Of a stretch of DNA of 64,000 bases, positions 1-64,000 are shown in pieces. Source of the stretch: Minisyncoccia bacterium (lineage in GTDB: Bacteria; Patescibacteriota; Minisyncoccia; Phycocordibacterales; CAJBRS01). The translations under genes and the position numbers were made by a program. The notes beneath the pieces were generated by a model, which worked only from the letters and a program-made list of their open reading frames with translations, had not been told where the DNA came from and did not search any database. The DNA is taken from contig JBBQRF010000001.1 of the NCBI GenBank assembly GCA_038215155.1, forward strand, positions 54,042 through 118,041, given 5' to 3'. How positions within the stretch are numbered: the first letter of the stretch is position 1; each line of letters starts with the position of its first letter.

Positions 1-309
1 CTTTGCTCGAGTATCCACTTTGTGAGGCGTGATTTTTATCAGTCTTCTTTTAGTTAAGTCACTAGTCATGTTAGTAACGTAAGGAGCTTCCACGCCTAAG
101 ATATCTGCCGCATCACTAGGTTTAATCCCCTCCTCAAACTCACACAAGAGTCCTAAGAGGGCCCAACGTACTGGACCGATTTCTAGCTCGTTAAGATAAA
201 GTGTAGTGTTTTGGTGAAGGATTCGATAAGCTTTCGTCTGAAGTAGCCCTACTTTGTAGGTAGTATTGTTCTTTGCTAGCAGTTTCATTTTTTTCATCAT
301 ATCTTTCAT
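1..309 (-). CDS. MarR-family transcriptional regulator, partial (C-terminus lies beyond the left edge)
   Basis: Absent from the ORF track because it runs off the window. My reverse translation from the ATG at 309 (in-frame alternatives at 300/297/288) gives MKDMMKKMKLLAKNNTTYKVGLLQTKAYRILHQNTTLYLNELEIGPVRWALLGLLCEFEEGIKPSDAADILGVEAPYVTNMTSDLTKRRLIKITPHKVDTRAK. This is a winged-helix MarR pattern with the typical D-x-R-x-K wing. Confidence 0.7.
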   Translation of the reverse strand, partial: MKDMMKKMKLLAKNNTTYKVGLLQTKAYRILHQNTTLYLNELEIGPVRWALLGLLCEFEEGIKPSDAADILGVEAPYVTNMTSDLTKRRLIKITPHKVDTRAK

Positions 310-335
310 TGTTCTATACTACTACCGAACACTTT

Positions 336-794
336 TTAAGGCATTAATACCGTGTCAATAATGTGGGTAACTCCATTTGAAGAAATTACATCCGCTATTA
401 CTACTTTTGCATCGTTAATCCATACTCCCCCATCATTTTTGGTAATTTTAAGATCCTTTCCATTTACGGATTTTACCATCTGCTCCCCTTCCTTGAGATC
501 ACCAGCTTTCCAGGCGCCGGATACCACATGATAGGTTAAGATGGATGTTAATTTTTCTTTATTTTCAGGCTCAATCAGCGTTTCTACTGTCCCCTCGGGA
601 AGCTTTTTAAAGGCTTCGTTTGTAGGGGCAAATACGGTGAAAGGCCCGGCGCCTGATAATGTCTCTACTAAATCCGCTGCTTTTACTGCTGCAACCAAAG
701 TAGTGACGTTATTCGCTTGAACGGCGTTCTCTACAATATTTTTTGAGGGATACATCATGGCTCCCCCGACCATTATTCCATTTTCTTCTTGCAT
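336..794 (-). CDS. fasciclin (FAS1) domain protein
   Basis: 152-aa ORF with FAS1 hallmarks: TVFAPTNEAFKKLP, LTYHVV, and C-terminal GVTHIIDTVLMP. Confidence 0.85.
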   Translation of the reverse strand: MQEENGIMVGGAMMYPSKNIVENAVQANNVTTLVAAVKAADLVETLSGAGPFTVFAPTNEAFKKLPEGTVETLIEPENKEKLTSILTYHVVSGAWKAGDLKEGEQMVKSVNGKDLKITKNDGGVWINDAKVVIADVISSNGVTHIIDTVLMP

Positions 795-1020
795 ATATTT
801 ATTTTGATTAGATTTAATAACACTCGACCTATAACTAATTATAGTTAAGTCGCTTAAGTATATATTAAACCTAATTTAAATGCAAGGGTGCTAGTTCTAT
901 TTAGGAGATTATTTGTGTCTCTTTGCGTTCTTGATCCCTAGTCGTTTTTTGGTTTTTTTTGAACGTGATGTTTTGTTGCGAATATCTACTGATTTTCGTT
1001 TAGCCATAAAATAATGAATT

Positions 1021-1071
1021 TAAATAAATAAAAACTGCCGCCGCACTCTAAAACTACTTTCGCGGCGGCAG
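1021..1071 (-). terminator. rho-independent terminator downstream of csp
   Basis: GC-rich stem ctgccgccgc (1035-1044) pairs with gcggcggcag (1062-1071). On the minus strand it is followed by a T-rich run (revcomp of taaataaataaaaa). It starts 8 nt after the csp stop. Confidence 0.7.
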
Positions 1072-1078
1072 TTCGCTA

Positions 1079-1276
1079 TTAAGCTTTTGTAACGTTCTTG
1101 GCAGCCGGTCCTCGGTCTGTATCTTCTACTTCAAAGTTCACTGCATCTCCTTCTCGGAGTTCAGCAAAAGTTGTGCCACTGACGCTCTCTGAATGAAAGA
1201 AAAGGTCCTTAGCTTCGCCCTCGCGAGAGATAAAACCAAATCCTCGATCAGTCAATTTTTTGATTGTTCCAGTCAT
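1079..1276 (-). CDS. csp: cold-shock protein (CspA family)
   Basis: 65 aa, a single cold-shock domain with RNP1-like GFGFI and RNP2-like FFHSE motifs. Confidence 0.95.
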   Translation of the reverse strand: MTGTIKKLTDRGFGFISREGEAKDLFFHSESVSGTTFAELREGDAVNFEVEDTDRGPAAKNVTKA

Positions 1277-1333
1277 TGTTTTTTTGTTTAAAATGTATAA
1301 AGCGACCCTTTCTTAAAAAGAAATTAAAAATAA

Positions 1334-1567
1334 TTACTCCGCTCGAGTTCGCAGCCAGTCAATTACGTGCTTTCTGTGTCTGTCCGTTGTCCAACGATCC
1401 CCGTCTTTAAAGAGCGATTGATGCTCGCTTTTAAATTGGTGGAGATTGCTGAGGGTAACCCGTGGGAAACTTTCTGGCACGTTGGAGTTGTAGAAATTCT
1501 GAAATTCATTAATCGAGAGCAGTATCTCGCTAGGGTTTATTTTAGGAGTTTTTGTCATATTAATCAA
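1334..1567 (-). CDS. hypothetical 77-aa protein between the helicase and csp
   Basis: ORF overlaps the helicase stop by 8 nt and is co-directional with the flanking genes. I recognise no motif. Confidence 0.5.
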   Translation of the reverse strand: MINMTKTPKINPSEILLSINEFQNFYNSNVPESFPRVTLSNLHQFKSEHQSLFKDGDRWTTDRHRKHVIDWLRTRAE

Positions 1568-2702
1568 TGAAGGTTAAGGCCTTACCTTTCTTGTTTCCTC
1601 GCCCTGTGCGGCCGATTCGGTGAATATAATCGTCGTTAGTAGCCGGTAAATCAAAATTGATGACGTGGGAAATATTATCTATATCCAAGCCTCGGGCAGC
1701 TACATCCGTCGCCACCAGCACCTGTATATGGTTTTCTTTGAAAAGTTTTAAAGCTCTCTGTCGCTGACTATGATTCTTATTACCGTGGATAGAATCAGAT
1801 TTGAAGCCTCTTTTGCCTAGTATCTGAGAGAGATTTTCCACTCCCCTTTTTGTGCGTCCAAAGATTAGCACTTTTGTAAGCTCTTTTTGGTTTAGTAAAT
1901 CGTGTAGAAGTTCGGTCTTGTTTTGACTTCGGCCGACTCTAATAACGTCCTGCTCCACATTTTTAGCGGTATCTTGGCTTTTGACAGAAATTCGCACTGC
2001 TTCATGCAAGAACTCGTGAATTAATTTATCAATCTCCGGTGAAAGAGTGGCGGAAAAAAATAAAGTCTGTCGCTTCTTTGGCATGGCGCCCATGATAATT
2101 CTCATATCATTGATAAAGCCCATGTCGAGCATTCGATCTGCTTCATCTAAGACAATGGTATTGAAATTAGCTGGACGAATGAGGTGGCGGTTAATCAAGT
2201 CTTTTAATCGTCCCGGCGTACCAATAATAAAATTATTCTTGTATTTTAATTCTCTAATCTGTGGGCCAATAGGCGCTCCTCCCACGCAACAAACAGAAAA
2301 GATTTTCATGCCAGAGGCAAAATCTTTTAGTTCGCTCTGAATCTGAATAGCTAGTTCTCTAGTTGGCACAATAATCATTATTTCCTCCGCCCTATTTAAG
2401 AGAACTTTATTAATTAGAGGAATGATAAAAGCGGCTGTTTTACCAGTGCCTGTGTTGGCGATACCTACCAGGTCTGACCCTTCGAGGATACGACCAATAG
2501 CCCGATCCTGGATGGGAGTCGGCATCGTATACTTTTTATTGACGATAGATTTTTTCAGGATTTGCTCAATCTTGAAATCTTCAAATCGATGTTCAGGTTT
2601 GAAATGCTCCGCTTCTTCCGTAATAACGGCTTTATTGATGAATTTTGCAAAATTGATCTTTTCAGTCTTTCCCTTGAACTTCCGTGGATATTTCTTATAC
2701 AT
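1560..2702 (-). CDS. DEAD-box ATP-dependent RNA helicase
   Basis: Q-motif region (TPIQ), Walker A ANTGTGKTAAF, PTRELA, DEAD (VLDEADRMLDMGF), SAT, HRIGRTGR. Confidence 0.95.
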   Translation of the reverse strand: MYKKYPRKFKGKTEKINFAKFINKAVITEEAEHFKPEHRFEDFKIEQILKKSIVNKKYTMPTPIQDRAIGRILEGSDLVGIANTGTGKTAAFIIPLINKVLLNRAEEIMIIVPTRELAIQIQSELKDFASGMKIFSVCCVGGAPIGPQIRELKYKNNFIIGTPGRLKDLINRHLIRPANFNTIVLDEADRMLDMGFINDMRIIMGAMPKKRQTLFFSATLSPEIDKLIHEFLHEAVRISVKSQDTAKNVEQDVIRVGRSQNKTELLHDLLNQKELTKVLIFGRTKRGVENLSQILGKRGFKSDSIHGNKNHSQRQRALKLFKENHIQVLVATDVAARGLDIDNISHVINFDLPATNDDYIHRIGRTGRGNKKGKALTFID

Positions 2703-2759
2703 TTTTCGATAACTCTCACTCGAAAGTTTAGAAAAACTAAGGAGAATCGTTATAGCCCT

Positions 2760-2788
2760 ATATTACTAGAGAAACCGGAATACGTCAA
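2760..2788 (-). promoter_or_regulatory. sigma70-like promoter for the helicase/csp unit
   Basis: On the minus strand: TTGACG (2783-2788), 17 nt, TAATAT (2760-2765). It sits directly after the upstream terminator and about 57 nt before the helicase ATG. Confidence 0.5.
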
Positions 2789-2790
2789 GG

Positions 2791-2825
2791 AAAACGCCGC
2801 ACGCCCATGGGCGCGCGGCGTTTTC
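2791..2825 (-). terminator. hairpin terminator after the 2849-3556 gene
   Basis: aaaacgccgcacgccca pairs with tgggcgcgcggcgtttt (17-bp stem, one mismatch). A and T tracts on both sides make it potentially bidirectional. Confidence 0.65.
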
Positions 2826-2848
2826 ACTAAAACTTAGTTTCGATCTGG

Positions 2849-3556
2849 TTATCTTCGAAAGATTTTGAAAAACCAGCCGAAGAGACTAACTCCACTTGCA
2901 TGAGCGTCGATGAAAGCTTGTAAGGATGCTTGCTCTCTAACCAATACTTGAATTTGAGTGTTCAATTCTGCCTTTATAGCAACGTCAGTAGAAGAAGCAG
3001 CTAAAGCTCTTAATTGATTGATGGTTACTGTGGTGTTGGCTACCGCTGCTCTAAGGAGACTTAAACTAGTTTCATCTGTTCCAAAAAAGAAAACATGAAG
3101 TCGGCCTTGTCCTTCAAGATGGGACATTGCCGCAACAGTGCTTGAGCTTGAATGATCTTGATCTTCAGCAATGACACGAACCTTGGCTCCTATTCCTTTA
3201 TCGTGATCAGCAATATTAAGGAGATGCTGAACGAAACTAGCAACAACGCTTCGGTGCATGTCAGCACTTTCCTCACCCTGTGTTTCTACATCATTATCAT
3301 TCTTATCTTCGTTTCGTACCGTGGTAGTACTAGAATTATGTCCCGACACTTCGTCGCGTTCTCCACGATCTTTATGGCGAGAGTTTAAGTCACCATCAGC
3401 ATCTATTTCTTCAGAGGTATTTGCAGAATCTTCACCATTAGTAATCTTTAGTTGTGAATTCACGGAGGTTCGGAAATTTGTTTCCGCAAAAGCAAAACTG
3501 GAACTTATCAAACTAAGCATAAGGGCTAGGGATAAGAAAAGACTTGTTTTTTTCAT
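2849..3556 (-). CDS. secreted hypothetical protein
   Basis: N-terminal signal peptide MKKTSLFLSLALMLSLISSSFAFA, an acidic low-complexity middle and a helical C-terminus. No recognisable family. Confidence 0.6.
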   Translation of the reverse strand: MKKTSLFLSLALMLSLISSSFAFAETNFRTSVNSQLKITNGEDSANTSEEIDADGDLNSRHKDRGERDEVSGHNSSTTTVRNEDKNDNDVETQGEESADMHRSVVASFVQHLLNIADHDKGIGAKVRVIAEDQDHSSSSTVAAMSHLEGQGRLHVFFFGTDETSLSLLRAAVANTTVTINQLRALAASSTDVAIKAELNTQIQVLVREQASLQAFIDAHASGVSLFGWFFKIFRR

Positions 3557-3687
3557 GTTTAATATTTAATTAGTTATTAATAAATAAATCGGATAATACC
3601 CTCTACATCATAGCAGACGTATCGTCACAATCACTCTTACACACCCTCCTCTTTCAAAACGGCTTATTGTATGCTTATATTTAATTT

Positions 3688-5028
3688 ATGAAATCTTATT
3701 TACATTCATTGGGCAAGTGGCCGATCTGGCATAATTACAGTCCTACAGAATGGGTCTTAATAAGTGTCGGCGCACTTGCATTATTTTATATTGCTCTAAA
3801 TTTTTTTACATCTTTTGGAGATCAGACTCCTCCTCCTAAAATTGACTCTTCTGTCAGCTTAAATGATATCGGCCAATTTGAGGAAACTTTAGCGCATGCT
3901 GTAAATTCCAATATTTATGATATGCCTTCCGATTCGGTAAAAATATTAACTAATGGTGGTGAATTCCTGCCCGACTTATTGTCTGAAATCCAAACGGCAA
4001 AAAGTTCAATTTCAATCACCGATTATATTTGGGACGGTGGCAGTTTCGGCAACACATTATTTGAAGCATTAATTAAGAAAGCTCAGGAAGGGGTAGAGGT
4101 CAAAGTGCTGGTTGACGGGACTGGTGGGCATAAGGCAGATACAGACCTAATTAAAAAACTAGAACAGGCCGGAGGCAAGTTCGCTCGATTTCGTCCTGTC
4201 AGGTGGTGGAATTTAAATCGTATTGATCGCCGAACCCATGTACGAGATTTTGTCATTGATAATAAAACTGCCTATGTGGGAGGCATTGCTATTTCCGATT
4301 TATGGCTTGGAGATGCCACCACTTCCAAATCTTGGCATGATTTTATGTTTAAGTCGGGTGGATTATTAGCAGATCAATCCGCCAAGATTTTTAATGTAAT
4401 GTGGAGCAACACTACTGGAGAAATTTTACAAACATCATCCAACACAGAACTTGGTGGGAAACTAGCTCCAAAAGGCTCTAGTTTTGTCCCACTATTCAGT
4501 GTCCCCTCACCTGATATGTCTCACAATATGGAACATTTCATTTGGCTTTCAATGGGTGCAGCTGACCACTCCATCCATATTGAAAATCCATATCTTGTGC
4601 CGAGTAAATCTTTGCTTCAGATGCTGGAAAATAAAGCTCGAGAAGGTGTGGACGTAAAAATTATTGTCCCGGGGAAAAACACCGATGCTAAATACACTAG
4701 GTGGGCTACCCAGTCTTTCTACTCAGAGTTATTAAAGGCGGGGGTAAGAATTTTTGAATACCAACCTTCCCGTATACATGCCAAAATTATGGTGTTTGAT
4801 AATAAATGGAGCATTGTAGGGTCAGCTAACCTAGACAATCGTTCCAGTCAGATTAACCTAGAGTATGTAGTAGGTATTGCAGATCCTAAATTTGCCACTA
4901 ATTTAGAAGATAAGTTTCAAGAGGATTTAACCAAGACCAAAGAGATTACCAAGGAGAATTGGAAAGGTACCTCAACATTCAAACTTCCTTTTGAATTAGT
5001 TTCTAAAATATTTATTAAGCAATACTAA
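3688..5028 (+). CDS. phospholipase D / cardiolipin synthase family protein
   Basis: N-terminal TM segment. Two PLD repeats: the second has a canonical HKD motif (HAKIMVFDNKWSIVGSANLDNRS), the first is degenerate (HVRDFVIDNKTAYVGGIAISD). Confidence 0.85.
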   Translation: MKSYLHSLGKWPIWHNYSPTEWVLISVGALALFYIALNFFTSFGDQTPPPKIDSSVSLNDIGQFEETLAHAVNSNIYDMPSDSVKILTNGGEFLPDLLSEIQTAKSSISITDYIWDGGSFGNTLFEALIKKAQEGVEVKVLVDGTGGHKADTDLIKKLEQAGGKFARFRPVRWWNLNRIDRRTHVRDFVIDNKTAYVGGIAISDLWLGDATTSKSWHDFMFKSGGLLADQSAKIFNVMWSNTTGEILQTSSNTELGGKLAPKGSSFVPLFSVPSPDMSHNMEHFIWLSMGAADHSIHIENPYLVPSKSLLQMLENKAREGVDVKIIVPGKNTDAKYTRWATQSFYSELLKAGVRIFEYQPSRIHAKIMVFDNKWSIVGSANLDNRSSQINLEYVVGIADPKFATNLEDKFQEDLTKTKEITKENWKGTSTFKLPFELVSKIFIKQY

Positions 5029-5083
5029 AGTTATCACAGAGTAGTTGATTTTACCGCGGTTATTACTTACCATATCACTAGAT

Positions 5084-5431
5084 ATGGACTCTTCTGATTC
5101 TTACGATACGTTATTAAGTATTCTATTCGATATAGGTGGTGCGATGGTAGTTTTTCTCAGCATCTATGGTGCTGTCATGGGTTGTCGAAAATACATTTGT
5201 GGAAGGTGTTTCCTGCCCTTTGTGCGAAGATATTGGCATTCGGGCCCCGTTTTCCACTCGTACCCTGACGAAAAAGATAATTATATCTACACTCGGCATA
5301 ATTTGATGAAGGAGTGTCGGCGACCACAATGTAGATACCGTAACGCATTGGATACCTATGAGGTGCCGTCAGAGACCGATGAGTTTTTGGAGCACATAAG
5401 TGTGCATAGTATGGAGACGGAAACATGGTGA
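5084..5431 (+). CDS. hypothetical membrane-anchored Cys-rich protein
   Basis: The ORF-track frame starts at 5045 (TTG); the first ATG is at 5084 (MDSSDSY...). One TM segment (FDIGGAMVVFLSIYGAVMG) is followed by CxxxxCxxC ... CxxxxC. The plus-strand orientation is supported by the terminator at 5524-5555. No SD sequence seen. Confidence 0.35.
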   Translation: MDSSDSYDTLLSILFDIGGAMVVFLSIYGAVMGCRKYICGRCFLPFVRRYWHSGPVFHSYPDEKDNYIYTRHNLMKECRRPQCRYRNALDTYEVPSETDEFLEHISVHSMETETW

Positions 5432-5535
5432 TAATTATAAGTGGTTTACTCGTAGTACTTCTCTGTTTAAGTTGGTTCCTCTTGTTCCTCTGGATCAAGC
5501 TATGTAAGAGTACCCAGGAATTTAATCTCGACTGA
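5425..5535 (+). CDS. 36-aa single-TM mini-protein
   Basis: My translation: MVIIISGLLVVLLCLSWFLLFLWIKLCKSTQEFNLD. Its ATG overlaps the upstream stop (ATGGTGA). The terminator stem begins inside its last codons. Confidence 0.3.
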   Translation: MVIIISGLLVVLLCLSWFLLFLWIKLCKSTQEFNLD

Positions 5536-5555
5536 AGGTGGTCGAGATTTTTTAT
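5524..5555 (+). terminator. rho-independent terminator
   Basis: aatctcgac (5524-5532), loop tgaaggtg, gtcgagatt (5541-5549), then TTTTTAT. Confidence 0.65.
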
Positions 5556-6038
5556 CTATGATAGAAGTGTTTTTAGAAGATTTTCAATATCAAGTGGCAA
5601 GGTTACCATCTCCACCTCGCCATCATTGTTAACTTTCCATTCAGATCTAGGGCGGTCTGCATAAAGTTCTATTCCGTTACCATCTGGATCATTAAGATAA
5701 ATAGCTTCTGAAACTCCATGATCAGATGCGCCCGCTAGAGGATAATTTACATCGATTAATTTCTGCAGAGTGTGCGCCAGTTCTTTTCTACTGGGATACA
5801 AAATAGCCGTATGATATAAACCGGTGTGGCCGCTCGGTGCTGGTGTGCCCCCCAAACTCTCCCAGGTGTTGAGCCCAATGTGGTGATGATAACCACCCGC
5901 CGAAAGAAAGACGGCTTCTTTTCCGTAGCGAGCAGTCACTTCAAAACCAAGCATGTCTCGATAAAAACCGAGAGCTCGCTCTAGATCGGCCACTTTTAAA
6001 TGTACGTGGCCGATCGTTACATCCCTATGAACCCCCAT
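5556..6038 (-). CDS. VOC (glyoxalase/bleomycin-resistance/extradiol dioxygenase) family protein
   Basis: 160 aa. GHVHLKVADLERALGFYRDMLGFE plus a second half-domain ending GNGIELY, typical of the VOC fold. Confidence 0.85.
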   Translation of the reverse strand: MGVHRDVTIGHVHLKVADLERALGFYRDMLGFEVTARYGKEAVFLSAGGYHHHIGLNTWESLGGTPAPSGHTGLYHTAILYPSRKELAHTLQKLIDVNYPLAGASDHGVSEAIYLNDPDGNGIELYADRPRSEWKVNNDGEVEMVTLPLDIENLLKTLLS

Positions 6039-6667
6039 TATTGAGTCAGAGTAAACTGGACAATATTGCTAGTGCCATTTTTATTTATGACGCTGACAGA
6101 ATAAGTTCCCGGAGTTAATCGAATGGCAGTAATACCGACGCAAGCCCCTGCATCGCTACAGAGAATGCCCGAAGGGCCACTAGCCGGTACGATAAAAGTC
6201 AGCGTTTTGCCATTGGTCGAACCGCTAGTACTAATTACATTATCTGCAGATCCATCCTTATGGTGTCGCCCGCCTGAAGTGCCGAATGTGATTTGATTCG
6301 AGCGGCGATCAAAATTTAGACCCGTAATTGTTACTTCAGTGCCTGCATTTCCGCTCGATGGCTTTAGAGAAGTAATTTGCGGCTTGGAAGTCACAGTCGT
6401 TGCTGTTGTGGTGGAAGTGGTTGTAGAAGAAGTAATTGAGGTAGTAGAGGTAGAATTTGAAGTTGAATCAATTACTATCACTGGTTTGGCAGATGCGCGG
6501 TGGGAAATATTTCCGACGACGACAGAAGAAGTTTCCGCCATGCTTAAGACGTCAGCAGTCTTTTGATATTGAACGCCTAGATAAAAAGTTAAAATTGGTA
6601 ATAGCAAAATAAAGACAATTAGTGCTGCTAAACGTGAGTACCAGGTATATTCATTCCATTGAATCAT
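6038..6667 (-). CDS. membrane-anchored protein with a Ser/Thr-rich linker and an IPT/TIG-like domain
   Basis: N-terminal TM segment, a long S/T run (TSNSTSTTSITSSTTTSTTTATTVTS), then ITSLKPSSGNAGTEVTITGLNF, which resembles an IPT/TIG beta-sandwich. Confidence 0.7.
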   Translation of the reverse strand: MIQWNEYTWYSRLAALIVFILLLPILTFYLGVQYQKTADVLSMAETSSVVVGNISHRASAKPVIVIDSTSNSTSTTSITSSTTTSTTTATTVTSKPQITSLKPSSGNAGTEVTITGLNFDRRSNQITFGTSGGRHHKDGSADNVISTSGSTNGKTLTFIVPASGPSGILCSDAGACVGITAIRLTPGTYSVSVINKNGTSNIVQFTLTQ

Positions 6668-6704
6668 AATAATTTGTGGTTAATAGTAATTCAAATATTA
6701 TATC

Positions 6705-7844
6705 TTATTTTTTATTTTCATAGTATTTCTGTCCATGAAGTTTTTCTGGCAATAAATCTTCTTTAGTATAGCGATCGTATCCTTTATGATAACCGAGATC
6801 TTTCATTAATTTAGTCGGGGCATTGCGAATCTTGAGAGGAACAGGCAGATTGCCAAATTTCCTGACGTCTACCAACGCTCGGCCGTATGCTTCGTATGAT
6901 GCCTTGGACTTTGGTTGACGGCATAAATAAACGGTGCCGTCAGCCAAATTAATAGCACATTCCGGCAAACCAATAACTTCTACTGCTTTAAAAACTTCGT
7001 TCGCCACTACTAATGCAGTAGGGTTGGCCTGCCCGACATCCTCCGATGCAAAAATAACCATTCGTCGTGCAATGAATTTAGGCTCCTCCCCTGACTCAAT
7101 CATTCGTGCCAAGTAATAAAGCGCTGCATCGGGCTGACCGGCGCGCATGCTCTTAATAAAGGCGCTAATAGTGTTGTAGTGTTCATCCCCTTTCTTATCA
7201 AAGCGTAGAAATTTATTTTGCATAGTCTCGGCCAAAGTCTCCAGCGTAATTTCTTCATATAATTTTGAAACTGCCTCGAGCATGGTAATAGCTTGCCGAG
7301 CATCTCCGTTTGCCATAGCTACCAACCACTCTTTCGCTTTATTAGAAAGTTTTAACTTTGTCCGATCAATTATCTTAAACATCTCATTCTCACTTAATTC
7401 ATTCAGTACAAAAACGCGACAACGGCTAAGTAGGGCTGGTATCACTTCAAAACTCGGATTTTCTGTAGTCGCCCCAATTAAAGTAATATCGCCACTCTCC
7501 ACATAAGGCAAAAGAAAATCCTGCTGAGTCTTATTGAAACGATGAATCTCATCTAAAAATAAAAGTTTTGGCTTCGAGAGTAAGGTTTTCTTTCCCAACA
7601 ATTGTTTAATATCTTCCTTGCCTGCCGAAACTGCGGAAAGATGATGGAATTCCACATCCAATGCGGCCGCATATATTTTAGCCAGGGTAGTTTTACCTAC
7701 ACCGGGTGGACCCCATAAAATAAAAGAGAAAAGGTGCTTTTCTTGTATAGCCATGCGCAACGGCTTATTGGGGGCCACCAAATGACCTTGCCCAACAAAT
7801 TCCTTTAGACTGCGAGGTCTAATGCGGGAAGCTAACGGTTCCAT
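6705..7844 (-). CDS. rarA: replication-associated recombination protein A (AAA+ ATPase)
   Basis: RPRSLKEFVGQ, Walker A WGPPGVGKTTLA, Walker B LFLDEIHRFNK, and the C-terminal MgsA domain (DAALYYLARM, FASEDVG). SD-like AGAGGAG lies 9 nt upstream. Confidence 0.9.
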   Translation of the reverse strand: MEPLASRIRPRSLKEFVGQGHLVAPNKPLRMAIQEKHLFSFILWGPPGVGKTTLAKIYAAALDVEFHHLSAVSAGKEDIKQLLGKKTLLSKPKLLFLDEIHRFNKTQQDFLLPYVESGDITLIGATTENPSFEVIPALLSRCRVFVLNELSENEMFKIIDRTKLKLSNKAKEWLVAMANGDARQAITMLEAVSKLYEEITLETLAETMQNKFLRFDKKGDEHYNTISAFIKSMRAGQPDAALYYLARMIESGEEPKFIARRMVIFASEDVGQANPTALVVANEVFKAVEVIGLPECAINLADGTVYLCRQPKSKASYEAYGRALVDVRKFGNLPVPLKIRNAPTKLMKDLGYHKGYDRYTKEDLLPEKLHGQKYYENKK

Positions 7845-8017
7845 AGCAAGGCACTCCTCTTTAGAACAAAGAAAGAGTCACTAGCTTGTTATGAAACTTC
7901 AGAAAGATCTGGAAGTGATTAGCAAAGCGATGTTTCGCTCGTTTTAATCGCTTCTCCTTTGTTTGATAATCGTAATACATCATATTATTTAAGACGTGAA
8001 TAGTTAATAAACCTTAC

Positions 8018-8587
8018 TTAGTATTTTCTAATGACTGCCCGGACGATTGCCGCAATTCTCATTTGATACTGGGGATAAATATTTGAATATTTCTTATTGG
8101 CTGGCTCGAGATAGGCCTGTCCACCCTTATCGTAGCGTAGGTATTTCATTGTCCATCCTCCATCGACTTCAGCAATGACGATATCGCCTGCTTTAGCCGT
8201 ACCTTTTCGATCCACTAGGACCATGTCCCCTTCTTCAATGTGAGCTTCAATCATGGAGTCACCTTTTACCTCTAAAAGATAGGAAGAATCTTTATTTTCC
8301 ACTAAAAAATCTTCTAAATTCAAAGTATTATCCTTGATCTCATCAGCTGTCTCGGGAATACCGGCTTCCACTACTCCTAATAAAGGAATTTCATTAAAGA
8401 TGTTGTTGAGAGTAATTCTCCCCATCGCATCCTTGTTCAAAACCTCTTCTTCTACCAGGCGATTAATTAATTTAAAAACAGCATTCTTAGATTTGAAGCC
8501 GAGAAGATTCATAATCTCTTTATAGCCTGGCAAGCGGCCGTGTTTTTGATAGAAAGCGACAATTTTATCTTTGTATTCTATTTTCAT
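8018..8587 (-). CDS. lexA: LexA repressor (S24 peptidase)
   Basis: N-terminal winged HTH. S24 catalytic region with GDSM (VKGDSMIEAHI) and a downstream Lys (TMKYL). Confidence 0.9.
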   Translation of the reverse strand: MKIEYKDKIVAFYQKHGRLPGYKEIMNLLGFKSKNAVFKLINRLVEEEVLNKDAMGRITLNNIFNEIPLLGVVEAGIPETADEIKDNTLNLEDFLVENKDSSYLLEVKGDSMIEAHIEEGDMVLVDRKGTAKAGDIVIAEVDGGWTMKYLRYDKGGQAYLEPANKKYSNIYPQYQMRIAAIVRAVIRKY

Positions 8588-8588
8588 A

Positions 8589-8798
8589 TTAGAAAAGGGT
8601 TAGGCCAAAATTGCTACTAAGTTTCTGCCCCAGCCACGAACTCCCTTCGCTTTGAAGACGGTTGAACCGTGATAGTAATATCTTGTGACGAGTGGAAAGA
8701 TTCCTATATCCTCGACCTTCAATAATAGCCAGATCAATCTGCTCATTTAGCTTGTCTAATTCATAGCGGATTCTTGTTAATAAGGCGTTTTTTGACAT
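8589..8798 (-). CDS. 69-aa SOS-box-controlled small protein, first gene of the lexA operon
   Basis: MSKNALLTRIRYELDKLNEQIDLAIIEGRGYRNLSTRHKILLSRFNRLQSEGSSWLGQKLSSNFGLTLF. I trimmed the start to the ATG at 8798 because the longer track ORF runs through a promoter and a terminator. Its stop is 1 nt from the lexA ATG (TAAtATG). Confidence 0.5.
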   Translation of the reverse strand: MSKNALLTRIRYELDKLNEQIDLAIIEGRGYRNLSTRHKILLSRFNRLQSEGSSWLGQKLSSNFGLTLF

Positions 8799-8804
8799 GA
8801 ATAT

Positions 8805-8834
8805 ATTATAGGTGAACGATAGTTCACCTGTCAA
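8805..8834 (-). promoter_or_regulatory. consensus sigma70 promoter of the small-ORF/lexA operon
   Basis: On the minus strand: TTGACA (8829-8834), 18 nt, TATAAT (8805-8810), 6 nt, ATG (8798). This geometry predicts a leaderless transcript. Confidence 0.7.
8810..8829. promoter_or_regulatory. SOS (LexA) box, GAAC-N4-GTTC type
   Basis: Perfect 8+8 palindrome AGGTGAAC-gata-GTTCACCT that fills the -35/-10 spacer. Its core matches the Gram-positive Cheo-box GAAC-N4-GTTC. Confidence 0.6.
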
Positions 8835-8865
8835 ATAGATGGCTGTGGATAACTTTGAAAAAGCA

Positions 8866-8893
8866 AAAGGTCCTGCGCAAGCGCAGGACCTTT
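8866..8893 (-). terminator. rho-independent terminator after the 8911-9240 gene
   Basis: aaaggtcctgcgc / gcgcaggaccttt (13-bp stem, 2-nt loop), followed on the minus strand by TTTTGCTTTTT. Confidence 0.7.
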
Positions 8894-8910
8894 GAATCAA
8901 AACTAACTAA

Positions 8911-9240
8911 TTATCGGAAGAATCCTTCGATTTCCTCGCGAATGTCCTCGACGGTACTGAGATCAGCAACTCCGTCGCTCAAAAAGCGAACGGCTCGAGA
9001 AGATCCATTTTCACCACTACCGACGCGGTGAAAGCGACCATTCGTGATTACTACCTTTCGAACTGTTATCACGGATACTGACAGTCCTTTCATATTTTCT
9101 TTTTGCTGATTTCGCGCCGAACGAGGACCATCAAGGATTTGATCTTTGAACGGAACGACAGATTTAGGTTTATTTGAAGTACTTTTTCTGGCAGCCTTCT
9201 GGTTTTTGCCTTTTCGAGATGGAGTAATTTTTCCAGCCAT
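8911..9240 (-). CDS. hypothetical basic 109-aa protein
   Basis: Track ORF trimmed to MAGKITPSRKGK... (ATG at 9240; 9249 and 9291 are alternatives). Followed by a strong terminator. No family recognised. Confidence 0.45.
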   Translation of the reverse strand: MAGKITPSRKGKNQKAARKSTSNKPKSVVPFKDQILDGPRSARNQQKENMKGLSVSVITVRKVVITNGRFHRVGSGENGSSRAVRFLSDGVADLSTVEDIREEIEGFFR

Positions 9241-9274
9241 TCTAAACATACAATACCAGGTAAATAGGAAATAG

Positions 9275-9505
9275 TCAATGGCTCTGGACAATACCTCGGA
9301 TGAAATTGAGAAGTAATAGAAAATCTTGCCAAATTATTTTAGTCAGTCCCCATACGTAGATGAAAAAATCTCGAACTGATTGCTTGGCCAAGAGACCGCT
9401 TAAACTAATATTTAAAAAATGAATAATGAGCAGAGCAATAATTAAGACGACAATGATTTGAATGATGCCTTGTTTATTTGGTCGTTTTTTCATTGACAAA
9501 GACAT
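9275..9505 (-). CDS. small hypothetical membrane protein
   Basis: 76-aa ORF with a TM segment (IIQIIVVLIIALLIIHF). It overlaps the asnB stop. An alternative start is MKKRPNK at 9493. Confidence 0.4.
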   Translation of the reverse strand: MSLSMKKRPNKQGIIQIIVVLIIALLIIHFLNISLSGLLAKQSVRDFFIYVWGLTKIIWQDFLLLLNFIRGIVQSH

Positions 9506-11321
9506 TATACCAAAGGGCGAGAAGGTAGAGAACGTATATTTTCCTAGAATTATCCGCTTTTTTGTTAAGGTGATTTTCGGAAAGCTGGCGAATATATTTC
9601 AGACTAAATTTAGTTGAAATATATTCATTTTCGACAATTGTACTTAAAATTTCCTTGGCCGTAGTTTCATTTTGGAGCCAGTTGCGGATTGGTGTTGGGA
9701 AGCCGAGTTTTTTGCGGCCTGCTGTCTCCTTGGGCAGGATGCTTTCAAATGCCTTGCGCAAAATGTATTTGGTTTGACCATTTTTGTATTTCAATTCTTC
9801 AGGAATGCGTCCGGATATTTTAGCAATTTCAATGTCAAGAAAAGGCACACGTAGCTCCAGTGAATTAGCCATTGTCATCTTATCTGCTTTGGCCAAGATG
9901 TCGCCTGGCAGCCAAGTATTTATATCGATGAATTGCATTTTGGCAGAATCGAGCTGAATTTTCACTTGATCATAGACGGGGTTTAGATCTAGTTTCTCGT
10001 TAGGATTGGCTTTCCATAGTTCGGCAATTTCTTCAGGGTGAAAGATGTAAGCATTGCCAATGTAGCGTTCTCGGATAGGAATGAGAACGCGATTCAAATA
10101 ATTTTTGCCGTAGAAATTCAAAGGTAGATGAGCAAAAAAGTGGATGAGTGATTTGGGTAGCCATTTTAATTTATTAAGGGCAAATGGTTCGCGATAAATA
10201 TTGTAGCCGCCAAATAGTTCATCACTTCCCTCGCCCGAAAGCACCACCTTGACGTGCTTTCGGGCTTCTCTAGCCAAGAAGTAAAGCGCCACCGCTGAGG
10301 GGTCGGCGACCGGCTCGTCGAAATGCCATACCACTTTAGGCATTTCTTGGAAATATTCTTCTGGCGAAATATTAATTTCAGTGTGATCAGTACCTAGAAG
10401 ATCGGCCATTATTTTAGCTTCACTCTGCTCGCTGACTTCTTCAAATCCAATGGTGAATGTTTTGAGATTTCCGCCTTGCTCTTTGCGAACTTTACTCATC
10501 ATGGCAACAATGATGGCGCTATCAATACCGCCAGACAGAAAGGCACCCACGGGAACATCAGCAATCATATGAGCCCGTACTGAGTTTTCAATTCCTTCTT
10601 GAATTTCCTTTTTTAGTAGGATCTCATCAATATTTTTTTCCCGAAACTGATAACCCCAATATTTCTCCTCTTTAATACTTTGGTCGGCTAAATTGATCTT
10701 TAAAAAGTGACCGGGTAAAAGTTTGTGAATATTGCGAAAAAAAGTTTCTTTTAAAGGATTGTATTGGTAAGAAAGATAGTTATAGATGGCGCGCTCATTT
10801 AATTCCGGTTTAAAATCTGGATGAAGGAGCAGGCACTTCATCTCTGAAGCAAATCCTTTCAACTTCCAATCGTCAAAATAATAATAAAGTGGCTTAATAC
10901 CGAAATAATCTCGCGCGACGAACATCTCGTCGCGCCCTAAATCATAAATAGCAAAAGTGAACATTCCTCGAAGTCGGAGTAGCATTTCTTCGCCGTGTTG
11001 CTCATATAAGTGAATTAGAGTTTCAGTATCGCTTTCTGTTGTAAGAGTGTGTCCTTGCAGTATTAATTCTTCTCGAAGTTCCCGATAATTGTAGATCTCA
11101 CCATTAAATACAATACAAATAGTTTTATTTTCATTCCAGATCGGTTGATCGCCAGTGGAAAGATCTATAATGCTCAAGCGCCGCATACCGATAGAAGCTT
11201 TCGGGCCATCAAAAAAACCATCATCGTCAGGCCCGCGATGATGAATTCTCTCAACCATTTCTCTAATTATCTTTTCTTTGTTTGGAGTGTTTGCTCCGAC
11301 GATTCCAGCAATGCCGCACAT
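9474..11321 (-). CDS. asnB: asparagine synthase (glutamine-hydrolysing)
   Basis: N-terminal MCGI nucleophile (class-II amidotransferase) and the synthetase-domain PP-loop SGGIDSA. Confidence 0.9.
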   Translation of the reverse strand: MCGIAGIVGANTPNKEKIIREMVERIHHRGPDDDGFFDGPKASIGMRRLSIIDLSTGDQPIWNENKTICIVFNGEIYNYRELREELILQGHTLTTESDTETLIHLYEQHGEEMLLRLRGMFTFAIYDLGRDEMFVARDYFGIKPLYYYFDDWKLKGFASEMKCLLLHPDFKPELNERAIYNYLSYQYNPLKETFFRNIHKLLPGHFLKINLADQSIKEEKYWGYQFREKNIDEILLKKEIQEGIENSVRAHMIADVPVGAFLSGGIDSAIIVAMMSKVRKEQGGNLKTFTIGFEEVSEQSEAKIMADLLGTDHTEINISPEEYFQEMPKVVWHFDEPVADPSAVALYFLAREARKHVKVVLSGEGSDELFGGYNIYREPFALNKLKWLPKSLIHFFAHLPLNFYGKNYLNRVLIPIRERYIGNAYIFHPEEIAELWKANPNEKLDLNPVYDQVKIQLDSAKMQFIDINTWLPGDILAKADKMTMANSLELRVPFLDIEIAKISGRIPEELKYKNGQTKYILRKAFESILPKETAGRKKLGFPTPIRNWLQNETTAKEILSTIVENEYISTKFSLKYIRQLSENHLNKKADNSRKIYVLYLLALWYNVFVNEKTTK

Positions 11322-11339
11322 GAAATAAGTATAACGGAT

Positions 11340-12650
11340 TTATTGAGTGGGGCCACTATAGCCCGGTAGATATAACAATGGGTCGAGATAGCCGTTGACG
11401 GCGGCAATCGGCAGGCGATAGATTCGATTGCCACAAACTTTACTTGGTAGATCTTTCATTTGGACACCGGCGGAGGCATAGACACTTAAATGAAGATGGG
11501 GGCCTGTAGCGTAGCCCGTCGAACCACTATAACCTATAATGTCTCCGCGATGGACTTGCTGGCCTTCACGCACAGAAATTACCGAAAGATGCCCATATGT
11601 GGTGGCTAAACCATTATAGTGCCTAATAAATACATAGCGTCCAAATGAAGCACCCGGACAAACTAAATCTGTATCCGTTGCTCCTTCCACTGCGCCATCG
11701 GCTACTGCTTTTACGGGGGTTCCGATACTAACTCCAAAATCTACTCCGTTATGAGAGCCTGACACATACAGCCGCGCAGAAGCATTAGTAACGCCAAAAA
11801 GTTGGGTAACTCTTACTTTATCCAATGGCCAACTTAAAACACCCGAACCAGCCTTTGGTAAAGTAGAAGGATCTAATTTAAATTTTAATTGCGACTCATA
11901 ATCATATAGTTCTTTTTCAAAGGCCGCTTTTTTAGCTTGTTTATCAGAAATAGTTTGCTGATAAATTTTTTCTTGATTTTTTGTCTCAGTTAATAACTGC
12001 CGCTGTTGTTGTTGGTTATAAAGCACTACTTTTTCTTGATCACTTAGCTGTTTTTGGTAGATCTGTAAATTGTTTTTCTCGACGGTGGTAGAGGCTTGAT
12101 CCTTCTCCAGTCCAGCTTTTAGAGTTTTCAAACCAAGAACTCTTTCGCGGACGCTACTCTGAAAAGTAATAATATTCTGAACATCGTTCCAGATATCTCC
12201 CAAATTTTTTCGACTAAGAATGGATGTGACTATGCTTTCTGAATCAGTTTGTTGAATTTTTCGCATGGCTTCGGCCAGGGCGCCTTGTCCAGTATGAATA
12301 TTTTTTGTTTTATCGCCTATTTGAATATTTAGTTTTTGAATATCCAAATTTGCAACATCAATTTTGGTTTGAGTTATTTTAATACTGGCGTCCAGCTTTT
12401 TTTGAGTAGCTTGAAGGGAAAGAATGGCTTTTTGCAAACTTTTAGCTTGAGCTGTGGTTTTATCAGCCAAGGCCTGGTATTGAGCAATCTCCTTTTCCAA
12501 TTGAGCGATATTGGCATTCCGTTGATTAATCTGGGCCTGCAGATCAGAAATGTCGTCAGCATGGGCTGCTCGAAAAATGACGAGCAGCAAAATAAAAACC
12601 AATACTGAAGATCTAATTAAGGAAGATAATTTAAATTTTTTTAATAGCAT
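11340..12650 (-). CDS. M23-family peptidoglycan metalloendopeptidase with an N-terminal coiled coil
   Basis: Start trimmed to MLLKKFKLSS (signal/TM). Long coiled-coil region. C-terminal M23 motifs HNGVDFG and GPHLHLSVY. Confidence 0.85.
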   Translation of the reverse strand: MLLKKFKLSSLIRSSVLVFILLLVIFRAAHADDISDLQAQINQRNANIAQLEKEIAQYQALADKTTAQAKSLQKAILSLQATQKKLDASIKITQTKIDVANLDIQKLNIQIGDKTKNIHTGQGALAEAMRKIQQTDSESIVTSILSRKNLGDIWNDVQNIITFQSSVRERVLGLKTLKAGLEKDQASTTVEKNNLQIYQKQLSDQEKVVLYNQQQQRQLLTETKNQEKIYQQTISDKQAKKAAFEKELYDYESQLKFKLDPSTLPKAGSGVLSWPLDKVRVTQLFGVTNASARLYVSGSHNGVDFGVSIGTPVKAVADGAVEGATDTDLVCPGASFGRYVFIRHYNGLATTYGHLSVISVREGQQVHRGDIIGYSGSTGYATGPHLHLSVYASAGVQMKDLPSKVCGNRIYRLPIAAVNGYLDPLLYLPGYSGPTQ

Positions 12651-13992
12651 TATCAATTCTGCGCAAAGTTTCTTCTTTCCCAAAAATTTCAGCAAGTGTG
12701 AATGGGTCAGGTGATTTCTCTTGTCCGGAAAGACAGTAGCGCATAGCCCATAGTACCAGACCTCTACCCTTTTCTTCTGCATACGGCCAAACGGCCTCCT
12801 TTATGTTTAGCTGATTAAAAGGCTCTGAAAGTGGCTCTAAAAGGGCTTTTAGACGGCCTAAAATGGGCTTTAAAGCTTCTAAAGTGACTTCCTGACCCTT
12901 TCTTTGTTTGGGCGGGCACAGAAGATTTTCGGCTGAATATTTGGGATCACTAAAAAAGTATTTGAACTCTGTCTGCGCCATCTCAGTGACCTCGCCAAAG
13001 GTGGAAAGCCGTTCTCGAAGGAGAGGCAAAATTTTCGGTAGCATTAGAGAAAATTTTGCTGAATTCTTAATATCTTCCGGTAAAAATTCTATTACTTTAT
13101 CTTTAAATTCCTCATCCGACAGGAGTCTCATATGTTCCTTATTAATCCATTTTAATTTAACCATATCAAAAATAGCTCCACTTTTTTGTACTCGATCCAG
13201 ACTGAATTCTCCAATCAATTCTTCCATAGAAAATATTTCCTGTTCAGTCCCTGGATTCCATCCTAACAGAGCAAGATAATTAATCAGTGCTTGAGGCAAG
13301 AAGCCTTGGTCTCGATAATCAAATACACTAACAGCGCCATGACGTCCGGAAAATTTAGATCGGTCTGCCGCTAAAATCATTGGGAAGTGCGCATAAATCG
13401 GTCTTGGCGCACTAATTGCCTCCTGGATCAAGATTTGGCGTGGAGTATTGGAAATATGATCTTCCCCTCGCAATACATGCGTAATGCCCATTTCAAAATC
13501 ATCTACCACTACAGTTAGATGATAGAGCGGGTCATCAATACCGCGAGCTATGACAAAGTCTTTCAATTCAGTTGTGTCGAACTCAACTTCTCCTCGAATC
13601 AGATCTAAGAATTTTATTTTTTTATTAGGATTACGAAAACGAACTACCTCTTTCATTTCCCCGGAGGCGTCTTTCGCCGGCTCCGGGGAAATGTACGCCA
13701 CTCCACCCTCAATCATTTTTTGCAAATATTTTTTATACTCACCCGTTCTTTCCGATTGCCGGAACGGCCCTTGATCATATGAAATCCCGAGCCACTTTAA
13801 ACTTTCGATGATAACATCTTCGAACTCCTTTTTAGATCGCTCTTTGTCAGTATCTTCCAACCGAAAAACCATCTCTCCGCCATTCTTGCGAGTAAATAAA
13901 AAATTAAAGAGTGCCGTGCGAGCCCGACCAATATGAAGAAAGCCAGTCGGGCTCGGCGGGAAGCGAGTTATTATTTTTGGTTCATCGCTCAT
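12631..13992 (-). CDS. gltX: glutamate--tRNA ligase
   Basis: Start trimmed to MSDEPKIITRFPPSPTGFLHIGRART (HIGH-type motif), 1 nt after the murG stop. Class-I GluRS body. Confidence 0.9.
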   Translation of the reverse strand: MSDEPKIITRFPPSPTGFLHIGRARTALFNFLFTRKNGGEMVFRLEDTDKERSKKEFEDVIIESLKWLGISYDQGPFRQSERTGEYKKYLQKMIEGGVAYISPEPAKDASGEMKEVVRFRNPNKKIKFLDLIRGEVEFDTTELKDFVIARGIDDPLYHLTVVVDDFEMGITHVLRGEDHISNTPRQILIQEAISAPRPIYAHFPMILAADRSKFSGRHGAVSVFDYRDQGFLPQALINYLALLGWNPGTEQEIFSMEELIGEFSLDRVQKSGAIFDMVKLKWINKEHMRLLSDEEFKDKVIEFLPEDIKNSAKFSLMLPKILPLLRERLSTFGEVTEMAQTEFKYFFSDPKYSAENLLCPPKQRKGQEVTLEALKPILGRLKALLEPLSEPFNQLNIKEAVWPYAEEKGRGLVLWAMRYCLSGQEKSPDPFTLAEIFGKEETLRRIDNAIKKI

Positions 13993-13993
13993 A

Positions 13994-15121
13994 CTAGCTT
14001 TGATGCTCCAGCCCCAAAGTGATAATTTTCGCTGCAATTTTTCGCGCGGCGTCGAGCTTAGCAAAATTTTTGGCCGCCGTGCGCATCTTCTCATAAATGT
14101 CTGGGTTATCCAGTATTCGACGTACTTCCGATAATAAAATCTCAGGAGTCAGATTGTCCTGCTCAATAACTATTGCTGCGCCCGAACGAGCATAAGCATA
14201 CGCATTGTGTCTCTGGTCATGGCTCACTTTTTCAGGAATTGGAATCATGATACTAGGCAATCCCCAAGCTGCAATTTCAAATAGCGATGAGCCACTTCGA
14301 GAAATCACTAATTTGCTTGCCCCTGCTGACATTCGCATAGCCAAATCATTTAAATAATCGTAGGGCTTATATCTTTCTGGGTGAGGACTCTTCTCCAGGA
14401 TAACCTTAGCCCGACCCTTCACCTCTTTTAAATTTTTAGGCCCAGTCTGATGAATAACTTGGTATTTTTCTAAAAGTCCTGGTAAAGCATCTAGAATTTT
14501 TTCGTTTATCGCCTGTGCGCCTTGAGAACCGCCTAAGACTAAAATGGTTGGCAGATCTTTTTGTAAATTTAAAAATTCGTAAGAACCCTCAGTGGCTGGA
14601 ATGATAATTTCTTTGCGAATGGGATTGCCAGTATAAACGACTTTTTCTTCCGGAAAACAGTTAGCGGTTTCAGGATATGAAATGGCCACCGCCTTAGCAA
14701 ATTTTCCTGCCCAAGCATTTGTTTTGCCTGGTACCGTATCAGATTCGTGAATAATTACCGGTATTTTCAAAAGTTTAGCCGCGAAGAGTACCGGAAAGCT
14801 AGTGTATCCACCCTTACCAAAGACTACGTCGGGATAGATCCAAAAAACCTTCCAAAGGGAGAGCACCACTCCCCATGCTGTTTTAAATATGTCAAAAAAA
14901 TTTAATATGGAATGATAGCGACGAATCTTGCCGGCCTCTATCTTCCTATAATTAATATCGTGATCAAAAAGGATCTGACTGGAATATGGAGTGGGAGCTA
15001 AATAATAAATTTTCGCTTCCAAGAGTTTTTCTTCGCGCATTAAACTGCGCAGCTCTTCAGCTACCGCAATTAATGGATAGAAGTGTCCACCCGTACCTCC
15101 TCCGCAAAATACAATTTTCAT
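13994..15121 (-). CDS. murG: undecaprenyldiphospho-muramoylpentapeptide beta-N-acetylglucosaminyltransferase
   Basis: N-terminal GGGTGGHFYP, a GT28 two-domain layout, and position next to ftsW/mraY. Confidence 0.9.
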   Translation of the reverse strand: MKIVFCGGGTGGHFYPLIAVAEELRSLMREEKLLEAKIYYLAPTPYSSQILFDHDINYRKIEAGKIRRYHSILNFFDIFKTAWGVVLSLWKVFWIYPDVVFGKGGYTSFPVLFAAKLLKIPVIIHESDTVPGKTNAWAGKFAKAVAISYPETANCFPEEKVVYTGNPIRKEIIIPATEGSYEFLNLQKDLPTILVLGGSQGAQAINEKILDALPGLLEKYQVIHQTGPKNLKEVKGRAKVILEKSPHPERYKPYDYLNDLAMRMSAGASKLVISRSGSSLFEIAAWGLPSIMIPIPEKVSHDQRHNAYAYARSGAAIVIEQDNLTPEILLSEVRRILDNPDIYEKMRTAAKNFAKLDAARKIAAKIITLGLEHQS

Positions 15122-15123
15122 AA

Positions 15124-16224
15124 TTAGATAACTTTAAGATTTTGAGAACGCGAAACGTTTAGGATGATGCCGACCTCGGCCAAAGTAAAAAATAGGGCCG
15201 TTCCGCCGTGACTAATAAAAAGTAAAGGGATGCCCGAAACCGGCAAAATGCCGAGCATTGAGGCAATATTGACGAAAGACTCGGCTAATATCAGTATAAC
15301 AAGTCCTATGACGAGCAGTCTACCGAAGAGATCTGTCGTGCGTGAAGCAATCCGAAGACCTCGAAATGTAAAGAATAAAAATAGGAAAATGATTAAGGAG
15401 CCTCCAATGAAACCGAATTCTTCAGCGGCCACAGCAAAAATGGAATCTCCAATTGGTTCAGGGAGATAATTGAATTTTTGAATACTTTGTCCAAAACCTC
15501 TGCCGGTAATTTGTCCCGTGCCTATGGCAATCTGCGATTGTTGAATCTGGTAGCCGCTACCCTGAGCATCATTAGCGGGGTGAATGAAAGTGTCTATTCG
15601 CTGTTTAATGTAGGGTCGGGAAAAATATAGAACTCCCACGCCAAGAATACCGATGGCTCCTAAAATAAAAATATCTCGCCATCGGCACCCCGCAACTACA
15701 AACATTGAGAGTCCAGCAATGAATATGACCCCAAAAGTGGCTGTATCAGGCTCAGACAGAATAAGTGCAGCGGCAATAGCTACTAGAATGGCAAACGGGA
15801 TAGTGCCGTGTTTAAGAGTGGTGACTTTTTGCTTTACGCCAGAAAGCCAAGCGGCAAAATAAATAACAAAGCCTACTTTAAAAATCTCTGCGGGTTGAAA
15901 AGAAAAATTTCCAACATCTACCCAACGGCGAGCGCCCCCAAATTTCATTCCAATATGAGGAATGAAAACTAAGATAACAGCAAAAATTGAAGCGATAAAA
16001 ATAAAAAGCGAATACTTTCGCCAAACCTTATATGGAATTCTGCTATTAATAAAACAGGCAATGGAGCCGCCGATAATGCCTAAAACTATTTGGTTGATTA
16101 AAACCGAGCGAAAGGTATTTCCTTTACCAGCAAGAAGTCCGAGTGATGCAGAGCTAAAAATAAAAAGTCCCGCAATGACTAAAATGAAAGTAGAAATTAA
16201 AAATGGCTTATCAACGGTTTTCAT
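15124..16224 (-). CDS. ftsW: SEDS-family peptidoglycan polymerase (FtsW/RodA)
   Basis: About 10 TM helices and conserved FtsW/RodA segments (QPAEIFK, LPEPIGDSIFA). Sits between mraY and murG. Confidence 0.85.
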   Translation of the reverse strand: MKTVDKPFLISTFILVIAGLFIFSSASLGLLAGKGNTFRSVLINQIVLGIIGGSIACFINSRIPYKVWRKYSLFIFIASIFAVILVFIPHIGMKFGGARRWVDVGNFSFQPAEIFKVGFVIYFAAWLSGVKQKVTTLKHGTIPFAILVAIAAALILSEPDTATFGVIFIAGLSMFVVAGCRWRDIFILGAIGILGVGVLYFSRPYIKQRIDTFIHPANDAQGSGYQIQQSQIAIGTGQITGRGFGQSIQKFNYLPEPIGDSIFAVAAEEFGFIGGSLIIFLFLFFTFRGLRIASRTTDLFGRLLVIGLVILILAESFVNIASMLGILPVSGIPLLFISHGGTALFFTLAEVGIILNVSRSQNLKVI

Positions 16225-17279
16225 TAGCTAATGATGGCGATCATGGCGCCGATTAATGCAAAAACGAACGAAATAATCCAAAAGCGCATAGTCACCTTAT
16301 AGGAAGGCCAGCCCAATGCTTCAAAATGGTGATGAAGCGGAGCAACTATAAATACCTTACGATTAAAATAGACTTTAGAAATCCGCTGAATAATTACGGA
16401 AAGTGAGGTAATAAAAAGAGGAAAAGCGATCAGGGGTAATACTAAAACGGAATTAGTTAGGAAAGCTATGATAGAAAGAGTAACCGTTAAGCCAAGCATA
16501 CCTGTCTCACCCATGTAGAAGCGAGCCGGCGGAATATTAAACCAAAGAAAAGCCAGTATTCCACCAGTGATTACTGCGCAAAAAGCCGCCAGGTCAATTT
16601 GGTGATGAACGAAGGCAATAATCATGTAAGCGCCGAAAGAAGATGCCATTACTCCCCCAGCCAATCCATCAATTCCATCGATCACTGATCCGGAGAAGAC
16701 GGCCAGCATGACTATGATGAAAAATGGAATAAAAGAAAGTCCGAGATTAACGTCTTGCCAAAATGGTACATGGACGGTAACTGTCTGCAGCTTAAAGAAA
16801 AACCACCATGCCCCGATGGACCCTAAAAAAAGAACTATTAATACCCGGAGTCTTCGATTCAGGCCGTCACTAAATTGAATATTCTTGCTGTAAATTTGTA
16901 ATAGATCGTCTACCAAACCAACAATAGAAGCAAAGATTAAAGTGAAAAGTGGCAATAGGGTTTGATTTTGGCTAAGAAAGTTTAATTTAATATTTAGCTT
17001 GCTGGGAAAGACAAAGGAATTAATGGAGAGCAATAAAGTAGTAATTAAGACAGAGAGCCAGACAATTACTCCGCCTATTCGAGGAGTGGAGGTCTCCCCT
17101 TGGTGATTATGAATCTTTTGAAATTCCGGAGTGACCACGTCCTTGTTTGCGGCACTTCTCGAGCGGTTTTTCCACATTCTCCGTGAGTAAAGGATGTTAG
17201 AGATGCTGGGAGTAATTAACAAACCGATGAAAAAAGATAATAGAGCGGGCAGAAAAACCTTTACAGTACTTAGTAACAT
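16224..17279 (-). CDS. mraY: phospho-N-acetylmuramoyl-pentapeptide transferase
   Basis: Polytopic membrane protein with MraY motifs (GLVDDLL, IDGIDGLAGG, APLHHHFE). Confidence 0.9.
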   Translation of the reverse strand: MLLSTVKVFLPALLSFFIGLLITPSISNILYSRRMWKNRSRSAANKDVVTPEFQKIHNHQGETSTPRIGGVIVWLSVLITTLLLSINSFVFPSKLNIKLNFLSQNQTLLPLFTLIFASIVGLVDDLLQIYSKNIQFSDGLNRRLRVLIVLFLGSIGAWWFFFKLQTVTVHVPFWQDVNLGLSFIPFFIIVMLAVFSGSVIDGIDGLAGGVMASSFGAYMIIAFVHHQIDLAAFCAVITGGILAFLWFNIPPARFYMGETGMLGLTVTLSIIAFLTNSVLVLPLIAFPLFITSLSVIIQRISKVYFNRKVFIVAPLHHHFEALGWPSYKVTMRFWIISFVFALIGAMIAIIS

Positions 17280-17304
17280 AGGAAAATTATACTAAAAAAG
17301 GGCA

Positions 17305-18261
17305 TCATTGTCGTATTAAATAGGCCCGAGTAGAGGAAGCCAGTTTTAAGGTGTCACTAAAGCGTCCATCGGCCGTTGATCCTAAGACTGTAATAATTAT
17401 AGGGTGATTAAGGCTGGGACTGTACACAATGGTCAAATTACCTCCCGCGAGCAAGGTGTATCCTGTTTTAGAGGCAATGATGCCAGACAAACGAGTTATG
17501 TCTCGATCGGTGTTAATTCCAGTGTGATTAATACCATCAAGAGAGGTAAATTTAAAAGTATGATGCCGGGTGACTGATAAAATATCGGGTCGATTCATCA
17601 AAATGTAGTGCATTAATTGGCTCACTTCTTTAGCCGAGCCAATGGCGCCAGGGGTAGTTTGATTAATATCCAAACCGCTTTCGTTATTAAAATGAAGAGT
17701 AGAAAGATTGAGGGTGGCTGCTTTATCGTTCATTTCACTAACAAAAGAAATAGTTGAGGAAGCAGCCGCAAGAGCAATGGCATTCGCCCCATCATTAGAA
17801 GAAACTAGTAAAGTAAAATCTCTCAAGTCTTTAAAACGCCAAGCCTCATTAGCTATTAAATTATTACTTCCTTCGAGTGCTAATGAAGAGGTCGAAACAA
17901 TTACTTGGGTCTCGTCTTTCAAAATTTCTGAAGCCAACAATGCCGTCATTAGTTTTGCGATGGAGGCGAGCGGAAGTGCTACATTGGCATTTTTTTCGTA
18001 AATGACTTTATTTGTAGTAATGTCTAGAACATAAACAGCTCGCGCCTGAAGCTTAAGAGAATTAAACGATTCTGAAGTGTCGGTTACGGGCTGCGACAAG
18101 GCCTGAGCAATGGTAGACGAACTAGCTAAGGTAGATGTAGCGATATTGGAAGAATTGATTGTAAATTTTCTCGAAGGTAAGTATCCAATAATGAAAAGAA
18201 AAACAATCACTAGGATTGCAATAATCCATTTTTTTGCAGGGGTAATATTAGGCTTACTCAT
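17305..18261 (-). CDS. D-alanyl-D-alanine carboxypeptidase (S11 penicillin-binding protein)
   Basis: Signal anchor, SxxK (SIAKLMT), SxN (SSNDGA) and KTG (SKTGYT). Confidence 0.8.
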   Translation of the reverse strand: MSKPNITPAKKWIIAILVIVFLFIIGYLPSRKFTINSSNIATSTLASSSTIAQALSQPVTDTSESFNSLKLQARAVYVLDITTNKVIYEKNANVALPLASIAKLMTALLASEILKDETQVIVSTSSLALEGSNNLIANEAWRFKDLRDFTLLVSSNDGANAIALAAASSTISFVSEMNDKAATLNLSTLHFNNESGLDINQTTPGAIGSAKEVSQLMHYILMNRPDILSVTRHHTFKFTSLDGINHTGINTDRDITRLSGIIASKTGYTLLAGGNLTIVYSPSLNHPIIITVLGSTADGRFSDTLKLASSTRAYLIRQ

Positions 18262-18826
18262 TCTGGATCTCTTGATTTTCTTCTATCACTTCCTTTGCTT
18301 CTGCCTCCTCTTTAAATTCTGTTAGTTTAGAGATGACATTTTGGTATTCCGGCACTTCCTCAATGCGACTTGCTCCGAGATATGACAAAAGATCAAAGGT
18401 GGGCTTGTATAGGAAACTTCGTTCATCTTTTGGATTGGTTACTTTTTCTACCAGGCCCCTAATAAGCAAATTCCTTAAAATAAACGTAGAATTAACTCCT
18501 CTAATAAAATCTATTCCGCGCCGAGTGATAGGCCCTTTGTATAAAATGACGGAAAGAGTTTCGAGCCCGGCCTTGCCTAAGTCTTTAGTTAATTCCTCTT
18601 TAGTCAAATCCTCTATTAGCTTAGAGTTTTCTGGGGAGGTACCTAACAGTACTTCGTCCTCCTTTCGCATTAATACTAATCCCCTGCCTTTGAGATTATT
18701 TTCTAATGTAGAAAGCGCCGTCTCCACTTCGGCTTGATCCTTTTTTAGAATGTCGGTGAGCCGTTTAATCGAGAGCGGCTCGCCCTTCCAAAACAATATT
18801 GCTTCAATTTTTTGTTCTAAATTCAT
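18254..18826 (-). CDS. scpB: segregation and condensation protein B
   Basis: IEAILFWKGEPLSI and GLETLSVILYKGPITRRGIDFIRG winged-helix repeats. Directly follows scpA. Confidence 0.85.
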   Translation of the reverse strand: MNLEQKIEAILFWKGEPLSIKRLTDILKKDQAEVETALSTLENNLKGRGLVLMRKEDEVLLGTSPENSKLIEDLTKEELTKDLGKAGLETLSVILYKGPITRRGIDFIRGVNSTFILRNLLIRGLVEKVTNPKDERSFLYKPTFDLLSYLGASRIEEVPEYQNVISKLTEFKEEAEAKEVIEENQEIQNE

Positions 18827-19561
18827 TTAATTATATTTTGGGACACTAACATTTTGAGTTTCCATATGAATATCCTCAAAAAGAGCGCTCTGGGTGACAT
18901 CGATAATACCTTGCTTTACTAATTCAAGCATGGCTAGAAAACTAACAATGACGTTTATCTTGTCTTCCTTACTAATTTTTGTAAATTCACGGAAACTCAT
19001 TTTTAATGAATTCTGAATACGTTTAGTGAGGCTATCTATCATTTCCTCTAGGCTAATGACTTTTTCAACGATCTTTTTTGGTAAGATCTCCGTTTTTGGC
19101 AGATTTGCTAAAAGAGACTGCATAGCTATCACCAGAGTTTTCATTGATAGATCATGGGCTGGTGAAAAAACTGGATTTATAATCTTAGATGTGGACTTTG
19201 GGAAAATTATTTTCCTGCCGAAATGTTCTCGTAAACTTGCGGTGGCTTCTCGAAGGATTTTATAAACTCGCAATCTTTCTTGGAGCTCTTCGATACTCAT
19301 TTCTTCTTCTTCTGAAAGATTGAGGGCCGGCAATAAAGATTTGGATTTAATTAGCACTAAAGTGGAGGCAATTAAAATGAAATTAGCGCTGTCCGGAATA
19401 GAAAATTGAGGTAATTTCTTCAGATACTCCAAATAATCATCAGTCACTTTGGCCAGGGAGATATCGTTAATCAAGAACTTGCGCTTCTCAATTAAGCTCA
19501 ACAGAAGATCTAAAGGGCCTTCAAATTGTTCGGTTTTAATGGCAAAAGCAGTTTTTTCCAC
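18827..19561 (-). CDS. scpA: segregation and condensation protein A
   Basis: N-terminal FEGPLDLLLSLIEKRK motif and C-terminal winged helix (FLAMLELVKQG). Confidence 0.85.
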   Translation of the reverse strand: MEKTAFAIKTEQFEGPLDLLLSLIEKRKFLINDISLAKVTDDYLEYLKKLPQFSIPDSANFILIASTLVLIKSKSLLPALNLSEEEEMSIEELQERLRVYKILREATASLREHFGRKIIFPKSTSKIINPVFSPAHDLSMKTLVIAMQSLLANLPKTEILPKKIVEKVISLEEMIDSLTKRIQNSLKMSFREFTKISKEDKINVIVSFLAMLELVKQGIIDVTQSALFEDIHMETQNVSVPKYN

Positions 19562-19579
19562 AAGCTAATTATATAGTAG

Positions 19580-19610
19580 AAATAGGGGCGGGCGAAGCCC
19601 GCCCCTATTT
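19580..19610 (-). terminator. rho-independent terminator after the ABC exporter
   Basis: aaataggggcgggc / gcccgcccctattt (14-bp stem, gaa loop), 2 nt after the stop at 19612. The T-run is part of the 3' arm. Confidence 0.75.
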
Positions 19611-19611
19611 C

Positions 19612-21429
19612 TTAATCTTCTGCCTCTTCCTCCTCAATTGCTTTATCCTCCGAATCGGTAACGATAAAACCACCGGCCTGTAAATTCCATAGCTTCTGAT
19701 AAAGTCCGCCATCATTTTGGAGTAATGTCTGATGAGTCCCTTCTTCTACAATTTTGCCATTTTCTACTACTACGATTCTATCCATCTTTTGGATAGTGGA
19801 GAGTCTGTGAGCGATGACAATAACTGTTTTTCCTATCATTAATTTATCCAATGCATCTTGAATTAATTGTTCTGAATGTGAATCAAGACTTGATGTGGCT
19901 TCATCGAGTACCAAGATCGGTGCATTCTTAAGAATAGCGCGAGCAATGGCCACCCGTTGACGTTCTCCTCCTGAAAGTTTAATTCCTCGCTCCCCTACGT
20001 AAGTTTCATATTTTTTCGGCAAGCTCTCAATGAACTCATCGCAATGAGCGAGGCGAGCCGCCGCAATAACCTCGTCATCGGAGGCATCCCGACGGCCATA
20101 CCTAATATTTTCCATTAGAGTTCGATGAAAAAGGATTGGATCTTGCGGTACTAAACTAATATTTTTATGCAGACTTTGCTGAGTGACGGTCTGAATATTT
20201 TGCTCATCCACAATAATTTCTCCTTCTTTAACATTATAAAGACGGAGCAACAGTCGAACAAAGGTAGATTTCCCTGCACCGGACGGGCCGATCAAGGCCA
20301 CTTTTTCGCCGCTCACAATCTTTAGATTAACCTCATCCAACACCTTTCTGTTCTCATTAAAACTGAAAGATAAATTTTTAAATTCTACTTCCCCTTTAGT
20401 AACAGTTAGCTCCTTTGCCTGCGGCGCATCCTGAATTTCTTGGGGTAATTCTAAAATTTCCACCATTTCCTTAGCATCAGCAAAGGCTTGATAGAAATCC
20501 TTTACAACGCTACTAAAGCTCCATAATCGATAACCTAGCCCTAGGACGTAGGTCTCAAATAAAACAAATGTTCCCAAGCTAATCTGACCGTTGGCCCATA
20601 GCCGAATGGAAAAATAAAAAATAAAAAACTCCATGAAAACAATAAACAGCATTTGAATTGCGTTCATCGTGTCATCTAAAGTGGCGACAAATAGACCAAT
20701 CTTCTGCTGATCATTGGTAACGCTTTTAAATCGATCATCTTCAAAACGCTCGCCGGTGAAAAGCTGGATTGTGTTGTGGTTAGTGATATTGTCGGAGAGC
20801 ACTGCCGATGATCGAGTATCTGCCTCCGCTTTTTGCAGATCATATTTTAATTTAAATCGAGCAAAGAAGTAATTAAAATTTAAAAATAAAATCATCCAAA
20901 TAATAATGACCCATCCAATAGTGTGGTTAATACTGAAGACAATTATAATAGTTCCGACAATACGAATACTGATTGGCAAGAGATTGAAAGTAATTCGATC
21001 CACTAGCCGCTCAAAGGCTCGAGCGTACCTACCAATTTTTTGCGTTAACGAACCGGTGAAATTATTGGCAAAAAAAGTGTATGAATGACGAATTAAATAC
21101 TCAAAGGCATTTTGTCGAAGAAGAGTTGATCCTTTAGTTTGGAAGCGGTCTATGGAAAATTGACCGTATTGCGAAAAGAGCCAATCCAATAAATTCAACA
21201 ATAGAATTATGAGAATGATCTTAGAAAGAAGAGGTACGGCGGCTAATCTGTCCGGAGAGCCATCAAGAATATTAAAGAAGTTTCTGTATTGGAGTGGAAT
21301 GAATAAGGCAATGATGGTTGGTAGAATGCCTCCTAAAATCGTTGAGACAAACCAAAAAGGCAAGCTCTTCACTACCTGCCAATACGAGCCTATCACCTGC
21401 TTTATTCCTATTTTGGGGTATTTAGTCAT
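19612..21429 (-). CDS. ABC exporter, fused permease/ATPase (MsbA-like type I)
   Basis: Six-TM N-terminal domain, Walker A GPSGAGKST, signature LSGGERQR, Walker B LVLDEATS. Confidence 0.9.
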   Translation of the reverse strand: MTKYPKIGIKQVIGSYWQVVKSLPFWFVSTILGGILPTIIALFIPLQYRNFFNILDGSPDRLAAVPLLSKIILIILLLNLLDWLFSQYGQFSIDRFQTKGSTLLRQNAFEYLIRHSYTFFANNFTGSLTQKIGRYARAFERLVDRITFNLLPISIRIVGTIIIVFSINHTIGWVIIIWMILFLNFNYFFARFKLKYDLQKAEADTRSSAVLSDNITNHNTIQLFTGERFEDDRFKSVTNDQQKIGLFVATLDDTMNAIQMLFIVFMEFFIFYFSIRLWANGQISLGTFVLFETYVLGLGYRLWSFSSVVKDFYQAFADAKEMVEILELPQEIQDAPQAKELTVTKGEVEFKNLSFSFNENRKVLDEVNLKIVSGEKVALIGPSGAGKSTFVRLLLRLYNVKEGEIIVDEQNIQTVTQQSLHKNISLVPQDPILFHRTLMENIRYGRRDASDDEVIAAARLAHCDEFIESLPKKYETYVGERGIKLSGGERQRVAIARAILKNAPILVLDEATSSLDSHSEQLIQDALDKLMIGKTVIVIAHRLSTIQKMDRIVVVENGKIVEEGTHQTLLQNDGGLYQKLWNLQAGGFIVTDSEDKAIEEEEAED

Positions 21430-21507
21430 TCTAAAGACAAAGAAAACCAGGGCATTGCCTGGATTTAATTTAGCTTAACACTGAAAGGAGGTTAAATCAA
21501 AAGCTAT

Positions 21508-22899
21508 TTATTTTTTGCGAATATCAATACCGAGCTCTTTTAATTGATCATTTGACACCTCGCTCGGCGAATTCATCATTAAATCCCTACCTTCTCCAGT
21601 TTTAGGAAAAGCAATAACTTCACGAATGTTTGGTTCGTTTTCTAGAATCATCATTAAGCGGTCGAAGCCCCAAGCAATGCCGCCATGAGGTGGAGTGCCC
21701 ATGCGAAAGGCTTGGAGCATATGACCAAAGTTCTTTTCCACGCTAGCACTGTCGTATCCCATAATTTCAAAGACGGAGATTAGGGCGGCGGCATTATGAT
21801 TGCGGATACTGCCGCCGCCAATCTCGTATCCGTTAAGCACTACGTCATATTGTGAAGTTAGAATTTCACCGATATTTTCTTTATTTTTTAGCCATTCTTG
21901 ATGCTCTTCTCTGGCTCCGGAAAATGGATTGTGAGTGAATGTCCAACCACCATTGTCAGTCTTCTCAAAAAATGGAAAATCAATGACCCAACAAAAAGCT
22001 AGCAGATTCTTGTCCTCTTTATCTTTTCGTAAATCAGGTCGGTCAGTCTGGTATTTTTCCATAGCTTCCTTATATGTAATTCGGGGAAAAGGAATTTCTT
22101 GAATGCGTTTTTCCGGATAATTATTTTTCACTACCTCTACCAAAATATCTTCATTTAAAGCCATCACATCTTTCTGTTTTACAAAACTCATCTCCAAATC
22201 AAGTTGGGTAAATTCCGGCTGCCGATCCCCCCGAGTATCTTCATCCCGCATACATTTAGCAAATTGAAAATATCGCTCGATTCCCGCCGCCATTAATAGT
22301 TGTTTGTATTGTTGCGGTGATTGCGGTAGAGCATAGAAATGGCCTGGGTCTGAGCGTGAAGGCACAATATAATCGCGAGCGCCTTCGGGTGTAGATTTAG
22401 TCAGAATAGGCGTTTCAATCTCAGTAAAATTTTTAGCGGCTAGGTAATCTCGAATAAATTTAATGATCTTGTGCCGGTTGCGAATATTTTTCTGCATCCT
22501 CGGCCGGCGCAAATCAAGGTAGCGGTATTTCAAGCGATTTTCCTCCCCTATTTCATGACCGTCGCTCCCCACGTCAATCGGTGGAGTCTCTGCTTCGTTT
22601 AATACAGTAATAGAAAGGATTTCTAGCTCAATGTCCCCGTTTTGTTTTTCCGCTTGAATATTTTTCTCCGGTCGCGGATTAACTTTTCCGAGAACCTCCA
22701 CTACCCATTCAGACCGAACCTTCTCGCCGATTTCGTGCGCTTCACTTTTTGGCAAAATAACTCCCTGAACATAGCCAGTCATGTCTCGGAAATCTAAAAA
22801 TATTAATTTGCCCTGATCACGACGAATATCAACCCATCCGCTAATGGAAACTTCCTTACCGATATTCTCTTTTAAATCTTTAATGAAAATTCGTGTCAT
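21508..22899 (-). CDS. aspS: aspartate--tRNA ligase (bacterial type, lacking the insertion domain)
   Basis: OB-fold N-terminus. Class-II motifs FYALPQSPQQYKQLLM, QFAKCMRDED, GGGSIR, and C-terminal AFPK. Confidence 0.9.
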   Translation of the reverse strand: MTRIFIKDLKENIGKEVSISGWVDIRRDQGKLIFLDFRDMTGYVQGVILPKSEAHEIGEKVRSEWVVEVLGKVNPRPEKNIQAEKQNGDIELEILSITVLNEAETPPIDVGSDGHEIGEENRLKYRYLDLRRPRMQKNIRNRHKIIKFIRDYLAAKNFTEIETPILTKSTPEGARDYIVPSRSDPGHFYALPQSPQQYKQLLMAAGIERYFQFAKCMRDEDTRGDRQPEFTQLDLEMSFVKQKDVMALNEDILVEVVKNNYPEKRIQEIPFPRITYKEAMEKYQTDRPDLRKDKEDKNLLAFCWVIDFPFFEKTDNGGWTFTHNPFSGAREEHQEWLKNKENIGEILTSQYDVVLNGYEIGGGSIRNHNAAALISVFEIMGYDSASVEKNFGHMLQAFRMGTPPHGGIAWGFDRLMMILENEPNIREVIAFPKTGEGRDLMMNSPSEVSNDQLKELGIDIRKK

Positions 22900-23856
22900 T
22901 TAATATAATTTTACACCGACCCTGTCGCGAACGAGTTCCATCTTGGCTTTCGCTCGTTCGCGAGCTTTTTCTCCACCCGCTCTTAATATTTCTAATACTT
23001 CTTCTTTGCGACTCTCCCAATTTTGCCGCTTTTCTCTTAGTGGACTAACGAAAACAATAATATCATTAGCCAGAGCTTCCTTAAGAATCTGGTACTTTCC
23101 TTTATTTTGCGAGTAAAGGGCGTCGAGCTCGGCATTTGGTTTAAATAAATTATGAATGGCTCGAACATTCACGGGCACATCAGTGCCTGAGTCAGTAACA
23201 ATACTCATTACAGATTTTCGGACTTCCTCGTCAGAGGCAAAAAGTGGAATGGTATTATTGTAACTCTTGCTCATTTTCTCTCCATCAATTCCTGGCACCG
23301 TTTGCACCGCCGCTAAAATGAGCGGCTCAGGAAGCTTAAAAGTCTGGCCAAATATTCGATTAAATTTCTCTGCTGTGTCTCGCGCATATTCAACGTGCTG
23401 TTTTTGATCGCTTCCCACTGGCACAATATCTGGATCATAAATTAAGATATCGGTGGCCATGAGCATTGGGTAGTTAAAAGTGCCAACACTTACTTCCTTG
23501 TCCTTAGCGATGGCATCCTTGTATGCGTGGGCGCGCTGAAGGTACGGCATGGTAGTAATAGTGTCAAAAATCCAAGTGAGCTCAGTGTGCTCCGAGATAT
23601 CAGATTGCTTAAAGAGAGTGACTTTGGTGGGATCGAGCCCAATAGCTAAATAATCCAGCATTATTCCAAGGATATTTTCTCGCATTTCTTCGGCATTTTG
23701 AATGAAGTTTAAAGCGTGATAATCAGCAATCATGACAAAACACTCATACTGATCCTGCATTTCCACAAATTGGCGCATGGCCCCGAAGTAATTACCAATA
23801 TGAGGGCGGCCGGTCGGTTTTACACCGGAGAGCATAATTTTCTTTTCAGCAGACAT
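22900..23856 (-). CDS. trpS: tryptophan--tRNA ligase
   Basis: SGVKPTGRPHIGNYFGA (HIGH-type) and KMSKS. About 318 aa, typical of TrpRS. Confidence 0.9.
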   Translation of the reverse strand: MSAEKKIMLSGVKPTGRPHIGNYFGAMRQFVEMQDQYECFVMIADYHALNFIQNAEEMRENILGIMLDYLAIGLDPTKVTLFKQSDISEHTELTWIFDTITTMPYLQRAHAYKDAIAKDKEVSVGTFNYPMLMATDILIYDPDIVPVGSDQKQHVEYARDTAEKFNRIFGQTFKLPEPLILAAVQTVPGIDGEKMSKSYNNTIPLFASDEEVRKSVMSIVTDSGTDVPVNVRAIHNLFKPNAELDALYSQNKGKYQILKEALANDIIVFVSPLREKRQNWESRKEEVLEILRAGGEKARERAKAKMELVRDRVGVKLY

Positions 23857-23983
23857 TACTAAAATAATAGCAAAAAGCAGACGGTTTTAGAAATTCCAGC
23901 ATGTATGACTAAGAGAGATGAAGGCTGCCTAACTATACTTACCAAAACAATCTACACAAGAAATATAATGTTAATATATTAAT

Positions 23984-24559
23984 ATGGCATTATTTTTTAT
24001 TATCCCAGGATATGGCGAAAGTCCCAATGGCAAGGCGTATCGAAAAATTGCCTTGGCTGCTAAAAAGAAAGGTCATATCCCTGTGCCAATTGAAGTAGAT
24101 TGGAGAAAAAACAAATCAATGTCTTTGTATGTTAAAGAGACTAAGCAAAAAATTCGAACATCCTTAAAAAATCAAAAAGACAAAGATATTCAAATTCTCG
24201 GGTTTTCTTTTGGGGCCTATATAGCGGCTCTATTGACTCGTAAGTATTACTTTCAAAAAATATATTTTTGTTCGATGTCACCCTACTTTAAGGATGACTT
24301 TTCTGCAATTCCAACCGAGTGGAAAAAAAAATTAGGTAAAAAAATGCTACAAAGTCTGCAAAAATACAAATTTCCAACAACTTCAAAATGCTCCGCGGTA
24401 TTTCTGGTGGGCAAAAAAGAACCTCCTATTTCAATCAATCGATTTCACAAATCTTACAGACAATGGAGAGGAAGAAAGAAAAAATTTATTATCGAAAAGT
24501 CTGATCATGATATTGGCAATGCTGCATATTTAAAAAAAGTTTTGGAGGTAATAAATTAA
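23984..24559 (+). CDS. small alpha/beta-hydrolase-like protein
   Basis: GFSFGA nucleophile elbow (GxSxG) and C-terminal SDHD. 191 aa. Confidence 0.5.
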   Translation: MALFFIIPGYGESPNGKAYRKIALAAKKKGHIPVPIEVDWRKNKSMSLYVKETKQKIRTSLKNQKDKDIQILGFSFGAYIAALLTRKYYFQKIYFCSMSPYFKDDFSAIPTEWKKKLGKKMLQSLQKYKFPTTSKCSAVFLVGKKEPPISINRFHKSYRQWRGRKKKFIIEKSDHDIGNAAYLKKVLEVIN

Positions 24560-24582
24560 AAAAGCACCTAAACATTAGATGC

Positions 24583-25533
24583 TCACTCTTTTACTTTATC
24601 TTGCAATAGAGATAGATGAAATTTGGTGATTTCATCACCTCGCTTCTGGTTAAAAAATCCATACCAGTCGCCGCAAGGATTGAAGTCAATCAAAATCAGC
24701 TGTCCTTCTTTGGTTAGCAGAAATTCAGGACTAGCAAAAGATAGGTTTAGCTTTTTAAGCAAGATTTTGCATGCATCCTTCACACTGGTCGCAAGCTGAA
24801 AATTCTTCCAATTAAGTCTGTCGAACTTCTTTGTGGAGGCATTTCTTTTTTGTATTTTACTTAATACGCTCGCGCAGACTGCCCAACACTTATCTTCGGT
24901 AATGTGAGTCCTGACGTGATAAGAAGTATCAATCAGTTCCTGCCACTGCCACAGCAACCCATCCTCAACTATTTTCGGATTCAGGATACATTCACGTGTA
25001 ATCGTGACTTCCTTCGAGTAGCTTCTCTTATTGGAAATCATGAAAGAATGTCCCAGACTTTTTTTACACAGAATTGTAGGGGACAATCGAGTTGGAGGTA
25101 ACATTCCATTAATGCAAAATGAGGGGACCAGTAATCCACTTTTCTGAGCTTGATCCAGTAGGAATATCTTCGAATCTCCATTGGAAATGCGTTGGGGTGT
25201 TCCTGGAAACCATTGGTTCGGGAACAACCTACCTAATTCCTCTAGAAATTGACCCAGAACATACCTATAAACTTGAGGAAACGAGTATTTGGAATTAAGC
25301 ATTAAAGCGCTATCGGCTCGAATTGGAGCTGATGCGTAAAAAATCGGTCGATTTATAGGTCGCAGCTGATAATAGCAGACTGTCTTTTTATCGACATATC
25401 CAAAGGATAATTCACCTCGGATCGAGTGAATATCTATAATATGGATTGGCAAACCAAAATGTGGAGCTAATCTTTGAAGAGCGACCAAGTGTGGATCCAC
25501 CGAACTAACCCGACTCGATATGACAAAGATCAT
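24583..25533 (-). CDS. ATP-grasp protein resembling RiPP (graspetide, MdnC/MvdD-type) maturases
   Basis: Three features resemble MdnC as I remember it: the N-terminal MIFVISS...D start, a central K..LLDQAQKSGLLVP segment, and C-terminal LNLSFASPEFLLTKEGQLILIDFNPCGDWYGF (compare MdnC LNYGAIDMIVTPDERYIFLEINPVGEFFWLE). An HMM search is needed to confirm. Confidence 0.55.
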   Translation of the reverse strand: MIFVISSRVSSVDPHLVALQRLAPHFGLPIHIIDIHSIRGELSFGYVDKKTVCYYQLRPINRPIFYASAPIRADSALMLNSKYSFPQVYRYVLGQFLEELGRLFPNQWFPGTPQRISNGDSKIFLLDQAQKSGLLVPSFCINGMLPPTRLSPTILCKKSLGHSFMISNKRSYSKEVTITRECILNPKIVEDGLLWQWQELIDTSYHVRTHITEDKCWAVCASVLSKIQKRNASTKKFDRLNWKNFQLATSVKDACKILLKKLNLSFASPEFLLTKEGQLILIDFNPCGDWYGFFNQKRGDEITKFHLSLLQDKVKE

Positions 25534-25553
25534 AAATTTCCTTCCTAAGGAGG

Positions 25554-25589
25554 TAAAAAAAGAAGCGTAGAGACTAGCCCTACGCTTCT
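25554..25589 (-). terminator. hairpin plus T8 between the 39-aa ORF and the ATP-grasp gene
   Basis: On the minus strand: agaagcgtag, 9-nt loop, ctacgcttct, then TTTTTTTT. It ends 20 nt before the ATP-grasp ATG, so ATP-grasp expression needs read-through. Confidence 0.7.
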
Positions 25590-25594
25590 CTAAT

Positions 25595-25714
25595 TTAGCC
25601 GCAAAAATGCTTGGTGGGGCGTCGAACTTTCTTGCTCATCTCTTGGATGAGTTGCTCCTTCGAGCCTTCCAACACTCCTAACTTCCGCATTTTTCTGCAC
25701 ATGAGCTTTTTCAT
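25595..25714 (-). CDS. unannotated 39-aa ORF (candidate precursor peptide)
   Basis: My translation: MKKLMCRKMRKLGVLEGSKEQLIQEMSKKVRRPTKHFCG. GGAGGT lies 3-4 nt before the ATG. It sits between the kinase stop and the ATP-grasp gene and is followed by a terminator hairpin. Confidence 0.45.
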   Translation of the reverse strand: MKKLMCRKMRKLGVLEGSKEQLIQEMSKKVRRPTKHFCG

Positions 25715-25810
25715 GATACCTCCGTGTTTTTTATTTTAAGAACAGCTCAGCACACGCTGGATGCTCTAAAAGTAGATTACTTAATGGATTATTTTTGTCA
25801 ATGGAAGTCC

Positions 25811-27409
25811 TTATGCTGCTGGCAGTTCTACCCAAAATGTAGATCCTTTCCCGGTTCCTTCTGATTCTGCCCAAATGCGGCCTTTGTGAGCTTCCACAAT
25901 TTCCTTGGCGATGAAGAGGCCGTAGCCGGTGCTGTTGACGTTGACCTTGGTGGATTCTTTGCCACGACCACCTTCAGTAAAGAGCCGTTTCTTATCTTCT
26001 TCGGTAATGCCCACACCCGTGTCTTTTATACTAAAAAATATTTTCCCATCTTTTTTAGCCAATGAGATTTTCAAGCCACCCTTCAGGGTGTATTTAATAG
26101 AGTTATCAATCAGATTCCCCACGACATGTTGACTGAGTTGATCTCGATCGCCAATGGTGGTGAAATCGACATCTCCCGGAATAATAGTCTCCAATGTCAG
26201 ATTTTTATTTCGAGCCTCCTTTGTGTGTCCCTCAATCTGATCAACGACTACTTTTCGGAAATCAAAAGACTCTCGTTTATATGTAACTGTTCCCTTCTTT
26301 AAGTTAGCGGCGCTTAAGATACTCATTACTGTCTCTACTCCCTCCTGATTATCTCTAAGCCCTTCTTTGGCGACAGATTTAATAGAATCAGGAGTCTCAC
26401 CAAAATCCCCTTCAAGTATTCCAGCAAAAGCAGCCTTACTCTTGGTCAAGTATCCCTTGATTTGATGGCTGACGAAATGAATCAGACCTTCCTGGCGGTC
26501 ATTGGCAAGTTGTAATTCACTGGCCAAATGTTCAATCTTCTCGCGCTGCTCTACCTCGCGCAAAACTCCTCGAATGAGATTGATTCCAAAAATTAAAACT
26601 AAAATAAAAATACTGCTTCGAAATATAATTAATGAAGCAGTATTGGCAAAGATTATTTCGATAAAACTTACGAGAGCTAAGAAAAAAGTAATTATTGCAG
26701 TGCTAACCACTTTTACATTAAATAAATGATGTCGAGCTATGGCATAGGCGGTAAAAAGAACAAATGGAAAAACGAAAAGGGCGCTCAGGGGTATGAACCT
26801 TGTGTTGTTTAATAGCGTAGGAAAAATTAAATTAAAAACAATTATCAAAGTAAACATGATGCTCACGCCCGAAAGCAAAAGAGTAAATTGTTTTCTTTCG
26901 ATTCCGCCTGCTATACCTCTTTTTTTTACCATTAAGAAAATCCCGTTTCCTACTAAAGACACTGCTAATATTACAAACAACAAAATACCGGGTGCTGCTA
27001 TGGGTTGCGACACAGTGCCTAATGGTGCCGCTTTAATACCAGAATAGACAAAAGGAGTCAACGTTAACAAAGCAGTGCCCAAAACAGCGAGCTTTAAATG
27101 TCTTCTATATTTAGAGGTAAATGTAAACGTGGTGTTAGGAAAGACAGACATAAGCTTATAAAAAAAATATGCCTGAAAAATAGCAAAAAATAACACTAAT
27201 TTAATCAGAAACAAGACTAATGAAATATTGGCAACTTGGTAGTTTAAATAACTTACGACTCCCCATAACATAGTGCTAACAGAAAAACCCAAAAAGTATT
27301 TATTTGTGATGCTTTTTGGGTTACTAAAATAAATTACCGAGCCCAAAATTCCCGTACTTGCAACGACAAAACCAACAGACAAAAGATCAAAATTATGGAA
27401 CGAAGACAT
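25811..27409 (-). CDS. sensor histidine kinase with a polytopic N-terminal domain
   Basis: About 8 TM helices, then a coiled coil, an H-box (FVSHQIKGYL) and HATPase_c N/G boxes (NLIDNSIKYT, DTGVGI, GYGLFIAKEIV). Confidence 0.85.
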   Translation of the reverse strand: MSSFHNFDLLSVGFVVASTGILGSVIYFSNPKSITNKYFLGFSVSTMLWGVVSYLNYQVANISLVLFLIKLVLFFAIFQAYFFYKLMSVFPNTTFTFTSKYRRHLKLAVLGTALLTLTPFVYSGIKAAPLGTVSQPIAAPGILLFVILAVSLVGNGIFLMVKKRGIAGGIERKQFTLLLSGVSIMFTLIIVFNLIFPTLLNNTRFIPLSALFVFPFVLFTAYAIARHHLFNVKVVSTAIITFFLALVSFIEIIFANTASLIIFRSSIFILVLIFGINLIRGVLREVEQREKIEHLASELQLANDRQEGLIHFVSHQIKGYLTKSKAAFAGILEGDFGETPDSIKSVAKEGLRDNQEGVETVMSILSAANLKKGTVTYKRESFDFRKVVVDQIEGHTKEARNKNLTLETIIPGDVDFTTIGDRDQLSQHVVGNLIDNSIKYTLKGGLKISLAKKDGKIFFSIKDTGVGITEEDKKRLFTEGGRGKESTKVNVNSTGYGLFIAKEIVEAHKGRIWAESEGTGKGSTFWVELPAA

Positions 27410-27424
27410 TTGTGTAAAATTATA

Positions 27425-28453
27425 TCAGTTTTTTAAAACGTCTGAAACCGAAAGACGCGGACTATGTGGTTGCGAAGTGATTGCGCGGCCTACTCGAAAT
27501 ATAAATTGACTATGAAAACCGGGCTTTATAAAAAAATTTAATTTTTCTCGATAATTCGGAGACAAGATGGGTGCTGCCCATACTGCCGTTTTTAAATTGA
27601 ATTGTTCTGCAATTAAGGCGATTCTTTCATAGCATTCCCCCACCTTTATCCAATCAACTTTTGTATCCGTCATGGAACTTAACAAAATATAAGCTGGAGT
27701 ACCGTCAGTGAGTATTTTTAAAGTCGAAGACTTATTAAGGCGATCCATATTAAAAAATTTTACTAAATTAGGAACAATAAAAGATGGTAATAGAGGTATA
27801 CCCATCCCAAATGCAGGGATACCAATTTTGGATTTTGTTATATTATTTTTCACATATGGACTGAGTTCTCGTCGAAATTTTGAATTGTCCATTAATTCTA
27901 TATTTGAACTAACTATTATATCCGCAATTCCCTCTTTATCTGTATGGCCGTCAACAACGTTTATATTCATCTTAGGATTATCCAACTGAGAAAGTGCTTC
28001 TCTAAATTCTATAGAAAGTGGCTCCCTATGATAATTACTACGATTTACAGATCTTTTTACAATTGAAAAAATCAAGTGAGAAGAATTTTTTCGTATTGCG
28101 GTTTCGTCGAAACGAATGATGGCGACTAGATTTTCATGTATTGCATCAGGAAGATAAGAGACGTCGTATGATAGGCCGTAGTAATCTGCGGCTACACGTA
28201 TGTTTTCGATAGCACACCCCAAATTCATCAATAATAATCTATTATCAGGGTCACCCACCTTTAATTTTCGGAGAGAATTTTGGTAAATAAAAATACTTTG
28301 GTCGCGTATTTCAAAAATCCATGGCTGACTGTTATGACTCGAGGGCGCTAGAACTGCAAAATTAATTAGGAAATGTAATTTTTCTTTCCACGTGCGGCAC
28401 TCTTCGTATTTAGCAAAGTCAATGTCCCAAGGTTTATAATTTTCCTTTTCCAT
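27425..28453 (-). CDS. Acg-type nitroreductase-fold (FMN) protein
   Basis: Start trimmed to MEKENYKPW (28453), 4 nt after the upstream stop. APSSHNSQPWIFEI motif. About 340 aa, the two-lobed nitroreductase size typical of the Acg family. Confidence 0.8.
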   Translation of the reverse strand: MEKENYKPWDIDFAKYEECRTWKEKLHFLINFAVLAPSSHNSQPWIFEIRDQSIFIYQNSLRKLKVGDPDNRLLLMNLGCAIENIRVAADYYGLSYDVSYLPDAIHENLVAIIRFDETAIRKNSSHLIFSIVKRSVNRSNYHREPLSIEFREALSQLDNPKMNINVVDGHTDKEGIADIIVSSNIELMDNSKFRRELSPYVKNNITKSKIGIPAFGMGIPLLPSFIVPNLVKFFNMDRLNKSSTLKILTDGTPAYILLSSMTDTKVDWIKVGECYERIALIAEQFNLKTAVWAAPILSPNYREKLNFFIKPGFHSQFIFRVGRAITSQPHSPRLSVSDVLKN

Positions 28454-28457
28454 ATAA

Positions 28458-30023
28458 TTATTTTTTAACCCACCGTTGTTTGCCTTGTGAATTAAAATAT
28501 TTTGAATGTTGGTAAGGCCACCCAATAATTAACGGAATTACTTTTGAGGGTTCGGTTGAATAAAGATAAGCATATTCTGAATTGTGAGTTCGCAAACCCA
28601 GTATTATAGATTCGGTAATTTGTTTTTTTAATTTGGGATTCCAGCGTATTCCTTTTTTAAGTTCAACGTGTATTTCCAGTATTCTATCCATTTTTTTGTT
28701 CTCACGTTTCATCATGGTAGCCTTTCCTGTTAGATAGCGATTTAAAGGATAGCTGTCGATAATAGACCTAATTTCCTCCGGATAAATGTTTGCACCTCTA
28801 AAAACCATACCTAAGTCTGACCGTGCATAGACATAAACAAAGGGCAACTTTAATATTTGATCAAATATTTTATATTTTAAAATTTCCTTCTCGATACTAA
28901 TTCCACTTTTTTTTAACTTTCTCATCATTTCGTCATAAGTAATCACACCCCCAAGATCTGCAAACTCGTAACGAATAAGCGGAATAGAAGAGCCATAATT
29001 AGTGGCTACTACTTTTTTTCCAACCTCCTCAAAAAAAATACTTTGCGGGTAATATTGACCTATTGTCGGAATATTGGTGGCATGTGGAAAGATGGATAAA
29101 AAAACTTTCGGATTTTCATTGGCAATTTTTCGGATTAAGTTAGACAAGGATGTTTCATGCGCAATCGTTCCTTGTTCAACGGTACCGTAAATATTGATAA
29201 TATCGTTTAAAGGGTTTTTTAACCCAGATTTTTTGACAATATAATTGCGGAATTCCTCGGAATACCCTTCCGCAGCAGTTAAAATACGTAAATTATGTTT
29301 AGACCAATGAATGCCTGCCTCCTTTCCACTATCTAAAATATCTTTTATGAAAGGTGGGTAGCCCATCAAGATAACTTGATCATAAAAAGGAGCGAACTTT
29401 TTAAACGACTGAAGATATAACTCTTTGTTTGTGCCGACCGGTACAAGTGTAAAATCATAACCTTTCTGGGCAATTTTGTTGAAATTCTTGTAGGTAAAGA
29501 TGCCGCCAATCCAAATACCAAGTCCAAAGCCCACTATGCCTAGGGTGCGCTTCTTATCTAATTCAAATTGATTGATTAAAAAAATCTCCGATGCGTGCTC
29601 ATATTGACGATCGTGGTCCTCATCGCGCGGAAAGAAAAAAGGCTCACCAGTAGATCCTGAAGTGGCTGAGATTGTCGTTGCCACGGAGACATCTCGATTT
29701 GGAAAAAGGTCAAGATAATCGTGGCTACGGAGATAAGCGTCCTTTGAAAGAAGCGGTAGTTTATGAAAATCCTTGATAGTGGAAATCCGTCCCTTGAATC
29801 CTTGTTTTCTAATAAATTGGCGATAGGCGGGAACGGTTTCGTAAACATACTTAAATAAATTTATAGCCATATTTTCCCCCTGCCTCTTCCAATATGCTGC
29901 GGGCCGTCTTTTGTAATATGCCAAAGATTTCTCAATCTTGGGAGGAACGAAGTGGGCAAATTTATTTTTCTTTTTGGGGCTAGGCATAGGAATTAAAAAT
30001 CTTTTCGGCCATGATATTGGCAA
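28458..30023 (-). CDS. PaaK / coenzyme-F390-synthetase-like adenylate-forming enzyme
   Basis: P-loop-like SATSGSTGEPFFFPR and the overall length and layout of the phenylacetate-CoA ligase family. The start is uncertain: 30023, 29987 (8-nt overlap with the upstream stop) or 29870. Confidence 0.75.
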   Translation of the reverse strand: MPISWPKRFLIPMPSPKKKNKFAHFVPPKIEKSLAYYKRRPAAYWKRQGENMAINLFKYVYETVPAYRQFIRKQGFKGRISTIKDFHKLPLLSKDAYLRSHDYLDLFPNRDVSVATTISATSGSTGEPFFFPRDEDHDRQYEHASEIFLINQFELDKKRTLGIVGFGLGIWIGGIFTYKNFNKIAQKGYDFTLVPVGTNKELYLQSFKKFAPFYDQVILMGYPPFIKDILDSGKEAGIHWSKHNLRILTAAEGYSEEFRNYIVKKSGLKNPLNDIINIYGTVEQGTIAHETSLSNLIRKIANENPKVFLSIFPHATNIPTIGQYYPQSIFFEEVGKKVVATNYGSSIPLIRYEFADLGGVITYDEMMRKLKKSGISIEKEILKYKIFDQILKLPFVYVYARSDLGMVFRGANIYPEEIRSIIDSYPLNRYLTGKATMMKRENKKMDRILEIHVELKKGIRWNPKLKKQITESIILGLRTHNSEYAYLYSTEPSKVIPLIIGWPYQHSKYFNSQGKQRWVKK

Positions 30024-31068
30024 TAATATTAGGCGCGGTATTTTCTTTTTTGCTTTTTCTTAAAATATTTTGAAGGGTGTTAGGGATTTCCAACACTTGT
30101 TTTAGTACTTTATTTTCACGATATGTCTTATTCTTAAATTCATCGAAAACAGCAATGAGGCCGCCGGCATTAATGACGTAGTCGGGCGCGTATAGAATAT
30201 CCAATTTGTGGAGCAGTACTCCGATATTTTCATTGGCTAATTGGTTGTTGGCACTACCGGCTATGATTTTAGCTCTAATTTCGGTAATAGTCATTGAGCT
30301 AAGGGAGCCGCTCAGGGCACACGGAGAGAAGACGTCGACATTTTGTTTATGAATTTCTTCCGGCTTTACTATAATCACTTTTGGAAATTTGCGGCGGCAA
30401 AGAGCAATGGCTTTTGGATCGATGTCAGCTCCATAAATTTTCCCCGCTTCAATTCCAGATTTCTTCATTTCTTTCTCAATCAAGGTAAGAAGGGCGTTTC
30501 CAACCTTACCTAACCCTTGGATAGCGAAACTCCTTCCTTCAAAAGAGGTATTGCCATAAATCTCTTTTAAGCAAACTTTTATTGATTCGAAAATGCCGAC
30601 TGCTGTTAAAAAGGTGGCATTGTCATTGAAACCGACTATTTGATTTTTAGCAGCCTTCATTGAATTGAGGTCGCGTCTAAAGACGCCGGCATCCGTCCCG
30701 GTGACGAAGTGAGTAGAGAGAAAGGCTACTTTTTCGGCGTAACTTCTGAAGAGCTCCTTTCGCTTTTTTTCATCTCTATTCCCCACCTTATCAATGATCA
30801 CTCCCTTGGCGCCGCCACAATCAAGTCCTGCCATGGCGGATTTATATGACATAAGGCGAGATAAGCGAAGAGCATCCTGAAGTGCCTCGTTCAGTGAGCC
30901 GTATTGCCACAAACGTGTAGCGCCGAAAGATGGAATGGAAGGATTAGAACGATGAATAACAATAAATCCTTCTAGTCCGGAAGCTTCATCCTGAAGGTAG
31001 GCCACGAAACGATGATCATCAAACTCTGAAAAATCCTTTATGCTTTTTTCAGCTAAAAAGTCGGGCAT
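29980..31068 (-). CDS. Glu/Leu/Phe/Val dehydrogenase-family protein (Leu/Phe-DH-like)
   Basis: Catalytic-lysine region MSYKSAMAGLDCGGAKGVI and the NAD Rossmann motif IQGLGKVGNAL. About 360 aa, as in LeuDH/PheDH. Confidence 0.8.
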   Translation of the reverse strand: MPDFLAEKSIKDFSEFDDHRFVAYLQDEASGLEGFIVIHRSNPSIPSFGATRLWQYGSLNEALQDALRLSRLMSYKSAMAGLDCGGAKGVIIDKVGNRDEKKRKELFRSYAEKVAFLSTHFVTGTDAGVFRRDLNSMKAAKNQIVGFNDNATFLTAVGIFESIKVCLKEIYGNTSFEGRSFAIQGLGKVGNALLTLIEKEMKKSGIEAGKIYGADIDPKAIALCRRKFPKVIIVKPEEIHKQNVDVFSPCALSGSLSSMTITEIRAKIIAGSANNQLANENIGVLLHKLDILYAPDYVINAGGLIAVFDEFKNKTYRENKVLKQVLEIPNTLQNILRKSKKENTAPNIIANIMAEKIFNSYA

Positions 31069-31073
31069 AGTGT

Positions 31074-32153
31074 TTAAGCGTGAGTTGAATGAGTAATGTC
31101 TGTGGGTGAAATATAACTTCGAATATCTAAATCAGTACTTTCTCCAGAGACGACTTTCTTCAGCATGGCAGTTACGACGACGCCGCCTAAAATTGCGGCG
31201 GAGCCAAGCTGAGGCCAAGAAACAAGTTCCTTGGAAATTACACGGGGTACAGCCATCATCATGTTGGGGTCCACTTTGTCGGGTCCTCCGACAATATCTC
31301 CGATAATCATTTTGCCCGCCATTTCTTTAGTGAAAGGGCCAGCAGCCAATTTCTTTTTAAAATATTCGACGTCTTTGCCCCATATCTTGGTGTTGCCTAA
31401 ATCGTATCTTTCAACATGGAGAACTACGCCGTCGCCATTATCGGTCACCATTAATACGGCTTTTTTATATTTTATGGCAAGGAGGCGGGCATGAATTTTA
31501 AATGGCATATCATCAATTTCCTCAACAATGCAGTCAATCTTCCCCGCTTTCAATAATTCTTCTAAGTTATCTTCGTTTACGCCATCTTTCAATAACGTTA
31601 CTTCCGCAAAAGGATTGTCTTCGTAGATGCGGCGAGCGGCAATGATGGTCTTGTTGATACCTATCTGATGAGCACCTGCTAAGATTCTGTTTAAATTAGT
31701 GGTGTCGAGCTCGTCGAAATCAGCTAAGACGATCTTATTTGAGATTCCAGCTTGAGTCATGACGAAAGCAATGTTAGAGCCAACACTCATTCCAAGGACA
31801 GCTACTTTATAATCCCGTAATTTTTTCTGAAGATCGGGTGATATTAGTCCGTCGTTTCTGTTAGTCTTCAGGCGATAGTAGTTGTCGGCTTTAACTGTTT
31901 TGATTAAATGATGATTCCATGGGAAATAAACGTGAATAAAATCGTCCTTTTTATCATCGGTGTATTTTTTGAAGTCATCGGTCTTGTAGACTTCTTCTTT
32001 GTCTTGGCCGATGAATGAATGATTATCAATAAAGAACAATTCTTTTAGCTGACGATCAAAAGCGTCAACAACAGTGATATAGGAGTGCTGATTTAGAAAT
32101 TCTTCTACCTTCTCCGAGCTTTCAAAATAAAGCGGTTTTTCAGAAGTGTCCAT
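31074..32153 (-). CDS. ThiF/E1-like adenylyltransferase with an approximately 110-aa N-terminal extension
   Basis: KVAVLGMSVGSNIAFVMTQAGISNKIVLADFDELDTTNLNR matches the ThiF/MoeB Rossmann plus NLxR motif. There is only one Cys, so no CxxC zinc pairs. It resembles the N-terminal half of Rv1355c-family proteins as I remember them. Confidence 0.75.
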   Translation of the reverse strand: MDTSEKPLYFESSEKVEEFLNQHSYITVVDAFDRQLKELFFIDNHSFIGQDKEEVYKTDDFKKYTDDKKDDFIHVYFPWNHHLIKTVKADNYYRLKTNRNDGLISPDLQKKLRDYKVAVLGMSVGSNIAFVMTQAGISNKIVLADFDELDTTNLNRILAGAHQIGINKTIIAARRIYEDNPFAEVTLLKDGVNEDNLEELLKAGKIDCIVEEIDDMPFKIHARLLAIKYKKAVLMVTDNGDGVVLHVERYDLGNTKIWGKDVEYFKKKLAAGPFTKEMAGKMIIGDIVGGPDKVDPNMMMAVPRVISKELVSWPQLGSAAILGGVVVTAMLKKVVSGESTDLDIRSYISPTDITHSTHA

Positions 32154-32273
32154 ATAGATATTATATAACAGATATAAAATAATGGCTCGGACGGGGATAA
32201 TCCGCTATAGATGATACAATGCGTCTTAAATTTATCAATGATAATTATCTCACAAGTATATACTTATAAAGAT

Positions 32274-32789
32274 CTAGTCTTTCCTTTTAAAAATAAACCT
32301 AATAATATGCCAAAATTTAACTTCCCCTCTCATGGTCTTACCATATCCCTCGGTGACGGATTTTTCGATGAGAGATAGGTTAAGAGAATCAATACAAGGA
32401 AGGATTTCCGGAAGATCGAAAAATGACATATTTTTATTGCCCATCCACTCGTCATGGGGACCGAAAAGGCTGAAATACATTACTCCATTAAGAGCTAATC
32501 CCTTTGACATATTAGCCAATATTTTCTTGACCTTTTCTTTATCGGAAATGAAAGAGAGGGTGTTATTGCAGATAATAACATTATATTTTTCAGGTTCGAT
32601 GTGAAAGTTCGTTATATCTGTTCTAATTGCTGATCTATATTCACTCCGAACATCTACGGAAATGACTTTGTAACCAAGTTTTTTAAAATACTCGGAATCA
32701 TCACCTGCTCCACACCCTAGATCAAGCATGTTACCGCTGTCTTTGATCAAGTCGAGCTCGATCATTTTGTTTATATAATGTTTTACCAT
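32274..32789 (-). CDS. small class-I SAM-dependent methyltransferase (TehB-like size)
   Basis: Motif I LDLGCGAGDD, an acidic residue after beta-2 (ISVDV), and NNTLSF. 171 aa. Confidence 0.8.
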   Translation of the reverse strand: MVKHYINKMIELDLIKDSGNMLDLGCGAGDDSEYFKKLGYKVISVDVRSEYRSAIRTDITNFHIEPEKYNVIICNNTLSFISDKEKVKKILANMSKGLALNGVMYFSLFGPHDEWMGNKNMSFFDLPEILPCIDSLNLSLIEKSVTEGYGKTMRGEVKFWHIIRFIFKRKD

Positions 32790-32804
32790 TTTGCTTATTT
32801 AAAA

Positions 32805-32843
32805 AATTGCCCGTACTACTTGTTATGGTGAGCACGGGCAATT
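32805..32843 (-). terminator. hairpin plus T-run between the Cys-tail protein gene and the methyltransferase gene
   Basis: aattgcccgt (32805-32814) pairs with acgggcaatt (32834-32843) across a 19-nt loop, followed on the minus strand by TTTT(TT). The large loop lowers confidence. Confidence 0.45.
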
Positions 32844-32860
32844 GAGTGGTTATAGACAGA

Positions 32861-33376
32861 CTACGTGTTGGCGCAGTTGTGGCAACTCTTGCAGGACATA
32901 CATGAACCACAATCGCCACTTGGTTCTCCGGAATTACCCCAATTTTCGGAGATGACACCGAAAGTTGAGACTGCGACTGATGCCGCATTCAGGACTTTCC
33001 CTTCAAGTGATTCTCCACGACGACGCGGGCGATGATGGATGAAACGTCCAAATCTGGTTAAGCAAAACTCCTCGTAATCCAGAGTGAACAGGATGAAGTT
33101 ATGCCACATCTCATCAATCTTCGGTGGAGGAGCTATGGGCGTCGTGTTGGTAGCGCAGAGATACAAATATAGTTTTGTATCCTCGAAGCAGTGTACTGCA
33201 TCCTCTTCTTTCCATCCGTACTTATCCACCATGCGATGAATCAACGGAAGGAAAATGAATGCCAGAACATACTTAAGATCGACTCGAGACGCTGACTGAT
33301 CGTTAATCTCTCTGTCTTCTTTATCGGCCCGTGTACGCTTCGCACCCGTTTTAGGGGGTACAGCTATTGTTTTCAT
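32861..33376 (-). CDS. DUF1399/GRDP-like domain protein with a C-terminal CxxCxxCxxCxxC tail
   Basis: WKEEDAVHCFEDTKLYLYL...IDEMWHNFILFTLDYEEFC...FGRFIHHRP matches my memory of the W..A...Y.RFL / D..WH.HiL.T..Y..fC / HH.P family. The last 18 aa are GDCGSCMSCKSCHNCANT (checked codon by codon, 32864-32917). Confidence 0.6.
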   Translation of the reverse strand: MKTIAVPPKTGAKRTRADKEDREINDQSASRVDLKYVLAFIFLPLIHRMVDKYGWKEEDAVHCFEDTKLYLYLCATNTTPIAPPPKIDEMWHNFILFTLDYEEFCLTRFGRFIHHRPRRRGESLEGKVLNAASVAVSTFGVISENWGNSGEPSGDCGSCMSCKSCHNCANT

Positions 33377-33428
33377 AATGAACCTTTCTTTTTTGTGTGT
33401 TCGATTTGAGTTAACACAATCTGGAATT

Positions 33429-33456
33429 AGTATAATAAAGAAAAGTGATAAGTCAA
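33429..33456 (-). promoter_or_regulatory. candidate promoter of the Cys-tail protein gene
   Basis: On the minus strand: TTGACT (33451-33456), 16 nt, TATACT (33429-33434), about 50 nt upstream of the ATG at 33376. Confidence 0.45.
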
Positions 33457-33614
33457 GTAGTTATTAGAGGCTGGGGTATTTATTAGCTTAGCTTCATAAA
33501 AAAGGATTCTGACCCCTTAATGACGTTTTTTCTGCTTTAGCTTTAGCTGGAGGCATTTAGTGTTTAACTTTTACTATAAGAATCCTCATTTACAAGGTTT
33601 TTTCATTTCACCTG

Positions 33615-33644
33615 TTAGACATTTTCAGTGGCAAACCTTATCAT
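33615..33644 (+). promoter_or_regulatory. candidate promoter of the M16 protease gene (leaderless geometry)
   Basis: TTAGAC (33615-33620), 18 nt, TATCAT (33639-33644), 6 nt, ATG (33651). Confidence 0.4.
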
Positions 33645-33650
33645 GTGTAA

Positions 33651-34859
33651 ATGAAAGAATTTCATCTGGAAGACATTCCTGTACGGTTTCACCAAAAAAA
33701 AGATGCTCCAATTTATATCAGAGTTCAGTTTTTGGCTGGAAGTCGCTTTGACGAAAAGGAAGGTACTGCCCACTTTCTAGAACATATGATGTGCGCAGGC
33801 AGCCAAAAATTTACCACCAAGAATTTATTGGCTGAATACATAGAAGCTGTGGGTGGAAATTTCGCCTTAAGCACTAGTAGTGATTATATTAATATTGATA
33901 TCCAGGTTCCGACAAAAGATGAGATGAAGATTGCGGTGGTGATATTAGATGAAATGGTGAATCATTCGCTTTTTGAGCCCGCAACCTTAGAGACTGAGAG
34001 GGGCTCAATCTTGTCCGAACAAGTTATAGCCAAAAATGCACAACGTTCTTATATTCATACAGTATTCAAGAAATTAGCCTATCAAAAAACTGATATTGCA
34101 AAAAATGTCCTCGGAACCAAGGAGTCTGTGATGACTATAACCACGGAGGATCTAAAAAAACACAGGACCAAATATATCCATAGGCAGACTTTAAAAATCT
34201 TAGTTGTGGGAGATATTAGTGAGGAAGAACTCATAAAGGAAATGCGAGGTATAAATTGGGCAACTGGTCCATGTTTTATCGTGGTTAATTTACCCATAGT
34301 AGCAAATCAATTATTTGTCCTTGAAATTTATAATTCAAAAGAGGCTACCCTTCGAGCCGGTTTTAGATTAAGTACTTTTGATATTAAGAATCGAATCTGT
34401 GGGGATATTCTCGCGGAGTTTTTAGGCAGTAGTCGAAGTGGCATTTTAAGTCAAGAACTGCGATATAAAAGAGGTCTGATCTATTCCGCTTCCGCACACC
34501 ATTTTCAATCGATTGATGGGGGTACTTTTTCTGTTACTACCTCCACCGAGGTTAAAAATTTTGCCGAAGTTTTGTCCGTCATTAAACAGATCATAGAAGA
34601 TCTGATCGCTCAGGGAATTCCCGCCTCCACATTGAAATATATAAAATCTAAAATATTAAAATCTATGAAAATAGATTTACAGACCTCTAAAGCTTGGGTG
34701 AATTATATTGAGAATTATGATTTAGAAGAAACAAGCAGATACTTAGAGGATATAAGTGAAGGGGATATAAAAAATTATATCAATCAAAATTTTGCTATAG
34801 ATAAATTTTTTGTGGCCGTGTGCGGTCCAGAAGATCTTAGGATGATTTTAGAAAAGTAG
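33651..34859 (+). CDS. M16 (pitrilysin/insulinase) family zinc peptidase
   Basis: Inverted zinc motif HFLEHM (HxxEH) with a downstream Glu (LETERGSILSE). 402 aa with two M16 lobes. Confidence 0.85.
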   Translation: MKEFHLEDIPVRFHQKKDAPIYIRVQFLAGSRFDEKEGTAHFLEHMMCAGSQKFTTKNLLAEYIEAVGGNFALSTSSDYINIDIQVPTKDEMKIAVVILDEMVNHSLFEPATLETERGSILSEQVIAKNAQRSYIHTVFKKLAYQKTDIAKNVLGTKESVMTITTEDLKKHRTKYIHRQTLKILVVGDISEEELIKEMRGINWATGPCFIVVNLPIVANQLFVLEIYNSKEATLRAGFRLSTFDIKNRICGDILAEFLGSSRSGILSQELRYKRGLIYSASAHHFQSIDGGTFSVTTSTEVKNFAEVLSVIKQIIEDLIAQGIPASTLKYIKSKILKSMKIDLQTSKAWVNYIENYDLEETSRYLEDISEGDIKNYINQNFAIDKFFVAVCGPEDLRMILEK

Positions 34860-34889
34860 CCCCCAACATTTAAGTTGAGAGGCTAGTCT

Positions 34890-35006
34890 TCAGCTGGGAT
34901 CGTGATCGGGACCGCTCGAATCGTGGCTAGAATCGCCACAGGAACCATCGTTGCAGTCGCTACAATCATCAGCTTTCTGGGAGACCATGATGTTTATATT
35001 TAGCAT
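34890..35006 (-). CDS. unannotated 38-aa acidic Cys/Asp/Ser-rich ORF
   Basis: My translation: MLNINIMVSQKADDCSDCNDGSCGDSSHDSSGPDHDPS. AAAGGAGGT lies 3-4 nt before the ATG. It is 61 nt downstream of the membrane-protein gene and convergent with the M16 gene. Confidence 0.45.
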   Translation of the reverse strand: MLNINIMVSQKADDCSDCNDGSCGDSSHDSSGPDHDPS

Positions 35007-35067
35007 AGTACCTCCTTTCTAAGGTGAATGCTAAACTTTTTTATTAAAAAAGCAACTCCTTTAAAAT

Positions 35068-35460
35068 TTAAATAAAATACAAATAAACTATAGGCAAAAT
35101 AACAGCTAGAAATGGATAATACCCTTTTAGAATGTATTGATTGACTAAGGCTGGTGTGGCATAGACGTTGGCCCCGGGCAAAATACTGTAAAAAACAAAG
35201 GTAGCTAAAATTAGGAGTAGCAGGGCGCCGAGAATATTTGCCAGAGTTTGCCGGCGACCAAGATACCCTACCGTTACATATCTCTGGATTACTAAGTAAC
35301 AGAAAATGAAAATTAGAATGTAAACAATGGCTCGCACAAAAAAGTGGCCAGAGGATGTGCTGCCGAAGGAGTCAATTCTTTTTAATAAACTGCTTGGAAT
35401 TGAATACCAGAGCAGGGTGGTGGGATAAAAAGAGAGGATAAGATTAAGAATTATGTTCAT
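35068..35460 (-). CDS. hypothetical 4-TM membrane protein
   Basis: 130 aa with four hydrophobic helices. No family recognised. Confidence 0.6.
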   Translation of the reverse strand: MNIILNLILSFYPTTLLWYSIPSSLLKRIDSFGSTSSGHFFVRAIVYILIFIFCYLVIQRYVTVGYLGRRQTLANILGALLLLILATFVFYSILPGANVYATPALVNQYILKGYYPFLAVILPIVYLYFI

Positions 35461-35541
35461 CTAAAATATTTTATCACACTTCTAATGCAAACTTGACTTA
35501 TTTATGAGAGGGTCCAAGATGGAAAAAGCCCTATAAAACCC

Positions 35542-36054
35542 ATGAACCTTTACAAAAGAATGCAAGTGGAAAATGCTTATCAGAATTCCAAAAAACTTAG
35601 GCAGAATCTTCCTGTGAATGCACAAATTACCTTGGTAGGAGGATGTTTTGATCTACTGCACGTAGGCCATATCCACCTTCTAAAATACGCAGCTTCGTTG
35701 GGAAATTTGGTTATTGTAGCTGTACTTTCGGACTCCTACATTCGTTCCTATAAAGGAGGGGTGCGGCCGATCATTTCGGAAGAAGACCGCCTTAGTTTAC
35801 TGGCTAGTATTAGATTTGTGGACTTTGCCTACATTTCTGATATTAGTACTACACACCCCAAGACTCTAAAATTTCTGCAGCCAGATCTTATGGTGTTTGA
35901 ACAGTCACCAACCAATGATTTAAGGATGAATGTTCGGCTGAAAAATATCTTTAACTTCTCTCCTAAGACAAAAATATTATTCCTACCTCGTTATAAGAAA
36001 GAGAACATTTCAACGGGCAGCATTATTAGTAGGATCCAAGATATTGAAAGCTAA
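35542..36054 (+). CDS. cytidylyl/adenylyltransferase-like (HxGH nucleotidyltransferase) protein
   Basis: GGCFDLLHVGHIHLL, the (T/H)xGH motif of the glycerol-3-phosphate cytidylyltransferase / RfaE-II / FAD-synthetase class. Confidence 0.8.
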   Translation: MNLYKRMQVENAYQNSKKLRQNLPVNAQITLVGGCFDLLHVGHIHLLKYAASLGNLVIVAVLSDSYIRSYKGGVRPIISEEDRLSLLASIRFVDFAYISDISTTHPKTLKFLQPDLMVFEQSPTNDLRMNVRLKNIFNFSPKTKILFLPRYKKENISTGSIISRIQDIES

Positions 36055-36611
36055 GCGAGCGGTAGCATTTTTTCGGCTCGAAGTAAGAAAAAATGATCAC
36101 GCCATATGTTGAAACAGGTGTTGTAAAATTTTACTTCACCTTTTTTAACTTTCTCTCTTTGATCTTCCAAGAGTGTTAGCGCCTCCGAAAAAGGGAACCA
36201 CTTAAGGTAAACTCCTATGTCTTTTTCGTTCGAAGTAAGTGCGGGAGTGCCTTTCGAAAGTGCAGTGGCAAAATAAGCGATTGTGATGCAGTGCTTAGCG
36301 TCACGAATACGAAAATCTTCGCTCACTCCAATTTCTCTAGTGAGTTCAACCTCTAACCCTGTTTCCTCTCTACATTCTCGCTTTACCCCTTGAATTATAT
36401 TTTCGCCATTTTCTATTCCACCACCTGGTAATAGGAAAAACGAATGAATTCGGTTTCCAATCAAAGCAATTTGATTATTGTCGTTGAAGATCACCGCTTT
36501 CCCGGTAATCCGATCTTTCCAAACAGGGTCCGGAGTGCTCAAAACTTCTGGAAAAATATCCTTGTCTCTTAAAGTCATCAGAATTTTTAGAGGGTTGGTA
36601 GAGATAATCAT
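36051..36611 (-). CDS. NUDIX hydrolase
   Basis: Nudix box GGGIENGENIIQGVKRECREETGLE. Confidence 0.85.
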   Translation of the reverse strand: MIISTNPLKILMTLRDKDIFPEVLSTPDPVWKDRITGKAVIFNDNNQIALIGNRIHSFFLLPGGGIENGENIIQGVKRECREETGLEVELTREIGVSEDFRIRDAKHCITIAYFATALSKGTPALTSNEKDIGVYLKWFPFSEALTLLEDQREKVKKGEVKFYNTCFNIWRDHFFLLRAEKMLPLA

Positions 36612-36662
36612 TCATTCTAATTTACTATAGAAACGACCGCAAACCAAAAGAAAGGATTAAAT

Positions 36663-37331
36663 GTGAAGAAACCCCGCATAATACTTTGTCGACATGCCGA
36701 ATCCATGGAGGATGTGGACAATAGTATATACAACTTGTTGGAAGACCTCCAAATTCCGTTGACTGATAAAGGCTTGATTCAGGCGAGGAATTTTGGAGCA
36801 TTCCTGGCGCAACTCTTACAAGGTAACCAAAATGTACATTTTTACACCTCCCCAGGGGTACGTAATGTCCAAACTTTGAAAAGCGTTCTACCACAACTAC
36901 CCGATAATATAAACATTCAGACTAATATTGAACCTCTTTTGGTAAAACAGAATTGGGGAAAAATATCTGGTCAGGATAGAGGGGAGATTGAGGCAGATCG
37001 CTATAGAATCGGAGTGTTGCGCTACGATTTTCCGCAAGGAGAAACGATAGCTAGTTTAATTGATAGATTGTCACGATTTATCATTAAAATTACCGCCTTA
37101 CAAAGGCGAAAAGAAGAAGATTTGGTGGTCTTTTCCCACGGTTTCGAGTTTCGCATTATTCTGATGCTAATCTTAGGCTGGAATGAAGAAAAGTTTGAAT
37201 CATTTAGCAATCTAAATAATTGTGAATACCGTATTCTGACCCAACAAGAGGATAAGTCCTATACGCTCAATACTCCACTTCGTAGACACGGCCAGCCCGT
37301 AACTAGAATTATGAACGCGAAAAAGAGGTAG
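36663..37331 (+). CDS. histidine phosphatase (phosphoglycerate-mutase-like) family protein
   Basis: N-terminal RHAES (RHG-type) motif and C-terminal SHG. GTG start with AAAGGA 6 nt upstream. Confidence 0.8.
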   Translation: MKKPRIILCRHAESMEDVDNSIYNLLEDLQIPLTDKGLIQARNFGAFLAQLLQGNQNVHFYTSPGVRNVQTLKSVLPQLPDNINIQTNIEPLLVKQNWGKISGQDRGEIEADRYRIGVLRYDFPQGETIASLIDRLSRFIIKITALQRRKEEDLVVFSHGFEFRIILMLILGWNEEKFESFSNLNNCEYRILTQQEDKSYTLNTPLRRHGQPVTRIMNAKKR

Positions 37332-37332
37332 G

Positions 37333-37370
37333 TACGCCACCATCAAAACAGGTGGCGTTTTTTATTTTTA
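37333..37370 (+). terminator. rho-independent terminator
   Basis: tacgccacc / ggtggcgt stem followed by TTTTTTATTTTT, immediately after the stop at 37331. Confidence 0.7.
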
Positions 37371-37421
37371 GATCATGCTAAAATGGTCTGGGTGGGCGTA
37401 ACTGGTTTAAATACTAAATAG

Positions 37422-38495
37422 TTATATTCCTTCTTTTTTTAATTCCTCTACTAATTTTCTACTTTCTTTGGAAAGCTTTTTTGGTAAGTCGATTTTGATT
37501 CGAATCATTAAATCACCACGATGATTATGGCGGTCGGTCGGTACGCCTTTACCTTTTACTCTGAGAATCTCGCCAAAAGTAATGCCTGCCGGGATTTTAA
37601 CAGTTACTTTTCCATCCAGTGTTTCAATCAGGTACTCGTTTCCTAAGAGTGAGTCGGTTAATTTAATATTTTGATCCATGTAAAGATTAATTCCCTCTTT
37701 TTTAAAGACAGGGTGGGGACGAACGCGAATTTTAACATAGAGATCTCCAGGGGTGCCATTTCCAATGGCTTCACCTTCACCAGTCATACGGATCATTTCA
37801 CCGTTATTGATGCCGGCGGGAATTCCAATTGGAATTTCTACTTGTTTTCGTTCTACTCCTTCGCCTTTGCAATTCCTACATTTCACTTTAGGTATCTCAC
37901 CTTTGCCATGGCAAGTGGGACAAGTTATGACGCTATTGAAGACACCAAGAAAGGAACGGCGGGATTCATTGACTTGCCCCTGCCCATTGCAGGTAGCGCA
38001 GGTTTCCATACCAGAGCCAGGTTCCCCGCCTGTTCCATGACAAATGCTGCAAGTCGAGGTCTTGGTGAGCAATACCTTTTTCTCAGTGCCAAAGACGGAT
38101 TCGCTGAAAGGAATTTCTAAATCAATGGTGATGTCACGCCCACGGCGGCTTTGCCGCCGTGGGCGCCCTCCACCAAAAAAATCACCGAAAATATCTCCCA
38201 GGTCAAAGTCCTGAAATTGGCTAGGGTCAAAACCCTGACCACTAAAGTCGAAGCCGCCAAAACCTCCCGATTGGCCGGCGCCACCGGCTCCCGCATCTCC
38301 ATACATATCGTATTGAGCGCGCTTTTTATCATCAGAAAGCACGCTGTAAGCTTCACTCGCTTCTTTAAATTTAGCGGCATCACCTCCTCCTTTGTCGGGG
38401 TGATATTTATGAGCGATGGTTCGGAAAGCCTTTTTAATTTCCTCTTTAGTCGCCTTGCGATCTATTCCGAGGATTTTGTAATAGTCTTTAGACAT
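37422..38495 (-). CDS. dnaJ: molecular chaperone DnaJ
   Basis: J-domain with HPD (KYHPDKG), a G/F-rich region, and four CxxCxGxG zinc-finger repeats. Confidence 0.95.
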   Translation of the reverse strand: MSKDYYKILGIDRKATKEEIKKAFRTIAHKYHPDKGGGDAAKFKEASEAYSVLSDDKKRAQYDMYGDAGAGGAGQSGGFGGFDFSGQGFDPSQFQDFDLGDIFGDFFGGGRPRRQSRRGRDITIDLEIPFSESVFGTEKKVLLTKTSTCSICHGTGGEPGSGMETCATCNGQGQVNESRRSFLGVFNSVITCPTCHGKGEIPKVKCRNCKGEGVERKQVEIPIGIPAGINNGEMIRMTGEGEAIGNGTPGDLYVKIRVRPHPVFKKEGINLYMDQNIKLTDSLLGNEYLIETLDGKVTVKIPAGITFGEILRVKGKGVPTDRHNHRGDLMIRIKIDLPKKLSKESRKLVEELKKEGI

Positions 38496-40402
38496 TATTT
38501 CGTCTCAGCATCTCGTACATTTCCGTCGGTAGTTCCATCTGTTCCGCTAGCTTGATCACTTCCTGGCGCTCCGGGCTCTGAATTTGTTCCGGCCTGTTGA
38601 TTGGCTTTATTCATCGCTTTACCAATTTTAGACATTTCCGACGAAAGTTCTTCCGTAGCTTTTTTAACCGCCTCAATATCTGTTCCATCTTTCACTCCTT
38701 TCAAGGCTGTAATTTTAGCTTCAACAGAAGACTTTATATCTACCGGCACTTTCTCTCCTCCATCTTTAAGTGCCTTTTCTGCAGCGTAGAGAAGCTGCTC
38801 AGCGGTATTCTTGACATCGGCTTCCTCCCGCTTCTTTTCATCTTCCACTTTATTGGCCTCAGCATCTTTCTGCATCTTTTCAATCTCATCTTTGGAAAGA
38901 CCGGAGCTTCCTTGAATGGTAATTGATTGCTCTTTTCCGCTTGCCTTGTCTTTGGCTTTGACATTGAGAATTCCGTTAGCGTCGACATCAAAGGAAACTT
39001 CAACCTGAGGCATACCCCGAGGAGCCGGTGGAATGCCATCTAGGATAAAGCGACCAAGAGATTTATTATCTTTCGACATGGCCCGTTCTCCTTGCACTAC
39101 ATGGATTTCGACTGAAGTTTGGTTATCAGCAGCAGTAGAAAAGATTTGTGAACGAGAAGTTGGGATAGTAGTATTTCGGTCAATTAATTTTGTGGCTACA
39201 TTACCCATAGTCTCAATTCCTAGGGAAAGAGGAATGACGTCAAGCAAGAGCAGGTCTTTAACATCTCCGGAAAGTATTCCTCCTTGAATGGCGGCGCCAA
39301 GAGCCACTACCTCGTCGGGATTAACGGTCATGTTTGGATCCTTGCCGAAATATTTTTTGACCTCTTCCTGAATCTTCGGCATGCGTGTCTGACCTCCCAC
39401 CAAAATGATTTCGTTTATTTCTCCAAGTTTGAAAGGTGATGCTTCAAGTGCGCGCTTAGTGATTTGCATGGCACGGTCAATAAATTCAGCGGTGAGCTCT
39501 TCTAACTTTGCCCGAGTCATTTTAATGAGTAGGTGTTTTGGGCCATCGCTGCCAGAAGTAATGAATGGAATGTTAATCTCCGTCTCCACTGCAGTTGAAA
39601 GTTCAATCTTTGCTTTCTCAGCTGCTTCATCCAATCGCTGTTTAGCTAAAGGATCAGTTAATAGATCAATCCCCTGCTCTTTTTTGAATTCATCAGCAAG
39701 CCACTGAATAATCTTCTGATCAATATCTTTTCCCCCGAGATGAGCATCTCCATCAGTGGACTTTACTTCAATGACGTCGCCGCCTACTTCCAGAATAGAT
39801 ATATCGAAAGTCCCACCTCCAAAGTCGAAGACGGCAATTTTTTCGTCCTTTTTTTTCTCAAAACCATAAGCGAGTGCTGCGGCTGTTGGTTCGTTAATAA
39901 TTCTCATTACCTCTAGCCCCGCAATCTTGCCGGCGTCTTTCGTTGCTTGTCGCTGGGAGTCATTAAAGTAGGCCGGCACGGTGATGACGGCTTGGGTAAT
40001 TTTCTCACCTAAACGAGCTTCGGCGTCTGCCTTTAATTTCTGCAGAATCATGGCAGAAATTTCTTCAGGTCTTAAGTATTTATCACCCATTTTTACTTCA
40101 ATTCCACCGCTTGCGCTTTTTTTTGTTTCGAACGGCACTACTTTGGTATCTTTCTGAACGGCTGGCTCATCAAAAGTATGACCAATGAAGCGCTTAATTT
40201 GAAAGATAGTGTTGTGCGGATTAGTGACGGATTGGCGTTTAGCCAAAAGGCCGACTAATTTTTCTTTAGTTTTTGATTCAGCAACAATGGATGGAGTGGT
40301 CCGAGCGCCTTCCGCATTTTCAAGAATTTTTGGGGAGCCTGCCTCCATTACCGCCACGGCAGAATTTGTGGTACCGAGATCGATACCGATAATTTTAGAC
40401 AT
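38495..40402 (-). CDS. dnaK: molecular chaperone DnaK (Hsp70)
   Basis: [26 protein letters not shown]. 635 aa. Confidence 0.97.
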
Positions 40403-40446
40403 AATTTTAAATAGTTAACCTAGTAATCAACTGCTTCCTGCTTTGA

Positions 40447-40809
40447 TTAGGCATTAGGTCCTCTAGTTTTTTGAGTGGAAAAAAATTCTGCTTCTCTAAA
40501 TATATTTAAAAAATATGGAGATGGAACAAGGCGAAGTGTTGAGGTTTGATTAGAAATTGTAGAATTTCCGGCAAGGAGGTAAGTCTTCGCCGAAATATCT
40601 TCCTCGACAATGAGGAAGATATTTCGGCTCTTTAATTCATCTTTCTGGGCGAGGAGAATTTGATACTCCTGTGCTGTCAGGGCCTTTTCTCCGAGAATGG
40701 AGAGCTTTCTGTCCTGATTAAATACAAAAAATGAGGCATGCCATCTACCTTTAGTCCTTGAAACTAAGATGCCCGCTTGCTGATTCTGTTTTTTAATTAA
40801 TTCCAACAT
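40447..40809 (-). CDS. hypothetical 120-aa protein inserted between grpE and dnaK
   Basis: The ORF starts 3 nt after the grpE stop and ends 44 nt before dnaK. No motif recognised. Confidence 0.5.
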   Translation of the reverse strand: MLELIKKQNQQAGILVSRTKGRWHASFFVFNQDRKLSILGEKALTAQEYQILLAQKDELKSRNIFLIVEEDISAKTYLLAGNSTISNQTSTLRLVPSPYFLNIFREAEFFSTQKTRGPNA

Positions 40810-40812
40810 GTA

Positions 40813-41376
40813 TTATTCAAAAACTTTGACTAAGGCCGGCCTCAGAACTCTTTCTCTCATTTTATAACCCTTTTGGAGAACTTCGGCAATAGTTTGGCTA
40901 GTAGCGCTCTCATTTAGAGGAACCGAGGCGATGGCCTGATGGAAATTGGGATCAAAAGTATCGCCAATTTCTCCATAAGCTAGAACTCCGCTTCTCGTAA
41001 GAATTGAACGAAGCTGCTGGTCAATTCCCTCCATTCCATTCGCCCATTCCTTTGGGACGCCCTGATCCTCCTTCATCTTACTGATGGCGACATCAAAACT
41101 ATCTAAAACCGGCAGAATTTCCTCAATTAACTTTGCTGAAGCGTACAAGAGATGCTCTGTGTTTCTTTCCTCGTCTCTCTTTCGAGCATTAATGAATTCG
41201 GCCTTGTCTCTTTGCCAATTATCAAGATATTTTTGCTTTTCCGCTACCGCCTCCTTCAATTTCAGACGAAGCTTTTTCACGACATCTTTTCCCACCACTT
41301 CTTCCCCGTCCTCGTTAGTCTCAACGATTTCTTCTTCTACTTCTTCATTGATTGATTTTGTATCTTTATCAGACAT
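40813..41376 (-). CDS. grpE: nucleotide exchange factor GrpE
   Basis: Acidic N-terminus, long helix (YLDNWQRDKAEFINARKR), and C-terminal beta domain (FDPNFHQAI...GY..RERVLRPALVKV). Confidence 0.9.
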   Translation of the reverse strand: MSDKDTKSINEEVEEEIVETNEDGEEVVGKDVVKKLRLKLKEAVAEKQKYLDNWQRDKAEFINARKRDEERNTEHLLYASAKLIEEILPVLDSFDVAISKMKEDQGVPKEWANGMEGIDQQLRSILTRSGVLAYGEIGDTFDPNFHQAIASVPLNESATSQTIAEVLQKGYKMRERVLRPALVKVFE

Positions 41377-41438
41377 TTTTTTATTGGGCGAAACAAAAGA
41401 ACTTCTTTTGCGAAGCCCTCGAGAAAAATCTATCTTTA

Positions 41439-41846
41439 CTATCTCTTACTCCACTGCGGAGCCTTGCGAGCTTTCTTCAAGCCGAACTTACGTCTTTCTT
41501 TACTTCGGGGATCTCTTTTCAAATAACCCTCTTTTTTTAAAGTAGTTCTGAGTTCTTTATCATATTCTATGAGCGCCCGAGATAGGCCATGGCGAAGAGC
41601 ACCTGCCTGAGAACTAATGCCTCCTCCTTTCAGTTTAACAGTAATTTTAAACTTCCCTGTTAAACCTGCTTTATTTAGCGGATTAGTAACCGTCATTCGT
41701 AAAGCAGCGGTTGGAAAATAAGACTCTAAGGCGCGATCATTGACCAGATACGATTGCTTACTCTCTGGAGTAATTCGGACTCGCGCGACGGATGTTTTGC
41801 GGCGACCGACAGCTTCAATATATTTTGTTGTAAGAGTGGTAGACAT
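41439..41846 (-). CDS. rpsI: 30S ribosomal protein S9
   Basis: GRRKTSVARV..., GGGISSQAGALRHGLSRAL, and C-terminal KKARKAPQWSKR. Confidence 0.95.
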   Translation of the reverse strand: MSTTLTTKYIEAVGRRKTSVARVRITPESKQSYLVNDRALESYFPTAALRMTVTNPLNKAGLTGKFKITVKLKGGGISSQAGALRHGLSRALIEYDKELRTTLKKEGYLKRDPRSKERRKFGLKKARKAPQWSKR

Positions 41847-41849
41847 TGA

Positions 41850-42194
41850 TTAATCTGAAATAATTAATTGCTTGAGCATTTTAGCCCGAAGTTTATTCGA
41901 TGGCAACATTCCGTGCACAGCTTTCCGAAAGACTTCCTTGTATCCCTTAGTGGTTATCATTTTTTCTAGAGTTATTTTACTTTGGCCGCCCGGAAAACCA
42001 GAATATTTCTGATAAATCTTACCAGTGCGTTTCTTCGCATCAATATTAGCGGATGAGGCGTTGATTATGCGAACTGTCTGTTCCGGAATACGATGTCGTG
42101 CAAAATCCACTCTATTTTTTCCCATTAAAACACTGGCAGCTTCTGATGCTACCCGTCCCAATCTTTTGTTTTTTGCGTCAATTGTGTGTTCCAT
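41850..42194 (-). CDS. rplM: 50S ribosomal protein L13 (short form, 114 aa)
   Basis: LGRVASEAASVLMGK, YSGFPGG, AVHGMLP. Both termini are shorter than E. coli L13 as I remember it. Confidence 0.9.
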   Translation of the reverse strand: MEHTIDAKNKRLGRVASEAASVLMGKNRVDFARHRIPEQTVRIINASSANIDAKKRTGKIYQKYSGFPGGQSKITLEKMITTKGYKEVFRKAVHGMLPSNKLRAKMLKQLIISD

Positions 42195-42214
42195 AATCAG
42201 TCTTCAATATTCCA

Positions 42215-42565
42215 TTAAACTAATTCGATTTGAGCCATTTTACTCCCATCACCCATTCGGCGAGCCAATCGAGTAATCCGTGTATACCCTCCCTTACGAG
42301 TTTCGTATCTTACACCAATATCTTTAAAAAGTTTAGTGACGGCACGATTTTGGCCAATCCTACTAGCCACTAACCGGCGTGCAGCGATATTATCAGTTTT
42401 ACTCTTAGAAATTATCTTTTCAATATAAGGGCGCAGCTCTTTGGCTTTAGCTTCAGTGGTCACAATTTTCTCATCCCGAATAAGAGAGACAGCCATTGTC
42501 TTCATCAGGGCCGTTCGACCCTTTCTTTTCAATCCTAATTTTCGGTTGGAATTATGGTGGCGCAT
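42215..42565 (-). CDS. rplQ: 50S ribosomal protein L17
   Basis: MRHHNSNRKLGLKRKGRTALMKTMAVSLIRDEKIVTTEAKAKELR, the canonical L17 N-terminus. Confidence 0.9.
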   Translation of the reverse strand: MRHHNSNRKLGLKRKGRTALMKTMAVSLIRDEKIVTTEAKAKELRPYIEKIISKSKTDNIAARRLVASRIGQNRAVTKLFKDIGVRYETRKGGYTRITRLARRMGDGSKMAQIELV

Positions 42566-42569
42566 TTTA

Positions 42570-43544
42570 TTATCCTTTTAAAGACATTTCATTACTCTCT
42601 AAAACTTTTTTTATTTCATCCACTCCTTTCGCTCCTAATCCCTCAATTTCTAAAATATCTTTCTCTTTCTTCTTGCCTAATCCACCAAGTGTTCGAACAT
42701 TGCCAGCAATTAAGGCATTAATAGTGCGTTGTGAAAGATCCAGAGATTCGATTCTAGTTTTCAATAAATCCTCATGGTCTTCCTTTTTTTCCGAATTAGT
42801 TGCCTCAGTTGGAGAAGCCGTTTCTTTGTGATGAATTAAAATCTCTTCCTCTTCTTTAAAGCCCACAATGGCTTTCAACTGATTAATCATAATCTCAATT
42901 GATTTCTCGAGTGCGTCCTTTGGAGAGACCGTGCCGTCAGTTTCGATAAAAATCTTTAAGCGATTGAAGTCAGTACGATTACCTACTCGCATATGATCAA
43001 CATCGTAATTCACTCGTTTGATAGGGCTAAATGGGGCGTCTAGGGCAATAGTACCAATCTCCACCTTGTCCTTTTGTAAGCTTTCCTTGGATAAATAGCC
43101 GATGCCTTTTTCCACAGTTAACTCCATGTTAATTTCGCCACTTTTGTCCGTTAACTCAGCAATGTATTGGTCTCCATTCATAATTTTAGCCTGTCCCGGT
43201 ACTTTAATATCGGAAGCGGTAATTTTCTTAGGTCCCTTGATCTTTAGGGTAAGAACTTGTGGTTCATCGGATAGTAGCTCAATACGTACTTTCTTTAGAT
43301 TTAAAATTATATTAATGACATCTTCTTTCACTCCAGGAATGGTGGAGAACTCGTGACTAACACCGTCAATTTTTACAGCAGTGATAGCGGAACCCGGCAG
43401 AGAAGATAGAATAATGCGGCGCAAGGAATTACCTAAAGTATGTCCGTAACCCGGATATAAACCGTCAATTTCAAATGTCCCTTGAAAACCACTTTCAGTA
43501 ACAATGCGAGGTTTGGAAGGTAATAATACGTTGTAATCAGACAT
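42570..43544 (-). CDS. rpoA: DNA-directed RNA polymerase subunit alpha
   Basis: GYGHTLGNSLRRILLSS-type N-terminal domain and a C-terminal domain with the helix-hairpin-helix LDLSQRTINALI. Confidence 0.95.
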   Translation of the reverse strand: MSDYNVLLPSKPRIVTESGFQGTFEIDGLYPGYGHTLGNSLRRIILSSLPGSAITAVKIDGVSHEFSTIPGVKEDVINIILNLKKVRIELLSDEPQVLTLKIKGPKKITASDIKVPGQAKIMNGDQYIAELTDKSGEINMELTVEKGIGYLSKESLQKDKVEIGTIALDAPFSPIKRVNYDVDHMRVGNRTDFNRLKIFIETDGTVSPKDALEKSIEIMINQLKAIVGFKEEEEILIHHKETASPTEATNSEKKEDHEDLLKTRIESLDLSQRTINALIAGNVRTLGGLGKKKEKDILEIEGLGAKGVDEIKKVLESNEMSLKG

Positions 43545-43560
43545 AAAAATATTTTAATAA

Positions 43561-44172
43561 TTATCGTTTATAAAATTCCAAAACAGCTCCGAGATCAAAA
43601 AGTAAACTCTGACCTTGAAGCTGGGGTACTCCTTTAATTTCCCCTTTATTTTCTTTAATGTTGAATGAAAGCCAAGCTGGCAATGTTTCCCCGGCCATTT
43701 TCTCTTCTAGCTCGGCAAAAATCTTCTTGTCTTTACTTCCCTCTCTAATACTAATTAATTCACCTACTCTCACTTGATATGAGGGAATGGTGACACGCTG
43801 ACCATTGACGCTGATATGACCATGAGAAACCATTTGACGTGCAGCGGAACGAGTCTTGGTCAAACCTATTCGGTATACGACGTTATCTAATCGCTGCTCT
43901 AATAAAACAAAGAGGCGTTCCTGTGGGGGAACTTTAGTATTTTTGCTAAGAATTTTATTTACATAATTGCCAAATTGCTTCTCGGAAACTCCGTAAGAAA
44001 AACGTGCTTTCTGCTTTTCAATTAATTGCTGCCCGAAGTCACTTCTAGGACGAGGGCGGCCCATGTTCTTAGACTTCTTCTCCGCTCCCGCTTTAAACTT
44101 AGCGGTTTGAGTTTTTTCAAATATTGGAGCTCCTAGACGGCGAGCAATTTTAAATTTTGGGCCTATTTTCAT
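43561..44172 (-). CDS. rpsD: 30S ribosomal protein S4
   Basis: S4 N-terminal region plus an S4 RNA-binding domain (RLDNVVYRIGLTKTRSAARQMVSHGHISVNG). Confidence 0.95.
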   Translation of the reverse strand: MKIGPKFKIARRLGAPIFEKTQTAKFKAGAEKKSKNMGRPRPRSDFGQQLIEKQKARFSYGVSEKQFGNYVNKILSKNTKVPPQERLFVLLEQRLDNVVYRIGLTKTRSAARQMVSHGHISVNGQRVTIPSYQVRVGELISIREGSKDKKIFAELEEKMAGETLPAWLSFNIKENKGEIKGVPQLQGQSLLFDLGAVLEFYKR

Positions 44173-44181
44173 ATTTTTATA

Positions 44182-44610
44182 TTAAACGCGACGTGGCTTC
44201 TTTGGTTTCGGACCATTATGTGGAACTGGAGTAACGTCTTTAATGGAAGTGATGGCAATTCCTTTTGATACGAAGCCACGGATAGACGATTCTCGGCCAG
44301 AACCGACCCCCTTTACTACCACGGCGACCTCCTTTAATCCCATAGTCAGGGCCTTGCCTCCGACAGTTTCCCCTACCTTGGCCGCGGCAAATGGAGTGCC
44401 TTTTTTGGCACCCTTAAAGCCTAAAGCTCCACTTGATGACCAAGTAAGACTATTTCCTTTTGGATCAGTCAAAACTACCTTTGTATTATTATAGGTGGAC
44501 TGAACATATAAAATGCCATTGTCCACTCGCTTTTTAGATAATACAGCAGGAGCAGCTTTTGCGCCTTCTGTGTCACCTTCACCTTTTTTTACAATTCGTT
44601 TCTTACCCAT
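44182..44610 (-). CDS. rpsK: 30S ribosomal protein S11
   Basis: GILYVQSTYNNT, GFKGAKKGTPFAA, and C-terminal DVTPVPHNG. Confidence 0.95.
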   Translation of the reverse strand: MGKKRIVKKGEGDTEGAKAAPAVLSKKRVDNGILYVQSTYNNTKVVLTDPKGNSLTWSSSGALGFKGAKKGTPFAAAKVGETVGGKALTMGLKEVAVVVKGVGSGRESSIRGFVSKGIAITSIKDVTPVPHNGPKPKKPRRV

Positions 44611-44646
44611 TGTTCGTGTTGTATTAATTATTGGATGACTAATTTA

Positions 44647-45024
44647 TTATTTTTTGGTCTCTTTCTTACGACCGGTGCCCATGGTTTTCTTCGCTCCTTT
44701 AAGAGTGCGGGCATTGGTCTTGGTTCGCTGCCCCCGCGCTGGTAGTCGTTTAGTATGGCGGCTGCCTCGATAAGACTTAATATCTTTCAATCGTTTAATA
44801 TTGGCTGAAACTTCTCGCTTCAAATCCCCTTCAATTTTAAATTGCTCAATAATGCGGCGAATTTCATTTTCCTGCTCTACCTTCAAGTCCTTGGCTTTAG
44901 CTCCATACTCTATTTTGGCTTGATCTAAAATATCATGAGCTCGAGGACGGCCAATACCATATAGAGTAGTTAGCCCAATCTCAAGTCTTTTATTATCTGG
45001 AATGGTGATACCTAATATACGCAT
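44647..45024 (-). CDS. rpsM: 30S ribosomal protein S13
   Basis: MRILGITIPDNKRLEIGLTTLYGIG ... YRGSRHTKRLPARGQRTKTNART. Confidence 0.95.
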   Translation of the reverse strand: MRILGITIPDNKRLEIGLTTLYGIGRPRAHDILDQAKIEYGAKAKDLKVEQENEIRRIIEQFKIEGDLKREVSANIKRLKDIKSYRGSRHTKRLPARGQRTKTNARTLKGAKKTMGTGRKKETKK

Positions 45025-45029
45025 AATAT

Positions 45030-45146
45030 TTAGCCTTGACGTTGCTTGTGGCGAGGATTCGCCTTACAAATAATATAAACATAGCCCTTTCGGCGGACCA
45101 CCTGGCATTTCGGACACATTTTCTTTACTGATGCTTTTACTTTCAT
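45030..45146 (-). CDS. rpmJ: 50S ribosomal protein L36
   Basis: Too short for the ORF track. My translation is [38 protein letters not shown], a canonical L36 with a CxxC...C...H zinc ribbon. Confidence 0.9.
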
Positions 45147-45228
45147 TGGGATTTAAAATTACCGACAAAAAAACAACCCTCATCCTCTTTTTATATTTTT
45201 CTGAAACTAGGACGTGGGCGTGACTTTC

Positions 45229-45450
45229 TTAAAATCTTTTTACTATCCTCCCCCTTCCTCCGTATGGATCAAGCTCAAGTTGAACCTTATCTCCAATTAA
45301 AACTCTGATTCGATTTAGTCTCATCCGACCACCTAGATAAGCTAGAATTTCCTCTTCCTTGTCATCGAGTTTTATTCGAAACAAGGTATTGGGTAAGGCC
45401 TCCGTGACTACTCCTGTAGCCGTTGGCACTTTTTCTTTGCGGTTATCCAT
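45229..45450 (-). CDS. infA: translation initiation factor IF-1
   Basis: 73 aa with an S1-like OB fold: [18 protein letters not shown]...[22 protein letters not shown]. Confidence 0.95.
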
Positions 45451-45487
45451 TAGTTGGTCTGAGTCATCAAATTAAATCAGTTTTCCT

Positions 45488-45517
45488 ATCATAACAGCAA
45501 TCGGCTATACCCGTCAA
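45488..45517 (-). promoter_or_regulatory. candidate promoter of the infA-rpmJ-rpsM... unit
   Basis: On the minus strand: TTGACG (45512-45517), 18 nt, TATGAT (45488-45493), in the 71-nt gap upstream of infA. Confidence 0.4.
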
Positions 45518-45521
45518 GCTA

Positions 45522-46832
45522 TTAAGGGTTTACCGTTTCCACCTTGATACTGGCCGCTTTACTAGGAAACGACCAGCGCCAGAAAGGCTTAAAGACTACC
45601 TCGGCTTTTTTAATGGAGGCGTAGTTGGCGAGGACTGTGGAAAGATCGCTTCGAGATATACCTTTCAGGTCATTTTTTAACTTATCCACATCCACCACTG
45701 ATACAACAGCTAATTGTCCTTCTAATTTGAAACTGAGCTGGTTGGGAGATTTAGGATCATATCCTTTTGGATCTGTGAAATTAAAGGTTAAATTTTCAAT
45801 TCCTGAAAAACTACTGCTAGCTAAGCTAATAGAAAAAGCATTGGCGAGATATTTAGATATTTGATTTTTGTCCAAGACGACAGCATAGGCGGTGGCACTT
45901 TCTTTTACGGTGACTTTTTTGTCCGTACTAGTGCCATTGCCGAGAGGGGTAAAAATAATTGTTAGAGCATTTGGATAGAGGATAAAGTTATCGGGTTTTT
46001 GGCTGTTGGCTTGCGCGAGTATTTCCGCGCGCAAGTTTGATTCAATTTGTGTTTTAGCAACTGCTAAGTCAGCGGCGGAAACAGTCTTGCGCGTACCGAC
46101 GAAGCCACCGGAGAGTGGAGTTTTGGATCGAGCGTAAAAACCCTGGGCCTTTGGAGTGCCTTGAAAACCAGGAATAGTAAAATCTTTTAAACCAACATTA
46201 TATTCTTCTCCGGGTGCATCGGCATAGAGAGTGGCTTCGGCAGTACCTGGAGTAATTTTTCCATTGACCGTAGCTTGTCCTGGGACTGTAACGTCTTTAT
46301 CTATTCTAAATATCAATCCTTCTGGTGTTTTAAAACGCGTGGTGGCTATCAGAGTTTGAGGTTGGCTATTGTAGTTATTGTAAATAATAATATCTCCTGA
46401 CGCCTTGTCGCTTCCTGTTGTATCACCACTGGAAGGCGCTTCTGCTTTCCCCTCTTTCTCCAAAGTAATAACGGCATAAGGCATTGCTCCGTTCGCTGCA
46501 TTTGGATCGCCAATAATAGTTTGATTGACGTTAACGTTCTGACTGTTGGGTGTAACTTTTACATCAGCCCCGGCAAATAGATAAGAAATACCAAAAAATA
46601 AAAATATAATGGCTATTAGCACTAAAGACCATAGACCCGCTCGGCGGGTGCGGTCATTTCTGGGAGCGCTATCGTCGACTGTCCTATTGACCACCGGAGG
46701 GTCGATCGATCTTTCTGGAGCAGGTGCGGGCGCCGGAGAAACCTCCGCTTTTACTCTTCGCGGCGCAGATAAAGGAATATCTCGAATGGATCTTCTTTGA
46801 GGTGGAGTAATGTCTTGAAATTGATTAGCCAT
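45522..46832 (-). CDS. hypothetical single-pass membrane protein with a large extracytoplasmic domain
   Basis: 436 aa: a Pro/Arg-rich cytoplasmic N-terminus, one TM segment (LWSLVLIAIIFLFFGISYLFAG), and a beta-rich remainder. No family recognised. Confidence 0.55.
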   Translation of the reverse strand: MANQFQDITPPQRRSIRDIPLSAPRRVKAEVSPAPAPAPERSIDPPVVNRTVDDSAPRNDRTRRAGLWSLVLIAIIFLFFGISYLFAGADVKVTPNSQNVNVNQTIIGDPNAANGAMPYAVITLEKEGKAEAPSSGDTTGSDKASGDIIIYNNYNSQPQTLIATTRFKTPEGLIFRIDKDVTVPGQATVNGKITPGTAEATLYADAPGEEYNVGLKDFTIPGFQGTPKAQGFYARSKTPLSGGFVGTRKTVSAADLAVAKTQIESNLRAEILAQANSQKPDNFILYPNALTIIFTPLGNGTSTDKKVTVKESATAYAVVLDKNQISKYLANAFSISLASSSFSGIENLTFNFTDPKGYDPKSPNQLSFKLEGQLAVVSVVDVDKLKNDLKGISRSDLSTVLANYASIKKAEVVFKPFWRWSFPSKAASIKVETVNP

Positions 46833-46845
46833 AACTTATTTAATA

Positions 46846-48009
46846 TTAACCTAACTTGTTCGGCTTAAAAAGGGTTTGCTGCACAAAAATGCCAATACTC
46901 GCTAAGGACGAATCGAGTTGTTTTTTATTAAAATCGATGAATTCTACGAAATCCAGGGCGGAAACGACCCGTACATTACTTGAATTCGCCCCAAAAGAAA
47001 ATTGACTGAGATCTTCTCGTTTAAAGATGTTGGAGAAAAGGGACTCCATTTGGTTTTGGCTAATAAGATACGATGAAGTCGGCAAAGAAACCCCTCCCGA
47101 AAGTACCGTAAGGGCAGAGGTTAAGTTTTGCTGCCATTCTTTTTCAAATTCAGAAATAATTTTTACGATTTTCTCATTTATACCTTTTTCTACATTTCCT
47201 TGTTTGTAAAGTTTTATTAAAGAGGCGGCCACTGCTGGGCTAACTCTCATATCACCTTGCATTAGATCTAATAACTTTGAAAAACCGATGGGTACCGAAA
47301 TGGTCTCGTGCAAAACATTTTTCTTTATTAGTGAAATTTCCGTCACTAACCCCGTAACGTTTAACAATAGAAAGTCATTTGCTTCTTTTAAAACGTCGCG
47401 AATGGCTACAAAAGAAACGAGTGCCAGGGTGTTGATGTGGACTCGCTGATATGGCAGGTGGGTTGAAATATTTTTTTGAAGAGCATTTATAAATCTTTTC
47501 TCGCCAAAACTTTGGACGACAGAAATATTTATGGTGTTTGCTTTCTTATTTAACGGCGCAGCGGTAACATATCCATTCAAGGAAATATCAATTATTTTAT
47601 TTTCCAATAATACGAGTTCCTCTGGATAATTTTTAAGGTTCTCTTTTTCACCGTTTGACAGCAGACTTTCAATTGTCTCTTCTTTTACGGTAAGGGGCTG
47701 TTCCGATGTCGTCTTAAAGGTCTTAGTCCAAGAATGATACCAGGGTGAAGCCACCACAACGAAAATATCGCTTATTTTGTGAGGATCAAGTTGATTCTCC
47801 TGGAGGTGTTTAGCCATTTTCTGGGTAATCTTGTCCAGGCGACGCAGGATTGCGCCCTCAAGCTCCACCTTTCCGAGGTTGGAATCGGCCGTCAGCTCTT
47901 CTATTTCTATATTTAATATTTTAGGAACTTCTAAATAAGGATAAGTTACTAAGGCACTTTTCACTAAACTGTCGCCAATATAAAAGAGAAGAGCGTGCCT
48001 ATCATTCAT
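46846..48009 (-). CDS. hypothetical protein, possibly actin-like (FtsA/PilM-type ASKHA fold)
   Basis: 387 aa. The N-terminal LLFYIGDSLVKSALV and mid-protein LLLNVTGLVTEISLIKKN...SVPIG loosely resemble the phosphate-1/-2 motifs of FtsA/PilM. This similarity is weak. Confidence 0.45.
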   Translation of the reverse strand: MNDRHALLFYIGDSLVKSALVTYPYLEVPKILNIEIEELTADSNLGKVELEGAILRRLDKITQKMAKHLQENQLDPHKISDIFVVVASPWYHSWTKTFKTTSEQPLTVKEETIESLLSNGEKENLKNYPEELVLLENKIIDISLNGYVTAAPLNKKANTINISVVQSFGEKRFINALQKNISTHLPYQRVHINTLALVSFVAIRDVLKEANDFLLLNVTGLVTEISLIKKNVLHETISVPIGFSKLLDLMQGDMRVSPAVAASLIKLYKQGNVEKGINEKIVKIISEFEKEWQQNLTSALTVLSGGVSLPTSSYLISQNQMESLFSNIFKREDLSQFSFGANSSNVRVVSALDFVEFIDFNKKQLDSSLASIGIFVQQTLFKPNKLG

Positions 48010-48035
48010 GAGAGTATTATAAACTGCTTAAATTA

Positions 48036-49805
48036 TTAATCCAAGACGGCCTTGATACGGCGCACTCCAGCAGAAACTGCTTCTTCTTTTATAATTTTAA
48101 AATGGCCAAGAACGCCTGTCTCGTTCACGTGTGGTCCTCCACAAAATTCGCGACTAAAGTAGCCGGTGTTTTCGTTGCCAATAGAATAAACTTTTACCGT
48201 TTGGTCATATTTTTCTCCAAAAGCGTGAACGGCGCCGGTTTTTAAAGCCTCTTCCTTAGACATTTCCGTGAAAGAAACTGGTAAATTGGCTTTTATTTTT
48301 TCGTTTACTAGGTTCTCTATTTTTTGTTTTTGCTCCTCTGTTAGTTTTCCTTGATGAGCAAAATCGAAACGTAATCGTTCGGGAGTAATATTACTTCCCT
48401 TTTGCACTATGCCATTTCCTAGCACTTCTCGGAGAGCGGCGTTTAAAAGATGCGTTGCCGTGTGATATTTTAATGATTTTTCGCTAGTGTCGGCGAGGCC
48501 GCCCTTAAATTTTTGGGCGGCGCCTTGGCGAGAAAGTGCTTGATGTTTTTCTAAGGCACTTTTAAAACCAGCGCTGTCGACTGTTAGACCCTTTTCTTTG
48601 GCTAACTCTTCAATCATCTCTAGCGGAAAACCAAAACTGGAGAAAAGAATAAAAGCTTCTTCTGCGGAGATGTGAGTAGTAGTTAGTTTTTCAAATTCGC
48701 GGAGACCCCTTTCCAGGGTATGACGAAATTTCTGCTCCTCCTTATCAATCTCACTTTTAATTAATTCTGCGACGGCTTTTACTTCAGGATAAATATCTTG
48801 ATACATTTCGATTGCAGTTTGGCTAATCCATAAGAGCGAGCCATGCTTCATGGCGAGTTTGTCCGCCTGAAGCATGGCTCGCCGAATTAATCTTCGTAAA
48901 ACATATCCTCGATCGGTGTTAGAGGGCGTGATTCCGTCAGCGATAATAAAAACTGAAGTGCGCAAATGATCTGCCAATATTCTTTTGGCTCTTTCATTAT
49001 CAAGTGTGGTGAATTCATTAATTTTATTTAAAATCGGAAGAAATAAATCGGTAGCAAAAATATTATCAGTTTTTTGAATGACAGTAGCTAATCGTTCCAG
49101 CCCCGCTCCCGTGTCAACGTTTTGCTGACTAAGCTTCCCTACCACCTTTCCATCCTTTTTTAAAAATTGCATAAAAACGTCATTCCAAACCTCAATGATC
49201 TGTTGATCTTTGTCCGCCTTCTGAAATTCTTCCATAGTTAAAATTCCCAGACCTTTCTCTGAAATATCGTAAAACATTTCCGTGTCAGGACCACACGGAC
49301 CATTATCTCCCACGCTCCACCAGTTTGTTTCAGCGCCCATATAATAAATGCGCTCTGCCGGCACTCCCGTATTCTTCCAAATTTCATATGACTCTGTGTC
49401 TTTGGGGGCATTTTCATCTCCTTCAAAAACGGTTATATAAAGTCTCTCTGGATCGAGTGCTAGTCCTTCTTCCTTTGAAGTGAGAAATTCATAGCTCCAT
49501 TTTATCGCGTCTTCTTTAAAGTAATCTCCAAGAGACCAATTACCGAGCATTTCAAAGAAAGTGTCGTGAGTATTATCTCCTACTTCTTCAATATCCTGAG
49601 TGCGCACACACTTTTGAACATTTACTAAACGCTTACCCCTAGGATGTTTTTCACCTAAAAGATATGGCACTAGAGGCTGCATACCCGCCGTGTTAAAGAG
49701 GACTGTAGGATCATTTTCCGGCACCAAAAGTGCGGAAGGCAATATTTTATGTCCCCGTTTTTCGAAAAATTTTAGGAATCGCTCGCGAATTTCAGTGGAT
49801 GTCAT
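48036..49805 (-). CDS. alaS: alanine--tRNA ligase (lacking the C-Ala domain)
   Basis: FFEKRGH, class-II catalytic core, and editing-domain HxxxH (HTATHLL) and CxxxH (CGGPHV). It ends right after AGVRRIKAV. Confidence 0.9.
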   Translation of the reverse strand: MTSTEIRERFLKFFEKRGHKILPSALLVPENDPTVLFNTAGMQPLVPYLLGEKHPRGKRLVNVQKCVRTQDIEEVGDNTHDTFFEMLGNWSLGDYFKEDAIKWSYEFLTSKEEGLALDPERLYITVFEGDENAPKDTESYEIWKNTGVPAERIYYMGAETNWWSVGDNGPCGPDTEMFYDISEKGLGILTMEEFQKADKDQQIIEVWNDVFMQFLKKDGKVVGKLSQQNVDTGAGLERLATVIQKTDNIFATDLFLPILNKINEFTTLDNERAKRILADHLRTSVFIIADGITPSNTDRGYVLRRLIRRAMLQADKLAMKHGSLLWISQTAIEMYQDIYPEVKAVAELIKSEIDKEEQKFRHTLERGLREFEKLTTTHISAEEAFILFSSFGFPLEMIEELAKEKGLTVDSAGFKSALEKHQALSRQGAAQKFKGGLADTSEKSLKYHTATHLLNAALREVLGNGIVQKGSNITPERLRFDFAHQGKLTEEQKQKIENLVNEKIKANLPVSFTEMSKEEALKTGAVHAFGEKYDQTVKVYSIGNENTGYFSREFCGGPHVNETGVLGHFKIIKEEAVSAGVRRIKAVLD

Positions 49806-49807
49806 AA

Positions 49808-51043
49808 TTAAAAATTATATTGACCATTCCGGTAAATAACTTTTTGTTTACCGTTCTTTAAGTAAGCCGTGATGATGCGAGGGGTAGTGGTAATTATATC
49901 AGTATGAACAGAGGAACTATTGAAACCTAGCCTTTTCCAGTCAGTTTTGGTGTTTTTGGTGGAATTGCCGGAAAAACAATCGTGATAAGCATTGCCTAAA
50001 GCTAGATGGCTGTTACCATTTGGTCCACCAATATTTTCATCATAAAGGGTTTCGGCCATAAATTTACTAATGCGGGAAAAGCGCTTGTCTGTCATAGAAA
50101 ACTCTCCTATTTTATTGGCGTTTTTAGTGGCAATCATTTGCTTTAATAATTTTTCATTTTTCTTAGCTTTACTTTTTACCACTACTCCATTTTCAAACTC
50201 TAATTCAATACCGGTAATTAAGTTGCCGTATCGGTAAAGCGGCTGATTAAATTTAATCCAGCCATTCGTCCCTCTCCAATCAGGAGAAGTGAATAATTCA
50301 AAGCTGGGAATGTTTCGGCCACTCCCTCCATTCCATCGTCGTTTTTCGCCGATCTTAACCCACAAATCAACATCCTTTCCCAGAACGTGGAGGCGATCGA
50401 TTTCTAGCTTATTGAGTCTTTGACGGTATCGCTCTAAATCTTTAAATACCTCCTTCCATTTTTTGACTGGGTTTTTTTGATCAAGAAAGCAGGCGTTTAT
50501 AATTTCTTGCCAGTATTCTTCTAATGTGAGACCCGCTTCTTTTGCCATTGCTTCAGTACCATAGAGACCAATGGTCCAGGTAAATTTTCCTTTATTTTCT
50601 TTCTCGACAAACCACTCCGAGATTTTTTTTCTATATTCTCCGGCGCGCATGATTTTTTTCGGATCAACTGATGACAGAGCCTTCTTGTCGGTGTTGGCCA
50701 ATATGTGGACATTGTGATCAATTAGCTTTACAAATTCCCTCATAAATTTAGTAGGGGAAAACCGCAGCTGATGTTCCTCGGCGTAATGATAAAAATGATG
50801 TTCGAAACGATTGTCTTCATCGTTTGTGGCAATAAATTGATGGCGAACATGACCACCTTTTTTCCAAACCGCTTTGCATAGCTCTATATATAGAGGTTTC
50901 GCCGCTTCTTGCACTGATAATTGAACTACGTCTCCTTTTTTTATTCCCTTTCCGCTTCCTAAGGCAAAATTAATTAAAACATCTGCATACTTCTCCAAGA
51001 TTTTTTTCGGCGGAACATATTTACTAGATTTTTTATTAGCCAT
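49808..51043 (-). CDS. M29-family aminopeptidase (AmpS/PepS-like)
   Basis: 411 aa. The N-terminal LEKYADVLINFALG...KKGDVV and overall length resemble thermophilic-metalloprotease M29 proteins. Call made from memory. Confidence 0.7.
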   Translation of the reverse strand: MANKKSSKYVPPKKILEKYADVLINFALGSGKGIKKGDVVQLSVQEAAKPLYIELCKAVWKKGGHVRHQFIATNDEDNRFEHHFYHYAEEHQLRFSPTKFMREFVKLIDHNVHILANTDKKALSSVDPKKIMRAGEYRKKISEWFVEKENKGKFTWTIGLYGTEAMAKEAGLTLEEYWQEIINACFLDQKNPVKKWKEVFKDLERYRQRLNKLEIDRLHVLGKDVDLWVKIGEKRRWNGGSGRNIPSFELFTSPDWRGTNGWIKFNQPLYRYGNLITGIELEFENGVVVKSKAKKNEKLLKQMIATKNANKIGEFSMTDKRFSRISKFMAETLYDENIGGPNGNSHLALGNAYHDCFSGNSTKNTKTDWKRLGFNSSSVHTDIITTTPRIITAYLKNGKQKVIYRNGQYNF

Positions 51044-51638
51044 ATTTTTTCAAAATCTTAAAATCTTCTTTAAGCACTTCTTTTAGTGATTGGTTATAGA
51101 TAGAGGCGGCGGGATGGTATAGCGGTATGATGTTTATCTTGCCATAAGAAGTCACGGCCTCAAAATTTTTTCCATGCATTTGATTGATCGGCAAAAGTTC
51201 AGACTGGAGACTAAATTTATTCATAATATAAATCATGGAAAATCGACCGAGAGTGGCAATTACCCTTGGCTGAATAATATTAATTTGCCTATCTAGAAAT
51301 GGGCCATAAATTTCAATTTCCTCTGGCTGTGGATCGCGATTTTCTGGAGGGCGGTCCTTTACAATATTGGTAATGTAAACCTCCTCACGTTTCAGGCCTA
51401 TTTCTTCCAGCAGTTTGGTGAGGATTTTGCCGGACGCCCCGACAAAGGGGCGTCCACTCGCCGCCTCCGCCTTTCCTGGTGCCTCGCCAATAAACATAAT
51501 GGCGGCGTCATGATTTCCCTCACCTATCACGGGAAATACTTTATTTTTTATTCGCTCGGAATATAAAGGAGATTTATCTAAAGCCATGACTTCCTCTTTA
51601 ATTTTTTTTAAACCGTCGTCTTTAGCATTTAGGTTCAT
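51036..51638 (-). CDS. uracil-DNA glycosylase, family 4-like
   Basis: FIGEAPGKAEAASGRPFVGASGKIL (GEAPG motif) and C-terminal HPAA. It contains no Cys, so it cannot carry an Fe-S cluster. Confidence 0.8.
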   Translation of the reverse strand: MNLNAKDDGLKKIKEEVMALDKSPLYSERIKNKVFPVIGEGNHDAAIMFIGEAPGKAEAASGRPFVGASGKILTKLLEEIGLKREEVYITNIVKDRPPENRDPQPEEIEIYGPFLDRQINIIQPRVIATLGRFSMIYIMNKFSLQSELLPINQMHGKNFEAVTSYGKINIIPLYHPAASIYNQSLKEVLKEDFKILKKYG

Positions 51639-51642
51639 ATTT

Positions 51643-52248
51643 TTAAATTAGGGTCGCAAAAGAAAATCCGGGGAACTCTTCCTCTTCTAATTCCCCATCT
51701 TCGTTTTTGTAAATTTTAAAAAGAGACTCTTCTATTGGAATTACCATCGTTCCACCCACGCGCAAGCGATCAGCTATTTCTAGCGGTAGTTCTTCAGCTG
51801 TTGCCGAAACTAAAATTTTATCGAATTGGATAGTGTCGTCGTCATCTTCGGTGTTTATGATACTGGCCTGATGATATTTATAGCTAGCCAAATTTTCTTG
51901 ACCTAATTTCACTAATTCCGGAACAATCTCCAATCCTAAGACACTGCCCTCCGCTCCCACCATATTAGCCATAAGTGCTGTGGTCCAGCCGGAACCTGCT
52001 CCAATATCTAAAACTTCTTCATTTTTCTTGACATCTAAAAGTTCTAGCATGAAAGCCACAATGGTGGGCTGATTAATGGTTTGTCCGTAGCCAATGGGTA
52101 ATGCGTAGTCCTCATAAGCTTCGACCTTATAATCTTCTGCCACAAAATCTGCCCGATCTATTTCTTTAAATGCTCGACTAAGAAGCGGTAGTTCTAAAAC
52201 TTTAATATCACTTCTTAAATGTTCGTATAAATCTTCCCGACTATTCAT
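51643..52248 (-). CDS. pcm: protein-L-isoaspartate O-methyltransferase
   Basis: Start trimmed to MNSREDLY (52248), 1 nt after the upstream stop. GQTINQPTIVAFMLELL and VLDIGAGSGWTTALMA motifs. Confidence 0.85.
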   Translation of the reverse strand: MNSREDLYEHLRSDIKVLELPLLSRAFKEIDRADFVAEDYKVEAYEDYALPIGYGQTINQPTIVAFMLELLDVKKNEEVLDIGAGSGWTTALMANMVGAEGSVLGLEIVPELVKLGQENLASYKYHQASIINTEDDDDTIQFDKILVSATAEELPLEIADRLRVGGTMVIPIEESLFKIYKNEDGELEEEEFPGFSFATLI

Positions 52249-52249
52249 A

Positions 52250-53047
52250 TTAAAATAAACTGGCCTCTTTTGACTCCTGGCTCTCTTTAATTTTAGCCTG
52301 GAATGCCGCAGCGGCCTGGTTGCGATATAGGCAATATCCACAGTCATCATCTGGCTGAGGGGATTTTTCGGATAAAAGTGTAGCTTTAATGTCGTGTAAA
52401 ATTTTCTCGATCCACTTATCAGATCCTTCATACGGAATTAATTTCAGGTCAAATTCTAGCTTTGCATCAAATGCCTTGGCATCGACTTTGCCGTTTACGT
52501 ATACAAAATATGCGGTATTAGAAACCTCAAAACCATTTTGCCTAAATAACCATTGATAGACTTCTACTTGACGCTTGTATCCATCTTGCCACTCTGCATC
52601 AAGATTCACTTCACCTTCCTTGGCTGTCGCTTTATAATCAACAATTAACAATTCTTTATCTGGAGTAATCCAGACGTCATCAATTCCACCTCTGACAAAT
52701 AAATTAGTGGCGGGGTGGAGAAAACCGATACCGCGCGTGAAGGCATCTCGCCATTCTTCCATTTTCTCATGAGGGAAGGGCACTGCATCAAGGCCGTATT
52801 TCTCTACCAAAGGATGTTTAGTACCGTCCGCTCTATGTATATCGAATTCCTTTTTTAAAAGTCTGTCCACTGCAGAATTAAGAGTGAAGGGAAAAGGACG
52901 CGGTCGAGGAACGCCTAAGCGTTGCTCTAAATAAAAACAGCGCGGGCATTCCATGAATAAATCAATCTTAGAACGACTGATTCTGAAGGGTTCACTAGAG
53001 GATGGGTTAAAAAGTTGGCGCTTTTTTTCTTTATTATAGTGACTCAT
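52250..53047 (-). CDS. PD-(D/E)XK nuclease, RecB/Cas4-like with a CxxC...CxxC cluster
   Basis: GGIDDVW ... LIVDYKAT ... QVEVYQWL (D / D-x-K / QxxxY). N-terminal CPRC and C-terminal CGYC. Confidence 0.7.
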   Translation of the reverse strand: MSHYNKEKKRQLFNPSSSEPFRISRSKIDLFMECPRCFYLEQRLGVPRPRPFPFTLNSAVDRLLKKEFDIHRADGTKHPLVEKYGLDAVPFPHEKMEEWRDAFTRGIGFLHPATNLFVRGGIDDVWITPDKELLIVDYKATAKEGEVNLDAEWQDGYKRQVEVYQWLFRQNGFEVSNTAYFVYVNGKVDAKAFDAKLEFDLKLIPYEGSDKWIEKILHDIKATLLSEKSPQPDDDCGYCLYRNQAAAAFQAKIKESQESKEASLF

Positions 53048-53886
53048 TCGGCTGAGTATAACATGTTTATTTCCTCTAAAATATTACCTAATCTTGCTCC
53101 TTTTATTCCCATCATTTCGAGCCGCTGAGGGTCCTTTCTTAGGTCTTTACAGAGTACCGTTCCTTTAGAAATTAGCTGATTCTTCTCATCGTGAGTCACT
53201 GTGGTAAGACAAGTAATGGGATGTAAATCGCCGTCCTCAATCAATTGTTGAAGATTGCCTTTTTTTGGATAATTCCAGGCAACCATTTTTAATCCCTGAC
53301 ACTCACCGTAGTGAATGGCCGTCTCCGTGAATTTCGTGTTAGTTATAAGCCAACCTTCATCCAGATGCCGATCTTTTCCGTAATGAAAAAGGTTTGCCTT
53401 TAAATCATCGAATCGAGCTTTTACGTATAGGGCCACTTTTACATCCGTTTTGGGAGAAGTTTCATTATGAAATTTTATCTCAGACATAATCAGTTTTTCA
53501 TTGTTCCAAGCGACAACATCCACTTCATGCGGTACGCAACCTCCTAAAACTACTTGATCGGTTAAGGTCTCATATCCGCGAGACTTAAATATTTCGGCAA
53601 TATATCTCTCAAAAGGAAACCCGGTAGGCCCAAGATCGGCAATGGCTTTCTTCATGGAATAACGCACCGCCACCGGACGTCGTAATTTTTTCAGAAATTG
53701 AAAGGCGTGTTCATAAATAGACCGCGTGGTCATGCCGGCTTTTAGTTCTCCCTCAATCTGAGCAAAAACTTGGTCGACTAGCTCTGGAGAAGCCCCGGCC
53801 TCCTTTAATGAAGAGATTAATTTTCGAGGATCAAAGATTTCTCTTTCTCCATTGTTCTTAATAATTTCGATGCCGGTTTTATTCAT
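53044..53886 (-). CDS. ATP-cone domain fused to a PD-(D/E)XK (Mrr-like) endonuclease domain
   Basis: N-terminal ATP-cone (IIKNNGEREIFDPRKLISSL). C-terminal EVDVVA...MSEIKF (D...E-x-K). I prefer the start at MNKTGIE (53886); the track start is 53916. ATGA overlap with the downstream nuclease gene. Confidence 0.65.
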   Translation of the reverse strand: MNKTGIEIIKNNGEREIFDPRKLISSLKEAGASPELVDQVFAQIEGELKAGMTTRSIYEHAFQFLKKLRRPVAVRYSMKKAIADLGPTGFPFERYIAEIFKSRGYETLTDQVVLGGCVPHEVDVVAWNNEKLIMSEIKFHNETSPKTDVKVALYVKARFDDLKANLFHYGKDRHLDEGWLITNTKFTETAIHYGECQGLKMVAWNYPKKGNLQQLIEDGDLHPITCLTTVTHDEKNQLISKGTVLCKDLRKDPQRLEMMGIKGARLGNILEEINMLYSAE

Positions 53887-53893
53887 TTGATTA

Positions 53894-54976
53894 TTATACT
53901 CTGTTTGCTGATTCAATTATGCCACCCCCGAGACAGGTTTCGCCATCGTAGATCACCAAGGACTGACCACTGGAAAGGCCCTCCTGAGGATTTTTGAATT
54001 TAATGTGAAAATGCTTGTTTTTTTTGCTTAGAAGTAACGGTTGTTTTTCCTGCCGATAGCGAATGCGGCCTAAAAGAGCCGGCTTAGTTGGCTCTTTTAG
54101 GCCGACCCAATTTACTTCTGTTAAATAGCATTCTTTTGCGGCTAGCTTTTCCCTCTTTATCTGCTCCTTATTTGAAACTATCAGAATATTTTTTGCAATA
54201 TCTTTTTTTATGACGTAATAGGGGCTCGAGTGATTGTTTTTCTTTTTAATCTCAAAACCATGTCGTTGACCAATAGTGTAAAAAAAGGCTCCATCATGTT
54301 GACCGATTACTTCTCTTTTCTCATTCATTACTCTCCCCTTTTTTTCCTTGAGGAAGTTTTTTAAAAAAGTCTTCATCTCAACCTTCCCAATAAAACAAAG
54401 ACCTTGGCTGTCTTTTTTATCAAAATTCGGCAAGTCAAATTTTTTAGCCATTTTTCGTACTTCCAACTTCTCAAAATCGCCTACTGGAAATAAAATATGA
54501 TTAAAGTCTTCTTTCTTCAATGACCACAGAAAATAACTTTGATCTTTTGATTTGTCTCGTCCCTCTAGGAGTTTCCCTCCTTGAATACGAGCGTAGTGAC
54601 CGGTGGCAATAAAATCGGCACCTTTTTTACGCGCCCAATCAAAAAAGGCACCAAACTTAATCTCTTTATTACACATTACGTCAGGATTGGGGGTGCGTCC
54701 TTTTTTATATTCCCTGATCATATAATCTACTACTTCTTTTTTGTACTCTCTCTCTAAATCCAAAGTCAAAAATGGAATCTTCAAATGAGCGGCCACTCGC
54801 ATGGCGTCGCGACGGTCTTCTTTCCAAGTACATTCGACAAAATCCGGCTGCCAGACTTTAATAAAAACACCCGTGACGTCATATCCTCCTTTCTTTAATA
54901 GGGCGGCAGAAACAGACGAGTCTACTCCCCCCGACATCCCTACAAAAACTTTTCTTTTAGAGATACTTCTTAACAT
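53894..54976 (-). CDS. mnmA: tRNA 2-thiouridine(34) synthase
   Basis: PP-loop VGMSGGVDSSVSA, the catalytic Cys regions, and C-terminal barrel. Confidence 0.9.
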   Translation of the reverse strand: MLRSISKRKVFVGMSGGVDSSVSAALLKKGGYDVTGVFIKVWQPDFVECTWKEDRRDAMRVAAHLKIPFLTLDLEREYKKEVVDYMIREYKKGRTPNPDVMCNKEIKFGAFFDWARKKGADFIATGHYARIQGGKLLEGRDKSKDQSYFLWSLKKEDFNHILFPVGDFEKLEVRKMAKKFDLPNFDKKDSQGLCFIGKVEMKTFLKNFLKEKKGRVMNEKREVIGQHDGAFFYTIGQRHGFEIKKKNNHSSPYYVIKKDIAKNILIVSNKEQIKREKLAAKECYLTEVNWVGLKEPTKPALLGRIRYRQEKQPLLLSKKNKHFHIKFKNPQEGLSSGQSLVIYDGETCLGGGIIESANRV

Positions 54977-55922
54977 TGGCTATATGCTCTTTTAAAGTGG
55001 TGGCGTAATGCATATTGCCGCTTTTATCAGAGATAAAATAATAGAAAGGTGTATCCGTGGGATAGAGGGCAGCAGTAATGGTATCTAACCCTGGATTGGA
55101 AATGGGAGTAGGGGGGAGACCCCGGTGTCTGTAAGTATTATATGGAGAATTAATTTTCAAATCAGCCGCCGTTAATTCTGCTGAACTTTTACCATTAATG
55201 TATTTGAACGTGGCGTCCACTTGAAGTGGAGTGCCGTCCGTAATTCTCTTCCACAAAATACCAGCCACAATCTTCCTATCGGCACTAGTCTTCGCCTCCC
55301 CCTCCAGAATGGAGGCCATAGTAATAATCTCATCCACCGAATGGGTAGATGAGGCCACTGCACCACTCAAGGTATTGATCTTCTGGTCAAAAGTATTCCG
55401 CATCATGGAAATTACCTCCGCAGGAGGCACTGTGGGAATAAAAAAATAAGTCTCGGGAAATAAATATCCTTCCTTGTCTGTAGCAAGATTTAAAAACTCT
55501 TCCTTATCAAATAAATTAAATCTATTTTTGTAAATATTAGCCATCTCTTTCACACTCACCCCTTCCGGAAGAGTTACCTTTATAGTAACGATGCCATAAT
55601 CTCCCTGGTTAATTCGACGAGCAACTTCAAACAAGCTATTGGAGTGCTGAAAAAGATAGTAACCCGCCACAACCTTATGTTCGCCCCCCATGAAAATCAC
55701 AAGATTAGTAAGCCAAAATGGAGAGCTAATGATTCCATTATTATAGAGTTCCCGCGCTACAGACTGAACACTTTGACCGCTCTCCACTCTAATTGTTGAG
55801 TCGGGCTTAAAATTAGAAGGCGTCTGAAAAAATATCTTAAAAAAAAGGAAAAGTAAAACACAAATAAATAATACTCCGTACAATCCCAGACGTTCTAAGA
55901 TTTTCAATATTTTTTCCCTCAT
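54957..55922 (-). CDS. mltG: endolytic murein transglycosylase MltG (YceG-like)
   Basis: N-terminal TM segment, TLPEG, ASILEGEA, and SPYNTYRHRGLPPTPISNPG. Confidence 0.85.
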   Translation of the reverse strand: MREKILKILERLGLYGVLFICVLLFLFFKIFFQTPSNFKPDSTIRVESGQSVQSVARELYNNGIISSPFWLTNLVIFMGGEHKVVAGYYLFQHSNSLFEVARRINQGDYGIVTIKVTLPEGVSVKEMANIYKNRFNLFDKEEFLNLATDKEGYLFPETYFFIPTVPPAEVISMMRNTFDQKINTLSGAVASSTHSVDEIITMASILEGEAKTSADRKIVAGILWKRITDGTPLQVDATFKYINGKSSAELTAADLKINSPYNTYRHRGLPPTPISNPGLDTITAALYPTDTPFYYFISDKSGNMHYATTLKEHIANVKKYL

Positions 55923-57151
55923 ATTGGAAGATTAGCCGGAGCGTCGGCTTTCTTAGCAGGCAATCGGTCAAAGCTAGGCGTGCCAGCCACTTCACCTGGG
56001 AAGTGAAAGATGGTGGCCAATTCTTCTGTTGTCATGATGAAGGGTTCGTGATGATCCATGAAAGGCGGCTCAAAAGCTCCGCGTTCTTTATAAGCGTCTA
56101 GCATGTGTTGCTCCATTCGATTTCGCCGCCTTCTCATAGTATTTTTAAATGGCGAAATCCAGCCAAAAAGTTTTACCATGTCTTTACCAAAATCATCATG
56201 GTCGGTAAACCATCCCAAGCTAATGCTGTTGAGATGGTCAGAGGAGTATTGTCTGAAACTGCCAATTAAGCCGCTAATGCCAAGATGATTATTGAAAATA
56301 TCCTCATGGGCAATATAGATACCGCGAATACAGCATTCAAATGGAAACTTAGCCAAATTTCTTTCCAAAACCATCATTACTTCTTGTTGGGCTTTGGTGG
56401 GGTTCGGGCGTCCTTTAGCTTCTTTGTCGGTGCTTTCAGTAGTTTCTTTTCTGATTTTCTGCACTTCGGCCTTCACTTCTTCTTTCCATTCTCGACTAGG
56501 ACCCTGGAGAACCCGGCCCTCTTTCCAACCTTCTTGTTTGTGAGCTTGAATAATTATTTGAATCCAGCCATATTCATTTTGGTGAAGAGATCCTAAATAT
56601 TCCAGGACAGAAGTAAATGGATCAATTTTAAATTCTTCTTTTGGATTTTCGTCCAAGCCGTAATCAATATAGGTTTTAATAGGATAGACATCCTCTTTCT
56701 TTTTCTTAAAATAGGTTCCCCACATCACCATCTCTTTACCGTGATCAATTATATGAGTGTAATCCTCCACCTCATGAACTTCTACGTTTGGATACTGGGC
56801 GTAAATTTGGGTCTCAATAATATTCTTCCAAGCAGAACGAGTGTAAATATAAAAATGAACCTTTCCTTCTAAAGAAACTAACTCTAAAGAAAACGAGGGG
56901 CGAACTTTGCCGTCAATATAAGTTTCCAAATAAGAGGCGGCTCCGGTTTGAAAAAGGGCAGTGAAGAAAATCTCCATGGCGGCGGGAGATTTAGTTATTT
57001 CTTTTGGTAATTTTAATTCTAAAAGAGTGTAGTTTTGTTTGGCCACAAATTTACTCCGAGTGTAACGGAGCCATAGACGCAAAAAAGCGTATCCCAGAAA
57101 AAGTGGAATACAGAAGACTAAAAGAACATAGACAGCATAAAAAACATTCAT
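55919..57151 (-). CDS. hypothetical membrane-anchored protein
   Basis: 410 aa with an N-terminal TM segment and LLELKLPKEITKSPAAMEIFFTALFQ. No assignable family. Confidence 0.55.
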   Translation of the reverse strand: MNVFYAVYVLLVFCIPLFLGYAFLRLWLRYTRSKFVAKQNYTLLELKLPKEITKSPAAMEIFFTALFQTGAASYLETYIDGKVRPSFSLELVSLEGKVHFYIYTRSAWKNIIETQIYAQYPNVEVHEVEDYTHIIDHGKEMVMWGTYFKKKKEDVYPIKTYIDYGLDENPKEEFKIDPFTSVLEYLGSLHQNEYGWIQIIIQAHKQEGWKEGRVLQGPSREWKEEVKAEVQKIRKETTESTDKEAKGRPNPTKAQQEVMMVLERNLAKFPFECCIRGIYIAHEDIFNNHLGISGLIGSFRQYSSDHLNSISLGWFTDHDDFGKDMVKLFGWISPFKNTMRRRRNRMEQHMLDAYKERGAFEPPFMDHHEPFIMTTEELATIFHFPGEVAGTPSFDRLPAKKADAPANLPI

Positions 57152-57177
57152 AACTATATTTTAACTGGAAAGAGGTA

Positions 57178-58206
57178 TTAGACCAAGTTGTATTTTCCCT
57201 CCTTGGTTTTCTTAAAGAATTTAGGATTCTGGAGATTGACCATAATGGTATTCTCCTTAACGTATCGCTCCTTCAAAACTTTCTCAATAATTTGCTCGCG
57301 AGTTAGTGGGCCGTTCTTTTCTAAAATCTTTTTAATGACGTCTTTTACTACACCGCTTAAGTACCCCCATTCTGATAGAGCATATAAACCACGGCCGACT
57401 AATACGAAACGTGGATCTTTAATCAATTCATTGTGAGTGGTAGCTACATGAGCTTTTTTGTGGAATAGATCAGTAACAATACGAGCTATTTCTTTAAAGT
57501 GAATTGGGGAGCCGTGTTTTCTCATGGCTAAAAAGGCATAATCACGGATGCCTTTAGTTTTAATGTTTGGAGATGATGCAATTCCCCATTCCTCTAGTGG
57601 ATTTTTTCCAATATTTTTAGAAATACCAAGCCAGCGTCTCAAAATTTCTTCATCCTTATAATGTTCTGAAACATCTTTGACGTGCTCTAAGAAAGAAGCA
57701 ATTAGTTCTGCTTCTGGAATGAGATCTTCATCAGAAAGATTTTTATAAAGCTTTCTCAAGGAGTCGTGGACTTTTTTGGAAAGATCTTCATCAACATACC
57801 AGCGATGCTTGAACTCATCATCCTCTTTGCGGCGCTTAAAAGCATCCCCCACTACCAACATGAAATTAACATGATTTTGAATTGAAGAATCTTTTGACAG
57901 GTTATTTAAAAAATCTTCTTCCGCTACAATGCCGCCCATCTGATGAAGAACGGATTCTAATTCTTCAAAGTCTGCTTTCTCCTCTTTAATGGCGTCCGAT
58001 TTGCGAATATTAATTAATCCAGAATTTTCAATTTGGCGCACCCTCTCTCGAGTAATACCGTAATGTTCGCCGATGGCTTCTAGGGTCATCTTTTCCGGAT
58101 CTTTTCCTAGGCCATAGCGTTTAATAAGCACCTCACGGGCACGTTCAGGCAAGCTCTGAAGCAGGCGTTTGGTGGTCTGTTTCGGCTTGAATTTAAGAAG
58201 ATTCAT
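57178..58206 (-). CDS. sigma-70 region-4 HTH plus HARE-HTH domain protein (not a complete sigma factor)
   Basis: N-terminal LPERAREVLIKRYGL...TLEAIGEHYGITRERVRQIENSGL matches region 4.2. C-terminal AFLAMRKHGSPIHFKEIARIV...DPRFVLVGRGLYALSEW resembles the HARE-HTH of the RNAP delta subunit. No region-2 motifs. Confidence 0.6.
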   Translation of the reverse strand: MNLLKFKPKQTTKRLLQSLPERAREVLIKRYGLGKDPEKMTLEAIGEHYGITRERVRQIENSGLINIRKSDAIKEEKADFEELESVLHQMGGIVAEEDFLNNLSKDSSIQNHVNFMLVVGDAFKRRKEDDEFKHRWYVDEDLSKKVHDSLRKLYKNLSDEDLIPEAELIASFLEHVKDVSEHYKDEEILRRWLGISKNIGKNPLEEWGIASSPNIKTKGIRDYAFLAMRKHGSPIHFKEIARIVTDLFHKKAHVATTHNELIKDPRFVLVGRGLYALSEWGYLSGVVKDVIKKILEKNGPLTREQIIEKVLKERYVKENTIMVNLQNPKFFKKTKEGKYNLV

Positions 58207-58288
58207 ATGATTACATCATTTTTATCATAATATGGGTATAAGTCAAGGTGAGGGGCACTTGAATGGCTAAAAATGGCCATAAAGTAGC

Positions 58289-60649
58289 CTAAATTACAAT
58301 ATTTAATAATCTGCCCGGCACGTAGATTATTTTCTTAGGTTCCGTTTTTCCCAGCCATTTAGCCATTTCTGGCAGCCCTTTTGCCGCTAAAAAAACCGCC
58401 TCCTGCTCAGAATCGGCGCTCATTTTAACCAAACCGCGCATCTTGCCGTTTATCTGAATGACGATGTTTGACTCTTCCTCAGTAATTAATTGCGGATTAT
58501 GTGCAGGCCATTTTTCGGCAAAAATCGAGGTAGAATGTCCGCACTTTTCCCAAAGTTCTTCGGAGAGGTGTGGGCAAAACGGGGCAAGGATTATTAAAAA
58601 TCTTTCAAAATCCAATTGATTAATCTCGGAAACTTTATCAAATTGATTACCTAGAATCATTAAGGTTGAGACGGCAGTATTAAAATGCATTGATTCAATA
58701 TCCTCCCCTACTTTCTTAATAGTTTTTTCTAATAGGGATTTTGTTTCCTTATCGGTTGTTTTAGTATTAACTTTTTCAAATTGCTTCCATATTTTTTCCA
58801 CAAAACGACGCGGGCCGAGAATTCCGTCTGTACTCCACTTCACAGCCTGATCGAACGGCCCCATGAACATTTCATAAAGACGAAAAGTATCAGCGCCAAA
58901 AGTATTCACCACATCGTCTGGATTAATAACATTTCCGCGTGATTTAGACATCTTTTCACCATCCGGAGCCAAAATAAATCCGTGGGAAGTGCGTTTTTGA
59001 TACGGTTCATTGACTGGCGAGACGCCAATGTCGAATAAAAATTTATTCCAAAAGCGCGAGTAAAGCAGGTGCAAAGTCGTATGTTCCATTCCTCCGTTAT
59101 ACCAATCCACTGGCATCCACTTTTTTAATTTCTCCGGATCAGCTAGAGCGTTCGTATTTTCAGGATCAATGTAGCGCAGAAAATACCAGCTTGAGCCCGC
59201 CCAATTTGGCATGGTATCGGTTTCCCGCTTTGCTTCCCCTCCACATTTTGGACAAGTAATATTCACCCACTCGGAAATGACAGCGAGCGGAGATTCGCCA
59301 CTATCAGTAGGATGATAATTTTCTACCTCAGGAAGCTCGACAGGTAGATCTTTCTCAGGCACGGGCACCGTCCCGCATTTAGCGCAGTGAATTATGGGGA
59401 TCGGCTCTCCCCAATACCTTTGGCGGGAGAAAATCCAATCACGAAGTTTGTAGGTGGTTTTCATTTTACCCCCGACTAAATCTACTAATTCTTCCTTTAC
59501 TTCTTGGATTGAGTGCCCGGAAAAATTTTCAGAATTAATTAATTTGGATCCGTCTATTACTTCCTTGGTGGGCAATGTGTACTTTTTAGCAAATTGTCCA
59601 TCTCGCTCATCGTGAGCAGGCACGGCCATGATAGCGCCAGTGCCATAGTGCGGCAGGACGTAATCCGCCACAAAGACGGGGATGCGTTCCTTAGTGGCAG
59701 GATTGATAGCCTTAATTCCTTTTAATTCCACTCCTGTTTTTTCCTTACTAAGCGATGTTCGCTCAATTTCTGTGGTTGCTTTAGATTTTTGAAGATAGGA
59801 ATTTACCTTATCTTTATTTTCTATTGTTTCGCGTTTAAGAAACTCCTCAACAAAAAAGTGCTCCGGGGAAAGCACTAAATAGGTCGCCCCGTAAATAGTT
59901 TCGGGGCGACTAGTAAAAACAATGATGGACGCTTCTTCCCCCTCGATGTTAAATTTAATTTCTGCTCCTTCGCTGCGGCCAATCCAATTTTTCTGCTGTA
60001 ATTTAATCTGAGGGGAATAATCTACCGTATCTAAATCTTTATCAAGGCGCTCTGCGTATTTAGTTATAGCCAGAATCCACTGTTCTTTCTCTCTCTTTTC
60101 CACGGCTGTGCCGCATCTCTCGCATTTACCATTTATCACCTCTTCGTTGGCCAAGCCAGTCTTATCTTTCGGACACCAATTAATAATGGCCTTAGCCTTA
60201 TAACCCAGACCATGTTTATAAAGTTGCAAGAAGATCCATTGAGTCCATTTATAATATTTTGGATCTGTCGTATTAATTTCGCGAGACCAATCGAAAGAAG
60301 TGCCGAGAAGCTTAATCTGCCGGCGAAAATTATCAGTATTGTTTTTCGTCACTTCGGCAGGCGAAATGCCAGTCTTAATAGCGTAATTTTCCGTGGGTAA
60401 GCCGAAGGCGTCCCACCCTATAGGATAGAGGACGTTAAACCCTTCCAAACGCTTCTTTCGAGCAATGATATCCATGCCAATGTAAGGACGTGGATGACCG
60501 ACGTGAAGGCCATCTCCGGAAGGATACGGAAATTCAACTAAGGCGTAGAACTTTGGATTAGAGCTATTATCGTCTGTTTTATAGAGTTGTTTTTCTTCCC
60601 AAATTTTTTGCCATTTTTCTTCAAGCTTTTTGTGATCGTATTGATCCAT
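58289..60649 (-). CDS. leuS: leucine--tRNA ligase
   Basis: FPYPSGDGLHVGH (HIGH), KMSKSRGN, and the CP1 editing domain. 786 aa. Confidence 0.95.
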   Translation of the reverse strand: MDQYDHKKLEEKWQKIWEEKQLYKTDDNSSNPKFYALVEFPYPSGDGLHVGHPRPYIGMDIIARKKRLEGFNVLYPIGWDAFGLPTENYAIKTGISPAEVTKNNTDNFRRQIKLLGTSFDWSREINTTDPKYYKWTQWIFLQLYKHGLGYKAKAIINWCPKDKTGLANEEVINGKCERCGTAVEKREKEQWILAITKYAERLDKDLDTVDYSPQIKLQQKNWIGRSEGAEIKFNIEGEEASIIVFTSRPETIYGATYLVLSPEHFFVEEFLKRETIENKDKVNSYLQKSKATTEIERTSLSKEKTGVELKGIKAINPATKERIPVFVADYVLPHYGTGAIMAVPAHDERDGQFAKKYTLPTKEVIDGSKLINSENFSGHSIQEVKEELVDLVGGKMKTTYKLRDWIFSRQRYWGEPIPIIHCAKCGTVPVPEKDLPVELPEVENYHPTDSGESPLAVISEWVNITCPKCGGEAKRETDTMPNWAGSSWYFLRYIDPENTNALADPEKLKKWMPVDWYNGGMEHTTLHLLYSRFWNKFLFDIGVSPVNEPYQKRTSHGFILAPDGEKMSKSRGNVINPDDVVNTFGADTFRLYEMFMGPFDQAVKWSTDGILGPRRFVEKIWKQFEKVNTKTTDKETKSLLEKTIKKVGEDIESMHFNTAVSTLMILGNQFDKVSEINQLDFERFLIILAPFCPHLSEELWEKCGHSTSIFAEKWPAHNPQLITEEESNIVIQINGKMRGLVKMSADSEQEAVFLAAKGLPEMAKWLGKTEPKKIIYVPGRLLNIVI

Positions 60650-60654
60650 CCCCC

Positions 60655-61251
60655 TTATTCATTTTTAAACTTTTTCACCCCAACCCAAATTAACGCGGCC
60701 AGCGCTACCCCAAGAATTACTACTCTTAGCAAATTTTGAGCTTCACCCCAATATCGGACCGCAGCAATTACTAATGAAAGCACGCCACCTAATGACAATC
60801 CCATAGTAACTATGCCGGCCACTCTCCAGAATATAGCCACCAGTATCGAAATAATACCTAAACTGATTAAGATGGTGAAAACATTTCTCTCATATATTTT
60901 TCTAGTATCCTCAAATTTATTACGGCAAGAATAATCGGGATCACAATAGCCAGTAACGGTTGGATTCGCTAATTTAGCGGGAGAAACTGCGGGAGCAGTA
61001 GGAGCGTTGGGAATTTGCTGAGGATAGACGTTTTCCGTCCACTGACCTCCAACATTTATACACTGATCTCGAGTGGCGGGTTGGATATTAACTTGTCGAG
61101 TCGGGCAAAAATTTTGATAGTTAGGCGCCTTGTAAAAAAGTGATAGCGAATAATTAAAAAATAAATTTAATAATATAACTATGCCGATGATAATTGACCA
61201 TTTCAGAACGCGAGAAGGTTTTTGTGATTCCATATACTCAAATTCTGCCAC
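60655..61251 (-). CDS. hypothetical membrane protein
   Basis: 198 aa with one N-terminal and two or three C-terminal TM helices around a Cys-containing loop. GTG start at 61251, or ATG at 61233. Confidence 0.55.
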   Translation of the reverse strand: MAEFEYMESQKPSRVLKWSIIIGIVILLNLFFNYSLSLFYKAPNYQNFCPTRQVNIQPATRDQCINVGGQWTENVYPQQIPNAPTAPAVSPAKLANPTVTGYCDPDYSCRNKFEDTRKIYERNVFTILISLGIISILVAIFWRVAGIVTMGLSLGGVLSLVIAAVRYWGEAQNLLRVVILGVALAALIWVGVKKFKNE

Positions 61252-61260
61252 AGAATAGTG

Positions 61261-61294
61261 AAAATAAAAAGCCCTCGAATTTCTAAGAGGGCTT
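61261..61294 (-). terminator. rho-independent terminator about 170 nt downstream of ychF
   Basis: aagccctc / gagggctt stem (61269-61276 / 61287-61294), followed on the minus strand by TTTTTATTTT. Confidence 0.7.
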
Positions 61295-61466
61295 GAGAAT
61301 GTGAAGGACGAAGCAGATGATAAGACCTGAAACAGGACAGGTCATGGTTAAAAGAACTGGAAGAGAAAAAATTTTTCCCTTCCAAGGCATTTCAGACGAT
61401 AGTAAGGTCGGTTCAATCATGTACAGTTCTAGACTATTTTGAAATTAATACAAGTGTGTTAATTTG

Positions 61467-62573
61467 TCAAATTTTAAACTCAATGACATCCCCATCCTGG
61501 ACGATGTAATCTTTGCCTTCTGTGCGAAGAAGGCCTTTCTCCCGTGCGGCGCCGAAGGAGCCGCACGTCAACAAATCTTGCCAATTAATCACTTCCGCTC
61601 GAATAAACTTCTCGCGGAAGTCGCCGTGGATGGCCGCGCCCGCTTCTGGCGCGGCCGATCCACTCTTAATAGTCCATGCCCGCGTCTCATCTTCTCCGGT
61701 TGTAAAATATGTCATCAATCCTAAGGTCTCATAACTTTTTTGTATAAGACCTTGAATACCGTCATCTCCCCCATTGAGCTCTTTACGAAAAGTGGCCTTC
61801 TCTTCTCCTTCAAAATCCTTTAAATCATCTTCAATTTTAGCGTCGATAATAACGTAGTCTGCTTTTTCCACCTTAAAAAATTCTAATAACTTATTGTATC
61901 GCTCGTCCTTCTCTTCATCTAAATTCCTTCCCCCGGCCTTCTTATTCAAACCGTAGAGGATTTTTTTCATTGTTAAAAGGTTCAGAAGTTTTACCGGTGC
62001 CAATTCCTCGTCGCTTAAATCTGCCTTTCGAGCCAAATCTCCTTTTTCCAAAATCTCTAAAACTTTTAAAATGGCCTGATATTCGGCGATTATTTTTTTA
62101 TCTCCTTTTTTTGCCTCTTTCTCAAGATTTCCGGCCCGCTTCTTGACGGTTTCTGTATCGACTAAAATCAACTCTAAATTTATTACCTCAATATCTCCAA
62201 GTGGATCAATATTGTTATTAACATGGATAATATTTTGATCTTCAAAAATACGCACCACTTCCAAGATAGCGTCTACTTCTCTAATATGGCTTAAGAATTT
62301 ATTTCCCAGACCTTCCCCTTTAGAGGCGCCCTTTACGAGTCCGGCAATATCCACAAATTCCACAACTGCGGGAATGGTTTTTTTGGATTTAGAGAATTCG
62401 CTTAGATTCCACAACCGCTTATCGGGCACCGCCACCACACCCACAGAGGGATCGATAGTAGCGAATGGATAATTAGCAGCCAAAACACTTTGGCGCGTTA
62501 GCGCATTGAAAAGAGTAGATTTACCAACATTTGGAAGGCCCACTATTCCGATTGTAAGTTTTGTAATGGACAT
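61467..62573 (-). CDS. ychF: redox-regulated ribosome-binding ATPase YchF
   Basis: GIVGLPNVGKSTLFNALT, the coiled-coil insert, and a C-terminal TGS domain (DFEKGFIRAE-like FREKFIRAEV). Confidence 0.95.
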   Translation of the reverse strand: MSITKLTIGIVGLPNVGKSTLFNALTRQSVLAANYPFATIDPSVGVVAVPDKRLWNLSEFSKSKKTIPAVVEFVDIAGLVKGASKGEGLGNKFLSHIREVDAILEVVRIFEDQNIIHVNNNIDPLGDIEVINLELILVDTETVKKRAGNLEKEAKKGDKKIIAEYQAILKVLEILEKGDLARKADLSDEELAPVKLLNLLTMKKILYGLNKKAGGRNLDEEKDERYNKLLEFFKVEKADYVIIDAKIEDDLKDFEGEEKATFRKELNGGDDGIQGLIQKSYETLGLMTYFTTGEDETRAWTIKSGSAAPEAGAAIHGDFREKFIRAEVINWQDLLTCGSFGAAREKGLLRTEGKDYIVQDGDVIEFKI

Positions 62574-62600
62574 AGATGATAATGTTTTTGTAAGGAATTA

Positions 62601-63443
62601 TTAAGCTTTGATAAATAGATAATTAGACTCAATCTCCTGTTGGAGAATAAAATGATTGGTGGCAAGTAATTGCTTTACTTCCTTATCTTTTCTATCACTT
62701 ATTTCTAGCATTATACAACAACCTTTTTGCATCATTTCTAAGATCTCCGTCATCCCTGAGAGCGCTTCGTATTCAAATCCTTCTACATCAATTTTAACAA
62801 AACTGATTTTATTAGGAGATATACCGCATTCTCTTATAATGTGATCTCCTGTATTCATGTGAACGACATTTTTCATATCCCACCCTGGATTATTGCTATC
62901 TATTCCAACAATCCTCCCACCACCCAAATGATTAGAATTTGTCTCAAATTCTACGTCTCGCTCTGCGTCCCCTACCGCTAATTGTTTAAGAATGGCTGAG
63001 TTACCAATATTGTTTAGATTAATATTCTCTTTAAGCAACGCGTAGGTGTATGGATTTGCCTCCACGGATATAGATTTTTGATAGCCTTTTGCGTGGGCTA
63101 ATATCGTATATCTTCCGATATTTGCGCCCAAATCAAGAAAAGTCTCCTTATTTTTAGAAATCTCAAGCCAGGGTATTAAACGACCTTCAAAATACTCGGA
63201 AGAAATTGTTATGGAGTCATTAAAAGGTTTAACCACAAAAATTCCTATTTTATTTTTTATGATAAATTTATTTTCAGGAAAAGGAGAAAATAAATATTTT
63301 ATAGCCTTCCCCAGCCAGGGCAATTTTCTTAGAAAAATATGACTAATATATGAAGCGGAAAATAAAAAATAGAAAAGCAGTCTTGAACCTTTAATAATTT
63401 CCGTATGAAAAATTATATTATAAACTTCTTCTAATTTTTTCAT
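62601..63443 (-). CDS. FkbM-family methyltransferase with an N-terminal TM segment
   Basis: FLDLGANIGRYT and FVKIDVEGFEYEAL, typical FkbM motifs. Confidence 0.75.
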   Translation of the reverse strand: MKKLEEVYNIIFHTEIIKGSRLLFYFLFSASYISHIFLRKLPWLGKAIKYLFSPFPENKFIIKNKIGIFVVKPFNDSITISSEYFEGRLIPWLEISKNKETFLDLGANIGRYTILAHAKGYQKSISVEANPYTYALLKENINLNNIGNSAILKQLAVGDAERDVEFETNSNHLGGGRIVGIDSNNPGWDMKNVVHMNTGDHIIRECGISPNKISFVKIDVEGFEYEALSGMTEILEMMQKGCCIMLEISDRKDKEVKQLLATNHFILQQEIESNYLFIKA

Positions 63444-63471
63444 ATATGGAAATGTTTTCGCTCAGGCCGCT

Positions 63472-63978
63472 TCAAAGCGATGGATTGGGATTGAGAGACC
63501 GAAAAGTCAGTGGTCGGAAAATAATGCCGACTGGAGATTGAAATTTGGTTTGTTCCGGAGTCCAAGTAGAACATTGCGCAAGGATCTTCTGATCCAGATT
63601 AAGGGGAGCATCCGGTGCTTGATGTGCATTTTGAAATTCCATTTTCGAGACAACTACTCCATCAGTTCCCGTCCAAAGATAGACTTTGTCGGAAGTACCA
63701 ATAATATGAGTTTCGTAAGAATTATTCTGGGTGGTCACTTTTATATCCCCTCTCATTTGTCCATCACCAAAATAGAAATTGCCTTTTACTTCTGCGGTGG
63801 CACTCTTAAATGTGCACTTTGAATTTTTATTTTCCAAAAGCTTTCGCAGGGAAGTAGTGGTGGATGTTGAATTTTTTACCACGGAATGAGGATGGTTTAA
63901 AGAATAAATAACTCCCCAGATTAAAAGAATTAGTAAAACGATTATCGCTCCTATCGCAACATAAGAAGAATTTTTCAT
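63472..63978 (-). CDS. hypothetical signal-anchored protein
   Basis: 168 aa with an N-terminal TM segment (YVAIGAIIVLLILLIWGVIY). No family recognised. Confidence 0.5.
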   Translation of the reverse strand: MKNSSYVAIGAIIVLLILLIWGVIYSLNHPHSVVKNSTSTTTSLRKLLENKNSKCTFKSATAEVKGNFYFGDGQMRGDIKVTTQNNSYETHIIGTSDKVYLWTGTDGVVVSKMEFQNAHQAPDAPLNLDQKILAQCSTWTPEQTKFQSPVGIIFRPLTFRSLNPNPSL

Positions 63979-64000
63979 TTAGCTTTTTTGCCCAGCCGAT

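Follow-up and report, generated by a model that had tools for sequence, protein, structure and literature searches.

GAAC-N4-GTTC is the consensus core of the Gram-positive-type LexA box (Cheo box). In Bacillus subtilis, the yneA-yneB-ynzC operon lies beside lexA under a box of this kind, and its small products include the division inhibitor YneA and YnzC (DUF896/UPF0291, PDB 2HEP; also 2JVD), which folds as a short helical hairpin and has a floppy C-terminus. The gene for SulA is repressed by LexA and, in the lexA-sulA operons of pseudomonads, co-transcribed with lexA; the protein is short-lived owing to a degradation signal for Lon at its C-terminus. Sda, a checkpoint protein for replication stress and a helical hairpin of about 46 aa in B. 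subtilis, has DnaA boxes in its promoter and blocks a cell-cycle step via a partner. Small proteins can also act on the SOS switch itself: gp7 of phage GIL01 is a small helical co-repressor that binds LexA, and DinI and RecX act on RecA.

A large part of bacterial diversity belongs to the Patescibacteria. Their genomes are minimal and hardly any of them is in culture, and conserved regulatory modules therefore offer one of the few approaches to how their cells work. One such module is described here from a member of the Paceibacteria (Patescibacteria/CPR), in a stretch of DNA of 64 kb, the whole of which is called the window below. On the minus strand, a small ORF (8589-8798) for a basic protein of 69 aa, whose Patescibacteria family has no annotation, is followed by lexA (8018-8587). 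Our main reading, that the regulatory architecture is as described below and that the small protein is a component of the SOS response, the two taken jointly, has a probability of about 0.6. The small protein is very probably part of the damage response, to judge from the gene arrangement, which is kept in about 70 related genomes. The sequence-only reading had proposed a consensus promoter with a Gram-positive-type box in its spacer, autoregulation of lexA and a co-transcribed small ORF, and this regulatory part has strong comparative support.

The 189-aa product of lexA combines a putative N-terminal DNA-binding domain (winged helix) with an S24 self-cleaving domain. Residues 68-180 match Peptidase_S24 (PF00717; 8.5e-26), and Ala75-Gly76 (VEAG), Ser111 (GDSM) and Lys148 are invariant across 23 aligned relatives; the Ser-Lys catalytic pair and the Ala-Gly self-cleavage site are thus present. 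The match of PF01726 to the N-terminus (E = 0.015) stays below the threshold of that model, and the alignment to the lexA model TIGR00498 covers positions 15-201 of 203 and reaches 105.1 bits, just short of the cut-off of 110.95. The protein has 5175 relatives, many of them named LexA, including many at 60-80% identity.

The small ORF is preceded by a promoter that matches the consensus at 12/12 positions. Read along the minus strand, the -35 hexamer TTGACA (8829-8834), an 18-nt spacer (GGTGAACTATCGTTCACC), the -10 hexamer TATAAT (8805-8810), ATATTC and the ATG of the small ORF (8796-8798) follow one another exactly as had been read from the sequence before. A perfect TTGACA-N16-18-TATAAT arrangement occurs a single time in the window, where shuffled sequences yield an expectation of 0.03. 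In orthologous loci TTGAC(A/G) is kept at the -35 position, and in relatives TATA(A/C)T is kept at the -10, where at least four of the six bases match at a fixed place in 69/79 orthologous loci. Just upstream stands the strong intrinsic terminator of the preceding gene, which the sequence-only reading had also noticed (8866-8893, minus strand; a 12-bp stem with 7 G-C pairs, a loop of 4 and a T-run). It folds at -20.7 kcal/mol (z = -3.9), and none of 200 shuffles folds equally well. The terminator shields the promoter from read-through, and it also marks a longer, TTG-started ORF of 103 aa as an artefact. This longer ORF was rejected in addition because the homologues align from the ATG (M-S/G-K...), similarity upstream of the ATG being restricted to the promoter block; the earlier suspicion against it was well founded. 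Gene callers here either report the 103-aa version of the small ORF or overlook the gene. An RNA element in place of a gene was considered as well and rejected, as 7800-9400 gives no match to Rfam at E < 0.05.

The A of the ATG, which is the predicted transcription start, lies 7 nt past the last base of the -10 hexamer. A -10 that ends 6-7 nt before the start codon leaves a spacing into which a Shine-Dalgarno sequence cannot fit, and in this genome the mRNA of the small ORF is most likely leaderless, with its 5' end at the A of the ATG. Few large ORFs of this genome, 3/56, are preceded by a Shine-Dalgarno-like core. The leaderless geometry that had been pointed out before thus stands for this locus, and the corresponding spacing (13-17 nt from operator to ATG) is found in 17/79 loci; it does not stand as a trait of the operon as such. 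The distribution is bimodal, with leaders of 24-182 nt on the other side, and to judge from this comparison the system does not depend on a leaderless start, given that most relatives carry such a leader.

The spacer of the promoter is filled by the operator core GTGAAC-N4-GTTCAC, which forms part of a perfect 20-bp palindrome, AGGTGAAC-N4-GTTCACCT (8810-8829), that overlaps one base of each hexamer. The palindrome had been recognised in the sequence-only reading, together with the absence of any other GAAC-N4-GTTC from the window; the latter is true, and on its own it is a weak argument, as 0.8 sites of the bare core are expected by chance. The extended operator is far more distinctive. With a matrix built on 79 orthologous sites it scores 32.6 bits, compared with at most 8 bits in the rest of the window and a best score of 15.8 bits over 50 shuffles. 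A promoter with the operator in its spacer is kept in approximately 79/81 related lexA loci, and the extended consensus (A/G)GTGAAC-N4-GTTCAC(C/T) is found at the same place of the lexA-operon promoter in 79/81; operator-bearing promoters also recur in independent metagenome contigs. Where the small ORF is absent, the box directly precedes lexA (nine related loci and several metagenome contigs), and the same box lies ahead of a UmuD-like S24 gene in L195. A palindromic core at the lexA promoter that is conserved in the orthologues is one mark of a Gram-positive-type SOS box, and the predicted operator shows it.

Beyond the lexA promoter the box is scarce. The matrix scan detects no second LexA box in the 64-kb window, and in 80 genomes none is present in the 3 kb that flank lexA at either end. 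When metagenomes were scanned for GGTGAAC-N4-GTTCACC, the hits were mostly chance occurrences in organisms of high GC content and a terminator hairpin that kept recurring; the matches in a promoter context all belong to lexA operons, plus one UmuD-like gene. The position of the box at lexA, its occurrence at one UmuD-like gene and its identity with the Gram-positive consensus suggest that it is a LexA site, through which LexA would control its own promoter.

A further conserved element near the -35 hexamer, overlooked in the sequence-only reading, is new in the present analysis. TTATCCACA (8844-8852, minus strand) is identical to the consensus DnaA box and lies 9 nt 5' of the -35, at about -54 to -46 relative to the predicted start. 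Within the 49 nt that precede the -35 in the 79 orthologous loci, a perfect box is found in 40 (0.09 expected), and allowing for up to one mismatch raises this to 69 (1.25 expected), 65 of them with the box in the same orientation. Its offsets from the operator are phased, with clusters at -16, about -24 and about -35. The box with at most one mismatch goes together with the small ORF: it is present in 66/70 loci that have the small ORF, compared with 3/9 lexA-only loci (Fisher p = 5e-5). This pattern is consistent with binding of DnaA at TTATCCACA. Neither a dnaA gene nor a replication origin is present in the window or the related loci. Very little has been published on DnaA boxes in CPR bacteria, and we found no report of damage sensing and replication-initiation sensing converging on lexA itself; if the DnaA-type box works, this is where the two would meet.

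The small ORF is a real gene under purifying selection. Its dN/dS ratios are 0.04-0.17, a homologue that is 71% identical shows third-position changes, and the family comprises 117 clusters at 50% identity; these three observations together carry the conclusion. Nearly all members have 60-90 aa, and the family is confined to the Patescibacteria lineage whose LexA it accompanies. The sequence-only reading did not recognise the family, and the libraries do not either: there is no match in Pfam, NCBIfam, PHROGs or PDB sequences, and Pfam and NCBIfam give no accepted match among 66 family members. Weak HisKA matches in 3/66 members (best E = 0.0023) were judged to be helical-hairpin noise. The gene pair supplies a widely conserved candidate SOS protein that carries no annotation in the libraries searched.

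The pairing of the two genes is tight. The stop codon of the small ORF stands 1 nt before the lexA start in the junction TAAtATG (8585-8591, minus strand), and the placing of stop and start reported earlier is correct. The gap between the two genes is at most 40 nt in 56/67 loci, and in 7 they overlap (-8 to -1); translational coupling of lexA to the small ORF seems probable from this spacing. The small ORF lies beside lexA on the same strand in 72/82 related loci, in 3 of them with the order reversed, and is absent from 10/82. When the small-ORF homologues are taken as the starting point, a Peptidase_S24 gene is directly downstream in 4/4 cases, in neighbourhoods that are otherwise non-syntenic. 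Loss of the small ORF from this position in relatives had been named in the sequence-only reading as an outcome that would speak against a role in the SOS response; the loci and the reciprocal look-ups agree in showing conservation. Two additional candidates for membership of the operon were rejected: rarA, which lies downstream of lexA in the closest relatives only, and the ORFs or other sequence in the 50-260-nt intergenic gaps of some relatives, which are neither conserved nor paralogues.

The small protein is predicted to form a helical hairpin (residues 3-27 and 32-53, pLDDT 83), which is followed by a C-terminal tail of 16 aa rich in Phe, Ser and Arg (F 18%, S 15.5%, K+R 13%, D+E 1.7%) and at best weakly amphipathic. 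Close to the turn of the hairpin lie four invariant polar residues, N18, D22, Y31 and H38, and an R-H-K motif is conserved in helix 2. Family members carry a net charge of +5 to +12 over about 67 residues. None contains a membrane-spanning stretch, the top 19-residue hydropathy average being below 1.5 in every member, and fold comparison returns a plain, generic helical hairpin only. The suggestion that the protein is a division or replication inhibitor accordingly found no backing, since it has no homology to SulA, YneA, ChiZ or YnzC, no membrane span and an unspecific hairpin fold.

Our preferred interpretation is that the small protein is a checkpoint effector induced by DNA damage and replication stress; it is plausible and held tentatively, with clearly less than an even chance of being right. 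In the main reading, to which this effector role is added, one near-perfect sigma-70-type promoter would give rise to a two-gene transcript for the 69-aa protein and then LexA. A LexA dimer on GTGAAC-N4-GTTCAC would occupy the spacer between the -35 and the -10 and thereby exclude RNA polymerase. Upon DNA damage, RecA would stimulate self-cleavage of LexA at Ala75-Gly76 and the promoter would be freed; small protein and LexA would then be made in fixed proportion until new LexA closes the promoter again. Ribosomes that finish the small ORF at TAAtATG, 1 nt before the lexA start, would go on to translate lexA. One helical turn 5' of the -35, TTATCCACA most likely gives DnaA an influence on the same promoter, and with such an input the operon would sense replication status in addition to damage. 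The small protein would act by binding of its hairpin to another protein, and its tail could be a membrane- or partner-docking peptide or a degradation signal.

The checkpoint effector competes chiefly with the idea that the small protein is a stoichiometric partner of LexA (or RecA), which would tune the SOS switch either through co-repression or by inhibiting self-cleavage, and for which gp7, DinI and RecX provide the models. This is likewise plausible, and on balance unlikely. It would account for the pairing with lexA in one transcript irrespective of gene order or neighbourhood; strict co-transcription suits a LexA partner no less than an effector, and tight or overlapping junctions favour synthesis at a fixed ratio. 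The invariant residues near the turn resemble a binding surface, and the restriction of the family to the lineage of its accompanying LexA points the same way. However, LexA evidently functions alone in the 10/82 loci that lack the small ORF, and a pure LexA cofactor leaves both the conserved aromatic, basic tail and the association of the DnaA-type box with the small ORF unexplained. Whichever of the two applies, a checkpoint effector or a LexA modulator of this kind would be a new molecular solution for its role.

That the small basic hairpin instead binds nucleic acids, as a Rop-type small DNA- or RNA-binding dimer or a damage-induced nucleoid protein, is improbable in our estimate; the high net charge on so short a chain, the size of the hairpin, which is like that of hairpins in four-helix-bundle dimers, and the conserved R-H-K motif would be in keeping with it. 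Least probable is that the palindrome is the operator of a regulator other than LexA (e.g. the small protein) or that transcription starts further upstream and is not leaderless: no other box in the window or the lexA flanks links the palindrome to repair genes, and a sentence in PMC7739468 lists Sanchez-Osuna, Barbe and Erill 2017 (Environ Microbiol 19:3465), on the SOS response of Patescibacteria, among the cases of direct-repeat LexA motifs, but the box is also found in lexA promoters without the small ORF and before the UmuD-like S24 gene, its core is identical to the Gram-positive-type consensus, the strong terminator lies 32 nt 5' of the -35, and the 6-nt distance from -10 to ATG recurs independently in 17 loci.

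The checkpoint reading can be taken one step further, to a more speculative proposal that we consider doubtful as a whole. Here the small protein would found a new, CPR-specific class of cell-cycle checkpoint proteins: its promoter would join the LexA and DnaA signals on about 60 bp, the hairpin would bind DnaA, DnaN, FtsZ or FtsA, and the tail would tether or destabilise the protein. If true, one gene would do in these minimal-genome bacteria what Bacillus achieves with two separate checkpoints, one dependent on LexA and one on DnaA.

Among the described systems, the Bacillus subtilis yneA-yneB-ynzC operon is similar in that small proteins are encoded beside lexA under a GAAC-N4-GTTC box, and YnzC and the small protein are both short helical hairpins. 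The Bacillus operon is divergent from lexA, whereas here the small gene is in the lexA transcript, usually as the first gene, and the small protein lacks both the LysM domain and the transmembrane segment of YneA. Pfam likewise yields no DUF896, LysM or YneA match for it. Homology to YnzC/DUF896 was rejected: hhalign of a 66-sequence profile with YnzC gives a probability of 0.3% with 3 columns aligned, and PF05979 does not match.

SulA is comparable in the repression of its gene by LexA, in the co-transcription of that gene with lexA and, if the tail of the small protein is a degradation signal, which is one possible role, in this respect too. It differs in being a protein of about 160 aa with an alpha/beta fold that binds FtsZ, and there is no similarity to the small protein in sequence or fold. 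The SOS division inhibitors SidA and DidA of Caulobacter and SosA of Staphylococcus are, like the small protein, very small, lineage-restricted and unannotated, and the damage induction that they share with it is predicted here. In contrast, these are hydrophobic membrane proteins and the small protein is a soluble basic hairpin with a weakly amphipathic tail of 16 residues. Of the features that mark SOS division inhibitors, i.e. the SulA fold, a LysM domain or a transmembrane helix, the small protein has none. GIL01 gp7, the model for a LexA partner, is also a small helical protein, but it is encoded by a phage, and no phage family matches the small protein.

Sda resembles the small protein both as a hairpin and, if the TTATCCACA box is functional, in the logic of a promoter with DnaA boxes. 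The small protein has no match to the Sda family, and Sda is not controlled by LexA and targets sporulation kinases, enzymes that are not expected in Patescibacteria. Unlike in the case of Sda, the promoter described here carries a DnaA-type box and a predicted LexA operator side by side.

On the minus strand, an intrinsic terminator (8893-8866; 12-bp stem with 7 G-C pairs, T-run, -20.7 kcal/mol, z = -3.9 versus shuffles) is followed by the consensus DnaA-box 9-mer TTATCCACA (8852-8844), 9 nt upstream of the -35 hexamer TTGACA (8834-8829), by an 18-nt promoter spacer, GGTGAACTATCGTTCACC, and by the -10 hexamer TATAAT (8810-8805), ATATTC and the ATG (8798) of a 69-aa ORF. A single base separates the TAA stop of this small ORF (8798-8589) from the ATG of a lexA-type ORF of 189 aa (8587-8018). 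The promoter, palindrome, terminator and ORF junction described in a sequence-only reading of this DNA were borne out in every detail. A perfect TTGACA-N16-18-TATAAT promoter occurs once in the 64-kb window (0.03 expected). The bare GAAC-N4-GTTC core likewise has a single copy, as that reading had stated; with 0.8 expected by chance, its uniqueness proves nothing alone. The extended palindrome scores 32.6 bits with a matrix derived from 79 orthologous sites, the rest of the window at most 8 bits and the top of 50 shuffles 15.8. Occupancy of the spacer is a classic means of excluding RNA polymerase. Upstream of the terminator, a gene at 8911-9213 (minus strand) encodes a protein of ~100 aa, rich in Lys and Ser, that matches nothing in Pfam or NCBIfam; at the matching position L001, the closest of the related lexA loci fetched for comparison, has an unrelated gene on the opposite strand.

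The 189-aa product carries a Peptidase_S24 domain (8.5e-26) and aligns full-length with the NCBIfam equivalog for lexA, its 105.1 bits falling slightly short of the 110.95 cut-off. Among relatives, both the cleavage site (Ala75-Gly76) and the Ser111/Lys148 pair are invariant; relatives number in the thousands, many are called LexA by their sources, and the closest belong to Candidatus Paceibacterota, which places the organism within the Patescibacteria (CPR). Downstream of lexA, across a 173-nt spacer (7845-8017) in which a site at 8007-7979 weakly resembles a promoter and 7882-7954 matches ROSE_3 below threshold (E = 0.07), lies the gene for a RarA/MgsA recombination ATPase (6705-7844, minus strand), an adjacency limited to the closest relatives (L001, L020). 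Directly 3' of lexA in locus L206, positions 3304-3672 encode a 122-aa product whose sole match is IMS_C (the C-terminal portion of Y-family polymerases) and which may represent a dinB/umuC, truncated or split, within the lexA operon.

Comparative evidence identifies the 69-aa ORF as a real gene, because a 71% identical homologue occupies the same position on a 462-kb Paceibacterota contig, with changes mostly at third codon positions and similarity beginning exactly at the ATG, because dN/dS is 0.04-0.17 (five pairs with unsaturated dS), and because an exhaustive profile search yielded a family of 117 clusters (50% identity level; with few exceptions 60-90 aa long) and a second search 81 proteins. 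All 81 are labelled 'hypothetical', none has a Pfam domain, and no source names the protein in their labels. The suspicion that its family would be unfamiliar was correct, as the ORF has no match in Pfam, NCBIfam, PHROGs or PDB sequences, and the longer 103-aa TTG-started ORF had rightly been dismissed as an artefact.

For comparison, 80 lexA loci were fetched (LexA identity 47-66%; contigs represent one genome per species). The small ORF, detected with a small-protein profile, adjoins lexA on the same strand in 72 of 82 loci, and its retention in relatives, on which the sequence-only reading had staked its proposal, thereby holds. It is upstream of lexA in 67 loci of the non-redundant set and immediately downstream in three (L039, L043, L052); the gap is at most 40 nt in 56 of the 67, and in seven the genes overlap. 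Reciprocal look-up from small-protein homologues found a ~188-aa Peptidase_S24 protein as the next gene in 4/4 cases, amid completely different surrounding genes. Since the pairing holds while the surroundings differ, gene order indicates that small ORF and lexA are an inseparable module, mobile in context. Where the small ORF is absent (ten loci), LexA is more divergent. Non-conserved sequence of 210-260 nt separates the two genes in L006, L011, L014, L019 and L063, with a terminator-like hairpin directly 3' of the small ORF in L006; as no second LexA box is present in these five, the ratio of the two products may be set differently there.

The promoter-operator is conserved as well: TTGAC(A/G)-N-GTGAAC-N4-GTTCAC-N-TATA(A/C)T precedes the module's first gene in 79 of 81 loci, the operator always occupying the spacer, and when the small ORF is absent this arrangement stands directly ahead of lexA. 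In an independent metagenome scan, all hits in promoter context were lexA operons except one UmuD-like S24 gene. LexA, rather than the small protein, is therefore the likely binder of the operator. The UmuD-like gene (contig L195, site 3349), the sole non-lexA target of the LexA box seen, encodes a protein without a DNA-binding domain, MQINGFAAGAEDELADT..., behind TTGCA-GGTGAAC-N4-GTTCACC-TATACT with leaderless spacing. Further LexA boxes defining a regulon were found neither in the window nor up to 3 kb away from lexA in the 80 genomes scanned. A recurrent hairpin, AAAAAA-GGTGAAC-N4-GTTCACC-TTTTTT, on metagenomic contigs of 31-40% GC (L089, L132, L133, L137, L143, L164, L166, L181), sometimes in two copies ~250 nt apart on one contig, has the look of a bidirectional terminator shared within some low-GC organism, unrelated to LexA. 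Because it shares the 14-base core, the core alone is unusable for finding SOS boxes in metagenomes.

The distance from operator to first ATG is bimodal: 17 of 79 loci have 13-17 nt, the others 24-182 nt. The short class, in which the -10 lies six or seven bases ahead of the ATG, includes the window, L001, several unrelated loci and also loci with lexA as first gene. That precisely this spacing recurs speaks for a leaderless start in this genome, and the leaderless geometry proposed earlier stands in that respect. For the operon as such it is not essential. Shine-Dalgarno-like cores (GGAG, GAGG, AGGA) precede the first ATG in only 3 of 56 window ORFs of at least 150 aa, so that a missing one before lexA tells little; translational coupling at TAAtATG is plausible from the junction. 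The large ORFs of the window are nearly all on the minus strand. Three more window ATGs have a -10-like hexamer 6 nt upstream (3688, plus strand; 43544 and 27970, minus strand) and, together with the rarity of Shine-Dalgarno-like cores, suggest that leaderless or Shine-Dalgarno-independent initiation may be common in this organism.

The DnaA-type box, which the sequence-only reading does not mention, is found at the same place in L001. Within the 49-nt stretch upstream of the -35 in 79 non-redundant loci, a perfect box is present in 40 (0.09 expected, judged by the remaining sequence of these loci) and a box with at most one mismatch in 69 (1.25 expected), in the same orientation in 65 of the 69. 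Its offsets from the operator cluster at -16, at -22 to -25 (49 loci) and at about -35, in steps of roughly one helical turn. It is not a general promoter element, since the 485 kb of loci hold no more than 11 further perfect copies and the window just one, which is intragenic. The box tracks the small ORF, being present in 66 of the 70 loci that have the ORF versus 3 of the 9 with lexA alone (Fisher p = 5e-5). Its exact match to the pan-bacterial consensus suggests that DnaA would bind it. A literature search found no description of a DnaA box at a lexA promoter. In five related Zambryskibacteria-like genomes a second perfect TTATCCACA, each time on the minus strand, is found 0.7-2.7 kb downstream of lexA in intergenic DNA that holds no ORF (L008:4667, L009:4256, L023:5749, L036:4431, L037:4254). 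Its context is conserved (GTCAAT-N4-5-TTATCCACA, then another box-like 9-mer 3 nt on), no Rfam family matches there in the five genomes, and the site may be a further promoter under DnaA control or a cluster of the origin type.

AlphaFold2, run on a 66-sequence alignment, predicts with confidence a hairpin of two antiparallel helices (3-27 and 32-53; mean pLDDT 83) and, at low confidence, a tail (residues 54-69). E13, N18, I21, D22, I25, G28, Y31, H38 and K39, invariant or nearly so, cluster around the turn. Net charge in the family is +5 to +12, and the hydrophobic stretches of all members are too short to cross a membrane; the last 16 residues comprise 18% Phe, 15.5% Ser, 13% Lys+Arg and 1.7% acidic residues, with amphipathicity weakly above shuffles (mean moment 0.51, z = +0.8). 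Fold searches with the hairpin model returned generic hairpins only. We favour, at a probability of roughly 0.35, a checkpoint effector that would be induced by damage and replication stress, because small lineage-specific SOS proteins are known next to lexA, because the tail resembles a docking or degradation peptide, and because the DnaA-type box goes with the small ORF. A stoichiometric modulator of LexA or RecA, tentative as it is, comes out nearly as likely, since the gene is never separated from lexA. A nucleic-acid-binding role is possible at a low probability. The small protein is a hairpin like YnzC, the small hairpin protein of the lexA-adjacent SOS operon of Bacillus; kinship with YnzC is not detectable (hhalign probability 0.3%). 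Non-membership in SulA, YneA and YnzC lowers the chance of its being one of them, not of its working like one.

The SOS network of Patescibacteria has reportedly been analysed by Sanchez-Osuna, Barbe and Erill (2017). One passage of PMC7739468 cites Sanchez-Osuna et al. 2017 among the cases of direct-repeat LexA motifs; the palindromic box, or a hypothetical gene ahead of lexA, may already be reported in that study. Overall, sequence comparison gives good support to a regulatory part of an ordinary kind, an autoregulated lexA with a Gram-positive-type box; less ordinary are the conserved unannotated first gene, the leaderless variant and the conserved DnaA-type box.

Follow-up and report, generated by a model that had tools for sequence, protein, structure and literature searches.

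Known oxazolone synthetases include OxzAB of Pseudoalteromonas rubra and TyzACB and TrzAS of Mycobacterium tuberculosis, where TrzS is the protein Rv1355c. In experiments, TrzS, TyzBC and OxzB cyclised N-acyl amino acids and desaturated them (PMC12856293; PMC10404671; bioRxiv 10.1101/2020.06.11.147165), and the substrates of TrzS, OxzB and TyzB/TyzC are free N-acyl amino acids (PMC12856293; PMC10404671). Two further flavoproteins, Acg and Rv3131, fall in FDO-B subclusters of Grigg et al. and are of unknown function (PMC10404671). Ligases of a different kind, NatL2 and ClxA, use acyl-adenylates to build ester or amide bonds and need no CoA for this (PMC7204872; PMC12519233).

The locus analysed here is a block of nine genes, A to I, between dnaJ and trpS in a 64-kb window, that is, the whole stretch of DNA under analysis. 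We judge it a little better than an even chance that the block brings together three independent modules, the core of which (C to G) is an oxazolone (azlactone)-type small-molecule pathway that includes the sensor kinase G. All nine ORFs were found on the minus strand at the coordinates below, with the tight junctions reported in a preliminary description of this DNA. The domain calls made there from motifs agreed throughout with profile searches (Pfam and NCBIfam) and structure comparison. The features are:

32861..33376, minus strand: A, PF27765 (UCP032817-like) all-alpha protein with a disordered Cys-rich tail; part of the separate A-B module
32799..32843, minus strand: terminator-like hairpin with U6 in the A/B spacer; -20.5 kcal/mol, z -6.2
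32274..32789, minus strand: B, small TehB/Methyltransf_23-type SAM methyltransferase; conserved partner of A
32211..32238, minus strand: promoter-like site in the B-C gap, TTGATA-16-TATCAT, 10/12 consensus matches
31074..32153, minus strand: C, ThiF-like ATP-dependent adenylating enzyme; putative cyclase of the core cassette
29980..31068, minus strand: D, Leu/Phe/Trp-type NAD(P)-dependent amino-acid dehydrogenase; frequent but dispensable core member
28458..29987, minus strand: E, divergent PaaK-fold adenylate-forming ligase; anchor gene of the core
27425..28453, minus strand: F, Acg-type flavin oxidoreductase of the nitroreductase superfamily; putative desaturase
25811..27409, minus strand: G, polytopic (~7 TM) sensor histidine kinase; co-conserved with the enzymes, usually the last gene
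25595..25714, minus strand: H, 39-aa precursor-like peptide of the separate H-I-hydrolase module
25552..25591, minus strand: terminator-like hairpin with U7 between H and I, 14-bp stem; -19.8 kcal/mol, z -3.9
24583..25533, minus strand: I, MdnC-like ATP-grasp enzyme of a rare family; partner of H
23984..24559, plus strand: alpha/beta hydrolase, 191 aa, convergent third member of the H-I module; outside the block as first delimited

Within the core, 5 nt separate C from D, 4 nt E from F and 15 nt F from G, and D and E overlap by 8 nt if E starts at 29987, which is its start in database protein P0001. Spacing is wider elsewhere, with 71 nt between A and B, 120 nt between B and C, 96 nt between G and H and 61 nt between H and I. 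Because the minus-strand run continues far past both edges of the block, co-directionality alone carries little weight. The hairpins with T-runs pointed out earlier after A and H were substantiated by their folding energies. Both these terminators and the 120-nt gap ahead of C speak against transcription of the block as one unit. The promoter-like site in that gap is a possible promoter of C to G, judged only from its match to the consensus.

The core was compared across 32 related loci, from genomes almost all labelled Patescibacteria. C, E, F and G occur together in 20 of them, in at least nine gene orders; D is present in 14 of these 20 complete loci and absent from 6, and F was undetected in four core loci (L010, L016, L023 and L027). 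The functional unit C-D-E-F proposed at the outset is borne out. The conserved neighbourhood that had been envisaged also included A; that part did not hold, and none of A, B, H and I was found in any of the 32 loci. In the closest relative examined the order is dnaJ-x-x-C-D-E-F, without A-B. The modules that lie between dnaJ and trpS differ from genome to genome, in keeping with a variable region.

G had been regarded as an add-on, but it is present in 26 of the 32 core loci and is among the most faithfully co-conserved genes of the core. It consists of a 7TM region, with 7 to 9 hydrophobic segments predicted (HisKA_7TM, 26.7 bits), and a HATPase_c domain (1.5e-24); H315, N433, DxGxG and GYGL are conserved among 21 orthologues. 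No receiver-domain gene or response regulator was found in the 64-kb window. Stand-alone receiver proteins lie one or two genes from the core in about nine other loci, and they are the only recurrent family besides the core genes in the 32 loci.

C matches Pfam ThiF at 1e-19 and keeps the full adenylation site, with all E1/ThiF adenylation motifs; 26 orthologues all share D214, K219, R223 and the D-x-D...NLNR motif. Its top NCBIfam match is NF005901, the 'Rv1355c family' (TrzS), aligned over the N-terminal half with 193.6 bits, and the next ThiF model reaches 68 bits. F carries an invariant PSxxNxQPW FMN motif (22 orthologues) and scores 197.1 bits against NF047509, the Acg family FMN oxidoreductase, just under the cutoff of 199; against the C-terminal half of the Rv1355c model it scores 70 bits, far below its Acg/Rv3131 score. 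In two of the related genomes (L025 and L026) C and F are naturally fused into single proteins of 749 and 763 aa, which have the domain order of TrzS and reach 342 and 382 bits on the Rv1355c/TrzS model in one stretch spanning both domains. The equivalog cutoff of that NCBIfam model is 476 bits, which is reached neither by C (194), F (70) or their sum (~264) nor by the natural fusions. In L011, F is fused to an alpha/beta hydrolase. The TrzS-model score of C, the TrzS-like fusions and the invariant motifs together favour oxazolone-type chemistry.

It is unlikely, in our estimate, that the core instead makes a small molecule other than an oxazolone, with C and F catalysing some other ATP-dependent condensation and redox step, such as one leading to another heterocycle or to an amide or ester on a scaffold derived from a 2-oxo acid. 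The sub-cutoff TrzS scores would allow this, as would the assignment of F by score to the Acg/Rv3131 family, the reaction of which is unknown (PMC10404671), and supporting enzymes wholly unlike those of the known oxazolone clusters. However, the characterized pairs and fusions of a ThiF protein with a flavin oxidase all make oxazolones (PMC12856293; PMC10404671; PMC12596934), and the fusions found here align to the TrzS model over both domains without a break.

The preliminary description had placed the core among peptide-modifying systems. One form of that idea is that the target is a peptide or protein encoded away from the core, C adenylating the C-terminus of a carrier, a ubiquitin-like protein or a RiPP precursor, as do E1 and MccB, and F oxidising it, as in azoline-to-azole conversion. 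The complete adenylation motifs of C are consistent with this, UBA5 and MccB stand beside TcdA among its best solved-structure matches by sequence, and nitroreductase-fold dehydrogenases are known to partner E1-like proteins in azole RiPP systems. We nevertheless consider it quite improbable. The 32 loci contain neither a YcaO gene nor one for a ubiquitin-like or ThiS-like protein, and no small ORF is conserved within or beside the core. Of the ThiF models, that of the small-molecule TrzS family fits C best by a wide margin, and an amino-acid dehydrogenase with a PaaK-type ligase suggests free acids as substrates. Some core loci carry accessory alpha/beta hydrolase and methyltransferase genes, which, with the missing small ORF, favours a small-molecule over a peptide substrate. 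The core is thus not obviously peptide-directed, and its nearest characterized relatives act on free N-acyl amino acids.

D matches both ELFV dehydrogenase domains above the Pfam cutoff and aligns full-length with solved leucine dehydrogenases (5e-63); against the ScyB equivalog model it scores 256 bits, short of the cutoff of 600. The catalytic Lys-Lys-Asp triad (K76, K88 and D126) is invariant. In the pocket, G124 (23/23) and L304 (21/23) stand where leucine dehydrogenase 1LEH has Ala and Val, and the pocket may be read as that of a Phe dehydrogenase.

E has no Pfam match and reaches 47.6 bits (8e-13) against PaaK TIGR02155, the cutoff of which is 646. Its structure model (pLDDT 86.8) matches PaaK1 in Foldseek at 1.5e-22, with NatL2, AjiA1 and ClxA also among its structural neighbours. 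The TSGSTGEP P-loop and the lysine of the C-terminal GKQ.W motif are invariant in 27 homologues. More than 1000 homologues exist, and Patescibacteria is the sole organism label among the matches listed. Source databases name E a phenylacetate-CoA ligase. By its model it bears a PaaK-like fold but misses the family-level score of phenylacetate-CoA ligases. The PaaK fold, the intact adenylation motifs and the NatL2 and ClxA neighbours point to a direct ligase. The amide-forming role of E is a guess, and E could be a CoA ligase.

On the oxazolone reading, in which the core product is assigned by homology, E would adenylate a carboxylic acid and use it to acylate an amino acid at its amino group, and so would stand in place of the acyl-CoA N-acyltransferase of the known systems. 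D, which is dispensable, would provide a building block by interconverting a 2-oxo acid and the corresponding amino acid, an aromatic or large hydrophobic one. By homology to TrzS, TyzB/TyzC and OxzB, C would then activate the carboxylate of the amino acid by adenylation, allowing ring closure through the amide oxygen, and F would desaturate the cyclised product. G, as part of the core unit, may sense the product or control its production.

Several points run against the oxazolone reading: the TrzS scores lie below the cutoff, F is Acg-like, an N-acyltransferase is missing, D is missing from 6 of the 20 complete loci, F went undetected in four core loci and G has no response regulator in the window.

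The core could also be a route, under kinase control, by which aromatic or branched amino acids are degraded or salvaged; D would form the 2-oxo acid, E the CoA thioester of an aryl or acyl acid, and C and F would have another role. The database name of E suits such a route, D is a bona fide amino-acid dehydrogenase, and both enzyme types are known from degradation pathways. This is very doubtful all the same, as no paa genes lie near the core and no 2-oxo-acid decarboxylase or oxidoreductase recurs in the loci, E is very divergent from PaaK, D is dispensable whereas C, E and F are constant, and the C-F fusions place the odd pair at the centre of the pathway.

A and B are a conserved pair of their own, apart from the core and absent from all 32 core loci. 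A PF27765 match is on record for A and all 34 homologues. B is a SAM methyltransferase with matches in Pfam (Methyltransf_23, 1e-10) and NCBIfam. Of the 29 close metagenomic A loci that extend far enough downstream, 13 have a methyltransferase next to A, and one was called directly downstream of A in eight other contexts. The A-to-B spacer holds a hairpin with a T-run in all six loci examined. A, proposed earlier as a candidate substrate, behaves like a stoichiometric partner of an enzyme; it would be an abundantly made Cys-tailed protein that B probably modifies.

H has a GGAGG ribosome-binding site, and its C-terminus, RPT[KRT]H[FH]CG, is shared by small ORFs that precede the I homologues of L040, L041 and L122, each with an equivalent hairpin and T-run. 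H is, from this sequence conservation, a genuine small peptide gene, as first proposed. I matches NCBIfam graspetide ATP-grasp maturase models weakly (best 7e-11, at most 42 bits, with cutoffs of 230-475) and has an invariant SPEF...IDxNPCGDW motif; its family is rare, with 49 representatives at E<=1e-10 among 1.84 billion. The hydrolase has a weak Pfam Hydrolase_4 match and a GFSFGA nucleophile elbow, and homologues 35-42% identical to it are convergent to I in L040, L041, L122 and L123. H, I and the hydrolase would form a separate RiPP-like module in which the ATP-grasp enzyme acts on a short peptide. The only conserved carboxylate of the H-type peptide is that of its C-terminal glycine.

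That all nine genes form one peptide- or protein-tail-modification pathway, with the Cys-rich tail of A and/or H as substrates of the E1-like, PaaK-like and ATP-grasp enzymes, is the least probable reading of all, for although A-B adjoins E/C/F/G in another arrangement in two further contigs (L036 and L039) and I-HYD in L123, and a hairpin with a T-run, as after A and H, is common for RiPP precursors, core loci lack A, B, H and I throughout, C, D, E and F were found in none of 80 metagenomic A-family loci, L040 and L041 have neither core nor A-B, H-like peptides track I only and A tracks B only, the nearest relative has no A-B at the same position, and the dnaJ-trpS interval fits a variable region. 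From these three contigs the modules may not be fully independent, and a loose link between them may exist.

Compared with azol(in)e RiPP (TOMM/LAP) systems, the block likewise combines an E1-like protein with a nitroreductase-fold flavoprotein. Unlike those systems, it has no YcaO and no precursor peptide with the core, and C has a complete adenylation site and is not a docking scaffold. H-I resembles the graspetides (MdnC, MvdC/MvdD and SAV_5884-type) in its short precursor gene, terminator-like hairpin and ATP-grasp enzyme; I also shares the E...N-P-x-G-x-W magnesium/ATP motif, and its best family matches are graspetide maturases. However, the scores of I are roughly one tenth of the family cutoffs, H-I comes with a conserved alpha/beta hydrolase, and the conserved peptide region RPT[KR]H[FH]CG holds no Asp or Glu in four loci, which means that ester or amide formation on side chains, as in graspetides, cannot take place here in its usual form.

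In quorum sensing, synthase genes lie beside that of a polytopic sensor kinase, as in agrBDCA (AgrC), cqsA-cqsS and luxM-luxN. The core resembles these pairs in gene arrangement, with genes for what would be a small molecule, often a lipophilic one in those pairs, next to that of a multi-pass membrane histidine kinase. Unlike them, it has no linked DNA-binding regulator, the receivers of other loci being stand-alone.

E shares its fold with NatL2, AjiA1 and ClxA (Foldseek 1e-15 to 1e-17), which give a precedent for direct capture of an acyl-adenylate by a hydroxyl or amino nucleophile en route to an oxazole-type ring. E is 16-17% identical to these enzymes and about 80 residues longer; they act on aminohydroxybenzoates with an amidohydrolase, whereas the core pairs E with the ThiF and flavin enzymes.

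The preliminary description could match the gene combination to no described system. This was half true, since the C and F pair does match the oxazolone synthetases. Unlike these synthetases, which are known from Actinomycetota and Proteobacteria, the core is found in hosts almost all labelled Patescibacteria and has no OxzA/TyzA/TrzA-type acyl-CoA N-acyltransferase in the block or the 32 loci. It has a PaaK-fold ligase, usually with a Phe/Leu-type dehydrogenase, and its cassette includes a 7TM histidine kinase; F is by score of Acg/Rv3131 type and not like the TrzS flavin domain, and the scores stay under the equivalog cutoff. Like the synthetases, it pairs or fuses a ThiF-like ATP-dependent cyclase with a flavin oxidase of the nitroreductase superfamily, the best family model of C is Rv1355c/TrzS, the ThiF Asp (TrzS Asp217) is kept, and, as with them, no peptide substrate seems to be involved. 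Among known systems, the core comes closest to the oxazolone pathways discovered recently, with a membrane sensor kinase and a PaaK-like ligase as its additions.

The preliminary description listed nine minus-strand open reading frames spanning 24583-33376, and all are present at the sizes claimed. They code for a PF27765 protein (A), a small SAM methyltransferase (B), a ThiF-like protein (C), an amino-acid dehydrogenase (D), a PaaK-fold ligase (E), an Acg-type flavin oxidoreductase (F), a 7TM histidine kinase (G), a 39-aa peptide (H) and an ATP-grasp enzyme (I). Every domain call that had been made from motifs was borne out by profile searches. The junctions were also described correctly, with 5 nt between C and D, an overlap of D and E, 4 nt between E and F and 15 nt between F and G. 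The D/E overlap is 8 nt when E starts at 29987, which is the start found in the database protein for E (P0001). Hairpins of about -20 kcal/mol lie 3' of A and H, each trailed by a U-run and more stable than any of 200 shuffled sequences, and the 120-nt gap between B and C holds a promoter-like site 5' of C. The idea of a single operon is therefore weakened. Co-directionality was rejected as evidence for an operon, since the minus-strand run extends far past the block. The M16 protease gene divergent from A was rejected as a member of the A-B module, as it was not seen near A-B elsewhere. No Rfam families were detected in 23500-34500 at E<=0.1, and the similarities to PADLOC defence models were all of a generic kind (E1, methyltransferase and HATPase).

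An alignment of 27 homologues of E and a scan of one genome per species gave 32 loci; nearly all carry the label Patescibacteria, and one comes from Margulisiibacteriota. By tblastn and ORF clustering, 20 of these 32 loci combine C, E, F and G, and 14 of these 20 also contain D; several of the incomplete loci sit at contig ends. The genes are arranged in at least nine different orders, with G almost always last. Because gene order is shuffled yet linkage is retained, these comparisons provide strong evidence that C-D-E-F-G is a functional unit that includes the kinase. C and F have E as a constant partner. Six complete loci lack D, which would for this reason be a supply enzyme and not one of the core catalysts. 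Besides these genes, just one family recurs, a stand-alone receiver protein encoded one to two genes from the core in about nine loci. No conserved small ORF or precursor peptide was found in or around the core across the 32 loci. Some core loci contain an accessory methyltransferase or an HsaD/enol-lactonase-type alpha/beta hydrolase, the hydrolase being fused once to F, and these genes again suit small-molecule chemistry.

The hydrolase-F fusion is found in locus L011 (12554-14422), and free hydrolases of this type occur in L013, L015, L024, L025 and L026. An extra methyltransferase lies 5' of G in L014 (13727-14458) and L020. The trpS gene is located zero to five genes from the core in the window and in L002, L003, L006, L007, L013, L015 and L024, with the arrangement taking at least three different forms overall; in an eighth locus, L017, it lies further off. 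This proximity may be inherited synteny, and it could hint at a link to tryptophan, given the TrpDH/PheDH-like features of D. The genes concerned are:
L013, 12560-13435, extra alpha/beta hydrolase
L026, 13740-14645, extra alpha/beta hydrolase
window, 22900-23856, minus strand, trpS

The proposal that all nine genes form one system was not upheld. A, B, H and I are found in none of the 32 core loci, even with 27 A-family members as queries, and C, D, E and F are found in none of 80 metagenomic loci containing A relatives (L042-L121). The interval between dnaJ and trpS contains different combinations of modules in different genomes, and A-B is absent between dnaJ and C in the closest relative inspected. 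The simplest reading of these gene arrangements is a variable region with three independent modules, namely the core, A-B and H-I-hydrolase. As a caveat to this separateness, A-B adjoins E/C/F/G in L036 and L039, where it lies 3' of G with a TrmB regulator between them.

TrmB-family regulators recur beside A-B, the core or I (L034 782-1573; L036 4707-5507; L039 7074-7859; L123 46-855), and none is encoded in the window. L123 46-5197 encodes in a row the TrmB regulator (minus strand), an I-like ATP-grasp enzyme, the hydrolase (minus strand), an A-like protein whose tail is Cys-rich, a methyltransferase resembling B, a 168-aa protein and an ABC transporter; both flanking modules are thus adjacent there and the core is absent.

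A belongs to PF27765 (UCP032817-like), and members of its family have in common an all-alpha domain, in which WH, HHRP and Cys residues are invariant, and a short Cys-rich C-terminal tail. The domain was modelled with pLDDT above 90, and the tail is disordered. Some giant-virus proteins annotated as glycine-rich domain-containing protein-like match A weakly. When viral contigs were scanned with the A alignment, no relatives of A were detected, and a literature search on UCP032817 returned nothing relevant. A B-like methyltransferase is encoded directly 3' of A in eight other contexts, and a methyltransferase adjoins A in 13 of 29 close metagenomic relatives with enough downstream sequence; more distant relatives of A pair with other enzymes. 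All six A-to-B spacers examined contain a hairpin and a T-run:
window, 32799-32843, minus strand, hairpin and T-run
L034, L036, L038, L039 and L123, A-to-B spacers, hairpin and T-run
A strong hairpin and T-run between the genes in all six loci suggests that A is made in excess of B. Given the pairing with B and the lack of C-F in the 80 metagenomic loci, A would most likely be an abundant partner or substrate of B, and not of C-F.

The gene 3' of PF27765 members varies between subfamilies, and partners other than the small methyltransferase include a GNAT-looking protein of about 170 aa (L054, L063-L065 and L074). PF27765 proteins are also paired with a protein of about 305 aa starting 'MSIFPKR...' in nine metagenomic loci, and with one of about 305 aa having a hydrophobic, signal-peptide-like start in five. 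In L037 (1-12717), one A-B pair is found amid phage-like genes (SU10_adaptor, HNH and many small ORFs).

The third module, a rare one, comprises H, I and a convergent gene outside the block. I showed weak matches to ATP-grasp RiPP maturases in profile searches and retains the ATP-grasp motif SPEF...IDxNPCGDW. A word-indexed search identified five homologues, and an exhaustive search identified 49 representatives at E<=1e-10 among 1.84 billion. The 191-aa alpha/beta hydrolase is kept with I in all four other loci. In L040 and L041 the H-I module lies beside dnaJ without the core or A-B, and in L123 it adjoins an A-B pair. Small ORFs resembling H were found 5' of I homologues; the coordinates of the module and of these ORFs are:
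window, 25595-25714, minus strand, H
window, 24583-25533, minus strand, I
window, 23984-24559, plus strand, hydrolase
L040, 4985-5068, H-like small ORF
L041, about 5795-5878, H-like small ORF
L122, 719-793, H-like small ORF
Each is preceded by a strong ribosome-binding site, and a hairpin with a T-run lies between it and the enzyme gene. The peptides of L040, L041 and L122 end in PRPTRHFCG, PRPTTHHCG and PRPTRHHCG respectively, and H ends in RRPTKHFCG, giving a conserved C-terminus RPT[KRT]H[FH]CG. H had been proposed as a candidate peptide, and the recurrence of these features shows it to be a real, precursor-like peptide of I. In L123, the candidate peptide 5' of I ends in ...SGKTYYLGG, not HFCG. 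Unlike in graspetides, the conserved region of H contains no Asp or Glu, so that the C-terminal glycine provides its only conserved carboxylate. I may use this C-terminal carboxylate, either for ring closure or for the addition of residues.

In the core, C matches the NCBIfam 'Rv1355c family' model NF005901 at 193.6 bits, the next ThiF model being at 68 bits, and F hits the C-terminal half of NF005901. C and F are fused in L025 and L026 (749 and 763 aa), and these fusions align to NF005901 through both domains (342-382 bits). Orthologues show no variation in the adenylation residue of C, D214 (cf. TrzS D217), or in the PSxxNxQPW motif of F. Rv1355c is TrzS, an oxazolone synthetase that cyclises and desaturates N-acyl amino acids (PMC12856293). 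N-acyl-tyrosine is likewise cyclised and desaturated by the split TyzB/TyzC and by the fusion OxzB (PMC12856293; PMC10404671; bioRxiv 10.1101/2020.06.11.147165; reviewed in PMC12596934). The characterised enzymes most closely related to C and F thus take free N-acyl amino acids as substrates and not peptides. The preliminary description had regarded the block as a pathway modifying peptides or protein tails, or making a peptide-derived metabolite. Its observations were accurate, and its interpretation holds only in part, as the block appears to consist of separate modules and the relatives of C and F use free N-acyl amino acids. The best-supported reading makes the core a pathway to a small molecule of oxazolone type, in which E and D form an unusual front end and a sensor kinase is built in. 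Linkage, fusions, family affinities and intact catalytic motifs make up the observed part of this model; we infer the substrate and product, amide formation by E and the ligand of G.

E has no Pfam match and only a weak match to the PaaK profile. Its predicted structure (pLDDT 86.8) matches PaaK1 at 1.5e-22, and the ANL P-loop TSGSTGEP and C-terminal lysine are retained (27 homologues aligned). The structural neighbours of E include NatL2, AjiA1 and ClxA. NatL2 and ClxA form an ester or amide from an acyl-adenylate in benzoxazole biosynthesis (PMC7204872; PMC9400959; PMC12519233). Because of these neighbours, E is proposed to be a direct ATP-dependent ligase, which would form the N-acyl amino acid in place of an acyl-CoA transferase. 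This direct amide ligation would be the weakest step of the model.

D is an ELFV dehydrogenase with both domains present in profile searches. It matches leucine dehydrogenases at 5e-63, with K76, K88 and D126 invariant, and is thus a genuine amino-acid dehydrogenase. Its pocket has Gly124 (23/23) and Leu304 (21/23) where the leucine dehydrogenase 1LEH has Ala and Val. We take Gly/Leu to be the phenylalanine-dehydrogenase pattern of the mutagenesis literature. Such a pocket points to a substrate that is aromatic or bulky, which agrees with the origin of known oxazolones from Tyr, Phe and Trp.

G spans the membrane about seven times, and its H, N, G1 and G2 boxes are conserved. Neither tblastn nor HMM searches found a receiver-domain gene anywhere in the window. 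The kinase of the window is a short form with a divergent H-box (VSHQIKG); in long orthologues of 712-761 aa (L023, L025-L027, L029 and L031), about 200 additional residues separate the membrane domain from a canonical SHELRTPL H-box. Kinases resembling G also occur about 2-5 kb 3' of A or A-B without C, D, E or F in three loci, of which only L047 and L060 have a B-like methyltransferase:
L047, 15135-16079, G-like 7TM histidine kinase
L060, 3348-4922, G-like 7TM histidine kinase
L074, 14669-18097, G-like 7TM histidine kinase

A bolder proposal would make C-D-E-F-G a self-contained signalling circuit of Patescibacteria, in which an oxazolone-type product of E, D, C and F is sensed by G and relayed to the stand-alone receiver, and would separately make H-I a RiPP class with ATP-grasp activation of the peptide C-terminal carboxylate. 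We consider this proposal unlikely. If the circuit were true, G would be the first receptor put forward as dedicated to oxazolones, and the cassette would be an autoinducer-like system in ultra-small episymbiotic bacteria.

It was only in 2020-2025 that oxazolones came to be recognised as natural products of bacteria, with a physiological role that is an open question (PMC12856293). Through the co-conserved kinase this role can be approached directly, and the locking of oxazolone-type genes to a membrane sensor kinase in 20 mostly Patescibacteria genomes allows a concrete test of it. Literature searches for this cassette in Patescibacteria, including oxazolones or ThiF with a nitroreductase there, returned nothing relevant. 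Patescibacteria are regarded as biosynthetically poor. A conserved cassette for a specialised metabolite and its sensing is unexpected in these bacteria and would bear on host interaction. The flanking modules are small, testable units of abundant substrate, attenuator and enzyme, with putative chemistry.

The core differs from the known oxazolone systems in several respects. The NF005901 equivalog cutoff of 476 bits is not reached by C, F or their fusions, and F is closer to the Acg/Rv3131 model (197 bits, cutoff 199) than to the TrzS model. An N-acyltransferase is present in all known oxazolone clusters but is missing from the core loci. Judging by the cassette, an ATP-dependent PaaK-fold ligase could stand in for the acyl-CoA N-acyltransferase, which would widen the rules for cluster mining. 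The core would be a variant of the ThiF/flavin-oxidase oxazolone synthetase.

Follow-up and report, generated by a model that had tools for sequence, protein, structure and literature searches.

What is encoded in the apparent gap between a histidine kinase gene and an ATP-grasp ligase gene of a Minisyncoccia bacterium, and what does the ligase do with the product? The locus lies in the window, as we term the whole 64-kb stretch of DNA analyzed here. The gap of 277 nt spans the kinase stop (25811) to the ATP-grasp ATG (25533), and a sequence-only reading had picked out within it an ATG at 25714 preceded by GGAGGT, proposing the encoded peptide and the ATP-grasp protein as a candidate graspetide-like pair. 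The gap, the start codon and the GGAGGT (25723..25718) are all present (Table 1). The peptide composition given there also stands with respect to 3 Glu (E16, E20 and E25), 2 Ser, 1 Thr and Cys at positions 6 and 38, the exception being Lys, of which there are 8 rather than 9; the peptide further contains 4 Arg.

Table 1. Features of the peptide/ATP-grasp locus and its flanks, in window coordinates
Feature	Positions	Strand	Remarks
Minimal alpha/beta hydrolase, 191 aa	23984..24559	plus	Convergent with ATP-grasp; possible esterase/lactonase partner
Terminator-like hairpin	24562..24584		Between the convergent ATP-grasp and hydrolase genes, which lie 23 nt apart
ATP-grasp ligase, 316 aa	24583..25533	minus	Divergent relative of graspetide macrocyclases by profile and fold matches
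Shine-Dalgarno of ATP-grasp gene, AGGAAGGA	25539..25546	minus	Within the 21-nt spacer before ATG 25533
Intrinsic-terminator-like hairpin with T-run	25555..25591	minus	Presumed attenuator between peptide and ATP-grasp genes
Precursor-like peptide gene, 39 aa, unannotated	25595..25714	minus	Stop included; encodes MKKLMCRKMRKLGVLEGSKEQLIQEMSKKVRRPTKHFCG
C-terminal core RRPTKHFCG, residues 31-39	25598..25624	minus	Conserved; Thr34 = -6, Gly39 = -1
Degenerate leader motif KEQLIQEM, residues 19-26	25637..25660	minus	Putative assignment in the window peptide
Shine-Dalgarno of peptide ORF, GGAGGT	25718..25723	minus	3 nt from ATG at 25714
Promoter-like element	25774..25801	minus	5' of peptide gene; putative function
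Histidine kinase, 532 aa	25811..27409	minus	N-terminal 7TM sensor region; directly upstream, possible functional neighbour

The nature of the short ORF becomes apparent from the relatives of the ATP-grasp gene. There are about 30 of these, with 22-42% identity, all from CPR/Patescibacteria, and in every family locus with enough sequence one small ORF, the only conserved one in the vicinity, is found 50-90 nt upstream of the gene for the ATP-grasp. The search for conserved short ORFs upstream of orthologous ATP-grasp genes, which had been proposed as a check, thus recovered about 30 distinct peptides that display the marks of protein-level selection. They typically end in one of two forms, ...R-P-T-x-H-(F/H)-C-G or ...P-T-(R/Y)-Y-(I/L)-G-G. 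Counting back from the C-terminus, -4 is His or Tyr and -2 is Cys or Gly, whereas Thr(-6) and Gly(-1) are retained in all 26 distinct DNAs, with the stop codon, itself variable (TAA 10, TGA 10, TAG 6), directly following the Gly. Both invariant residues use all four of their synonymous codons (ACC 8, ACT 7, ACG 9 and ACA 2 for Thr; GGC 8, GGG 9, GGA 5 and GGT 4 for Gly), and hence a chance ORF can be rejected on the basis of the cross-locus conservation and the synonymous codons together. In the six frames of the 64-kb window there is a single instance of [ST]x[HYFW]x[CGA]G-stop, and in 46 related loci this motif is all but confined to the equivalent position, with 2 matches elsewhere. The small ORF is, accordingly, a genuine gene under protein-level selection, and it is strictly linked to the ATP-grasp gene.

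A GGAGG-type Shine-Dalgarno precedes nearly all orthologous small ORFs. The promoter-like element of the window comprises a -35 TTGACA (25801..25796), a 16-nt spacer and a -10 TAATCT (25779..25774); among 31 related loci, 17 have a perfect TTGACA 5' of the peptide ORF and 5 more have TTGACT, with a -10 of the form TAnTnT. None of these peptide genes, from about 30 loci, has been called by any gene caller, and a collection of 15 billion proteins contains no exact copy of the peptides. The window peptide has no family match in Pfam or NCBIfam, and ten family peptides compared with the same two libraries gave nothing at E <= 10, thereby ruling out a known precursor family; literature searches with the motif string produced no relevant match. 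Grouped at 50% identity, the family as a whole forms about 47 clusters within a set of 1.84 billion representatives, and it is confined to CPR bacteria. A single-sequence scan of the genome collection returned no locus and a profile scan returned 9. No relatives were found in viral contigs, ruling out a phage origin. Four loci (L044-46 and L058) were left out of the family: considered as potential distant members, they proved instead to contain a different, canonical ATP-grasp beside a truncated remnant of the family.

Beyond the common C-terminal forms, two unrelated cores retain the hydroxyl at -6, namely ...GRTMGFVD in L017, with Thr(-6), and ...GGCSNGIAV in L011/L052, with Ser(-6), such that the distance of the hydroxyl residue from the C-terminus is identical in all peptides. 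The residue at -7 is Pro in 19 of 26 peptides and K, R or I in the other 7. No Asp or Glu is conserved across the family, and the window peptide's Glu, Ser and Lys are likewise unconserved. Five peptides (L001, L002, L003, L035 and L036) are entirely free of Asp and Glu, as illustrated by the L001-type peptide MKKQPLPQLSKQTRGGKPPRPTRHFCG, and 17 of the 19 HxCG peptides have none in their last 10 residues; the YxGG-type relatives are acidic in their N-terminal half. As several peptides contain no acidic residue, the sole universal carboxylate is the C-terminal one. Upstream of the core the relatives usually possess a leader motif of the pattern hydrophobic-(S/T)-hydrophobic-x-(D/E)-hydrophobic, e.g. 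EISLEEL, SIKDL and ISLRDI, which is missing from L001-L003 and degenerate in the window peptide. The core type broadly tracks the enzyme tree.

The sequence-only reading had suggested weighing graspetide-maturase models against those of primary-metabolism ligases for the ATP-grasp protein, and three comparisons favour the former. In NCBIfam the only matches were to four graspetide maturase models (TIGR04187, TIGR04185, TIGR04192 and TIGR04184). The protein scored 42 bits with TIGR04187 (cut-off 350), 38 with MvdC (425), 21 with MvdD (475) and 30 with grasp-with-spasm (230), and so falls far below every curated maturase family; no Pfam family was matched. A profile search of the PDB sequences recovered only AMdnB, MdnB, CdnC and MdnC. 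With Foldseek the top 32 matches were graspetide macrocyclases, followed by RimK and ArgX (E values of about 1e-16 versus about 1e-10); the AF2 model of the enzyme is of moderate quality (pLDDT 72). The resemblance of the segment LILIDFNPCGDWYGF to microviridin ligases, noted in the sequence-only reading, is borne out by the profile alignment, which places it on YVFLEINPTGEW of AMdnB and YYFIEINAAGEFFW of CdnC. The ATP-grasp protein therefore belongs to the graspetide macrocyclase clade, apart from primary-metabolism ligases.

Residues invariant over 22 members of the family are R72, D74, R90, K122, K158, E175, Q196-W-Q198, R208, R230, E270, D283, N285 and a PxGDW motif. In the alignment to the solved enzymes, R72 corresponds to the WYRR motif, R208 to the Arg of ELR, R230 to the Arg of the D(F/W)R loop and D283/N285 to ExN; the R230 loop reads D-L/F-R in the family and Q-K-R in the window protein. 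The study of PsnB identified as class-conserved the carboxylate-escorting Arg213, Arg72, the D(F/W)R loop and the Mg-binding E/D-x-N, and mapping of the PsnB numbering via MdnB and CdnC suggests that these catalytic residues are retained here. The LFIEDL segment of the PsnA2 leader is needed for PsnB binding, and the EISLEEL/SIKDL-type motif of the present family resembles it. An anti-phage defence system could be ruled out, with PADLOC giving no match for the ligase, the hydrolase or the peptide.

Between the two genes the sequence-only reading had described a 10-bp stem plus T8 ending 20 nt before the ATP-grasp ATG. The hairpin and T-run are indeed there and the spacing is short, but the run counts T7 (to 25555) and the distance is 21 nt. 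The stem (25591..25559) starts 3 nt past the peptide stop and has a perfect core, AGAAGCGTAG/CTACGCTTCT; with G-T pairs included it reaches 14 pairs, 6 of them G-C, around a loop of 5. At least 22 of 28 loci have a stem of 9-14 bp, differing in sequence, at the same place. The distance from stop to stem is 3-13 nt in about 16 of the 28 and 15-32 nt in the rest, and several of the family hairpins have poor T-tails. A known RNA element was ruled out, Rfam giving no match for the gap or hairpin at E <= 1. A promoter belonging to the ATP-grasp gene itself, for which the sequence-only reading had seen no room, was rejected as well: the sole promoter-like match (25557..25529, 9/12) extends across both T-run and start codon and could not serve the gene. 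The conservation of the hairpin in position and structure fits with read-through into the ATP-grasp gene, and its role might be to set the precursor:enzyme ratio.

The hydrolase convergent with the ATP-grasp gene contains a GFSFGA nucleophile elbow, with Ser75 and His175 invariant in the alignment, and its AF2 model (pLDDT 95.6) has carboxylesterases, type II thioesterases and dienelactone hydrolase as nearest folds. Given that these neighbours are esterases and thioesterases, and not peptidases, a role as leader peptidase is disfavoured. It adjoins the ATP-grasp gene convergently in 30 of 33 non-redundant loci, and also in L052-L057. Full-length homologues of the kinase lie immediately upstream in L020, L022 and L055 and no more than a few kb away in L029, L035, L038, L053, L054, L056 and L057; M16 peptidases occur near several loci. 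Close homologues of the hydrolase also stand alone, without ligase or peptide, with a kinase and an M16 peptidase nearby, which weakens the case for hydrolase, kinase and M16 peptidase as obligate partners. In particular, the presence of the kinase near one stand-alone hydrolase implies that its link to the ligase may be synteny, and the association of hydrolase and 7TM kinase is in part ancestral synteny. The esterase-like hydrolase may conceivably open or process an ester, and the 7TM kinase may conceivably sense the product. The locus has no conserved protease dedicated to the leader and no conserved exporter, the surroundings lack conserved genes for making a second substrate, and Pfam scans of the neighbours covered revealed neither an AgrB-like protein nor a response regulator. 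The ABC proteins encoded upstream in L018 and L026 are two-domain ABC-F types without a membrane domain, and hence are probably housekeeping genes.

These observations lead us to a tentative proposal, which we hold at slightly less than an even chance: that the locus is a two-gene RiPP-type operon of CPR/Patescibacteria (promoter-peptide-attenuator-ligase) whose enzyme would make a lactone between Thr(-6) and the C-terminus. A sigma-70-like promoter would drive a strongly translated precursor gene, encoding a variable leader and a fixed core, T-x-(H/Y)-x-(C/G)-G, ending exactly at the stop codon. The hairpin and T-run past the stop would end most transcripts, with read-through yielding less of the ATP-grasp protein. 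The peptide would be the substrate of the ligase, which would bind the leader and use ATP to phosphorylate a carboxylate of the core, the resulting acyl-phosphate being attacked by a hydroxyl. As there is no conserved Asp or Glu, and several peptides have neither, we propose the alpha-carboxylate of the C-terminal Gly as the activated group, in keeping with the constant distance between the hydroxyl residue and the C-terminus; the nucleophile would be the invariant Thr(-6) and the product a lariat lactone of six residues (19-membered) at the C-terminus, its formation shifting the mass by -18 Da. Against this stand the enzyme score of 42 bits versus a cut-off of 350, the pLDDT of only 72, the leader motif that is degenerate in the window peptide and missing from L001-L003, the poor T-tails of several hairpins and the lack of a conserved leader protease or exporter. 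Moreover, all characterized graspetide ligases use side-chain carboxylates, so that use of an alpha-carboxylate by a ligase of this clade would be without precedent, and the reaction is undescribed for the enzyme class.

The conserved upstream ORF and the grouping of the ATP-grasp protein with graspetide maturases both speak for the original suggestion of a graspetide-like pair. Its caveat that this would be a new class was well placed, even more so than anticipated, in light of the five orthologous peptides lacking Asp and Glu and the unconserved Glu, Ser and Lys of the window peptide. Because of the same five peptides, the side-chain ester/amide chemistry cited with it cannot be the conserved reaction. 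We accordingly regard as very improbable a canonical graspetide in which Thr, Ser or Lys side chains are joined to E16, E20 and E25: the 3 Glu, 2 Ser, 1 Thr and 8 Lys of the window peptide and the acidic N-terminal half of the YxGG-type relatives would suit it, but the positions of the three Glu are unconserved, the conserved part of the peptide is free of acidic residues, and the enzymes that accompany the peptides without Asp/Glu keep every catalytic residue. With the C-terminal carboxylate as the only universal one, the ATP-grasp enzyme might alternatively activate it for ligation of an external amine or amino acid, with the peptide as carrier or scaffold and the hydrolase releasing the product. 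Scaffold-peptide pathways that build on a C-terminal carboxylate are known from the literature, and the next-best structural matches, RimK and ArgX, have the C-terminal residue of small proteins as their site of action; nevertheless, the graspetide macrocyclases clearly outscore them by fold (about 1e-16 versus 1e-10) and are alone in being found by the sequence profile. The absence of conserved second-substrate genes nearby, and the hydroxyl fixed at -6 even in unrelated cores, which external ligation leaves unexplained, likewise render it unlikely, if the least so of the alternatives.

The fixed six-residue unit, the frequent Pro at -7 (19 of 26) and the M16 peptidases near several loci would also be compatible with cleavage of the leader before Thr, often after Pro, followed by ATP-grasp-mediated joining of the Thr alpha-amine to the C-terminus to give cyclo(T-x-H/Y-x-C/G-G). 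This we consider quite improbable: proteolysis would have to come first, removing the leader through which graspetide-type enzymes bind; 7 of 26 peptides have K, R or I at -7; the M16 genes also adjoin stand-alone hydrolases and look like synteny; and the exchange of Thr for Ser in L011/L052, where the rest of the core is unrelated, finds no explanation. A different kind of objection is that the small ORF might be no substrate at all, and rather a cis-acting regulatory leader whose C-terminus stalls the ribosome at the stop codon and modulates the terminator, in the manner of TnaC, the true substrate being encoded elsewhere. As in arrest peptides, it is chiefly the last 8 residues and the stop codon that are conserved; most loci have an intrinsic terminator next, its 5' arm within 13 nt of the stop in about half and at 3 nt in the window; a C-terminal octapeptide ending at a stop beside a terminator is how an arrest peptide is expected to look; and the locus has no conserved protease or exporter. 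Yet with stop-to-hairpin distances ranging from 3 to 32 nt, a terminating ribosome would probably not mask the stem in about half of the loci. Two members with wholly different C-termini still keep the -6 hydroxyl, a motif akin to a known graspetide leader precedes the core, and enzymes of this clade need a peptide substrate, for which the peptide gene is the only conserved small ORF nearby; we therefore judge the regulatory reading to be improbable.

Lactones between a side chain and the C-terminus are usually products of NRPS thioesterases or AgrB-type proteases. If the lariat lactone proposal is correct, this would be the first graspetide-type ligase to use a backbone alpha-carboxylate, extending the class from side-chain-to-side-chain links to side-chain-to-C-terminus lactones and offering a compact two-gene tool for C-terminal peptide cyclization. 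The CPR/Patescibacteria live as episymbionts and are uncultured, and to our knowledge hardly any secondary metabolism or signalling has been described for them; a conserved modified peptide, possibly tied to a kinase, would provide a testable handle on their interactions with hosts or each other. One might go further and view the ATP-driven lariat lactone as a pheromone comparable to AIP or GBAP, sensed by the 7TM kinase and quenched through ring opening by the convergent esterase. We consider this a speculation with a slim chance of being right; if true, ultra-small CPR bacteria would have arrived by convergent evolution at a circuit for quorum sensing (or host sensing) through a peptide.

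In the staphylococcal AIP (AgrB) and the GBAP of Enterococcus (FsrB) a Cys or Ser/Thr side chain is bonded to the C-terminal alpha-carboxyl in a small lariat, and these pheromones are sensed by multi-pass membrane histidine kinases. The predicted lariat and the frequent 7TM histidine kinase neighbour recall these systems. In contrast to them, no AgrB/FsrB-type membrane protease was seen among the neighbours scanned here, the kinase link may be synteny, and the ring would be closed through ATP and an acyl-phosphate on the encoded C-terminus, rather than by transacylation as a C-terminal tail is removed. RimK and LysX/ArgX activate a carboxylate at the C-terminal residue and, without cyclizing their partners, which end in Glu, add external amino acids to them. 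They are likewise ATP-grasp enzymes acting at a C-terminal-residue carboxylate and are the second-tier structural matches, but they rank below all graspetide ligases, have no sequence-profile match and differ in their partners, the family peptides ending in Gly.

The closest comparison is with the graspetides (microviridin, MdnA/MdnB/MdnC; plesiocin, PsnA/PsnB; and chryseoviridin, CdnA/CdnC), with which the present family shares a small precursor gene directly 5' of an ATP-grasp ligase, that ligase as best sequence and fold match, the apparent equivalents of PsnB Arg213, the D-x-R loop and D/E-x-N, a leader motif resembling LFIEDL and a Thr donor that is invariant. Graspetides are defined by Ser/Thr/Lys side-chain donors and Asp/Glu side-chain acceptors; here the Thr/Ser(-6) donor is invariant, whereas no Asp/Glu acceptor is conserved and the core is anchored at the C-terminus. 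The ATP-grasp protein also scores at only about 10% of the curated cut-offs, the family being a discrete CPR-only clade of about 47 clusters, and its precursor motif does not occur in the searched parts of the supplements of two large graspetide catalogues. As described by Makarova et al. 2022 (PMC8939145), two ATP-grasp branches, 1 and 2, occur in RiPP-like loci of CPR genomes; the branch 1 cores follow TxxxTx(6-10)Dx(1-4)D, and a 'cluster 23' protein is said to be present in all loci of both branches, in many cases together with SPASM or UbiE enzymes. Compared with that description, 'cluster 23', SPASM and UbiE were not seen in the family loci here. For branch 2, according to the same account, precursors were missed in most loci, uncalled small ORFs were suspected as the reason and a possible alpha/beta hydrolase was noted (PMC8939145). 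The approximately 30 peptide genes found here, which are under selection and yet absent from 15 billion proteins, match the cause suspected there for the missing precursors.

The 316-residue ATP-grasp protein of the window has few relatives: five turned up among 5.8 billion proteins searched, and a search of 1.84 billion representatives delineated a family of about 47 clusters at E <= 1e-30, beyond which there is a steep drop in score, to about 90 bits, for generic graspetide-type ATP-grasps. A Pfam search with this protein returned nothing, and in NCBIfam it matched graspetide maturase models only, with scores of 21-42 bits where the cut-offs are 230-475. A family profile run against all PDB sequences matched only AMdnB, MdnB, CdnC and MdnC. 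The AF2 model is of moderate quality (pLDDT 72, pTM 0.75); graspetide macrocyclases (AMdnB, MdnC, PruB, CdnC, PsnB) fill all of its best 32 Foldseek places, with RimK and ArgX next, about six orders of magnitude weaker. The sequence-only reading had proposed weighing graspetide-maturase against RimK-type models, and both searches favor the former. Residues invariant over 22 members include R72, K122, K158, E175, R208, R230, D283 and N285; the profile alignment places R208 at the ELR arginine, R230 in the DWR loop, D283/N285 at ExN and R72 at the WYRR arginine of CdnC. The PsnB study reports such positions as conserved across graspetide groups, naming Arg213, which escorts the carboxylate, Arg72 and the D(F/W)R loop. 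Given the graspetide-only matches and the retention of these class residues, the window protein, as judged from sequence and model, belongs to the peptide-macrocyclase branch of the ATP-grasp enzymes, as a deeply divergent protein that looks active. At the related locus L044 a truncated remnant of the family (2189-2344, minus strand; ...FIDLNPCGDWYGFVSKEESRIVAEMIVEML) is convergent with the hydrolase gene, and right beside it (2392-3348, plus strand) lies another ATP-grasp, this one of the canonical graspetide type (HDWRRD, EINPNGQW). The same arrangement is seen in L045, L046 and L058 and could represent a replacement event or, on a contig with runs of N, an assembly chimera.

We examined the contigs of ATP-grasp relatives, 38 metagenomic loci and nine loci from GTDB genomes. 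The conserved short upstream ORF that the sequence-only reading had suggested looking for is present at all true family loci whose upstream sequence is long enough, as one small same-strand ORF 50-90 nt 5' of the ATP-grasp gene. The encoded peptides, 24-46 residues long, have two related C-terminal types, namely ...R-(P/K/I/V)-T-x-H-(F/H)-C-G (HxCG; RRPTKHFCG in the window) and ...(D/G)-(P/R/K)-T-(R/Y)-Y-(I/L)-G-G (YxGG). In six-frame scans the pattern [ST]x[HYFW]x[CGA]G-stop gave a single match per locus, at the peptide position, with two off-target matches in all, and one match in the entire 64-kb window. Across 26 distinct DNAs, Thr(-6) and Gly(-1), counted from the C-terminus, are invariant and are encoded by mixed synonymous codons (ACC 8, ACT 7, ACG 9, ACA 2; GGC 8, GGG 9, GGA 5, GGT 4), implying that selection acts on the protein rather than the RNA; a stop codon (TAA 10, TGA 10, TAG 6) directly follows the last codon. 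On these sequence comparisons the small ORF is almost certainly a real, selected gene, and its product is probably the substrate of the adjacent ATP-grasp. Seven of the peptides were looked up among the 15 billion proteins of one collection and none was present, ten matched no Pfam or NCBIfam model at E <= 10, and the motif strings did not occur in the searched portion of the supplementary data of two large graspetide surveys. The locus L017, where the core of the main peptide (...GRTMGFVD) is atypical, carries a second small ORF (MPCRKGRFRKHHFNCG; 47-97, plus strand) 344 nt upstream of the gene for the ATP-grasp, with a Shine-Dalgarno sequence and the ending ...NCG, which could encode a second or relic precursor.

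Features of the peptide locus and its neighbors
Feature	Locus	Position	Strand	Remark
Kinase-to-ATP-grasp gap	window	kinase stop 25811, ATP-grasp ATG 25533	-	277 nt
-35 TTGACA	window	25801..25796	-	5' of peptide ORF
-10 TAATCT	window	25779..25774	-	5' of peptide ORF
GGAGGT	window	25723..25718	-	ahead of peptide ORF; read from sequence
Peptide ORF	window	ATG 25714, end 25595	-	39 codons; read from sequence
Hairpin	window	25591..25559	-	3 nt past peptide stop; 10-bp perfect core, up to 14 pairs with G-T pairs
T-run after hairpin	window	ends 25555	-	T7 by count
AGGAAGGA	window	between T-run and ATG 25533	-	Shine-Dalgarno of ATP-grasp; T-run to ATG 21 nt
Histidine kinase, N-terminal 7TM sensor region	window	25811-27409	-	directly upstream of peptide gene
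7TM histidine kinase	L020	862-2523	as peptide	directly upstream
7TM histidine kinase	L022	1063-2724	as peptide	directly upstream
7TM histidine kinase	L055	5001-7109	as peptide	directly upstream
M16 peptidase	L023	1205-2488
M16 peptidase	L030	804-2249
M16 peptidase	L053	3371-4663
M16 peptidase	L047	6615-7883
Acg-family FMN-binding oxidoreductase	window	within 27425-31068	-	197.1 bits, cut-off 199
PaaK-like adenylating ligase	window	within 27425-31068	-	weak match
ScyB-like amino-acid dehydrogenase	window	within 27425-31068	-	256 bits, cut-off 600

The intergenic gap, start codon, GGAGGT element and 10-bp stem described from the window sequence were all confirmed; the lysines, the T-run and its short spacing to the ATP-grasp gene are likewise present, with counts corrected from nine lysines to eight, from T8 to T7 and from 20 nt to 21 nt. 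In 17 of 31 loci a perfect TTGACA precedes the peptide ORF, and five further loci have TTGACT there; a -10 box resembling TAnTnT follows. A GC-rich stem of 9-14 bp separates the peptide stop from the ATP-grasp start in at least 22 of 28 loci; its sequence varies by locus, and a T-rich tail usually comes after it. An Rfam search of the region returned no family. The claim that the ATP-grasp gene lacks room for a promoter of its own holds, as the sole promoter-like match overlaps its start codon and there is no space for another. The resulting order is promoter, peptide, hairpin, ligase, and in RiPP operons such a layout yields precursor in excess over enzyme. By analogy, the hairpin may set the precursor above the enzyme level.

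In graspetides, side chains of Ser, Thr or Lys are linked to those of Asp or Glu, and the sequence-only reading had counted three glutamates in the window peptide. These three glutamates prove to be lineage-specific: no Asp/Glu position is conserved in the family, the last ten residues lack Asp/Glu in 17 of 19 HxCG-type peptides, and five peptides (L001, L002, L003, L035, L036) contain none at all, while the enzymes of their loci retain every catalytic residue. This argues that the chemistry is not canonical, and side-chain linkage of the graspetide kind is scarcely to be expected. The universal feature is instead a hydroxyl residue at exactly position -6, counted from the free C-terminus, retained even in two otherwise unrelated cores, as Thr in the L017 core and as Ser in ...GGCSNGIAV of L011/L052. 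The simplest reading of a fixed hydroxyl without a conserved acid is a lactone on the C-terminal carboxylate: the ATP-grasp would phosphorylate the alpha-carboxylate, which the -6 hydroxyl would attack to give a six-residue, 19-membered lariat lactone. From the alignments we lean slightly towards the C-terminal carboxylate as the activated group, and regard the Thr(-6) lactone as a plausible product, if short of a probable one. Comparable lactone rings are chemically well precedented in fusaricidin-type hexadepsipeptides and the GBAP pheromone lactone; in the literature searched we found no report of one made by an ATP-grasp.

Other fates of the peptide have to be set beside this lactone. That an external amine is ligated to the peptide C-terminus is unlikely, and cyclization head-to-tail after leader cleavage is very improbable. 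A purely regulatory peptide of the arrest type is quite unlikely too, being weakened by stop-to-hairpin distances that range from 3 to 32 nt across loci.

Most peptides carry, upstream of the core, a hydrophobic-(S/T)-hydrophobic-x-(D/E)-hydrophobic motif (EISLEEL, SIKDL, ISLRDI, TIDVL), degenerate in the window (EQLIQEM) and absent from L001-L003. It resembles LFIEDL of the PsnB system, the leader segment that, in the PsnB study, the enzyme requires for binding. In an un-bootstrapped neighbor-joining tree of 30 enzymes, the YxGG cores and both odd cores all fall in one subtree and the HxCG cores are widespread, giving loose support to co-evolution of peptide core and enzyme.

Convergent with the ligase and immediately 3' of it, 30 of 33 non-redundant loci and all GTDB loci encode a hydrolase of about 190 residues. 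This minimal alpha/beta hydrolase has an invariant GFSxGA, Ser75 and His175 in the alignment and an excellent structure model (pLDDT 95.6), whose closest folds are feruloyl esterases, carboxylesterases, monoglyceride lipase, type II thioesterases and dienelactone hydrolase, with no peptidases among them. To find a modeled esterase-like fold next to a ligase that is predicted to form esters is suggestive. Close homologs (39-45% identity) at L047 (6001-6588), L048 and L049 (both 6001-6573) have neither ATP-grasp nor peptide, indicating that the hydrolase also exists outside the system. Shorter second paralogs (168-172 residues) occur a few kb past the first copy in L006 (4333-4839) and L030 (4659-5177), both on the plus strand. 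In the window, the 23-nt gap between the convergent genes (24562-24584) forms a hairpin that resembles a terminator and could act on both strands.

The ligases of the four loci with an adjacent 7TM kinase are only about 30-35% identical. At least six more loci have kinases within a few kb. Homology among the kinases spans their full length (window versus L022, 35% over 524 residues), and no response regulator was seen among the scanned neighbor genes. M16 (insulinase-type) peptidase genes recur 1-4 kb from the hydrolase, whether or not the ligase is present, and could be leader peptidases or merely syntenic. Aminoacyl-tRNA synthetases also recur: a tryptophanyl-tRNA synthetase adjoins the hydrolase in the window (22900-23856, minus strand; its stop at 22900 abuts the AspRS start at 22899) and in the Vogelbacteria MAG locus L057 (1759-2772, minus strand), pointing to old housekeeping synteny. 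At L047, where the hydrolase stands alone without ligase or peptide, an M16 peptidase and a histidine kinase are again close by, so the neighborhood is partly ancestral synteny; we treat the hydrolase, kinase and M16 links as leads only. The three overlapping or abutting Acg-type, PaaK-like and ScyB-like genes of the window are unusual in a CPR genome and are not conserved with the peptide/ligase pair. The ligase strand also encodes, 3 kb downstream, a 605-residue MsbA/HlyB-type ABC exporter (19612-21429, minus strand) that scores about 400 bits with MsbA-related models, less than their cut-offs, and L006 has a similar one downstream (4875-6662); such exporters are not generally conserved with the system. 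PADLOC gave no defense-system match, and the viral contigs searched held no family relatives.

Family members come from records of Parcubacteria, Campbellbacteria, Nomurabacteria, Paceibacterota and Vogelbacteria and from two MAGs labeled Saccharibacteria, with many metagenomic matches from 0.1-micrometer groundwater fractions; the family thus appears confined to CPR/Patescibacteria. Makarova et al. 2022 (PMC8939145) described two CPR ATP-grasp branches, and for most of branch 2 found no precursors, suspecting unannotated small ORFs. Of the accessory genes listed there, a "cluster 23" protein, SPASM and UbiE, none was seen at the family loci here. Since the family lacks an acidic side-chain acceptor, a defining feature of graspetides, and its ATP-grasp reaches no curated family threshold, we do not file it as a graspetide member; its likeness to graspetide systems lies in an apparently leader-guided ATP-grasp that would act on an adjacent precursor.
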